Source of the DNA: Candidatus Paceibacter sp.
GTDB taxonomy: Bacteria > Patescibacteriota > Minisyncoccia > UBA6257 > HR35
Assembly: GCA_023255765.1 (NCBI GenBank)
Contig: JAGDVT010000033.1
Span: forward strand, 1-33,322
Reading direction: 5' to 3'
Length of the DNA stretch: 33,322 nt
Shown here: positions 1 through 33,322 of the stretch, in pieces
Numbering within the stretch: position 1 is the first letter of the stretch
Layout of the letters: each line of letters begins with the position of its first letter
Translations under genes and position numbers: made by a program
The notes under the pieces: generated by a model
What the model was told of the DNA's origin: nothing
Database searches by the model: none
Seen by the model: only the letters and a program-made list of their open reading frames with translations

Positions 1-292
1 ATAAAATCAATCTAGCTGAAAATATATAAGGATTTATCCAATATAGAACAACTCCAGAAATAAATATTATTACTAACCCTATTATAGCATTTTTCATTCT
101 GTTTTTGCCCTGCATTTTAACATCAGGAATTGTAGAAAGCAGGTTTTCAAATGCACCAAATAAAAAAACAAAAAATGCAACTAAAACAGCTATAGCAACC
201 AAAAAATTATATATACCCTGAAGGCAACTTTGTAATGTTTTATCTATTCCGCAGTATTCTGACAAAAAATTAATAAAAAAACCTTGATCCAT
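1..292 (-). CDS. VirB2/TrbC-like T4SS pilin candidate (small two-helix hairpin membrane protein); 3' end runs off the window
   Basis: Absent from the ORF track because it is open to the window edge. My translation of the minus strand from the ATG at 292-290 gives MDQGFFINFLSEYCGIDKTLQSCLQGIYNFLVAIAVLVAFFVFLFGAFENLLSTIPDVKMQGKNRMKNAIIGLVIIFISGVVLYWINPYIFSARLIL, with no stop before position 2. It has two hydrophobic helices separated by a short charged loop. Its start overlaps the TAA of the upstream ORF (TAATG). Confidence 0.45.
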   Translation of the reverse strand, partial: MDQGFFINFLSEYCGIDKTLQSCLQGIYNFLVAIAVLVAFFVFLFGAFENLLSTIPDVKMQGKNRMKNAIIGLVIIFISGVVLYWINPYIFSARLIL

Positions 293-897
293 TATTGGCT
301 AAAGATTATTTTATCTGAAGCAAATTCATTGCTATCTAAATTGTTAACAAATAATTGAATTTCAGTTTCTTCATTAATATCAGAAGGATCGAGCATTATA
401 GCAGAATAATATTTGCCTTTTACTTTCCATGTATAAGAAAGATTATTTGATGAGAAGTTAAATATTAAAGGAAACAATTTTTCTCCTGGATTATATTTGG
501 TGAATGGCAAAACAACATTTAAATTTTCTAGATATCTAACAATAGAAACGCGAGGCTTAGCTTTTATATTAAAAGTAAAATTATAACTCTTGAAAAAACT
601 GTTATCATTAGGATAAATTTTGACTTTTCCCATAAAATTTCTTTCTTTAGGAGTAAAAACTAATAAAGGTTTGGATGTTTTAAATTCTTCAAAATTTGCG
701 GAGTAATTGATTATCCATTCATAATTTAATTCATCTAAATTATATTTTTTATTTTTGTTAATAATATAACCTTCTATTGCAACCAAATATAAATCGCTTC
801 TTTTGTCAAAAGAAAAATAAACAGAGTCATTTTCAGCAAGGGCAAATTTAGATATTAATAAAAATAATATTGTTAAAATAATAAAAAGTCTATACAT
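292..897 (-). CDS. Hypothetical exported or signal-anchored protein, 201 aa, in the T4SS-like operon
   Basis: The N-terminal hydrophobic segment MYRLFIILTILFLLISKFALA is followed by a beta-rich, N/K/F/Y-rich domain. It is co-directional and tightly packed with the VirB4-like genes. No motif recognised. Confidence 0.6.
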   Translation of the reverse strand: MYRLFIILTILFLLISKFALAENDSVYFSFDKRSDLYLVAIEGYIINKNKKYNLDELNYEWIINYSANFEEFKTSKPLLVFTPKERNFMGKVKIYPNDNSFFKSYNFTFNIKAKPRVSIVRYLENLNVVLPFTKYNPGEKLFPLIFNFSSNNLSYTWKVKGKYYSAIMLDPSDINEETEIQLFVNNLDSNEFASDKIIFSQ

Positions 898-928
898 TAA
901 TTAAAATATTATAAAATAACATTAATTT

Positions 929-1453
929 TTAAGACTCTTCTTTCTCCTCCTCTTCTTTTTCTTCCTGCCCCTTTTTCTTGATTGCTTTTCTAACTTTCCA
1001 TAATCTTGCTACTCTATATCTACTAACAAAAGAAGCTATAGTTTTTAAAGGAAGAGAATCTGATATTTGCGCTATTGGTATAAAAGTTACAACTAATTCA
1101 TAGCCTACAATTAATAAATATAAAGCACCCTCTAATAAACCTAAGACCTCGGTTTTTATATAATAATGAATTAAATAAGCAAATATAATAAGCCCTGGTA
1201 TTTCAAAAAAAAGTGTAATATAAGGAAGAAAAAACAAAGTTCCACCTGTGGCAAGAGTTATTAAATTAAAAATAATTTCAAGTCCATCAGCAATAACTAA
1301 TAATAAGATAGAGCCCCACCATAATATTGTAATTCCTATACTATCTTCTGTCTCTTTATATTCTCCTTTTTCTTTTTTTTCAGCTTCTTTTTCAATTTCT
1401 TCTTCAAGTCTTTTTTTAGCATAGGAGATTACTTTTTCTTTTATAACTTTCAT
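929..1453 (-). CDS. Hypothetical polytopic membrane protein, 174 aa, with charged K/E-rich N- and C-terminal tails
   Basis: About four hydrophobic helices sit between a K/E-rich N-terminus and the C-terminal tail KKKGQEEKEEEEKEES. ATGA overlap with the upstream VirB4-like ORF at 1450-1453. Confidence 0.6.
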   Translation of the reverse strand: MKVIKEKVISYAKKRLEEEIEKEAEKKEKGEYKETEDSIGITILWWGSILLLVIADGLEIIFNLITLATGGTLFFLPYITLFFEIPGLIIFAYLIHYYIKTEVLGLLEGALYLLIVGYELVVTFIPIAQISDSLPLKTIASFVSRYRVARLWKVRKAIKKKGQEEKEEEEKEES

Positions 1454-3246
1454 TGAACTTTTTTAGCTGCTTCTCTTACAGCTATTAATTGTTCTAAGCT
1501 TGCTTTTATTATTTGATCTTCTGCGTAAGATCCTAAAACATATAATGGGATTCTTTTAAGTCCTGCAATTAAAATGCCCCTACCCCTTTCTGCTTGTATT
1601 AAAAATCTCTTTTCTCCTTCTGATAATGCAAAAACTTGACCAACTAAATCTATAGTAGCAGGTGATTGTTTCATTAAAAATACTAATGCTGAATTAGTTA
1701 TAATCGGTTTACCATATGGTGAATTCAAAAAATCTTCTGCATCTTGAGTGATAGTTGTTATACCAAGAAGATATTTTCTACCCCTTTTAATTGCATTAAG
1801 CAAAAAATTAGCGCCTGACTCATTTTTCATAATCCACCAGGCTTCATCTATTATTAAAACCCTCCTTTTTCTAATTCTTCTGACCTTATTCATTAAATCA
1901 TTTAAAACCATATACATTCCTATAGGCCTTAATTCTTCTACTAAATCTCTAAAACCAAAAACCACAATTCTTTTATTTATATCCACATTTGTAGGTTGAT
2001 TTATAAATCCACTAAAATTACCTTGGGTAAATGGATATAACTTTTCAGCAATTTTTTTGCCACCTTCTATACTTAATAGAACTTTCTCAAAATCATTTAA
2101 GGTAGGAAAAATCTCTACCTTAGAAAAATCCATATTAGGTAAAATATTAAAAGATGCATAAGTTTGATGGATTGCTCTATCAACAACAGTTAATTCTTCT
2201 GCATTAAATTTTTCTCCTATGATTACTTCTAACAATCCTATAATATCACTAACTTTTTCTTTGTAAACATCTTCTGGATTTTCTCCTTCTAATACAGGTG
2301 GTAAATCAAAAGGATTTATATGATACTCTGATCTTAAAGATATGGGTATAAAAGAACCACCATATATTTCTGCTATAGATCGGTATTCATTTTCTGGATC
2401 TAATACTATCACATCTTGCCCTAACATTAAATTTCTCATAATTTCGATTTTTGCAGTATAACTTTTACCTGAACCTGATCTTGCAATAATTACCATGTGC
2501 GCATTTTCAAAAGCAAATCTATCTAACAAAACTAAAGAATTGTCTTGCAAATTTATACCTAATAATACTCCTTTGTCCATAGAAAGTTCAGAAGATATGA
2601 AAGGGAAAAAAGAACTTGCAGCAGAAGAATTCATTGTATAATGAACATTTAAATAATCTTTACATAAAGGTAAATTAGATAAAAATGCATTTTCTTGCTC
2701 CAAAATAACAGGCTTAGCTATAATTAAACTACTTTCTAATAATTTAATAATTTGATGTTCTCTAACAAGCAAATCATCTTTATTTTCACCAAATATAGTT
2801 AGATATAATCCTACATTTAAAACTTTTTCTGTGCCTTGTATAATTGCCTCTTTTAATTCTTCTATATCTTTTAAAGCGGTTTCTAGCCTAGGATCTCTTG
2901 GTAGTCCTTTTTCTTCTATCTCGTATATTTGACTTTCAATTCTTAAAGATTGTTTATTTAGCTGCTTCAAAAATACGCCTGGATCCCTTGGGATAAAAAA
3001 TATTGAAAGATTAAATGGTTCTGGTAAAGATAAAATATTTTCTAACCAGCCTGCAAACAAATATCTCGGATAAGTTATTACTATTATATTTTTGCCATAT
3101 ATCTCCCCTATTTGAAAATCAGATATATTAAAAATGACAGCAGGAGGAGCAATAATACTTTTTATATGCTCAAATCCTTTTTTTTCTTCTATAACAGGAA
3201 CCCCTACTTTTTCTTCTTTTTTAAAAAATGGTAATCTTATTTTCAT
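1450..3246 (-). CDS. virB4: VirB4/TraC-like T4SS ATPase, ATPase-containing portion
   Basis: 598 aa. Walker A in IIARSGSGKSYT, Walker B in RVLIIDEAWW, and a downstream ITTITQDAEDF motif. The upstream segment YPRYLFAGWLENIL is typical of Gram-positive-type VirB4 proteins. It directly follows a VirB3-like gene. Confidence 0.85.
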   Translation of the reverse strand: MKIRLPFFKKEEKVGVPVIEEKKGFEHIKSIIAPPAVIFNISDFQIGEIYGKNIIVITYPRYLFAGWLENILSLPEPFNLSIFFIPRDPGVFLKQLNKQSLRIESQIYEIEEKGLPRDPRLETALKDIEELKEAIIQGTEKVLNVGLYLTIFGENKDDLLVREHQIIKLLESSLIIAKPVILEQENAFLSNLPLCKDYLNVHYTMNSSAASSFFPFISSELSMDKGVLLGINLQDNSLVLLDRFAFENAHMVIIARSGSGKSYTAKIEIMRNLMLGQDVIVLDPENEYRSIAEIYGGSFIPISLRSEYHINPFDLPPVLEGENPEDVYKEKVSDIIGLLEVIIGEKFNAEELTVVDRAIHQTYASFNILPNMDFSKVEIFPTLNDFEKVLLSIEGGKKIAEKLYPFTQGNFSGFINQPTNVDINKRIVVFGFRDLVEELRPIGMYMVLNDLMNKVRRIRKRRVLIIDEAWWIMKNESGANFLLNAIKRGRKYLLGITTITQDAEDFLNSPYGKPIITNSALVFLMKQSPATIDLVGQVFALSEGEKRFLIQAERGRGILIAGLKRIPLYVLGSYAEDQIIKASLEQLIAVREAAKKVQ

Positions 3247-3872
3247 TCTTCTATTGTTTGCATTAATTCTTCAAATAGTTTTATAGGAGCCATACCCCAC
3301 CTTGGATTAGGATTATAAAGTTCATAAAAAAGTTGTATTATTTCTGCATTCTTTAATCTTATAGGTTGAAGCCCTAATGCCGCAAACTTTTCTGTTATAT
3401 ATATAACCCTTGTCTCAAGTTGTTCTAATTGTTGATAAAACTCTTCTTCTTTTTTATACTCTTTTTTAAAAAATCCACCTATTTTTATTGCTTCAGTCTC
3501 ATAAGGTATTACAATATAAAACAATTTCTTCATAATTTTATGTGTTTGTATATAATCTTGAATAAATTTAATATACTCTTCTAGTTGTATTTTAATTAAG
3601 GGCTCTGTTTCTTGTTCTAATCTTTCTTTTAAATAATTAACATACCCCTCAATATAAGCTAATCTTGAAACTACAAATATTTGAAGATTAAAATCTAACC
3701 CATCTAACAATTCCTTAAACAAACCTACAACTGCCTCCTTTTCTTGTTCAGAAAGCAAAGAAAAATTAATACCCGGAACAGCCAAAATAGCCCTTAATCC
3801 ACCATCTTCAGTTATTATTACATCATTTTTAACGTCCTTAATTTTAATCAAATATGATGTACTTTTTACCAT
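3243..3872 (-). CDS. VirB4 N-terminal-domain-like protein encoded as a separate ORF
   Basis: 209 aa. The N-terminus IKDVKNDVIITEDGGLRAILAVPGINFSLLSEQEKEAVVGLFKELLDGL resembles the start of full-length Gram-positive VirB4 homologues. Its TGA stop overlaps the ATG of the ATPase ORF (ATGA at 3243-3246). Confidence 0.55.
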   Translation of the reverse strand: MVKSTSYLIKIKDVKNDVIITEDGGLRAILAVPGINFSLLSEQEKEAVVGLFKELLDGLDFNLQIFVVSRLAYIEGYVNYLKERLEQETEPLIKIQLEEYIKFIQDYIQTHKIMKKLFYIVIPYETEAIKIGGFFKKEYKKEEEFYQQLEQLETRVIYITEKFAALGLQPIRLKNAEIIQLFYELYNPNPRWGMAPIKLFEELMQTIEE

Positions 3873-4384
3873 GATCTTTTAGGAAATTTTGGGATAGGAA
3901 AATTAATATAAGGATCATATGGATTATATCCATGTTTATGAGCTGTTTTTATATACTCTGAAATCGGATTTTTTATAACAATTTCCTCGCCCTCTTTTTT
4001 ATATTCCTCTTTTATTTTTTTAGGTTCAATTTCTTCTTCTAAAAGCTCAATATATTTTTCAACAGTAGGCATATTTATATATTTAGTAGTAATTTTAACT
4101 TCTTCTCTCCAAAGATATTTTTTTGTTGAAAATAAAGATATTAATAATGTAGGAATATAATTTAAAATAGGCTTGTTGTTAATTTTACCCCAACCCAATA
4201 AACCTGCTAAAAATATTACAAAAATAGTTATTAAAAGAGCAAACAAAGATGGCAAAATCTTAAAAGCAGCAAAAGAAATTAGAAAAGCTAAAAAAGCTAA
4301 AATTAATTGAGCATATGTAAAAGAACCTATCCACAAATATAATCTATCCTCTATATTTATATATTGTGGTACATTGAACCGCAT
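3866..4384 (-). CDS. PrgI/VirB3-like small membrane protein
   Basis: 172 aa. The N-terminus MRFNVPQYINIEDRLYLWIGSFTYAQLILAFLA is followed by two hydrophobic helices, the pattern of PrgI-family (VirB3-like) proteins. It sits immediately upstream of VirB4, which is the conserved VirB3-VirB4 order. Confidence 0.55.
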   Translation of the reverse strand: MRFNVPQYINIEDRLYLWIGSFTYAQLILAFLAFLISFAAFKILPSLFALLITIFVIFLAGLLGWGKINNKPILNYIPTLLISLFSTKKYLWREEVKITTKYINMPTVEKYIELLEEEIEPKKIKEEYKKEGEEIVIKNPISEYIKTAHKHGYNPYDPYINFPIPKFPKRSW

Positions 4385-4392
4385 TAAAATAA

Positions 4393-5049
4393 TTATAAAT
4401 TAGAAAGGTCTATAACGCCCTCTTCTTTTTTATTTTCTTCCTTTTGCTTTTTAATGATAACAACTCCTGAACCTTCTATTTCTTTAGGCTTTGGTGGAGA
4501 CCAAGAAATAGTTTGATTTATATCTACTACTTTTTTGGGAATTTCTGTTTTAATTGGCTGAGTTTTAGACAAATCTATAGCTTCTTCTTTCTTTTTCTCG
4601 ATTTCTGCGAACTCTTTTTTAGGAGGGATTATTTTTTGTAAATTTAAAACTTTTGTTGAGGGTTGTCTTTCTTTTACCTTTTTAATTATATCTACTAATT
4701 CTTTTGGTGCTTCTTTAATAATTTTTTCTTCTTTTTCAGCTTTTTTTTGTATGCTTTGCCAAATATTGTTTACTAGAGGCAAAAATTTTGTTTTTATATG
4801 ATAAGCTAATGCTGCAGAGTTTTCATCATTAAGCCCCAATCTTTCCTTTATAATTGTTTTTAAATCTGCATTTTCATCAATTAATTTAATAGACAAATCT
4901 TGAAGTAAATATATAAATTCAGTTTCTTGCTCTTCATTTAACTCGAATTTTTTAGTATATTCATCTAAAAATGAGTAAAAATCATCAGAATACAAAAATC
5001 CTCGTATTTCTAAAGGAGCTTCATATAATGCCTCCAAAAATGTTTTCAT
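4393..5049 (-). CDS. Hypothetical soluble K/E/P-rich protein, 218 aa
   Basis: No hydrophobic segment. A helical N-terminal half is followed by a low-complexity K/E/P-rich C-terminal half. A repeated EE-x-IDLS motif is present (EEAIDLSKT and EEGVIDLSNL at the C-terminus). Confidence 0.5.
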   Translation of the reverse strand: MKTFLEALYEAPLEIRGFLYSDDFYSFLDEYTKKFELNEEQETEFIYLLQDLSIKLIDENADLKTIIKERLGLNDENSAALAYHIKTKFLPLVNNIWQSIQKKAEKEEKIIKEAPKELVDIIKKVKERQPSTKVLNLQKIIPPKKEFAEIEKKKEEAIDLSKTQPIKTEIPKKVVDINQTISWSPPKPKEIEGSGVVIIKKQKEENKKEEGVIDLSNL

Positions 5050-5069
5050 TAATTAAATTATAAAATAAA

Positions 5070-7589
5070 CTATGGTCCTTGTTGCTGCTGTGAAGATTGC
5101 TGTTGTGTTTGAGTTGCTGTTCTTATAGGTTCAAAAGATACTCCTGTTGGTCTTTCAAATATGCTTGCTAAATTTTGTAAAATTATTTGTATTTGTTGTT
5201 GATTTTGATTTATGTTTTGTTGAAGGGCACCTGCAATACCTTGAAGTTGATTTTGTTTCTTTCGTAAATCCTTTAATTGTTGCTCTTGTCTATAAAGTTC
5301 TAATAGCTGTTTTAAGTTGTTTGCAATAGTTTGTGATCTATAATCCTTCACAGGTTCAAAAATACTAATAGCATAATCCAGATTCTCTTCTAATGTTTTA
5401 CTATCGTCGTAATGACCCACACTACGACCTTTAAGATAATTCCTAATCGCTTCTTCTAAGTCTTCACCTGTTTGAATCCCCAATCCTTGTCTTGTTTGTG
5501 CAATCTGGTTCTCTAATTGTCGTATAGTGTTACTAATGGTAGTAATTTGATCTTGTATAGAAGTCGTAATTTGAGGTATTAATCTTTGTTCCAAATCCCC
5601 TCCCCACTCCCTTAACGTCCCTGCATTAATTTTCCCTCCCGAATATTGTCCAGTTAAATTATCTAAAATTTGTTTTCTTAAAGTTGGGTCTGTAATTCCA
5701 GCAAGATCTAAAATGCTGCTTACACCACTTTCGAATGCACGATAAGTTCCTGTCCCCTTTATTATACCTTGATATTGTGCCAAAACATCAGGAGCATTTT
5801 GACTTAACCAAGCTAAATTTTCTGGGTGAGCAAAAAATCTTCTTTGATCATCTCTATCCAAAAAAAACGGCAATGATTGTGCTAAACTTTTAATTTCATC
5901 TTGTTGGTACCCTAATCTATTTAAAACCTCATTTAGATCCCTTAAATTCACATCCCTCCATTGTAATCTTTGTGCTAAAATAGGCAGAGCTCTTCCTGCT
6001 TGGCTTTTATCAGTTAACATTGTTAAAGCACAATTTAATTTACTAGCACATAAGTTTTTAATTACAGCTTTATCTAATTTAGCCAAATCTAAATTTGATG
6101 CTAATTTTAATATTTGATCTGCAGTTAATTCTTGACCAGCTCTTTTTGCTAATTCTTTTTGCAAAGGCCCTTTATACCTGCTAAGTTCTCTAGCAATTTC
6201 TTCTGGTGATTTATCTTTAATTTGATTCCATATAGCTTTTGCTTCTTCACTTGCACGTTCTCTTGTTGGTTTCTGTATAGATTCTGCTAAATCTTGGACT
6301 CTTAAACCTAACCTTCTTAATGGACTAAATGGTGACTTGGTTAATATATCACCAACCTTACTTAAACCGCCACCCATTCTATCAAGCGCAGGAGAAGCAA
6401 GCCATCTTCCTGCTCCTGCTGCAGCTAATCCAGCTGCCATCCATAACCTTCCTCCTAGTCTATAAGCATAATCTCCAAATACCCAGCCTAATTTGGTTGC
6501 AAGAATTAAAACAAAAATAAAATAAGCGCCAATAAAAGCAAACTTTAAAATTAAAGCGATTATTATCGCAAAATCAGTTAACAAACTTCCAGGTCCCATA
6601 GTTTTTGTAAGATCGCCATAACTTAAAAATATATTTGCTATTTCTTGTTCACGTAAGGCGCCTGTATTTGTTGCAATTAATGAAATTCCTATTAAAATCA
6701 ATGGTATTAAAATTAAGATATTGACGTTCCAATTAATAAAAAATTTCCACCAATTATCCCAATGTCTTTTATACCAAGGAGTGACATATGCAATACAGAC
6801 TAATGGTAAAATTCCAACTAAAAATGATATTATTAAGAATCTTCCAATAGAAATACCAGCAAAAACCCACATAATTAAAGAATAGACAACATTTAATACA
6901 TTAGCCAAAAGTCTGCCAGATAATATATAAGCAGCTTTAATATTATGAACACTTCCGCCTTCTTTTTCAGCCATTTGTTCAGCTATTTGTTGTGCCATTG
7001 CCTCTATTTTTTTAGAAATTTCGCTGGGGGGTACAAAAGACAAGGCTGCATATAATAAATTCCCAAACTCAGAAAACTCAGTATTTTTTAAATTTTTTTG
7101 TAGTCCTGCTGATTGTAATATTCCTATTTGTAAATACCATATTGCTGTAAAAATTTCTTTTGCTAATATAAAAGTAAAATTAATTAAAAATGCAATTAAA
7201 ATAATACCAAAAACCATTTTTCTTGCATCATCATCCCTTCCTATAATCCATTCAAACCCTGCTATTAAGGCTAAGAACACCAATGAAACATAAGAGATAT
7301 TTTTGAAAAATTCCCATAATATAGAAGCAAATCCATACTGCCCAAAAGGATTTAAAGAAATGAAAACATTAACTACAATAGCTGCGATTTGAGATAATTG
7401 TTTAAATAAAAAATCCGTAGCATAAAGTGCTATCCCTGCAATAAAATTTAAAAGATCTAAAACAATTCCTGTAATGCCTCCGTGCCTAAAATATTCAATT
7501 ATACCTATTACTACACCACCTAATGCCAACCCAATACCTATAGCAGCTAAAACCGTTATACCCTTATTTTTAAAATTTCTCTTACTCAT
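5070..7589 (-). CDS. VirB6/TrbL-like polytopic membrane protein with a long soluble C-terminal extension and Gln-rich tail
   Basis: 839 aa. Roughly the first 400 aa contain many hydrophobic helices. The remaining approximately 440 aa are soluble and partly coiled-coil, ending in QQNINQNQQQIQ...QTQQQSSQQQQGP. It lies upstream of the VirB3-like and VirB4-like genes, as prgH does before prgI and prgJ. Assignment rests on topology and synteny, not on a recognised motif. Confidence 0.5.
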   Translation of the reverse strand: MSKRNFKNKGITVLAAIGIGLALGGVVIGIIEYFRHGGITGIVLDLLNFIAGIALYATDFLFKQLSQIAAIVVNVFISLNPFGQYGFASILWEFFKNISYVSLVFLALIAGFEWIIGRDDDARKMVFGIILIAFLINFTFILAKEIFTAIWYLQIGILQSAGLQKNLKNTEFSEFGNLLYAALSFVPPSEISKKIEAMAQQIAEQMAEKEGGSVHNIKAAYILSGRLLANVLNVVYSLIMWVFAGISIGRFLIISFLVGILPLVCIAYVTPWYKRHWDNWWKFFINWNVNILILIPLILIGISLIATNTGALREQEIANIFLSYGDLTKTMGPGSLLTDFAIIIALILKFAFIGAYFIFVLILATKLGWVFGDYAYRLGGRLWMAAGLAAAGAGRWLASPALDRMGGGLSKVGDILTKSPFSPLRRLGLRVQDLAESIQKPTRERASEEAKAIWNQIKDKSPEEIARELSRYKGPLQKELAKRAGQELTADQILKLASNLDLAKLDKAVIKNLCASKLNCALTMLTDKSQAGRALPILAQRLQWRDVNLRDLNEVLNRLGYQQDEIKSLAQSLPFFLDRDDQRRFFAHPENLAWLSQNAPDVLAQYQGIIKGTGTYRAFESGVSSILDLAGITDPTLRKQILDNLTGQYSGGKINAGTLREWGGDLEQRLIPQITTSIQDQITTISNTIRQLENQIAQTRQGLGIQTGEDLEEAIRNYLKGRSVGHYDDSKTLEENLDYAISIFEPVKDYRSQTIANNLKQLLELYRQEQQLKDLRKKQNQLQGIAGALQQNINQNQQQIQIILQNLASIFERPTGVSFEPIRTATQTQQQSSQQQQGP

Positions 7590-10500
7590 TTAATAATAAT
7601 TCTTTTTGGTTTAAATATGTTAAATACATTGAATATACTTGCAAATAAATTTTTTGTAATTTCAAAGATTCTTTTAATTAAGCTAATTCTACTTTCTTTT
7701 TGGATTTGAGAGGTAGGTTCTTCTTGGGGTAAGCTTTCTTCTTCTTGTTGAGATTGGCTTTGAGATATAGAAGAATTTATCTCATCTTCGATTTTTTGGA
7801 CAATTTCATTGTAACTTTTGCATAGTTCATATTCTCTATCCATTATATCATTAATTTTATCTATATTATTTTCTAAAACAGAAGAAATCTGATTAATCTC
7901 TTCATTGCTTAATTTAGATAAATATTCGTCCCAAATTTTACCTTTTTCTTTATCTAATTGTTTATTTAATTCCTCTAATTTTGCTTTTAATTCATTTAAT
8001 TTTTGTAATTTGTTCCAAAATTCTATATCTTGAGAAGATCTATTTTTTATGATTTCAATAGCTTCTTTATATCCTTGGGAAAGTTGATAGATAAACTCTA
8101 AAGTTTCTCCAAGCCTCAAAATTATAGCCTTCCCCTCTGCTTGATTGAGGCTTTTATTTTTTTTAGCTATCCCTATTTCATAATCATAAATTCCTTTATC
8201 TTTTGCATATTTAATAGTACTTGAAGCATAATTGTTTAAACTATCGAAATAATCATAAATTCTATCAATTTCTTGAGAAATTTTTTCTGATAGTACATTT
8301 TGAGCAGTTAATTTAGTTAAAAGATTATTAATTGAAGCTAAAAAGCTTTCACTCTGTATACCTGATTTTTTAGCAGGAGAATTGTATAATGAATAAAATA
8401 TGTAAATTAGGTCATGAACAATAAAATAAGTTGAAATACGAGCATCACTAGAGCCATTTATGCGGGTCTTGTAGTAATAAAAATCTATACCCAATGTGCT
8501 ATTTTCAAATCTACTTTTAATTTCCTCATATGATTTACCTCTTAAACAATTTAAAATATGAGTAGGATAAAAATCTGAAAAGAATGAAAGCTTTTCTCTA
8601 TTTCCTAAACTAGGAGAGCATAAAGTATAATTTGGATTTTCTCCAACCATATCTCCATTTACAAAAATATATTCTAAAGGAAAATTACTTATACCTCCTT
8701 TTTCTAAATCAAGATAATCTTCAAAAAATTGAGAAATTTTACTTCCATATGCATAAGAGAATTTGTCAAAAATCTCGCTTATTTTTCTATTAAATTCATT
8801 AAAAGTTTGTTCTACTTCTTTATTTAATCTTTCTATTTCAGCAGTAGTGCTTGCTATTTGGTTTTCTAAATTAGTTATTGTAGCATTTCTTAATTCTAAA
8901 GTTATTTTACTTAGATCACTTAAGGTAGAAGAAGCTTGATCCAAAGAGCCTATAATACTGTTTAATTCAGAGACCAAGGTATTATTATTTTCTTGTAAAT
9001 TATATAAACTTCCTAAGTTAGATTCTGAAATTTTGTCTCTATAATTATTATTTTCAATTTCCTGAAGAAGATTAGTTATAGTAGCATTATTTTCGTTTAA
9101 TTTATCAGATATATTTTGAAAACTGCTTAAAATTTTAACTAATTTTGAAGATTCATTTTTAATATCAGAAGTCATTAAATCTGTTATTGTTTTACCTTGA
9201 GATTGCAAAGTTTGTTTACACATATCTGAAAATCCTTTTACACTTAAGACTTCTGTTTTTTTGCATATATTTTCTATCCTTTGGGAGCTATAAGCATTCT
9301 TAATGTCAGTAATTATTTCATTTTTAGATTTTCTGCTTTCTAAACTTGCAAATCCTTTGTCTATTATATTAAATAGTTTTGTAGCAATCCAAGTTCTTAC
9401 AAATGATGCCAAAACAGTAGCTGCCCTTTCTTGTGATTTAAAGAAATCTAAAGGAGAGGTCAATATTTGCTCTTTTAATTTTTCATAGTCAGATGGAGAA
9501 CTAATTGTTGGTCCTGATATAGCACATCTTGGGTCTTCTCCTGTTATATTTTTTTCTTGTTCAATTCTTTTATCTACTTCTGCTAATTTTCTATAAAGCT
9601 CATCTGCCTTTTTCTCATCACCCCTGTCCATAGCTTCATTTATTTGTCTTGTTAATTCTTCCTTTTCAACTTCACTCCAAGTTTTAATACATTCTGACTT
9701 TGGTTTAAATACTAATCCGCCTGGCTGTGATGATTCTATATCTAATTTTTCTTTTTCTTTATCTAATTCTCTTAATATATTTGCAAAATCCGAAGATAAA
9801 AGCCAAGAACAATTTCTACTATGTATCTCTCTGTTTATGATTTCATTAATATCGAAATAAATAATATTTGACATGCTTAAGTTTTGGTTAGTGTAAAATT
9901 GGGCTACCAGATTTTTAGGATTTATTATTTTGAATATATTAGCAAAAACATTTGTAGATTTTCCTTCTACTTTGGCTATTAATTTATTTGGTTTAGAATT
10001 TAAGGCATAAACAGAACCTTCTTCTTCGGTTTCAGATATAGGATTTTCTAATCCTAAATCTTTATAAACCAAAATTTCCTCTTCAGGCTCGCAAACTCTT
10101 TTTTCTAATATGTTAATTTTTTGATATTTAATAAAAGAATCAAAATATCTAATTAATTTTCCTGAATTTTCGGATTCAGATAATATGTTTCTTCCAGAAA
10201 GCAAGATATTTCCTAAAATACCATCTAAGCAACCTTTTAATTCTTCTGGAATGCATTGCAAATTTTTATATTTATTCAATATCCTAGTTAAAGCCTTTTG
10301 CTGGGCTAAGAATAACCTAAAATTTCTATAAGCATTTATATCTTTGATAAAATTACCAAGAATTTTATTATATATTAAATCGTTTATTTTATTAATTAAT
10401 TTAAATTTAAAATACTCTATTGCATCTTTAATAGCAAGTTGGATAGATGCCTTTATTGAGGCCAAAACATTTTTTGTGCTTTCCTTAATAGAATTTCTTA

Positions 10501-10861
10501 TATCAGCATTAACTTCTTTCGCACCAACAGGCACTTTACCAAATAAACCCTCCACAAAACTTCCAACTAAATCCATGGCTAATCCTGTTATTACACCCCT
10601 TATCAATTCTTCTAAAAAAGATGGCGGCTTTTCTTCAAATCCTGCAAAATTTTCAAATTCACTTATATATTCAACTGTTTCAGTTGCTGCTTCAAGTTCC
10701 TCTATTTTTATATATTGAGGAGGCTCACATCTTAATTTGTAAGAAGAAAAATCTACTTTATTTTGATTGTCTTGCTCGTTATTTTGAGCAAAAATTAAAT
10801 CTACTTTTATGCTTAAATTCAATAAACTTATAATAATGAAAAATATAAAAATTTTTTTCAT
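7586..10861 (-). CDS. Large secreted coiled-coil protein, 1091 aa, function unknown
   Basis: Signal-peptide-like N-terminus MKKIFIFFIIISLLNLSIKVDLIFAQ. Long N/K/E/S-rich helical stretches and an internal NATITNL repeat. ATGA overlaps with both neighbouring genes (7586-7589 and 10858-10861). Confidence 0.7.
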   Translation of the reverse strand: MKKIFIFFIIISLLNLSIKVDLIFAQNNEQDNQNKVDFSSYKLRCEPPQYIKIEELEAATETVEYISEFENFAGFEEKPPSFLEELIRGVITGLAMDLVGSFVEGLFGKVPVGAKEVNADIRNSIKESTKNVLASIKASIQLAIKDAIEYFKFKLINKINDLIYNKILGNFIKDINAYRNFRLFLAQQKALTRILNKYKNLQCIPEELKGCLDGILGNILLSGRNILSESENSGKLIRYFDSFIKYQKINILEKRVCEPEEEILVYKDLGLENPISETEEEGSVYALNSKPNKLIAKVEGKSTNVFANIFKIINPKNLVAQFYTNQNLSMSNIIYFDINEIINREIHSRNCSWLLSSDFANILRELDKEKEKLDIESSQPGGLVFKPKSECIKTWSEVEKEELTRQINEAMDRGDEKKADELYRKLAEVDKRIEQEKNITGEDPRCAISGPTISSPSDYEKLKEQILTSPLDFFKSQERAATVLASFVRTWIATKLFNIIDKGFASLESRKSKNEIITDIKNAYSSQRIENICKKTEVLSVKGFSDMCKQTLQSQGKTITDLMTSDIKNESSKLVKILSSFQNISDKLNENNATITNLLQEIENNNYRDKISESNLGSLYNLQENNNTLVSELNSIIGSLDQASSTLSDLSKITLELRNATITNLENQIASTTAEIERLNKEVEQTFNEFNRKISEIFDKFSYAYGSKISQFFEDYLDLEKGGISNFPLEYIFVNGDMVGENPNYTLCSPSLGNREKLSFFSDFYPTHILNCLRGKSYEEIKSRFENSTLGIDFYYYKTRINGSSDARISTYFIVHDLIYIFYSLYNSPAKKSGIQSESFLASINNLLTKLTAQNVLSEKISQEIDRIYDYFDSLNNYASSTIKYAKDKGIYDYEIGIAKKNKSLNQAEGKAIILRLGETLEFIYQLSQGYKEAIEIIKNRSSQDIEFWNKLQKLNELKAKLEELNKQLDKEKGKIWDEYLSKLSNEEINQISSVLENNIDKINDIMDREYELCKSYNEIVQKIEDEINSSISQSQSQQEEESLPQEEPTSQIQKESRISLIKRIFEITKNLFASIFNVFNIFKPKRIIIK

Positions 10862-11499
10862 AATTTTTCAATTAATTTTTCTTGTAAATCCGATAAATTA
10901 TTTAAAATAGACATTAAAATAAAAGATTGCTCACTATCATTTGTTGATGCTAAGTTATTTAACGTAAGTCCCATTAATGAAAGAATAAAAGTTTCTGCTC
11001 TATGAAAATCATAATATTCTTTAGGAACCTCTATTTTAGAGAAATCCTCTGCTATTGATAAAATAAGTTCTCCAGAGTTTTTGATAGATTCTTTATTGTC
11101 GAAATCAATTTGAATAAATTTAAGCTTGTTTAAAACATTTTTTACTTCATTAGCATATTCTTTTAAGTTTTTATCATTCTTTATTTTTATATTATTAATA
11201 TATCTAGCTGTAAGTTCAATTAAATTTGCCTCTAATTCAATTTTTTTATTTTGTAATTTAAGTTTTTCTAATTTATTTGCAAAATATAATTCTTTTGCAA
11301 TTTTTTTATCAGGTGTTTCTAAAAATTTAATTACTTCTTTAAATTCTGGGGGAGCTGACTCTAATATTTCTTTATATTTATTTTTATCTTCTTTTTCAGA
11401 TAATTTTATATTCTTTTTAATATTAAAAAATCCAATAATAGTTATAATTAGAAAAATAAAAATTATTACTGCTCCAATTAAAACCTTTTTGTTTTTCAT
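10858..11499 (-). CDS. Bitopic membrane protein, 213 aa, first gene of the T4SS-like operon
   Basis: A single N-terminal TM helix (VLIGAVIIFIFLIITIIGFF) is followed by a helical K/E/N-rich domain. Its ATG lies 4 nt downstream of tRNA-Thr. Confidence 0.6.
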   Translation of the reverse strand: MKNKKVLIGAVIIFIFLIITIIGFFNIKKNIKLSEKEDKNKYKEILESAPPEFKEVIKFLETPDKKIAKELYFANKLEKLKLQNKKIELEANLIELTARYINNIKIKNDKNLKEYANEVKNVLNKLKFIQIDFDNKESIKNSGELILSIAEDFSKIEVPKEYYDFHRAETFILSLMGLTLNNLASTNDSEQSFILMSILNNLSDLQEKLIEKL

Positions 11500-11503
11500 A
11501 TTG

Positions 11504-11575
11504 AGCCAGCAGCGGGATTCGAACCCGCAACCTACTCCTTACGAAGGAGCCGCTCTACCATTGAGCTATGCTGGC
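11504..11575 (-). tRNA. tRNA-Thr (anticodon CGU), no encoded CCA
   Basis: Hand-folded cloverleaf on the minus strand: GCCAGCA TA GCTC AATGGTA GAGC G GCTCC TTCGTAA GGAGT AGGTT GCGGG TTCGAAT CCCGC TGCTGGC T. The GC-rich island stands out from the AT-rich background. Confidence 0.9.
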
Positions 11576-11598
11576 CTATTAAAATAATTTTAAAATAA

Positions 11599-11883
11599 TC
11601 AAAAATTTTCTGGTAATATAATAACTTTTTCTCCGGGTTCTACCAAATTAAACTTTTCTTTTAATTCTTTTTTTAAATTTTCTGGATCAGATAAATATTC
11701 CAATTTTCTTTTTAATTCTTTATTTTCTTTTTCTAGTCTATCTACGTAATTTTTATACAATCTATATTCCTCTTTTAATGGTTTATTTACTCTTTTTTCC
11801 TTTATTATTAAATATCCTAAATATATAACTATAATAAATTGAAAAATTAAAATAAATTTAATAAACCTATCAGACATTTTCAA
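11599..11883 (-). CDS. FtsB/DivIC-like septum formation initiator
   Basis: 94 aa. An N-terminal TM helix and a coiled coil (LEKENKELKRKLEYL) are followed by SDPENLKKELKEKFNLVEPGEKVIILP, which is typical of this family. Confidence 0.6.
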   Translation of the reverse strand: MKMSDRFIKFILIFQFIIVIYLGYLIIKEKRVNKPLKEEYRLYKNYVDRLEKENKELKRKLEYLSDPENLKKELKEKFNLVEPGEKVIILPENF

Positions 11884-12205
11884 AAATTTTAATTTTTATT
11901 TTCTCTCCGAACATTATAGTAATTAAACATCTTTTATATTCATCAATTCTATTTCTGTTTACATAATGCAAGATAATCTTTTCTAACCTTTCTTGTTTAT
12001 TTCTATTGTAATGAAAAGAAGGATCAACTATATTGTTTTTCTTTCCTGATTTCACTTCAAAAAAATAATAAATATTATCTTTTAATGCAATTATATCTAT
12101 CTCCCCATATCTTTTAATCCAATAATTTGTTTTTATTATTTTATATCCTTTTTTAGTCAAAAATTTTTTCGCTATTTTTTCTGCTAAATTACCTAAATTA
12201 CGCAT
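11870..12205 (-). CDS. yraN: YraN-family (UPF0102) endonuclease-like protein
   Basis: 111 aa. GNLAEKIAKKFLTKKGYKIIKTNYW..YGEIDIIA...YFFEVKSGK matches the YraN pattern G..E..A..L...G......N.....GE.D.I.....EVK. Confidence 0.75.
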   Translation of the reverse strand: MRNLGNLAEKIAKKFLTKKGYKIIKTNYWIKRYGEIDIIALKDNIYYFFEVKSGKKNNIVDPSFHYNRNKQERLEKIILHYVNRNRIDEYKRCLITIMFGEKIKIKIFENV

Positions 12206-12207
12206 TT

Positions 12208-12693
12208 TTAATAAAAAAATTTTCTATACCAAATTTCCCATAAAGGTATTGATTCTTCGTACTCATCTAAAAATTGATTTAATGTTTCTCTAATTTCTTC
12301 TACATCTAAATAAAATTCAAGAGGGATTGATTGTCCTATTTTCATAAAACCTTTTGGTACAAAATATATAAAATATCTATCACCGCCTTGAAAAATTTCA
12401 AATCCAAGAATATCATCCCATTTATAAAATTTATTATTCACATATAACCCTTCATTATTTATTTTTATTCTCAACTCTTTTGGTTCATAAAATGCAGGAT
12501 GAAAAAAGAAAAATAAAGCAATAAAAGAAATCACAAGATATAAAAAATCTTTAACTATTATTGAATATAAAATAGAAGCTCCTACTACAATTCCCCAAAA
12601 TAAATGCCATAATATATCTCCGTAAGGATGTTCATAATGAGATAAGGTTGTCCAGGAATATTCGAATTTTGGTATATTTTTATTTAAAGCCAT
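12208..12693 (-). CDS. Hypothetical membrane protein, 161 aa
   Basis: Two hydrophobic helices are followed by a small soluble domain. No motif recognised. First gene after the divergent intergenic region. Confidence 0.55.
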   Translation of the reverse strand: MALNKNIPKFEYSWTTLSHYEHPYGDILWHLFWGIVVGASILYSIIVKDFLYLVISFIALFFFFHPAFYEPKELRIKINNEGLYVNNKFYKWDDILGFEIFQGGDRYFIYFVPKGFMKIGQSIPLEFYLDVEEIRETLNQFLDEYEESIPLWEIWYRKFFY

Positions 12694-12732
12694 ATTTTAT
12701 TAATTAAAATACTTGATTATAATTATAAAATA
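12694..12732. promoter_or_regulatory. 39-bp divergent intergenic region with a palindromic TTATAATTATAA element (possible shared -10 elements)
   Basis: TATAAT occurs on the plus strand at 12718-12723, only 9 nt before the leuS ATG. The 12-mer at 12717-12728 is its own reverse complement, so it also presents a TATAAT-like hexamer to the minus-strand genes. Low information content in a genome this AT-rich. Confidence 0.25.
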
Positions 12733-15150
12733 ATGAGTTATCCGTTTAAAAAAATAGAAAAAAAGTGGCAAAAAGTTTGGGCTAAGAATAATTACAAAAT
12801 TTGGCATGCTAAAGACTTTAAAGGCAAGAAAATATATATTTTAGATATGTTTCCTTATCCTTCCGGAGATGGACTGCATGTTGGTCATGTTCTTGGATAT
12901 ACAGGCACAGATATTTTATCTAGATACTATAGAATGAAAGGATATAATGTGCTTCATCCTATGGGATGGGATGCATTTGGATTGCCTGCTGAAAATTATG
13001 CAATAAAAATGAAAAAGAATCCTATGACATTTGTGCCTAAAAACATCAAAAGATATAAAATGCAGATGAATATGATAGGGTTAAGCTATGATTGGCAAAG
13101 AGAAATAAATACTACTGACCCAGAATATTATAAATGGACACAATGGATGTTTTTAAAAATGTTTGAAAAAGGTTTGGTGTACGAAAAGCTAGCTCCTATA
13201 AATTTTTGTCCTTCGTGCAAAACAGGTTTAGCAAACGAAGAAGTAATTGGAGGTAGATGTGAAAGATGCGGCTCTAAAACTGAAACAAAATATTTAAATC
13301 AATGGCATATAAAAATAACAGCATATGCAGATAGATTACTTGAAGACTTAGAAGAATTAAATTGGCCAGAAAATGTAAAAGAAATGCAAAGAAATTGGAT
13401 AGGAAAAAGCGAAGGATATGAAATTGACTTCAAAATAGTAGGTTATGACTATAAAATAACTATCTTTACTACCAGATTAGATACTATATTCGGAGTTACA
13501 TTTTTAGTTTTAGCCCCAGAGCATCCATTATGTTTGAAGATTGCAAAAGAAGACTATTATTTTAATGTTGAAAATTATATAGAAAATGCATTAAAAAAAC
13601 CAGAAAGAGAAAGAAAAACAGAGGAAGAAGTTACTGGTGTATTTACCGGCTCTTATGCTATACATCCATTAACAGGTGAAAAAGTTCCTATATGGATTAG
13701 CGATTATGTTTTATTTACTTATGGAACAGGTGCGATAATGGGAGTGCCTGGCCATGACTCAAGAGATTACGATTTTGCTAAAAAATTTAGCTTAAAAATA
13801 ATTCCAGTAATAGGCCCAGAAAAAGGCAAAGAACCAGAAAATCTTCCATATGAAGAATATGGCTATCTTATAAATTCATTTGATTATAATGATTTAGATT
13901 CCAAAACAGCAATTCAAAAAATAGGAGAAGAGTTAGAAAAGAGAGGTATAGCTAAAAAAGCAATATATTATAAATTAAGAGATTGGATTTTTTCAAGGCA
14001 AAGATATTGGGGGGAACCGATCCCTCTTGTAAGATGTCCTAAATGTGGGATAGTGCCGTTAAGTGAAAAAGATTTGCCATTAAAATTACCAAAAGTAAAA
14101 AATTATGAACCAACTGGTACAGGAGAATCTCCTCTAAAAAATATATCTAAATGGGTTAAAACAAAATGTCCAAAATGTAAAGGACCAGCAGAAAGAGAAA
14201 CTCATACAATGCCTCAATGGGCAGGTTCTTGTTGGTATTATTTAAGGTATATAGATCCTAAAAACAAAAAACAATTTGCTGACAAGAAAAAATTAAAGTA
14301 TTGGTTACCAGTAGATATATATGTAGGAGGAGTTGAGCATGCTGTTTTACATCTTCTCTATGCAAGATTTTGGCATAAGTTTTTATATGATTTAGGATTA
14401 GTTCCTACAAAAGAGCCATTTATGAAATTAGTTAATCAAGGCTTAATTTTAGGACCTGATCATGAAAAAATGTCAAAATCAAGAGGAAATGTAATAATCC
14501 CAGACGATATAGTTAAAAAATATGGAGCAGATACTTTAAGAATGTATGAAATGTTTATGGGACCATTTGAAGATGTAAAGCCATGGGATACTCAAGGAAT
14601 ATTAGGAATTCATAGATTTTTAAATAAAATATGGATAATTTCTAAAAAAATTAAAAAAGACAAAATAAAGAAGGAAAAGGATAACGAAATATTAACCGAA
14701 ATTAATAAATTAATTAAAAAAGTAAGCGAAGACATTGAGAATTTTAAATTTAATACAGCAATAAGTTCTATGATGGAATTTGTTAATTTCATATCTGATA
14801 AAAAAGTATCTATAGAAACATGGATGAAATTTGTGAAATTACTATTTCCATTTGCCCCACATTTAGCACAAGAAATTTGGTCAATGTTTGGGAACAAAAA
14901 GCTTTTAGATTATGAAAAATGGCCTGAATATGAAGAAAAATATATAAAAGAAAAACATATAAAATTAATAATCCAAATAGATGGGAAGAAGAGAGATGAA
15001 ATCGAAATAGAAGAAACTGCACTAGATTTTGATAAGATTAAAAACTTAGTATTAAACAGAGAAAGAATAAAGAAATTTATAAAAGACAAAAAAATAGATA
15101 AAATTATTTTTGCTCAAAATAAAATAATCAATATAGTAACAAAAAGTTAA
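12733..15150 (+). CDS. leuS: Leucyl-tRNA synthetase
   Basis: 805 aa. HIGH-type motif (GLHVGHVLGY), KMSKS motif, the CP1 editing domain start TTRLDTIFGVTFLVLAPEHP, and zinc-binding CPSC/CERC pairs. Confidence 0.97.
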   Translation: MSYPFKKIEKKWQKVWAKNNYKIWHAKDFKGKKIYILDMFPYPSGDGLHVGHVLGYTGTDILSRYYRMKGYNVLHPMGWDAFGLPAENYAIKMKKNPMTFVPKNIKRYKMQMNMIGLSYDWQREINTTDPEYYKWTQWMFLKMFEKGLVYEKLAPINFCPSCKTGLANEEVIGGRCERCGSKTETKYLNQWHIKITAYADRLLEDLEELNWPENVKEMQRNWIGKSEGYEIDFKIVGYDYKITIFTTRLDTIFGVTFLVLAPEHPLCLKIAKEDYYFNVENYIENALKKPERERKTEEEVTGVFTGSYAIHPLTGEKVPIWISDYVLFTYGTGAIMGVPGHDSRDYDFAKKFSLKIIPVIGPEKGKEPENLPYEEYGYLINSFDYNDLDSKTAIQKIGEELEKRGIAKKAIYYKLRDWIFSRQRYWGEPIPLVRCPKCGIVPLSEKDLPLKLPKVKNYEPTGTGESPLKNISKWVKTKCPKCKGPAERETHTMPQWAGSCWYYLRYIDPKNKKQFADKKKLKYWLPVDIYVGGVEHAVLHLLYARFWHKFLYDLGLVPTKEPFMKLVNQGLILGPDHEKMSKSRGNVIIPDDIVKKYGADTLRMYEMFMGPFEDVKPWDTQGILGIHRFLNKIWIISKKIKKDKIKKEKDNEILTEINKLIKKVSEDIENFKFNTAISSMMEFVNFISDKKVSIETWMKFVKLLFPFAPHLAQEIWSMFGNKKLLDYEKWPEYEEKYIKEKHIKLIIQIDGKKRDEIEIEETALDFDKIKNLVLNRERIKKFIKDKKIDKIIFAQNKIINIVTKS

Positions 15151-15506
15151 AAGCCTAAAGCGCTTCCATAACCAGTTATAGTACCTATAGTAAATATTGG
15201 AATTGGATGTGGAAATGCTGGTTTTAGGCATACCCCACCTGGTACCCACCAACCTAACATTTTAGTACCAGGCTTAGGAGGATAAATATAATTCAAATAT
15301 CTATTACTTCCTACGGGTACAAAATAAGGACCAGGTGGAATATTAACGAAATTCCCTGCAGGAGGTTGAACTTTTATCATTACTCCGCCATTTAAGCAAG
15401 GAAAAGGGAAAACAAAAACTACTCTTGGAGTACCAAAAGGAAGGCCTTGTGAAAAAGAAATAAAAGGAAGAAATAGAAATATAAATAAAAACAAAATTTT
15501 TTTCAT
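15147..15506 (-). CDS. Small secreted Pro/Gly-rich protein, 119 aa, function unknown
   Basis: The signal peptide MKKILFLFIFLFLPFISFSQG is followed by a P/G/V-rich sequence with two Cys. Its ATG lies 4 nt after tRNA-Ile. Its stop overlaps the leuS stop by 4 nt in convergent orientation. Confidence 0.5.
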   Translation of the reverse strand: MKKILFLFIFLFLPFISFSQGLPFGTPRVVFVFPFPCLNGGVMIKVQPPAGNFVNIPPGPYFVPVGSNRYLNYIYPPKPGTKMLGWWVPGGVCLKPAFPHPIPIFTIGTITGYGSALGF

Positions 15507-15510
15507 AATG

Positions 15511-15582
15511 TGCGGCTGGGAGGATTCGAACCTCCGACCTGGTGTTTATAAGACACCCGCTCTGCCACTGAGCTACAGCCGC
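15511..15582 (-). tRNA. tRNA-Ile with genomically encoded UAU anticodon, no encoded CCA
   Basis: Hand-folded on the minus strand: GCGGCTG TA GCTC AGTGGCA GAGC G GGTGT CTTATAA ACACC AGGTC GGAGG TTCGAAT CCTCC CAGCCGC A. The anticodon loop CTTATAA places TAT at positions 34-36. Confidence 0.85.
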
Positions 15583-15600
15583 CTTTATATTAATTATAAC

Positions 15601-15972
15601 TTATTCTAGTTCAATTTTTTTAATTGTATCGCTTTTAAGCTTTGGAATTCTTATCATTAAAATACCATCTTTTAATGAAGCTTTAATATTATCTATATCA
15701 ACATCTTTTGGTAAAATAATAGTTTTTGAGAAAGGACCCCAATAACATTCTCTATAAAGATAATCTGTAATTTTAGGATTTTCAGGTGGCAACCTTTTTC
15801 CTCTTATTATAAGCATATCACCATGTACTAAAATTTCTATATCATTCATAGTAACTCCAGAAATAGGAGAAACTATTACAAGTTCATTATCTTTTATATA
15901 AACATCAACAGCTAATTGACCTTCAGTTTCTTCTTCTAAATTAATTGGATGTGTATGTTCCCAATCTGCCAT
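15601..15972 (-). CDS. Hsp20/alpha-crystallin family small heat-shock protein
   Basis: 123 aa. LAVDVY..DNELVIVSPISGV...DIEILVHGDMLIIRGKR...FSKTIILPKDVDIDNIKASLKDGILMIRIPK is the canonical alpha-crystallin domain pattern. Confidence 0.85.
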   Translation of the reverse strand: MADWEHTHPINLEEETEGQLAVDVYIKDNELVIVSPISGVTMNDIEILVHGDMLIIRGKRLPPENPKITDYLYRECYWGPFSKTIILPKDVDIDNIKASLKDGILMIRIPKLKSDTIKKIELE

Positions 15973-16669
15973 TTTTTACTTTTATTATTTTGAATTCTAT
16001 TAATGTAACAAAAAATACTGCCCAAAGTATGGGGAAGATTAAAAGCCTTACATCATCTCTAATTATAAATATATTATATAAAAAATGCAAAAAAGCTGCC
16101 ATAAAAAAAGAATAAATAAAAGGCAATAACCTACGAGTCTTAAAAGAAACTGCATATCCAAAGCCTATCAAGACAGATGCTAACATGTGCAAAAAATTAG
16201 CTCCTAAAAACCTTAAAATAGAAACAGATATGCCTAATAAATAAACATTAGCTTCTGAGGGTGGATTTATCATTACAGAACAAATATTTAAATAAGTTTC
16301 AATAAAGCCAAAACCAAGTCCAGCAAATCCCATATATATCATAGCATCTATAGGTTCATCAAAATATCTTGTTGTAAAAATAAATAAAAAAATTAAAAAA
16401 AATTTTAAAAATTCCTCGATGATGGCTGAAAGGGCATAATATGAATAATTAGATTCAGTGAAATATTGGTAAATTTTCGCTTCTGCAAAGTAACTTAAAA
16501 TAGCAGACATCAGACCTAATATGATAGCAAATAAAAGCATAAATTTTGGTTCAGGATGGTCATCTTCTAAATATATAAATTCCCACCAAATCCATATAGG
16601 TATTAATGATGTTAAAAATATAAAAGTGAAATTTGGAAAAAAACAAGAAATTAAATTTGCTGTGGCCAC
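15941..16669 (-). CDS. PrsW-family intramembrane metalloprotease-like protein
   Basis: 242 aa, polytopic. Contains IIEEFLKF (the EExxK motif) and a distal FLHFLYN (the HxxxN motif). Its ends overlap valS by 19 nt and hsp20 by 32 nt, so the exact start is uncertain. Confidence 0.7.
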   Translation of the reverse strand: MATANLISCFFPNFTFIFLTSLIPIWIWWEFIYLEDDHPEPKFMLLFAIILGLMSAILSYFAEAKIYQYFTESNYSYYALSAIIEEFLKFFLIFLFIFTTRYFDEPIDAMIYMGFAGLGFGFIETYLNICSVMINPPSEANVYLLGISVSILRFLGANFLHMLASVLIGFGYAVSFKTRRLLPFIYSFFMAAFLHFLYNIFIIRDDVRLLIFPILWAVFFVTLIEFKIIKVKNGRLGTYTSN

Positions 16670-18738
16670 TTTTCGTGCAAAAGTAAATTCCTATTTCCTA
16701 TCTCTTCCCATAAATATTCAGTAATAAAAGGCATAAAAGGATGTAATAATTTTAAAGAATTAATAACAATCATTCTTAAGACTTCGGGATTATTTTTAGT
16801 ATCGCCTTTACAAGATTCTATATAAACATCACAAAAATGATTCCAAAAGAATTTGTATAGTCTTTTTAATGCATTTGAAAATTGAAAGTTTTCTATGTTT
16901 TTAGATACATATTTTAATGTTGAATTGAATGCTCTTATAATTTTCTTATCTTCACTGCTAAAGCCCTCTCTTTTTTTCATCTCTGGATATCTAATTAAAT
17001 AAAATCTTATTGCATTGTATATTTTGTTTGCAAATTTCATACCATTTTCAACATTAGTCTCGTCAAACCGTAAATCTTGTAAATTTGTAGTTTGCCATAT
17101 AAGTCCAAATCTTAATGCATCAGCACCATATTTTTCTATCAAATCTAATGGATCTATACCTGTACCAAGACTTTTCGACATTCTTTTGCCTTCTTTTGTA
17201 AGCACAGTCGGATGTATATAAACAAATTTAAATGGAGGTTTTTTCATAAAAAATATCCCTGAATAAATCATCCTTGCAATCCATAAATTTATAATATCTC
17301 TTGCAGAAAAAACTATATCAGCCGGATACCAATCTTTTTCTTTTTTAGTATATAAAATAGCAAAAGGCCACAAAGCAGAGGAAAACCAAGTGTCAAAAAC
17401 TTCCTCTGTTCTATACCATTGATTCTTTTTACAATATTTACATCTTTTGTTTGGTTTTTTAGTGCTTACTACATAACTATCTTCACAATTTTTACAATAC
17501 CAAACAGGCAAAACTTGCCCCCACCATATTTTTCTAGATATACACCAATCCCTTATATTTTTTAACCAATCAAAATATATTTTTTTAAACCTATTTGGAA
17601 TAATATAAACTTTCCTGGTTTTGACAGCATCCTTAGCTATTTTAGCCAACTCTGTCATCTTTAAGAACCATTCTTTAGATGGAATCACTTGAAGTTCTGT
17701 TTGGCATCTATAACATATAGGTACATTATGCTTAATATCTTCTTCTTTTTCAAGCAAGCCTTTTTGTTTTAAAATGCTTAAGATTTTTTCTCTTGCTGTT
17801 AGATAATCCATATTTTCAAATTCAGGAACATTTACAATTTTTGCATCTTCATCTATTACTTTTATCATTTCTAAATTATGCCTTACTCCTATTTCATAAT
17901 CAACTATACTATGAGCAGGAGTCACTTTTACTACTCCTGTACCAAATTTAGGATCAACCTTTATATCTGTAATAATTAATAGTTCTCTATTTAATATAGG
18001 TAAAATAGCAATTCTTCCAATATATTTGGTGTACCTTTGATCATTAGGATTAACAGCTAAGGCAACATCTCCTAACATTGTTTCTGGTCTAGTTGTAGCT
18101 ACAGTTAAATATTCATCGCTGTCTTTTATAGGATATTTAATATAATAAATTTTTCCTTCTTTTTCAATATACTCTATTTCTAAATCAGACAAGCTAGTTT
18201 TACATCTTGGACAAAAGTTAATTGCTCTATAATCTCTATACACCCATCCTTTTTTGTAATATTCAATAAAAGCCCTTTCAACCCATTTCACATACTCTTT
18301 ATCCATAGTAAATCTAGTTCTAGACCAATCAGGAGAAATGCCTAATTTTTTAAATTGTTCTAATATTATATTTCCATATTTTTCCTTCCATTCCCAAACC
18401 CTTTTAATAAATTTCTCTCTTCCTAAATCGAATCTAGTTAAACCTTCTTTTTTTAATTCTTTTTCAACAACATTTTGCGTTGCAATTCCCGCATGATCTA
18501 ATCCAGGTATCCATATTATTTTATAATCATTCATCCTTTTATATCTTATTAGTACATCAAGTAAGGTATTTTGCAAAGAATGGCCCATATGCAAACTTCC
18601 GGTTACATTAGGTGGAGCCATTAATGCAATAAAATTTTTTGTACCCTTATGTTTTTCAACACTTAAATAGGGAAGCCATTTCTTATAAATTCTATCTTCT
18701 ATATTTTTTGGGTCATATTTTGTTGGTAAAACCTTCAT
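16651..18738 (-). CDS. valS: Valyl-tRNA synthetase, C-terminally short form
   Basis: 695 aa. PPNVTGSLHMGH (HIGH motif), KMSKS, and the editing domain TTRPETMLGDVALAVNP. The protein ends just after the anticodon-binding region (..LHEKWPQQI), with no C-terminal coiled-coil. Confidence 0.95.
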   Translation of the reverse strand: MKVLPTKYDPKNIEDRIYKKWLPYLSVEKHKGTKNFIALMAPPNVTGSLHMGHSLQNTLLDVLIRYKRMNDYKIIWIPGLDHAGIATQNVVEKELKKEGLTRFDLGREKFIKRVWEWKEKYGNIILEQFKKLGISPDWSRTRFTMDKEYVKWVERAFIEYYKKGWVYRDYRAINFCPRCKTSLSDLEIEYIEKEGKIYYIKYPIKDSDEYLTVATTRPETMLGDVALAVNPNDQRYTKYIGRIAILPILNRELLIITDIKVDPKFGTGVVKVTPAHSIVDYEIGVRHNLEMIKVIDEDAKIVNVPEFENMDYLTAREKILSILKQKGLLEKEEDIKHNVPICYRCQTELQVIPSKEWFLKMTELAKIAKDAVKTRKVYIIPNRFKKIYFDWLKNIRDWCISRKIWWGQVLPVWYCKNCEDSYVVSTKKPNKRCKYCKKNQWYRTEEVFDTWFSSALWPFAILYTKKEKDWYPADIVFSARDIINLWIARMIYSGIFFMKKPPFKFVYIHPTVLTKEGKRMSKSLGTGIDPLDLIEKYGADALRFGLIWQTTNLQDLRFDETNVENGMKFANKIYNAIRFYLIRYPEMKKREGFSSEDKKIIRAFNSTLKYVSKNIENFQFSNALKRLYKFFWNHFCDVYIESCKGDTKNNPEVLRMIVINSLKLLHPFMPFITEYLWEEIGNRNLLLHEKWPQQI

Positions 18739-18778
18739 ATTTTAAAATTATAACAAATAAACAAAAATTTAATTTTAA

Positions 18779-19570
18779 ATGAATGGCTATTTTAGAAAGG
18801 AATTTTTAGATAAAAGATATTATGGAGAAATAATTAAAAGAACTGATGGTATTATTTTAACTAAAAATTATAAAGAAGGCGAACGTGTAATTATAGAAAA
18901 ATTGATTTTTAAAGATAAAAATGGGGAAAAGTTAGATATAACAAGATTTTTGCCAGAGGGGTGGAAATTTGTTAAAAATAAAGAATTTTCTGCAAATAGA
19001 GAAAACAAAGAAATTAAATTGGGTAATTTAAAAGAAGTCGGAGCATTATTTACGATATTTCATGAAATAGGGCATGCTATATCTTATGAAAATAATATTG
19101 AAGATCCTAAAAAAATTTTAGAAGAATATACTCATAATTTAGAAAATAGACAGCTAACAAAAGAAGACATAATAAAAAGAGGAGAAAAAATAGAAGACTA
19201 TGAAGAAATACTAGTTTATGATCCTTATGGTAAGAGTGTGGGATTTGACAGAGATGAGCCGTTCTTTACCATGTTAGTTCCTAAAAAAGTTATAAAAAAT
19301 TACGGAGAAGCACTAGCTAAATTAGAAAGAAATGCGTGGGCTTATGCTTTAAATCAAATTAGAAATTTAAGAAATAAAGGAATAATAATTGAAAATGAAT
19401 TACCAACCTTAGAAAAGCTTGTAAATTTTATTTATTCTTGTCTATTAACATATGAAGAAGATTTCAAGAAAAGATATAAAGATCCAACTCCCTATTTTAC
19501 TAAAGGTAAGAAGTTTGAAAAAATAGAAGAATTATTTAAAAATTGGGCGGGAGAGGAATCGAACCTCTGA
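18779..19570 (+). CDS. Hypothetical protein with an HExxH zinc-metallopeptidase motif
   Basis: 263 aa with a single HEIGH motif (FTIFHEIGHAISYE). No signal peptide. The last 27 nt overlap tRNA-Val on the opposite strand. Confidence 0.5.
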   Translation: MNGYFRKEFLDKRYYGEIIKRTDGIILTKNYKEGERVIIEKLIFKDKNGEKLDITRFLPEGWKFVKNKEFSANRENKEIKLGNLKEVGALFTIFHEIGHAISYENNIEDPKKILEEYTHNLENRQLTKEDIIKRGEKIEDYEEILVYDPYGKSVGFDRDEPFFTMLVPKKVIKNYGEALAKLERNAWAYALNQIRNLRNKGIIIENELPTLEKLVNFIYSCLLTYEEDFKKRYKDPTPYFTKGKKFEKIEELFKNWAGEESNL

Positions 19571-19615
19571 CCTTCTCGTTGTAAGCGAGACGCTCTACCA
19601 CTGAGCTACCCGCCC
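19544..19615 (-). tRNA. tRNA-Val (anticodon UAC), no encoded CCA
   Basis: Hand-folded on the minus strand: GGGCGGG TA GCTC AGTGGTA GAGC G TCTCG CTTACAA CGAGA AGGTC AGAGG TTCGATT CCTCT CCCGCCC A. Confidence 0.9.
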
Positions 19616-20733
19616 ATATATTCTGAAATTATCCCCACCCCTATCCCTAAAATTAAAATTATCATTAAAATTATAATCAAGAATTTCGGTATTTTAAAAT
19701 ATTGATATTCTTTAAGACGGAAGTAACATAGAAGCAATATGAAAAGATTGAATCCCAAAAATATACTACCTATCAGGCTAACTAGTTTAGCAATATCCGC
19801 CAAGTTTAAAAATGTTAATATTAAAACAAAAAAGGAAACAATTAACCAAGAATAAATATGCTTTATTTTATAATCAAATTGAAGACCTCTTTTTAAATAA
19901 AAAGCCAAAGCTATAAATGTAGTAAAAATATTTAAGATAGCTAATATTGCAACTGAAATAGGTATAATTTTATTGTCAATGTTTTTTAAATTTTCTAATA
20001 TAGTAGGAGAAACATTTTTGCCAAAAACACCATAAATAGAAGCTGTAAATATTAAATATAGAAGAGAAATCAAAAAAATAGAAATCAAATTAATTATTAA
20101 CATTTTATTCTTATTTTTTCCTATTAAGTCGTAAACCATTTGCAAAGAAGAATAACCTGTAAATGCAAAAACTAATATACCATAACTTAGCCAAGGGTTT
20201 AAAAATTCTATTTTGAAATTAGAAAATTCTATCTTAGGCAAAAAATAAAATCCTAAAAATAAAAAAATGAGAACCATCAAAAGACCGAGTAAAAATTCAA
20301 CTTTAGCAAAAGGATTTGTTGAAAAGAAAATTATTAATATTACTAATAAAGCATAAAAAATTTTTATAAATAAATCATTATCTATCGGTATCAAAATTTT
20401 AGTAAAATTCGATAAAGCTAAGTAATAACTAATAAAAACCAGTAGATTCCCTATAAAATCAATGATCCAGACTATATTTTTATAATTTTTCCCTAAAATT
20501 TTTTCTGCTAATCCAGGTAGATTATGCTTTTCTTCGACTTGGAAAATTATTTCACTATAAGATAAATGAACTAAGAACATCAAAATAGGTACAATTAAAA
20601 ACCAAATCCAAAAATAAATTCCAGATTTAGATAAAGCATATGGCAAGATAAAAATACCCAAACCTATTATTGTACTTGCAATTAAAAATATACTATAAAT
20701 GATCTTGTTCATCTTTTCTAATTTTATTTTCAA
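19606..20733 (-). CDS. Polytopic permease, amino-acid-transporter-like
   Basis: 375 aa with about 11 hydrophobic helices. The N-terminus IFLIASTIIGLGIFILPYALSKSG resembles amino acid / aromatic amino acid permease families. The stop codon lies inside the tRNA-Val gene. The start may be the internal Met at MNKIIY. Confidence 0.55.
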   Translation of the reverse strand: MKIKLEKMNKIIYSIFLIASTIIGLGIFILPYALSKSGIYFWIWFLIVPILMFLVHLSYSEIIFQVEEKHNLPGLAEKILGKNYKNIVWIIDFIGNLLVFISYYLALSNFTKILIPIDNDLFIKIFYALLVILIIFFSTNPFAKVEFLLGLLMVLIFLFLGFYFLPKIEFSNFKIEFLNPWLSYGILVFAFTGYSSLQMVYDLIGKNKNKMLIINLISIFLISLLYLIFTASIYGVFGKNVSPTILENLKNIDNKIIPISVAILAILNIFTTFIALAFYLKRGLQFDYKIKHIYSWLIVSFFVLILTFLNLADIAKLVSLIGSIFLGFNLFILLLCYFRLKEYQYFKIPKFLIIILMIILILGIGVGIISEYMGG

Positions 20734-21115
20734 TAAAAGGCAATATAGATAATACTAAAATTACTAAAATAGTGGTAACAAAAGCTTCTAAATAAAAGCC
20801 TTGACCAACAGCAGCTCCTATTGCGGCAGTAACCCATAAAGCAGCTGCAGTTGTTGCGCCCCAAATTCTTTCTTTTTCAAAAAATATAATTCCACCACCT
20901 AAAAATCCTATACCTAAAATAATATTAGCTAAAATTCTAGAAGATGGATCAATCCCGAATTTGGTTGCAATTATAGAAAAAAGCGTAGCACCTAAACTAA
21001 CTAATGCAAATGTTCTTAAACCAATGTACTTTTTTAAAAAACTTCTTTCAGCACCTATTAATGCTCCTAAAGATGTTCCTAAAAACAATCTATATATAAT
21101 TTCTATATAATCCAT
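20693..21115 (-). CDS. MgtC/SapB-family membrane protein
   Basis: 140 aa. RLFLGTSLGALIGAERSFLKKYIGLRTFALVSLGATLFSII matches the MgtC signature G.ER......G.RT...V..G. Confidence 0.8.
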   Translation of the reverse strand: MDYIEIIYRLFLGTSLGALIGAERSFLKKYIGLRTFALVSLGATLFSIIATKFGIDPSSRILANIILGIGFLGGGIIFFEKERIWGATTAAALWVTAAIGAAVGQGFYLEAFVTTILVILVLSILPFIENKIRKDEQDHL

Positions 21116-21117
21116 TT

Positions 21118-21648
21118 TTAAATAAGTTCAATTAATTTATTAATCAAATTTTTAGGATCTGGTTCCCAAATTATTTTATTATGCTCCTTTTTTGCTTCTT
21201 CTATAATATGTCTCATATATTTTTCTTCTCCCCCAGAACCAGTTAAAATTCCCATAGGTTTCTTTTCCTCGTACGCTATAATAAATTCGTTTAAAGTTCC
21301 AGTTCTTCCACATATAAAAATTACTGCATCACCTGATCTTACTAAAATTAAATTTCTACCCGAATGGTTTAACCCTGTATAAAAAATTATATGATGATAA
21401 TCAGTTGGTAATTCATAAACTTTTATATGCTCATCTTCATTTAAAGCAGGTGAGAAACCTATTACATAACCACCATTTTCATAAGCACCTTTTGCAGCCC
21501 AAAAAGGTGCGCCTGTAGTAGCTCCTGTTAAAGTTATTATATTTCTTTCTGCTAATTCTTTGCCAATCTCATAAGCTAATTCATTAATATTACTTGAGCA
21601 AAAAGCTGTATCTGCTGCACCAGAAATTGCTATTTTAATTTGTCTCAT
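21118..21648 (-). CDS. LOG/TIGR00725-like Rossmann-fold protein
   Basis: 176 aa. IAISGAAD...ELAYEIGKELAERNIITLTGATTGAPFWAAKGAYENGGYVIGFSP and a later GRTGTLNEF segment resemble the LOG / DprA-like SLOG fold. Confidence 0.55.
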   Translation of the reverse strand: MRQIKIAISGAADTAFCSSNINELAYEIGKELAERNIITLTGATTGAPFWAAKGAYENGGYVIGFSPALNEDEHIKVYELPTDYHHIIFYTGLNHSGRNLILVRSGDAVIFICGRTGTLNEFIIAYEEKKPMGILTGSGGEEKYMRHIIEEAKKEHNKIIWEPDPKNLINKLIELI

Positions 21649-21649
21649 T

Positions 21650-21841
21650 TTAATAATTTAAATATTTTTTAATTAAATCATCCTCAAAGTCTTTGAAATT
21701 TCTTTTATTCCTTATAAGATCTCTGGGTTTTTTTGCAAGAAAATGATTTACACCAGAAACTCTTCTTAACAATCTTTTATTTTTTGTGATTTTAATTCTT
21801 TTTAAAACAGATTTTCTAGTTTTACCTGGAGCCATTTTCAT
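21650..21841 (-). CDS. rpmI: 50S ribosomal protein L35
   Basis: 63 aa, basic. KTRKSVLKRIKITKNKRLLRRVSGVNHFLAKK matches the L35 pattern. ATGA overlap with infC. Confidence 0.85.
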   Translation of the reverse strand: MKMAPGKTRKSVLKRIKITKNKRLLRRVSGVNHFLAKKPRDLIRNKRNFKDFEDDLIKKYLNY

Positions 21842-22323
21842 TTTTTGTAAATAGTAATTACTAAATTATTCCCAATTTTCTTTAGATCATTTGTAATTTT
21901 AATTGGCATTTCTATCATTTCTAAGAATTTCTTTAATTTTGCTTCAGCCAAATCTATATGTAAAACTTGTCTTCCTTTTAAAATCATTCTTATTCTAATT
22001 TGATTACCTTCTTTCAAAAACTCTTCTATTTGCTTTGCTTTCCTCTTCAAATCACCTTCAGCTTCCTGGAAACTTATCCTGATTTCCTTAAGTTCACTTG
22101 TTTCCCTTTTTTGTTTTTTCTTTAGCTGATATAAAAATTTTTTGTAATCTCCTAATTTAACAACTGGCGGATCACTTTTTTCTGAAATTAAAATAAGACC
22201 AGTATTATTTTTTTTAGCAATTTCTCTTGCTTCTTCTAAATATAATATGCCAATCTGTTTACCTTCTTCTGAAATTAATCTTACCTTTTTTCCTTTAATA
22301 TTTTCTAATCTTGGATCAAACAG
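21838..22323 (-). CDS. infC: Translation initiation factor IF-3, with a non-canonical start codon (5' boundary uncertain)
   Basis: The ORF track reports only the C-terminal domain, starting at a TTG at 22050. My in-frame translation upstream stays open to a TAA at 22333-22335. It reads YRKLFDPRLENIKGKKVRLISEEGKQIGILYLEEAREIAKKNNTGLILISEKSDPPVVKLGDYKKFLYQLKKKQKRETSELKEIRISFQEAEGDLKRK, a clear IF-3 N-domain and linker. This stretch has no ATG, GTG or TTG. Candidate starts are CTG at 22323-22321 or ATT at 22299-22297. Confidence 0.85.
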   Translation of the reverse strand: MFDPRLENIKGKKVRLISEEGKQIGILYLEEAREIAKKNNTGLILISEKSDPPVVKLGDYKKFLYQLKKKQKRETSELKEIRISFQEAEGDLKRKAKQIEEFLKEGNQIRIRMILKGRQVLHIDLAEAKLKKFLEMIEMPIKITNDLKKIGNNLVITIYKK

Positions 22324-22352
22324 TTTTCTATATTATTTTACTATAATTTCGA

Positions 22353-22826
22353 CTATAATAAATGATCTGCGATTTTACTTGCAGCATATGCTTCAGGCTT
22401 AATTTTAACTTCAAATCCATAGCCTTTAATTAAATTAATAATCTCTTTTACAACGCTTTTACTTTTTCCATTTGTGCTTAAATCTAAATGTAACTCAAAT
22501 TCAAAATTTAGTTCTTCTTTTACTAGCACATCAAGGATTTCTTTGCTGATTTCTAGACTTATATTAGCTTCTTGCCATAATCTGCTATATATATCCATTT
22601 TTTTATCTGTAGAAACTCTTTTCCAAAAATATCTAGCACCGTATCCAACCCTATGAACAACTATTACAGAAATAAAATCAACTCTATCATCATAATTTTC
22701 TGAATCTGTACCAACTAGTATCTTATATTTATATCTTCCATCAGCTAATATAAAATTCTTTATTTCATTGATTAACAATTCTTTGGTTAAATTTTTACCA
22801 TATGCTGTTTTAAACCCCTTAAGCAT
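22353..22826 (-). CDS. YkuK-family (DUF458) RNase H-like protein
   Basis: 157 aa. KILVGTDSENYDDRVDFISVIVVHRVGYGARYFWKR matches the YkuK-family core (GTDS ... vtaIv.hr.g.Ga). Confidence 0.65.
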   Translation of the reverse strand: MLKGFKTAYGKNLTKELLINEIKNFILADGRYKYKILVGTDSENYDDRVDFISVIVVHRVGYGARYFWKRVSTDKKMDIYSRLWQEANISLEISKEILDVLVKEELNFEFELHLDLSTNGKSKSVVKEIINLIKGYGFEVKIKPEAYAASKIADHLL

Positions 22827-22828
22827 TA

Positions 22829-23800
22829 TTATTTAATTTTATAAAATTCTTCGTAAAATTCATACAATATAACCATCATAGGTAAAATAGCTAGAATACC
22901 CAATACCCCTCCTATTTTAGCTCCTATTAATATGCTTATTAATGTAATAACAGGTTTGATTTTTAATGCTGTTTTAGCTACTAATGGTACTAATATATTA
23001 TTTTCTAATTGTTGAATAATAATAAAACCTATTAATACCCACAATATTTTATTTGGATCATGAGATAAAGTCAAAATAATAGCAACAGTAGCCCCTATTA
23101 TTGGACCTATTATAGGTATAATTTCAGTAATACCAGCTATAAGACCAATAAGACCTGCATAAGGTAAGCGCAAGAAAAATATTAACAGATAACTCGATAA
23201 ACCAATTGAAAACATAAGAAATATTTGAGCAGCTAGCCAAGATGATAATTTTTTCTTAATTTTGTTAAAAAGTTTCAAATATAAGTCCTCTTTTTCTTTT
23301 GAAAAAAACCTAAAAAAGTCAGGAATAAAATTTGGTTGTGTTGCTATATAAAAAGACAAAACCAAAACAAGTATGATATTAAAAAGCCCGCCTATAAAAT
23401 TTAAAACTGATTTTGTTGTATTAAAAACAAATTCTGGTGTAGGAGTTTTCGAAAAAGCTTTAAAATAATCAGAAAGCCATTTTAATCCTAAATTTTCTAT
23501 ATAATCTTGAATATTAGGTAATATATTTTTAATTTCTAAAATAATAATTGGAGCAAGTAGGTACAAAGATATAACAAAAATTAATGAAAAAAATAAATAA
23601 ATTAAAGGAATGCTTAAATAGAAGGGAATTTTGAATCTTTGTTTTATATAAATGCCCCATTGTTGGATAGCTAAACCAAAAACTGCAGAAATAAAAACAA
23701 TAAACAAAATTTCTTTTAAATACCAAAGAGATACAAATATCAAAGGTATTAACCAAAAAATAATAAATTTTTTAATATCTATCTCACCAAAGAGATTCAT
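22829..23800 (-). CDS. AI-2E family transporter (PerM/UPF0118)
   Basis: 323 aa, polytopic. The C-terminal-half motif GITEIIPIIGPIIGATVAIILTL is characteristic of this family. Confidence 0.8.
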   Translation of the reverse strand: MNLFGEIDIKKFIIFWLIPLIFVSLWYLKEILFIVFISAVFGLAIQQWGIYIKQRFKIPFYLSIPLIYLFFSLIFVISLYLLAPIIILEIKNILPNIQDYIENLGLKWLSDYFKAFSKTPTPEFVFNTTKSVLNFIGGLFNIILVLVLSFYIATQPNFIPDFFRFFSKEKEDLYLKLFNKIKKKLSSWLAAQIFLMFSIGLSSYLLIFFLRLPYAGLIGLIAGITEIIPIIGPIIGATVAIILTLSHDPNKILWVLIGFIIIQQLENNILVPLVAKTALKIKPVITLISILIGAKIGGVLGILAILPMMVILYEFYEEFYKIK

Positions 23801-23810
23801 AATTCAAAAA

Positions 23811-25103
23811 TTATAAATATTTTTTAAAAATATCAAAAATTTTAATTTTACTATATTCAGGAGGAACTAAAATAGCAAATTTCAAATTGTTCCAACTAAT
23901 TAACCTTTTTAATTCCCTTTTTATTTGCTCTTCATTTACTTTATTAATTTTTTCTATGTACTCTTTAGGAGAAATAAATTTATTAAATAAAATATAATTT
24001 ATGCCATACAAATAAGCCATATTTAGAGATGATTCTGCACTAGAAAGTATAGTTGTTTTTAATATAGCTTTAGCTTTTTCAATTTCATCATCACTAATTT
24101 TAGTTGATTTTAATGAATTTAGTTCTTCTAATAATCTTTTAATTGTTATTTCAATCTTTGGCAACGAAGAGCCGGTTTGAATATATAAATAACCCCTATC
24201 TGTATAAGAATCTAAATCAACTTTTATATAATAAGTAATTCCTAATTCCTCTCTTAAAATTCTAAATATTCTTGAACTAAAACCATAACCCAATAAACTT
24301 GTTAATACTCTCAACGGATATCTACGATCTTTTAGTTTTTTAATACCATCTGTTATAAACAATAATAATAGATGTGCCTGCTTAAGTTCTTTTTTGTTAA
24401 TTATCTTGCCTTTAGTTTTAGGTATTTTTTGATAATTTAAATTATTTTTAAATGGGCTTTTATTTTTATTATATTTCTCAAATAAATTTTCTAATATCCT
24501 GATAATTTTATTTTCATTAAAATTGCCTACTAAAACTAAATATGAATTATTTACAGTATAATGGTTTTTAAAATAATTTAAAATATCATTTCTACTGAAA
24601 GCTTCTAGATTCTTTTTGGTACCTAAAATAGACCATCCTGCAGGTTGATCTCCAAAGGTGATTTTTAAAACTTCATCAAATATAAAAGAAGTAGGAGTAT
24701 CCATATGAAAATTAATTTCTTCCAAAACAACATTTCTTTCCTTTTCTATTTCATCTTCAGGAAATAATGGATTACAAAGAATATCAGCTAATATTTGTAT
24801 AGCTCTTTCGAAATATTCAGGCAGAGTTTTAATAAAATATCCAGTATATTCATAGGAAGTAAAAGCATTGTAATCTGCACCTATTTTATCAAGTTCTAAG
24901 CCTAAAATTTTAGAATCTGGAAATTGTTTGCTGCCTTTAAAAAATAAATGTTCTATAAAATGCGAAATTCCATTATTTTTTTTATTTTCATAATCAGTAC
25001 CTGTTTTAACTAAAGCTAATATTGAATTTGTAATAAGTTCATCTGATTTGTAAAGAATTACTTTAAGTTTATTTTTAAGAGCTACTAACTTGGGCAGTTT
25101 CAT
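23811..25103 (-). CDS. M16-family (pitrilysin/insulinase-like) zinc peptidase
   Basis: 430 aa. The inverted zinc motif HxxEH occurs in GISHFIEHLFFKGS, with a downstream EKERNVVLEEI glutamate region. Confidence 0.85.
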   Translation of the reverse strand: MKLPKLVALKNKLKVILYKSDELITNSILALVKTGTDYENKKNNGISHFIEHLFFKGSKQFPDSKILGLELDKIGADYNAFTSYEYTGYFIKTLPEYFERAIQILADILCNPLFPEDEIEKERNVVLEEINFHMDTPTSFIFDEVLKITFGDQPAGWSILGTKKNLEAFSRNDILNYFKNHYTVNNSYLVLVGNFNENKIIRILENLFEKYNKNKSPFKNNLNYQKIPKTKGKIINKKELKQAHLLLLFITDGIKKLKDRRYPLRVLTSLLGYGFSSRIFRILREELGITYYIKVDLDSYTDRGYLYIQTGSSLPKIEITIKRLLEELNSLKSTKISDDEIEKAKAILKTTILSSAESSLNMAYLYGINYILFNKFISPKEYIEKINKVNEEQIKRELKRLISWNNLKFAILVPPEYSKIKIFDIFKKYL

Positions 25104-25380
25104 TTTCTTTGTTTTTATTCTTTATAGGGATAGGCCTTTTTTTACCTTTAATAATTCCCTTTTTAATTAATAAATTCCAAACAGAATCTGAAACCTGTGC
25201 TCCATTTTTTAAATAAAATTCAATACTTTCTTTATCAAATTCACCCACCTTTTTTCTTGGATCCCACCAACCCAATTTTGCTATATATTTACCATGCAAT
25301 TTACTCCTTTTTTCTTGAAGCACTATTCTAAAGATTTTTTGATGTTTTTTGCCAACAGGTTGAAATCTTATGACTAACAT
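25075..25380 (-). CDS. rpsP: 30S ribosomal protein S16
   Basis: MLVIRFQPVGKKHQKIFRIVLQEKRSKLHGKYIAKLGWWDP is the S16 N-terminus. I chose the ATG at 25380 rather than the track's upstream TTG at 25398, which would overlap rplQ. The C-terminal tail overlaps the M16 peptidase start by 29 nt. Confidence 0.85.
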   Translation of the reverse strand: MLVIRFQPVGKKHQKIFRIVLQEKRSKLHGKYIAKLGWWDPRKKVGEFDKESIEFYLKNGAQVSDSVWNLLIKKGIIKGKKRPIPIKNKNKENETAQVSSS

Positions 25381-25384
25381 ATTT

Positions 25385-25735
25385 TTATACAAATTCAATA
25401 ATACTTAATTCTGCTCCATCGCTTTTTCTTCTTAAGGGTAATTTTATAACTCTTGTATAACCTCCATTTCTTTCTTTATATCTGGGTGCTATTTCATAAA
25501 ATAATTTATAAGCAGATTTTTTCGGTAATTTACTAAGCAATCTTCTTAAAGCTGCTAAGTTTTGTTTTTTAGCAATTGTAATCATTTTTTCTATAATTCT
25601 TTTCAAATATTTTGCCTTTTCGGTAGTAGTTTTAATTTTTTCTTTCATAATAAGATGATGGGCCATATTTCTAAACAAAGCCTTTCTTTGGTCTTTTTTT
25701 CTATGAAATTTTTTTGTTTTAACTAGATGCTTCAT
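25385..25735 (-). CDS. rplQ: 50S ribosomal protein L17
   Basis: 116 aa. RKALFRNMAHHLIMKEKIKTTTEKAKYLKRIIEKMITIAKK ... YEIAPRYKERNGGYTRVIKL ... LSIIEFV is the canonical L17 pattern. Confidence 0.9.
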   Translation of the reverse strand: MKHLVKTKKFHRKKDQRKALFRNMAHHLIMKEKIKTTTEKAKYLKRIIEKMITIAKKQNLAALRRLLSKLPKKSAYKLFYEIAPRYKERNGGYTRVIKLPLRRKSDGAELSIIEFV

Positions 25736-26411
25736 TGATTATAGTAAAATGCTTAATTAAAATTTCTGCAGCATCTTTTAATGCTTTATCTGGCGTGATG
25801 GTACCATCTGTTTCAATAGTTATTCTTAGTAGATTATAGTCAGCCCTTTCCCTATATACTATATTTTCAACTTCATAACTTACATTTACAATTGGAGAAA
25901 ATATTGCATCTAAAACTATTGTTCCAGGTTCTACTCTTTCTTTTTCTCTTTCTTCCGCAGAGGAATAACCATAACCTTTTTCTACTGTTAGCTTCATTTT
26001 TATTTCTGCTTCACTCGAAGTAATTGTTGCTATTTTTAATTCGGGATTTACTATTTCTACGCCTGCAGGGCACTTTATATCTTTTGCGTATATTTCACCT
26101 TCCCCCTTTTTATAAAGTTCTAATTCTACAGGTTCTTCTCCTTCATACTTCACTCTTACTTTTTTAAGTGCTAATAAAATATCAATAACATCTTCCAATA
26201 CACCTGGAATAGAAGTAAACTCGTGCAAAACGTTTTCTATATGAACTAAAGTAATCGCCGCACCTCTGATTGAAGATAAAAGAACCCTCCTTAAAGCATT
26301 TCCAATTGTAACTCCATATCCTGGATACAAAGGAGCAATTTCAAAAGTTGCTTTATTTTTTTCAGAAGATACAAGTTTTGGTTTTTCTGGTAAGATTAAT
26401 TCTTTTATCAT
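25719..26411 (-). CDS. rpoA: DNA-directed RNA polymerase alpha subunit, N-terminal domain only
   Basis: 230 aa. PLYPGYGVTIGNALRRVLLSSIRGAAIT ... HEFTSIPGVLEDV ... LDAIFSPIVNVSYEVEN is the alpha N-terminal domain (NTD). The ORF ends at ..HFTIINEASS and overlaps the rplQ start by 17 nt. Confidence 0.9.
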   Translation of the reverse strand: MIKELILPEKPKLVSSEKNKATFEIAPLYPGYGVTIGNALRRVLLSSIRGAAITLVHIENVLHEFTSIPGVLEDVIDILLALKKVRVKYEGEEPVELELYKKGEGEIYAKDIKCPAGVEIVNPELKIATITSSEAEIKMKLTVEKGYGYSSAEEREKERVEPGTIVLDAIFSPIVNVSYEVENIVYRERADYNLLRITIETDGTITPDKALKDAAEILIKHFTIINEASS

Positions 26412-26444
26412 TTATTTAAAAATAATATAAATTTTTAATTCGAC

Positions 26445-27062
26445 TTATTTAGAATAATATTGTAAGGCTAAAGGCACATTAAAGGGTAAATTAAGCTCTT
26501 CAGGCTCCGGATATCTTAAAAATTCACCTTTTAAAGTATTAATATCTATTTTAAGCCAAGGTGGCGGAGAATATATTTTTAATTTTTTTTGCAAATCTTT
26601 AAATGGTTCAATATTTTTACTTGCAGGCCTTATTTCTATTATATCTCCAGGCTCTAATAATAAAGAGGGAGTTTTTACTCTTTGACCATTAACTAAAAAA
26701 TGACCATGGGAAACAAGCTGTCTAGCATGAAGCTTTGAATTTGTATACCCCAGCCTCCAAACAACATTATCTAATTTACTTTCTAATAACTTAATCAAAG
26801 CAATGGGCAAAGGCTCTTTCCATTTCTCTGCTTTTTCTATGAAATTTTTAAGTTGTTTTTCTTTCAATAAATAATAAAATCTTATTTTTTGTTTTTCAAC
26901 AAGACTTCTTCCATAGTCAGATAAAACCCTCGGTTTATTCCCATGCATTCCAGGCCTTGTTCTTCTTCTTGATAACGCACATTTATTAGAAGAGCATCTC
27001 TCGTTCCACAAAATTTTTTGTCCTAAACTTCTACAAATTTTGCACTTTTTAGCAATAAGCAT
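26445..27062 (-). CDS. rpsD: 30S ribosomal protein S4
   Basis: 205 aa. A Cys-rich N-terminus (CKICRSLG..CSSNKC), SDYGRSLVEKQKIRFYY, and an S4 RNA-binding domain (LDNVVWRLGYTNSKLHARQLVSHGHFLVNGQRV). Confidence 0.92.
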   Translation of the reverse strand: MLIAKKCKICRSLGQKILWNERCSSNKCALSRRRTRPGMHGNKPRVLSDYGRSLVEKQKIRFYYLLKEKQLKNFIEKAEKWKEPLPIALIKLLESKLDNVVWRLGYTNSKLHARQLVSHGHFLVNGQRVKTPSLLLEPGDIIEIRPASKNIEPFKDLQKKLKIYSPPPWLKIDINTLKGEFLRYPEPEELNLPFNVPLALQYYSK

Positions 27063-27496
27063 TATACTCTTCGAGGTTTAGGAGGTGTAGGACCACCGAA
27101 AGGAATTGGAGTCCTATCCTCTATAGATATAATATTTAAATCAGAATTAAATAAAACTCTCAAAGCAGATTCCCTGCCAGGTCCTATGCCTTTTATTATA
27201 ATCTTAACTTCACCAACATCAAAATTTGCTTTAATTTTTTCTAATAAAACCTCAGCAGTTTTTGCTCCTGCATAAGGTGTAGCCTCTTTTGTGTTTTTAA
27301 AACCACAACTTCCCGCTGATGACCAGCACAAAACATTTCCATTTGCATCAGTGAAACACATTAGAGTATTATTAAAATGGGAATTAATATGAATAATACC
27401 AACATCAACCCTTTTTTTCTTTTTTGCTTTTTTAATCTTTATGCCTTCTTCTTTTATCTCTTCTCCTTGTATTGTTTTTGTTCTCGTTCTACCCAT
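27062..27496 (-). CDS. rpsK: 30S ribosomal protein S11
   Basis: 144 aa. GIIHINSHFNNTLMCFTDANGNVLCWSSAGSCGFKNTKEATPYAG ... IKGIGPGRESALR ... IEDRTPIPFGG. One-nucleotide overlap with rpsD. Confidence 0.92.
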   Translation of the reverse strand: MGRTRTKTIQGEEIKEEGIKIKKAKKKKRVDVGIIHINSHFNNTLMCFTDANGNVLCWSSAGSCGFKNTKEATPYAGAKTAEVLLEKIKANFDVGEVKIIIKGIGPGRESALRVLFNSDLNIISIEDRTPIPFGGPTPPKPRRV

Positions 27497-27498
27497 TT

Positions 27499-27882
27499 TT
27501 ATTTTTTAGATAATTTTCTTTTACCAGAACCAACTGTTTTACGTGGTCCTTTTCTTGTTCTTGCGTTTGTTCTTGTTCTTTGTCCCCAAACAGGTAATTT
27601 TCTTGAATGCCTTAATCCTCTATAACATTGAATTTCTATAAGTCTTCTTATATTTGCCTGTATTTCTCTTTTTAAATCACCTTCAATCTTTAAATTTTCA
27701 TTTATATATTTTTCAATTTTACCAATCTCTTCAATAGAAAGCTCTTTAGTTTTTTTCATAGGATCAATATTCAGATATTCACATATTTTTTTAGCCAAAG
27801 ATCTTCCAATCCCATATATTTTAGGCAACGCAAATAAAATCCTTTTTTCACTTGGTAATTCTACTCCTGCAATTCTAACCAT
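27499..27882 (-). CDS. rpsM: 30S ribosomal protein S13
   Basis: 127 aa. MVRIAGVELPSEKRILFALPKIYGIGRSLAKKI ... YRGLRHSRKLPVWGQRTRTNARTRKG. Confidence 0.93.
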   Translation of the reverse strand: MVRIAGVELPSEKRILFALPKIYGIGRSLAKKICEYLNIDPMKKTKELSIEEIGKIEKYINENLKIEGDLKREIQANIRRLIEIQCYRGLRHSRKLPVWGQRTRTNARTRKGPRKTVGSGKRKLSKK

Positions 27883-27884
27883 TT

Positions 27885-27998
27885 TTAACCTTGTCTTTGT
27901 TTATGTTTTGGATTTTCGCAAATAACATACAATCGACCTTCTCTTTTTACTATTTTACACTTTTTACACCTTTTTTTAATTGATGCCTTTACTTTCAT
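27885..27998 (-). CDS. rpmJ: 50S ribosomal protein L36
   Basis: [37 protein letters not shown] (37 aa), from the internal ATG at 27998. The longer track ORF (to 28067) would overlap infA and adds non-L36 sequence. Confidence 0.9.
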
Positions 27999-28002
27999 TT
28001 TT

Positions 28003-28209
28003 TTATTTTCTTTTAATAATTCTACCTCTTCTTTTATCATAAGGAGAAAGTTCAACAACAACCTCATCCCCTGGTACTATTTTAATATAATTAATTCTCA
28101 TCTTGCCTGATAAATAAGCTAAGACTTCACCTCCATTTTTTAATTGTACTTTAAAAGTTGTATCTGGCAACGCCTCAATTACTATTCCTTCCACTATTTC
28201 TTTTTTCAT
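28003..28209 (-). CDS. infA: Translation initiation factor IF-1
   Basis: [68 protein letters not shown], from the ATG at 28209. The track's N-terminal extension (to 28269) runs into tRNA-Pro and is rejected. Confidence 0.9.
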
Positions 28210-28223
28210 TTTTAAAAATATAA

Positions 28224-28296
28224 TCGGGGTGGCCGGATTCGAACCGGCAATCTCGTGGTCCCAAACCACGCGCCTTAACCATTAGGCCACACCCCG
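28224..28296 (-). tRNA. tRNA-Pro (anticodon UGG), no encoded CCA
   Basis: Hand-folded on the minus strand: CGGGGTG TG GCCT AATGGTTA AGGC G CGTGG TTTGGGA CCACG AGATT GCCGG TTCGAAT CCGGC CACCCCG A. Confidence 0.9.
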
Positions 28297-28307
28297 TAAT
28301 TTTAAAA

Positions 28308-28380
28308 TGGACCCAGAGGGACTCGAACCCTCGGCCTCCGCCATGCCATAGCGGCGCTCTACCAACTGAGCTATGGGCCC
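28308..28380 (-). tRNA. tRNA-Ala (anticodon GGC), no encoded CCA
   Basis: Hand-folded on the minus strand: GGGCCCA TA GCTC AGTTGGTA GAGC G CCGCT ATGGCAT GGCGG AGGCC GAGGG TTCGAGT CCCTC TGGGTCC A. The acceptor stem carries the G3:U70 alanine identity pair. Confidence 0.9.
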
Positions 28381-28398
28381 TTTGTAATATTAATTTTA

Positions 28399-29853
28399 TC
28401 AATTTTCTTTTTCTTTTACAAATGGAAAATATATAACTTCTTTTAAATATTTACTATTAGTTAAAATCATAACTAATCTATCAATCCCTATTCCTAATCC
28501 TGCTGTGGGTGGCATTCCATATTCTAAAGCTTCTATAAATGTTTCATCATAAGGATGAGCCTCTTCATCACCTTGTTTCAAAAGCTTACTTTGCTCTTCG
28601 AATCTATTTTTTTGATCTATTGGATCGTTTAATTCTGCAAAAGCATTTATAACCTCCAAGCCACCTATATAACCTTGAAACCTTAATGTTAATTCAGGGT
28701 TTTTTCTATTTAATTTTGCTAAAGGAGATATTTCTTTTGGATGATCAATCAAAAATGTTGGCTGAATTAATTCTTTTCTAATAATTTTTTTGAAAATCTC
28801 ATCAACTATTTTACCTTTTGTTATTATTTTTGGGTTAAATTCTATATTATTCTTTTTTGCAAAATTTATAAAATCTTCTAAACTATTTTTAAAATAATCT
28901 AAGTCTGTATATTTTTTTATTATATCAACATATTTAATTCTTTTCCATTTTTTCCCAAAATCTATTTTGTGTCCTTGATATTCTATGATATACATCTCTT
29001 TTTTATTAAATTTTTTATTAAATCTTTTTACAAGTTCTTTTATAAGTTCTTCTACAAATTTCATTAAAGATTCTCTATCACAATATGCGTAATAGAGTTC
29101 CATCATTGTAAATTCTGGATTATGTTCTCTATCTATTCCTTCGTTTCTAAAATTTTTACCTATTTCAAATATTTTTTCAAAACCACCAACAATCATTTTT
29201 TTAAGATAAAGCTCTGGCGCTATTCTTAAATATAAAGGAATATCTAATGCTTCTAAATAAGTTTTAAAAGGTTTAGCCAGAGCCCCACCATAATGAGTTT
29301 GCAAAATTGGAGTTTCAACTTCTACAAAGCCTTTTTCCCACAAAATTTCCCTTAAAATTCTTATGATATAAAATCTTTTGTCGAAAATCAATTTATCTTC
29401 ATCATAAAATATTGTTCTTAGATAAGGATTTCTAATTAACAGCTCTTCATCCCTAAATTTATAATATTCTTTAGGAAAATTTTTTAATGATTTAGATAAT
29501 AAAACATATTTTTTTACTAGTACACTTTTTTCTTTAGTTTTGGGCAAAAAAGCATTACCATAAATATTAATAAAATCTCCTATTTTAAAAATTTCTCTAA
29601 AAATTTTAAATTTCAAAGTAAAATCTTTTTTAAGTATGCATTGAATTTTACTTGTCTCATCTTTAATATCTATAAAAATAATATTTCCATGATCTCTAAT
29701 AGCCATTATTCTTCCGACTATCCAAAAGCGCTTTTTATTTTTTAAAAATTTTCTGAAATTTAAAATAATTTCTGATATGCTAAAATCCCTCTTACTTTTT
29801 TCTGGATAAGGATCAATTCCTATTTTTTTAATTTTTTCTATTTCTTCTAACAT
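28399..29853 (-). CDS. lysS: Lysyl-tRNA synthetase, class II
   Basis: 484 aa. An OB-fold N-domain, then LRIAPELYLKKMIVGGFEKIFEIGKNFRNEGIDREHNPEFTMMELYYAY (motif 2 region) and GMPPTAGLGIGIDRLVMIL (motif 3). TAATG overlap with pilC. Confidence 0.95.
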   Translation of the reverse strand: MLEEIEKIKKIGIDPYPEKSKRDFSISEIILNFRKFLKNKKRFWIVGRIMAIRDHGNIIFIDIKDETSKIQCILKKDFTLKFKIFREIFKIGDFINIYGNAFLPKTKEKSVLVKKYVLLSKSLKNFPKEYYKFRDEELLIRNPYLRTIFYDEDKLIFDKRFYIIRILREILWEKGFVEVETPILQTHYGGALAKPFKTYLEALDIPLYLRIAPELYLKKMIVGGFEKIFEIGKNFRNEGIDREHNPEFTMMELYYAYCDRESLMKFVEELIKELVKRFNKKFNKKEMYIIEYQGHKIDFGKKWKRIKYVDIIKKYTDLDYFKNSLEDFINFAKKNNIEFNPKIITKGKIVDEIFKKIIRKELIQPTFLIDHPKEISPLAKLNRKNPELTLRFQGYIGGLEVINAFAELNDPIDQKNRFEEQSKLLKQGDEEAHPYDETFIEALEYGMPPTAGLGIGIDRLVMILTNSKYLKEVIYFPFVKEKEN

Positions 29854-31094
29854 TATTGACTAATCTGTCTTTGTTGTAATCCTTGCTCTAATTGTGCAGA
29901 AATTTGTTGATAAACAGGAACTATAATTGAAACTGCAATTAATCCTACGATTAATCCTACAAAAACTATAAGAAGCGGCTCAAGTAATGTCATAAGATTT
30001 TTAATAGTATATTTTACCTCATCTTCATAATATTTTTCCATAACTTCTAATACTTTATTCAAATTCCCTGTTTCTGAGCCTATTATCATAACTCCTGAAA
30101 ATACTGGAGGAAAAATCTTTTCTTGAGATAAAACTTCTTCAAAATTAGAGCCACCTTGAATTTTTTGATGCATTCTTAATGTAGCTTCTTTTAATTCAGG
30201 ATGAGAGATGACCAAACTAGTAAGATATAGCCCTTGAGAAATCGTAATACCGCTTTCTATTAGAGATCCTAAAATAAAACAAAAAGACCTTAAATTCATA
30301 TTTAAAATTAAATTTTTTAAAATAGGCAATCTTAAACTTATTTTTAGCAAAATATTCCTTCCCTTTCTTGTAATTAAAAGTGAAATTAATATAACTATAA
30401 ATAGAAATAAAAAACTAAAAATTAACTTAATATGATCCCCGATCCATATACCTGTTGTTAGAATAACCCTTGAAAAAGCAGGCAATTTTGTGCCCATTTG
30501 TTGGACTAAGCCAGCAATTTTAGGTATAACAAAAGTTGTTACTAATATAATCACTGCAAATGCGGCTATTAATATTATAGAAGGATAAAGTAAAGAAGAC
30601 ATAAGCTCCGTTCTGACATTCTTTTCTTTTTCTAAATCCTCTACCCACTTATCAAAAGTTTTTGTAAGATTACCAGAAAGCTCACCTATTTTAATTAACT
30701 CTATTTCAACAGGAGTAAAGCTTTCAGGAAAATATTGAAATGTCAAATAAAATGGACTCCCTTTTTCTAAATTATAAATTAAAAACAAAACAAAATCTTT
30801 TAAAATCCCATCTTTTAAATTCTTTACGAAAATTTTTAAACCATCTATAAATCCAGCTCCTGATTTTAATATAAGAGATACATTTCTTGCAAAAAAAATT
30901 TTATCTTTTAGAGATATTCTTTTTAATGGTTTTAATATTTTATAAAAAAAAGTTTCAGCAGATAAAGAAATTTTAATAGGAGTAAGTCCCAATCCTGATA
31001 AATAATCTGTGATTTCTTGTTCCGATTCAGCAATTAATTTTGCTTTATGTATTTTACCTAATTGATCTATAGCGACAAATTTATAAAAATTCAT
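29853..31094 (-). CDS. pilC: Type IV pilus / T2SS platform protein (GspF/PilC family)
   Basis: 413 aa with two repeated T2SS-F-like halves, each followed by hydrophobic helices. Located 1 nt downstream of the PilB-like ATPase. Confidence 0.85.
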   Translation of the reverse strand: MNFYKFVAIDQLGKIHKAKLIAESEQEITDYLSGLGLTPIKISLSAETFFYKILKPLKRISLKDKIFFARNVSLILKSGAGFIDGLKIFVKNLKDGILKDFVLFLIYNLEKGSPFYLTFQYFPESFTPVEIELIKIGELSGNLTKTFDKWVEDLEKEKNVRTELMSSLLYPSIILIAAFAVIILVTTFVIPKIAGLVQQMGTKLPAFSRVILTTGIWIGDHIKLIFSFLFLFIVILISLLITRKGRNILLKISLRLPILKNLILNMNLRSFCFILGSLIESGITISQGLYLTSLVISHPELKEATLRMHQKIQGGSNFEEVLSQEKIFPPVFSGVMIIGSETGNLNKVLEVMEKYYEDEVKYTIKNLMTLLEPLLIVFVGLIVGLIAVSIIVPVYQQISAQLEQGLQQRQISQ

Positions 31095-31095
31095 T

Positions 31096-32802
31096 TTATT
31101 CTTTGATTACCCTTAATACTTCTTCTAATGTTGTAATACCAGCTACAACCTTTTCAAAACCATCTTCAAACATTGTTTTAAAGCCTTTATTTCTTAATAA
31201 ATCCTTAAATTCAACTAGATTAAATTCTTTTCTTGATAAATAATCAGCAATTTCATCATCTACAAAAAACATTTCAAAAATACCAGTTCTTCCTTTATAT
31301 CCTGAATAACCACAATATTCACACCCCCGTCCTTTATAAATATACCGAGGAGATTGGAAATTTTCAATTTGTTCCTTCGACCAGCCAGATCTATAAAGTT
31401 GGTCCTTTATCATTTCTTCTTGATAAGGTTTAATTTCTTCGGTAAATATGCAATTTAAGCAAATTTTTCTTACCAATCTTTGTGCCATAACTAAAACTAA
31501 AGTTGAAGCAACCAAATATTTTGGTACCCCTAAATCTATTAATCTTGGAACTGCGGTTGGGGCATCATTAGTGTGCAAAGTAGAAAGTATTAAGTGTCCT
31601 GTCAATGCTGCTTGTATTGCTATATCAGCAGTTTCAAAATCTCTAATCTCACCTACCATTATTATGTTTGGATCTTGTCTTAAAAGCGCTCTTAAGCCAG
31701 AAGCAAAAGTTAAATCTACTTTAGGATTAACTTGTATTTGATTCACTCTTTCCAATTCATATTCAATAGGATCTTCAATTGTACATATATTAACCTCAGG
31801 TCTATTTAAAAGCTGTAATATTGTATATAAAGTAGTAGTTTTACCAGATCCAGTAGGTCCAGTAGAAAGAATCATGCCATAAGTTTTCTCCATTGCTGCT
31901 TCCATTAGTTTTTGAGCTTTTTCATTCATACCAAGTTCTGCTAAAGAAGTAGGTCTAAATGTAGATGCCAATAACCTTAAAACAGCTTTTTCTCCATACA
32001 TTGTTGGCACTATAGAAACCCTTATATCAAACTCAAAATCGCCTAATTTTGTTTTAAATCTTCCATCTTGAGGTCTGAAATGTTCATCCAATTGAAGTTG
32101 AGATAGTATTTTTATTCTAGCAATCAAAGATGGATGTAAGTTTTTAGGTAATCTCATAATTTCTCTTAATACACCATCTATCCTAAATCTTACTAAACTA
32201 TAATCAGCAAATATTTCTATGTGTATATCAGATGCATTAAGTCCCATCGCGTAATTTAAAAGATTATCTACAATTCTGGTAGCAGAAATCCTTTCTTCTT
32301 CCTCTGTGAGAAAAGCTTTTTCAAATACTTGAACATCCTTTGTTAATAATTGTTGGTATTTTTCTCTATATAATGCTTGATAATTTATTAATGCTCTTTG
32401 TATTTCATCCTCAAATGCAAATAAAGGCTCAATTTTTTTACCGGTTATATTAGATACAAGATTAATTGTCTCAAAATCTCTAGGATTTGCCATTGCTAAA
32501 CTTAAAGTATCTCCTTCAATATCTACAGGAATAACTTTTTTCTGTATAGCAATCTGTTCTGGAACTAACCTTAACACACTAGGATTTATCGAAATAAACC
32601 TTAAATTTGCTCTTTTAACACCTAAGTACTCACTTAATATATTTCCAAAATAATCTTTATCAAGCCATCTTCTGCTAAACATTAAGTCTAAAGGATGAAT
32701 ATTTAGTCTTTTTGCTTCTTTTTGTATTTCTTCCCAAGTAGATTCGTCAACTAAATGATTTTTTATTAAAATATCCTTTAATTCTGTTTCTGATATTATC
32801 AT
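31096..32802 (-). CDS. pilB: Type IV pilus assembly ATPase (GspE/PilB family)
   Basis: 568 aa. An N-terminal GspE_N-like domain, Walker A in LSTGPTGSGKTTTLYT, Walker B in IIMVGEIRD, the His box LTGHLILSTLHTND, and a tetracysteine zinc motif CLNC ... CEYC. Confidence 0.9.
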   Translation of the reverse strand: MIISETELKDILIKNHLVDESTWEEIQKEAKRLNIHPLDLMFSRRWLDKDYFGNILSEYLGVKRANLRFISINPSVLRLVPEQIAIQKKVIPVDIEGDTLSLAMANPRDFETINLVSNITGKKIEPLFAFEDEIQRALINYQALYREKYQQLLTKDVQVFEKAFLTEEEERISATRIVDNLLNYAMGLNASDIHIEIFADYSLVRFRIDGVLREIMRLPKNLHPSLIARIKILSQLQLDEHFRPQDGRFKTKLGDFEFDIRVSIVPTMYGEKAVLRLLASTFRPTSLAELGMNEKAQKLMEAAMEKTYGMILSTGPTGSGKTTTLYTILQLLNRPEVNICTIEDPIEYELERVNQIQVNPKVDLTFASGLRALLRQDPNIIMVGEIRDFETADIAIQAALTGHLILSTLHTNDAPTAVPRLIDLGVPKYLVASTLVLVMAQRLVRKICLNCIFTEEIKPYQEEMIKDQLYRSGWSKEQIENFQSPRYIYKGRGCEYCGYSGYKGRTGIFEMFFVDDEIADYLSRKEFNLVEFKDLLRNKGFKTMFEDGFEKVVAGITTLEEVLRVIKE

Positions 32803-33272
32803 GGTTTAAATAATTCCAAAATTCCTAATTTGTTTTTTGCTATCATATTAATTATTATAAGAAAAATAGCGATAAAAACCCAATTATCTTTTAAAGAGAT
32901 TTTTTCAAAAAAATCACTTTTTCTTTTTAATTTATTTAAAATGTGCAAAAAGAAAATAATAGCGAAACCAAAAATAATTAGAAAGAAATTTAATGGGAAA
33001 TCAATAAATGAAGTTAATATAGGAATAATATAGTATTCTTCCTCGTAAAATAATGTTTCTTTAAACATTTTATTTAAAAAATAAATAAGTAAAAATACCC
33101 AAAAAGCCCCTAATAATCTCCAAACAAAATCTTTATAAATATGATGATATGTATAAGAGATAAAATAAAAAATAGATTGATTCGGCGGTAATAAATTTCT
33201 CGAAATAGGATGACTTGCCCAAACTATATATTGAACGTATTCTAAGTAAATAATATAAAACAAAGCTAACAA
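32799..33272 (-). CDS. Hypothetical polytopic membrane protein, 157 aa
   Basis: Several hydrophobic helices. TTG start in the track, with an in-frame TAA three codons upstream. ATGA-type 4-nt overlap with pilB. No motif recognised. Confidence 0.45.
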   Translation of the reverse strand: MLALFYIIYLEYVQYIVWASHPISRNLLPPNQSIFYFISYTYHHIYKDFVWRLLGAFWVFLLIYFLNKMFKETLFYEEEYYIIPILTSFIDFPLNFFLIIFGFAIIFFLHILNKLKRKSDFFEKISLKDNWVFIAIFLIIINMIAKNKLGILELFKP

Positions 33273-33322
33273 AAAATAAATTAAAAATATTAAAATCCAA
33301 TAAATTTTTTCTTTCCTTCTGA

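Follow-up and report, generated by a model that had tools for sequence, protein, structure and literature searches.

A chromosomal, non-conjugative type IV secretion operon in a Candidatus Paceibacter genome, very probably a Patescibacteria-clade descendant of MPF-FATA mating-pore machinery

Patescibacteria (CPR) account for a large share of bacterial diversity; they are ultrasmall and live attached to other microbes. Most of them carry a relaxase-free type IV secretion system (T4SS) cluster on the chromosome beside dnaA, and the same relaxase-free, dnaA-proximal system has been described across the group (PMC12102498). The saccharibacterium Southlakia epibionticum cannot grow as an epibiont without its T4SS genes, pilins included, and neither a relaxase nor a coupling protein was recognised in it (PMC10633639); these essentiality data come from the class Saccharimonadia, a class other than that of the lineage studied here. 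A review adds these systems to the T4SS superfamily as new members (PMC12857230), and tubular structures, possibly T4SS pili, have been reported at the parasite-host interface (bioRxiv 10.64898/2026.06.21.733656).

The window analysed here, a contig of 33,322 nucleotides, holds a T4SS-like operon of this kind. Ten co-directional ORFs occupy the minus strand from 11499 to the window edge at position 1, as the sequence-only reading had reported, and were found again in full. In 5' to 3' order of the operon, preceded by the adjoining tRNA gene, the features are:

11503..11575, minus strand: tRNA-Thr(CGU), detected by both ARAGORN and Rfam
10858..11499, minus strand: g01, 213 aa, N-terminal transmembrane anchor and helix-rich domain
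7586..10861, minus strand: g02, 1091 aa, predicted secreted, Cys-containing, mostly alpha-helical/coiled-coil protein
5070..7589, minus strand: g03, 839 aa, 'extended' VirB6-like polytopic membrane protein
4393..5049, minus strand: g04, 218 aa, predicted cytoplasmic, conserved unnamed component
3866..4384, minus strand: g05, 172 aa, PrgI/VirB3-like membrane protein
3243..3872, minus strand: g06, 209 aa, detached VirB4 N-terminal domain (TrsD/TraC-like)
1450..3246, minus strand: g07, 598 aa, VirB4 ATPase body, linker and RecA-like ATPase domain
929..1453, minus strand: g08, 174 aa, small membrane protein, about four transmembrane segments, charged ends
292..897, minus strand: g09, 201 aa, predicted secreted or anchored, two beta-rich repeats of about 95 aa each
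1..292, minus strand: g10, VirB2-type pilin-domain protein, 97 N-terminal aa up to the contig end

Four junctions are 4-nt ATGA overlaps, one is a TAATG overlap, and three are gaps of 8, 20 and 31 nt; the earlier description of overlaps and gaps of at most 31 nt holds for these, but it did not describe the 7-nt overlap between g05 and g06. The discriminator base of tRNA-Thr lies 4 nt (CAAT) ahead of the g01 ATG, and tRNA-Thr occupies the equivalent position in six relatives. The source contig terminates inside g10; all other ORFs of the operon are intact, and its base composition is that of the rest of the window. In relatives the operon has 12 genes, with g11 and g12 lying beyond the pilin gene. 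Hence the earlier labels 'ten-gene' and 'minimal' are artefacts, since the window edge cuts the operon.

The product of g07 scores 347.5 bits against the NCBIfam profile NF045971 (CD1110, the Gram-positive type of VirB4), above the curated cutoff of 325; this confirms the naming of the 598-aa ORF as a VirB4 ATPase with Walker A and B motifs (ARSGSGKS and VLIIDE, respectively), and the failure to match VirB4-family profiles that had been named as telling against it did not occur. The protein also matches Pfam P-loop_TraG (85.7 bits), AAA_10 and DUF87, and aligns to pCF10 PrgJ over residues 225-778 (E 4e-37). It has more than 7000 homologues of about 600 aa, and among the best 120 matches listed those with a named source are all Patescibacteria, Parcubacteria, Minisyncoccia or Pacebacteria. 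Directly upstream, the 209-aa g06 had been read as PrgI/VirB3-like. That assignment is rejected by its matches to NF045975 (VirB4 N-terminal region, E 8e-10) and to the NCBIfam TrsD profile NF041427 (E 6e-7); the ORF is a detached, TrsD-like VirB4 N-domain, and the PrgI-like protein is g05, one gene further upstream. A precomputed assignment likewise places g06 in PF26593 (TraC-like). It aligns to residues 7-205 of a fused 785-aa VirB4 in locus L083, which g06 and g07 match jointly, and it was found in 81 of the 86 sequences examined. By sequence comparison, VirB4 is here encoded in two pieces, a predicted N-domain (g06) and an ATPase (g07).

The putative membrane platform is recognised only at the level of families. 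For g03, the family profile matches R388 TrwI/VirB6 (7o3v_F, E 3.7e-7) and 14 of 61 family members match Pfam TrbL/VirB6; the window's own protein has no Pfam match. The VirB6-like label given to the 839-aa protein from sequence alone thus stands for the family profile, but not at Pfam cutoffs for the protein itself. Its VirB6-like part spans residues 1 to about 372. The C-terminal half (about 470 aa) is hydrophilic and has no credible match within the window's clade, in line with the earlier statement that no family could be named for it; MgtE_N and FliG-like signals occur in this half in other clades only. Similarly, g05 scores 20.8 bits against Pfam PrgI, under the 27-bit cutoff, while PrgI is matched by 69 of 73 family members (best E 8e-16) and TcpE by 12. 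A PrgI/VirB3-like gene is therefore present as claimed, at family level, but is not the one directly upstream of VirB4. Both assignments, g03 as VirB6-like and g05 as PrgI/VirB3-like, are transitive, through the family profiles.

Between these two genes sits g04, in which a helix-rich N-domain of about 95 aa is joined by a disordered Lys/Glu/Pro linker to a C-terminus with a conserved peptide motif. It has no transmembrane segment and is therefore predicted to be cytoplasmic. An iterative HMM finds it in 67 loci; a single-sequence phmmer search gave only 20 matches among 1.84e9 representatives, and neither Pfam nor PDB returned a match.

The accessory envelope proteins resist naming. The helix-rich domain of the g01 product would lie outside the membrane, anchored by a single N-terminal hydrophobic segment; with a local iterative HMM, relatives turned up in 27 loci, extracellular TSP3_bac calcium-binding repeats occur in 13 of 26 family members, and no match was obtained against PDB or Pfam. 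An N-terminal hydrophobic segment consistent with a signal peptide is present in both g02 and g09. Only 10-11 relatives of g02 were detected, and the protein appears to be specific to the window's clade: against the protein of about 500 aa at the equivalent position in other clades, hhalign gave a probability of 7%, with no detectable relationship. Its AF2 model (pLDDT 61.7, pTM 0.37) retrieved nothing from PDB by Foldseek with E <0.1. In distant loci, virB4 is followed by an ORF of about 140 aa that is homologous to g08 (hhalign 96.6%, E 5.5e-10). In L015-L017, g08 and g09 are fused, which links the two proteins in function. Two tryptophans, W61 and W157, are invariant in the g09 family, which has no match in PDB; the single-sequence AF2 model of g09 is poor (pLDDT 35.7). 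Ig-like and TSP3 repeat domains are seen among the accessory proteins. The 213-, 1091-, 218-, 174- and 201-aa proteins had been listed as unnameable, and profile and PDB searches indeed gave no known family or fold. Because g01, g02, g04, g08 and g09 have no known fold, any extracellular architecture of the machine is conjecture.

At the 3' end, the g10 fragment shows two hydrophobic helices and matches PF18895 (T4SS_pilin) at 39.9 bits, over a cutoff of 26.6. Classical pilins are about 70-120 aa long. The two-helix VirB2-like pilin proposed earlier is thus upheld as to its domain but not as a small protein, the orthologues being 331-376 aa long and ending in a variable domain with a predicted extramembrane location. 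In relatives, the C-terminal domains of pilin-domain proteins include 3D, YkuD, M23 and LTD; Cys-rich domains without a family name also occur. Most of the pilin domains form the N-terminal part of a large protein whose predicted location is outside the membrane, and the long g10 orthologues may serve to tether enzymes to the membrane and not as subunits of a filament. What lies past position 1 was read from relatives. In L006, the nearest relative for which flanking DNA is present and whose VirB4 is 93% identical, the pilin gene is followed by two further envelope genes, convergent yidC-rnpA and then dnaA-dnaN, with no relaxase, VirD4 or integrase gene. The relatives generally repeat this pattern (a 331-376 aa protein, two more genes, convergent yidC-rnpA-rpmH, dnaA-dnaN), and in them g11 encodes a Sec-type secreted protein and g12 a TolB-like propeller (E 7e-10).

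The chromosomal setting of the operon is one of housekeeping genes: tRNAs, LeuRS, ribosomal proteins, RpoA and PilB/PilC, the type IV pilus genes PilB/PilC lying at 29853-32802. Comparison of gene order across related genomes, which the sequence-only reading had proposed as a check, gave the same order in 80 Patescibacteria (Paceibacteria/Parcubacteria) loci, down to 43% VirB4 identity, and ten gene families recur in 27 to 81 of the sampled loci. The window ends short of dnaA, whose proximity was read from L006 and other relatives: dnaA lies within 10 kb in 46 of the 50 loci with enough flank for the count. The order tRNA-Thr, operon, yidC-rnpA, dnaA-dnaN is conserved, and the tRNA-Thr/operon/dnaA arrangement is retained from 93% to 66% VirB4 identity. 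Since the gene order recurs in 80 loci and dnaA proximity holds in 46 of 50, vertical inheritance and chromosomal fixation of the operon are supported by these comparisons.

Genes for conjugation were sought by profile searches in every window ORF of at least 80 aa, and no relaxase, VirD4, integrase, replication or peptidoglycan-hydrolase family was found, as the sequence-only reading had maintained. Nor did the relaxase, VirD4, integrase and attachment repeats that would have marked an ordinary integrative element appear past position 1, judged in L006: no such gene lies beyond its pilin gene, and a search for att-like repeats of the upstream tRNA-Thr, from tRNA-Thr to yidC, gave only short AT-rich repeats at chance level. 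In the 10-kb flanks of relatives no relaxase or coupling protein was found except in L005, where a soluble VirD4/TrwB-like ATPase lies 8 kb from the operon. VirD4-like genes occur elsewhere in most of these genomes (PMC12102498), and the absence of a coupling protein holds for the window, not for the genome. VirB7/8/9/10-type families are absent from the ten operon proteins. VirB8-like and VirB1-like proteins are usual in Gram-positive T4SSs; no VirB1-like hydrolase or VirB8-like protein was recognised in the window, and the g01, g09 and g12 profiles did not match VirB8-like PDB chains. Comparison of the operon profiles with the pCF10 proteins is of low sensitivity, even PrgI reaching only 8% probability.

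The locus shares with the Patescibacteria-clade T4SS (PMC12102498; S. epibionticum SEML1_0006-0019, PMC10633639) a VirB4 of MPF-FATA affinity, an adjoining TrsD-like ORF, nearby PrgI/VirB3, VirB6 and VirB2-type pilin genes, the absence of a relaxase, and a chromosomal site beside dnaA-dnaN, rnpA and rpmH as described for class Paceibacteria; all six features of these systems (VirB4, TrsD-like ORF, PrgI/VirB3, VirB6, VirB2 pilin and relaxase-free, dnaA-proximal chromosomal site) were found. It differs from S. epibionticum in having one pilin-domain gene with a long C-terminal extension in place of an array of six short pilins, and in having no lysozyme/peptidase gene downstream of virB4. The clade-specific helical secreted protein g02 sets it apart from the published Patescibacteria systems, and g01, g04, g08, g09 and g12 are unnamed in PMC12102498 and PMC10633639.

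With MPF-FATA systems (prgH-prgI-prgJ of pCF10; trsC-trsD-trsE of pGO1) the locus has in common the order VirB6-like, VirB3-like, VirB4, a VirB4 of the CD1110 family and the lack of an outer-membrane core (VirB7/9/10); pGO1, too, has a separate TrsD-type N-domain ORF. The parallel with prgH-prgI-prgJ drawn earlier is only loose, because the conserved g04, an addition relative to MPF-FATA, separates the VirB6-like and PrgI-like genes; the sequence of the three is kept, but g04 and g06 intervene. Moreover, no relaxase, VirD4/PcfC, PrgK-type hydrolase, PrgL/VirB8-like protein or LPXTG adhesin was found here, a VirB2-type pilin domain is present that Gram-positive systems lack, and the locus is chromosomal and fixed whereas theirs are mobile.

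We conclude that the locus is very probably a Patescibacteria-clade T4SS: fixed in the chromosome and passed on vertically, it would descend from the mating-pore machinery of MPF-FATA systems but no longer be coupled to DNA processing. It is not a system for conjugation. The earlier proposal of a dedicated, chromosomal, non-conjugative envelope machine in a reduced-genome, host-dependent bacterium gains support from the VirB4 match, the L006 flank, the order in 80 loci, the proximity of dnaA and published work (PMC12102498, PMC10633639). In such a machine, VirB3 and VirB6 would dock a VirB4 hexamer at the membrane, and VirB4, using ATP, would pull pilin-domain subunits from the membrane. These subunits and the secreted accessory proteins would be assembled into a filament or conduit across the cell wall, which would act at host-cell contact and move macromolecules. 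We lean towards uptake of host material over Sec-dependent export of effectors, substrate and direction both being conjecture. A bolder version, which we consider improbable, takes the VirB2-type hairpin as a portable N-terminal module that VirB4 extracts, thereby presenting the variable C-terminal domain at the contact with the host or delivering it there; together with g02 it would form a cell-wall-breaching device that opens the host so that cytoplasmic contents, RNA for example, can be taken up, with g04 as a new core adaptor of the VirB4 motor.

Among other explanations, effector export is possible, if unlikely. Here, the T4SS would drive Sec-secreted proteins, or ones that a distant VirD4-like ATPase recruits, into the host cell, so as to manipulate or kill that cell; Bordetella Ptl, Brucella VirB and Streptococcus suis 89K are the models. 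The predicted Sec-type secretion of g02, g09 and the relatives' g11 agrees with this, as do the L005 ATPase, the ability of Ptl and Brucella VirB to function without a coupling protein (PMC12102498) and the suggestion by Wang et al. that the Saccharibacteria system 'may instead export proteins' (PMC10633639). However, no recognisable effector-like gene, toxin domain or immunity pair lies in or beside the operon, the conservation of g09 and g12 resembles that of structural parts rather than variable cargo, and in S. epibionticum the coupling-protein homologue is dispensable while the T4SS is essential (PMC12102498).

A pure adhesion pilus, in which a VirB4-assembled VirB2-type filament attaches the cell to its host with no transport, seems doubtful. 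VirB4 is the pilus-assembly ATPase of classical T4SSs, which fits this explanation, as do the pilin domain and the lack of an adjacent coupling protein, and the Ig-like and TSP3 repeats of the accessory proteins suggest surface exposure. Nevertheless, strong conservation of the extended VirB6 channel protein points to a translocon, and the genome already has type IV pili (PilB/PilC), the implicated adhesion organelle in Saccharibacteria (PMC10633639).

There is only a slim chance that the locus is a DNA-uptake (competence) machine like Helicobacter ComB or crenarchaeal Ced. The H. pylori ComB system is likewise chromosomal and non-conjugative, with VirB2/3/4/6-type parts and no relaxase or coupling protein, and Ced (CedA/CedB), thought to import, combines a relaxase-free VirB4-like ATPase with a monoderm envelope. 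The absence of coupling protein and relaxase nearby, partial matches of g07 to CedB and CedD, the lack of nucleotide synthesis in these organisms and the position of ABY1-class T4SS loci next to comF, recG and radA (PMC12102498) would suit uptake of DNA. In contrast to this locus, ComB serves a diderm, works with ComEC and includes ComB7/8/9/10, none of which was found here. The partial matches of g07 to CedB (60.6 bits) and CedD (29.1 bits) fall far under the respective cutoffs of 700 and 600; the VirB4 is of a different subfamily, and a CedA-like protein is absent. Genetics in a related class separates the T4SS from ComEC-dependent transformation: deletion of comEC in S. epibionticum ended transformation and left the cells viable, while the T4SS is essential (PMC12857230). 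Thus, the T4SS is neither the transformation route nor ComEC-dependent.

Finally, integration at tRNA-Thr of a conjugative element, whether whole or by now a decaying remnant, is a very remote and largely refuted explanation: the tRNA gene abuts the operon and, outside CPR, the nearest profiles belong to VirB4 of ICEs and plasmids (CD1110, Mbov_0397 ICE family), but neither the window nor the flanks of relatives hold a relaxase, an integrase, a coupling protein linked to the operon (the L005 ATPase excepted) or an att repeat, the ORFs are intact with window-typical composition, and the tRNA-Thr/operon/dnaA arrangement persists as VirB4 diverges.

The Patescibacteria-clade T4SS is a kind of system already published (Wang 2023, PMC10633639; Quinonero-Coronel 2025, PMC12102498), and the locus confirms that picture for one further Paceibacteria-type genome while adding little to it. 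The additions are a list of conserved accessory genes, the g08-g09 Rosetta-stone fusion and the fusion of pilin domains to cell-wall enzymes in relatives. For the clade, this yields a parts list of a two-piece VirB4 and ten recurrent families, with five (g01, g04, g08, g09, g12) absent by name from the published surveys, which could steer structural or genetic work. How Patescibacteria draw what they need from their hosts is an unsolved problem, hence the interest of this type of system: the T4SS is among the few conserved envelope machines that they have kept, and it is essential in the sole genetically tractable species.

The ORF listing bears out a run of ten co-directional minus-strand ORFs from 11499 to the edge of the window, whose G+C content is ~27%.

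Genes of the T4SS-like operon in the window
10858-11499, minus strand: g01, 213 aa, predicted membrane-anchored protein
7586-10861, minus strand: g02, 1091 aa, predicted secreted protein
5070-7589, minus strand: g03, 839 aa, extended VirB6-like protein
4393-5049, minus strand: g04, 218 aa, accessory protein
3866-4384, minus strand: g05, 172 aa, PrgI/VirB3 equivalent
3243-3872, minus strand: g06, 209 aa, VirB4 N-terminal domain
1450-3246, minus strand: g07, 598 aa, VirB4 ATPase
929-1453, minus strand: g08, 174 aa, predicted membrane protein
292-897, minus strand: g09, 201 aa, predicted secreted protein
292 down to the window edge, minus strand: g10, 97 codons without a stop, pilin-domain protein

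Most neighbouring genes overlap, four pairs by ATGA, one by TAATG and one (g05/g06) by 7 nt; the other junctions are gaps of 8, 20 and 31 nt. A tRNA-Thr(CGU) in the 11497-11575 (-) region has its 3' end 4 nt (CAAT) before the g01 ATG, with no space for a Shine-Dalgarno sequence between them and with CCA not encoded; the arrangement is kept in six relatives. Because the tRNA abuts the start of g01, the operon mRNA would be almost leaderless after tRNA 3' processing. Scans for promoters and terminators were uninformative in such AT-rich DNA (89 promoter-like sites versus 76 expected).

The 598-aa g07 had been taken for a VirB4 ATPase from its sequence, and it indeed scores 347.5 bits against NCBIfam NF045971 ('VirB4-like conjugal transfer ATPase, CD1110 family'), above the curated cutoff of 325. 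It also matches the Pfam families P-loop_TraG, AAA_10 and DUF87, and carries Walker A (ARSGSGKS) and Walker B (VLIIDE) motifs. However, g07 spans only positions 181-734 of the NF045971 model and aligns with residues 225-778 of PrgJ from the Gram-positive conjugation system of pCF10 (E 4e-37), while g06 resembles both the TrsD family and, in VirB4 models, the N-terminal 100-280 residues. By these alignments, g06 is the N-terminal domain that g07 lacks, and VirB4 is thus made in two pieces. In one relative, locus L083 from a Harrisonbacteria-labelled genome (9332-11689, +), a TrsD-like N-domain and the VirB4 body form a single 785-aa ORF, whose residues 7-205 align with g06 and 224-782 with g07. 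g06 is present in 81 of 86 sequences and, L083 apart, is separate from the VirB4 body wherever both occur. Since g06 is a VirB4 domain, VirB3 does not occupy the place just before virB4, contrary to the sequence-only reading.

A PrgI/VirB3-like protein is nevertheless present, one gene further up than claimed. By itself g05 reaches 20.8 bits against Pfam PrgI, below the 27-bit cutoff, but 69 of 73 g05 orthologues match this family, and g05 is on that basis the PrgI/VirB3 equivalent. The proposed VirB6-like protein upstream of it is likewise supported, although g04 intervenes between the two. g03 alone has no Pfam match; its family profile (61 members) matches the R388 VirB6 protein TrwI (7o3v_F) with E 3.7e-7, and 14 of the 61 members match Pfam TrbL/VirB6. 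Its layout, a polytopic domain to about residue 372 followed by a hydrophilic half of ~470 aa, is that of an 'extended VirB6'. No assignment was obtained for the C-terminal ~470 aa in the window's clade: a FliG/MgtE_N-like signal seen in other clades was not reproducible there, and an RSM22 match was judged spurious.

The expected two-helix, VirB2-like pilin candidate proved to be only the beginning of a longer protein. g10 matches T4SS_pilin with 39.9 bits (cutoff 26.6) and has two hydrophobic helices flanking a Lys/Arg-rich loop, so that by the positive-inside rule both termini would lie outside the membrane, as in VirB2. It is cut by the contig end, however, and its counterpart in L006, the closest relative with flanking sequence, has 340 aa; a homology search with the 97-aa fragment gave one match. 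Across the compared loci, pilin-domain ORFs are mostly long (100-1100 aa, up to 1101 aa), and the T4SS_pilin domain is usually the N-terminal module of a much longer protein. Most of the C-terminal parts are Cys-rich and without a recognisable domain; a few carry domains of cell-wall enzymes, namely 3D (L013 and L014), YkuD (L005) or M23, or else an LTD domain, and the ORFs at the three named loci are as follows:

L014, 10644-11666: pilin-domain ORF with a 3D domain
L013, 13177-14211: pilin-domain ORF with a 3D domain
L005, 12429-13268: pilin-domain ORF with a YkuD domain

An SLT-like lytic transglycosylase, considered for the pilin C-domain of L006 and L003 on an 'ESGG...NP' motif, was dropped when Pfam and PDB profile searches came back empty. 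On profile and alignment evidence, the identities of g03, g05, g06, g07 and g10 are established.

Hydropathy likewise establishes a predicted envelope location for g01, g02, g08 and g09. With roughly four transmembrane segments, g08 belongs in the membrane; a homologous ORF of ~140 aa comes after virB4 at distant loci (hhalign 96.6%, E 5.5e-10). g09 is predicted to be secreted, with two beta-rich repeats of ~95 aa; no fold was derived from its single-sequence AF2 model (pLDDT 35.7). The two are fused into a protein of ~400 aa in L015 (3808-5016), L016 (5464-6654) and L017 (5884-7119), all on the plus strand, and this Rosetta-stone link suggests that they may act together. g01 has a membrane anchor and a helix-rich domain predicted to lie outside the membrane, and distant members of its family carry TSP3 calcium-binding repeats. 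A reading of g01 as a VirB8 analogue found no support, as its sequence is helix-rich rather than NTF2-like and its profile matches no VirB8-like chain; its apparent match to the DivIC ORF is transmembrane/coiled-coil noise. g02, a very large, mostly helical protein that is predicted to be secreted, is restricted to this clade. Its mediocre AF2 model from an 11-sequence alignment (pLDDT 61.7, pTM 0.37) recovered from the PDB with Foldseek only generic long-helix proteins (SMC, SabA, PrgA and ClyA, all E >0.1), and weak sequence matches to haemagglutinin HA2 coiled coils were treated as compositional.

g04 has no transmembrane segment; a helix-rich N-domain of ~95 aa is followed by a disordered linker whose length varies and by a C-terminal peptide that is conserved in the alignment as DPYRExIE in most lineages and as (V/I)xDLSNL in that of the window. 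A local iterative HMM finds g04 in 67 loci, Pfam and the PDB hold no match, and single-sequence phmmer yields 20 matches among 1.84e9 representatives; to judge from its sequence, g04 diverges fast. Comparison by hhalign of the family profiles with single pCF10 Prg/Pcf proteins was too insensitive (8% probability for the PrgI positive control) and neither assigns nor excludes equivalents of PrgD/F/G/L.

The rest of the window consists of housekeeping genes: DivIC, UPF0102, LeuRS, LysRS, a 695-aa class I aminoacyl-tRNA synthetase, Hsp20, PrsW, MgtC, L35, IF3, S16, L17, RpoA, S4, S11, S13, IF1 and five tRNAs. At its far end (29853-33272, -), PilC (413 aa) and PilB (568 aa) of a type IV pilus are encoded beside a 157-aa ORF, so that the genome has a second, separate filament machine. 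Four ORFs, of 161, 119, 263 and 157 aa (12208-12693, 15147-15506, 18779-19570 and 32799-33272), have no match in Pfam. For the 161-aa ORF, which is syntenic upstream of the operon in several close relatives, the counterpart in L006 weakly matches DUF5673. ARAGORN calls a tRNA-Ile with anticodon UAU at 15510-15582 (-), which is uncommon, as AUA is decoded in most bacteria by a CAU tRNA carrying lysidine. For IF3 (21838-22350, -), only the C-terminal domain lies within an ORF with an ATG, GTG or TTG start, and no ORF is listed in the ~300 nt upstream; this fits an atypical AUU-type start codon, which infC often uses.

No family of relaxases, coupling ATPases, integrases, replication proteins or peptidoglycan hydrolases was found among window ORFs of at least 80 aa, as had been claimed. 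Contigs with an identical VirB4 all end at the window edge, and L006 (VirB4 93% identical, 67-kb contig) was used instead. Its operon has twelve genes: after g10 come g11, a 224-aa protein bearing a signal peptide and a C-terminal anchor, and the 365-aa g12, whose family has a TolB-like beta-propeller (E 7e-10). Beyond the operon lie convergent yidC and rnpA, and then dnaA, dnaN and a PBP. The same layout, tRNA-Thr included, is found in L003, L004, L009, L010 and L013. Gene order is also conserved more widely: over 80 GTDB species loci (VirB4 identity 93% to 43%) the order g01, large protein, g03-g10, g12, yidC-rnpA-rpmH, dnaA-dnaN recurs, and in 46 of the 50 loci with enough flank the distance from virB4 downstream to dnaA is at most 10 kb. 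The only VirD4/TrwB-like gene within 10 kb of virB4 among the 80 loci is in L005 (19832-21322, -), beside dnaG-rpoD and 8 kb from virB4; it encodes a soluble 496-aa ATPase that lacks an N-terminal transmembrane segment. Around the operon block there are no att-like repeats. Neither outcome named beforehand as refuting the sequence-only reading, a conjugative element continuing past position 1 or a 598-aa ORF outside the VirB4 family, is thus seen. We therefore reject a mobile element on the lack of such repeats, the conserved tRNA-Thr arrangement and the proximity of dnaA; the chromosomal context of the operon is fixed, and the earlier view that it is not an integrative conjugative element holds.

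The operon and nearly all window genes, rpoA and the ribosomal protein genes among them, read towards the rpmH/dnaA junction of relatives (L006 15629-19326). If oriC is at the canonical rpmH/dnaA site, the block would be head-on to replication, which bears on the published idea of 'gene dosage near the origin'. GC skew tracks gene orientation in the window and hence cannot settle the direction of replication.

In a survey of 3,035 genomes of Patescibacteria, Quinonero-Coronel et al. 2025 (PMC12102498) found VirB4, a monophyletic clade nested in MPF-FATA, in 2,417, with TrsD, PrgI/VirB3, VirB6 and VirB2-like pilin genes nearby; there are hardly any relaxases, VirD4-like genes are frequent yet sit elsewhere in the genome, and dnaA, dnaN, rnpA and rpmH adjoin virB4 in Paceibacteria and Microgenomatia. 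With the operon and its interpretation, the sequence-only reading thus arrived independently at a system that had already been described. Tn-seq by Wang et al. 2023 (PMC10633639) showed that S. epibionticum cannot grow epibiotically without its T4SS and pilins; that T4SS has no recognisable coupling protein or relaxase. Such systems are the 'most exciting newcomers' of the superfamily in the words of a 2025 review (PMC12857230), and a 2026 preprint describes tubular structures, possibly T4SS pili, where parasite and host meet and proposes that host RNA is taken up (bioRxiv 10.64898/2026.06.21.733656).

From established T4SS biology, VirB3 and VirB6 would anchor a VirB4 hexamer, which would extract pilin-type subunits from the membrane and drive assembly of a cell-wall-spanning structure. 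We commit to a putative conduit or filament at the host interface, for which uptake of host macromolecules is the leading candidate function. That no coupling protein adjoins the operon speaks against conjugation as well as against export of substrates in the classical single step; Sec-dependent export is a live rival to uptake, and so is a role purely in adhesion. DNA uptake for transformation is disfavoured, as published comEC genetics count against it.

Taken together, the feature is real, was recognised correctly in outline, and is biologically important as a class that is already known. What sequence analysis of the window and its relatives adds is modest: a two-piece VirB4, the conserved unnamed g04, g08, g09 and g12, the g08-g09 fusion, and the long pilin-domain proteins.
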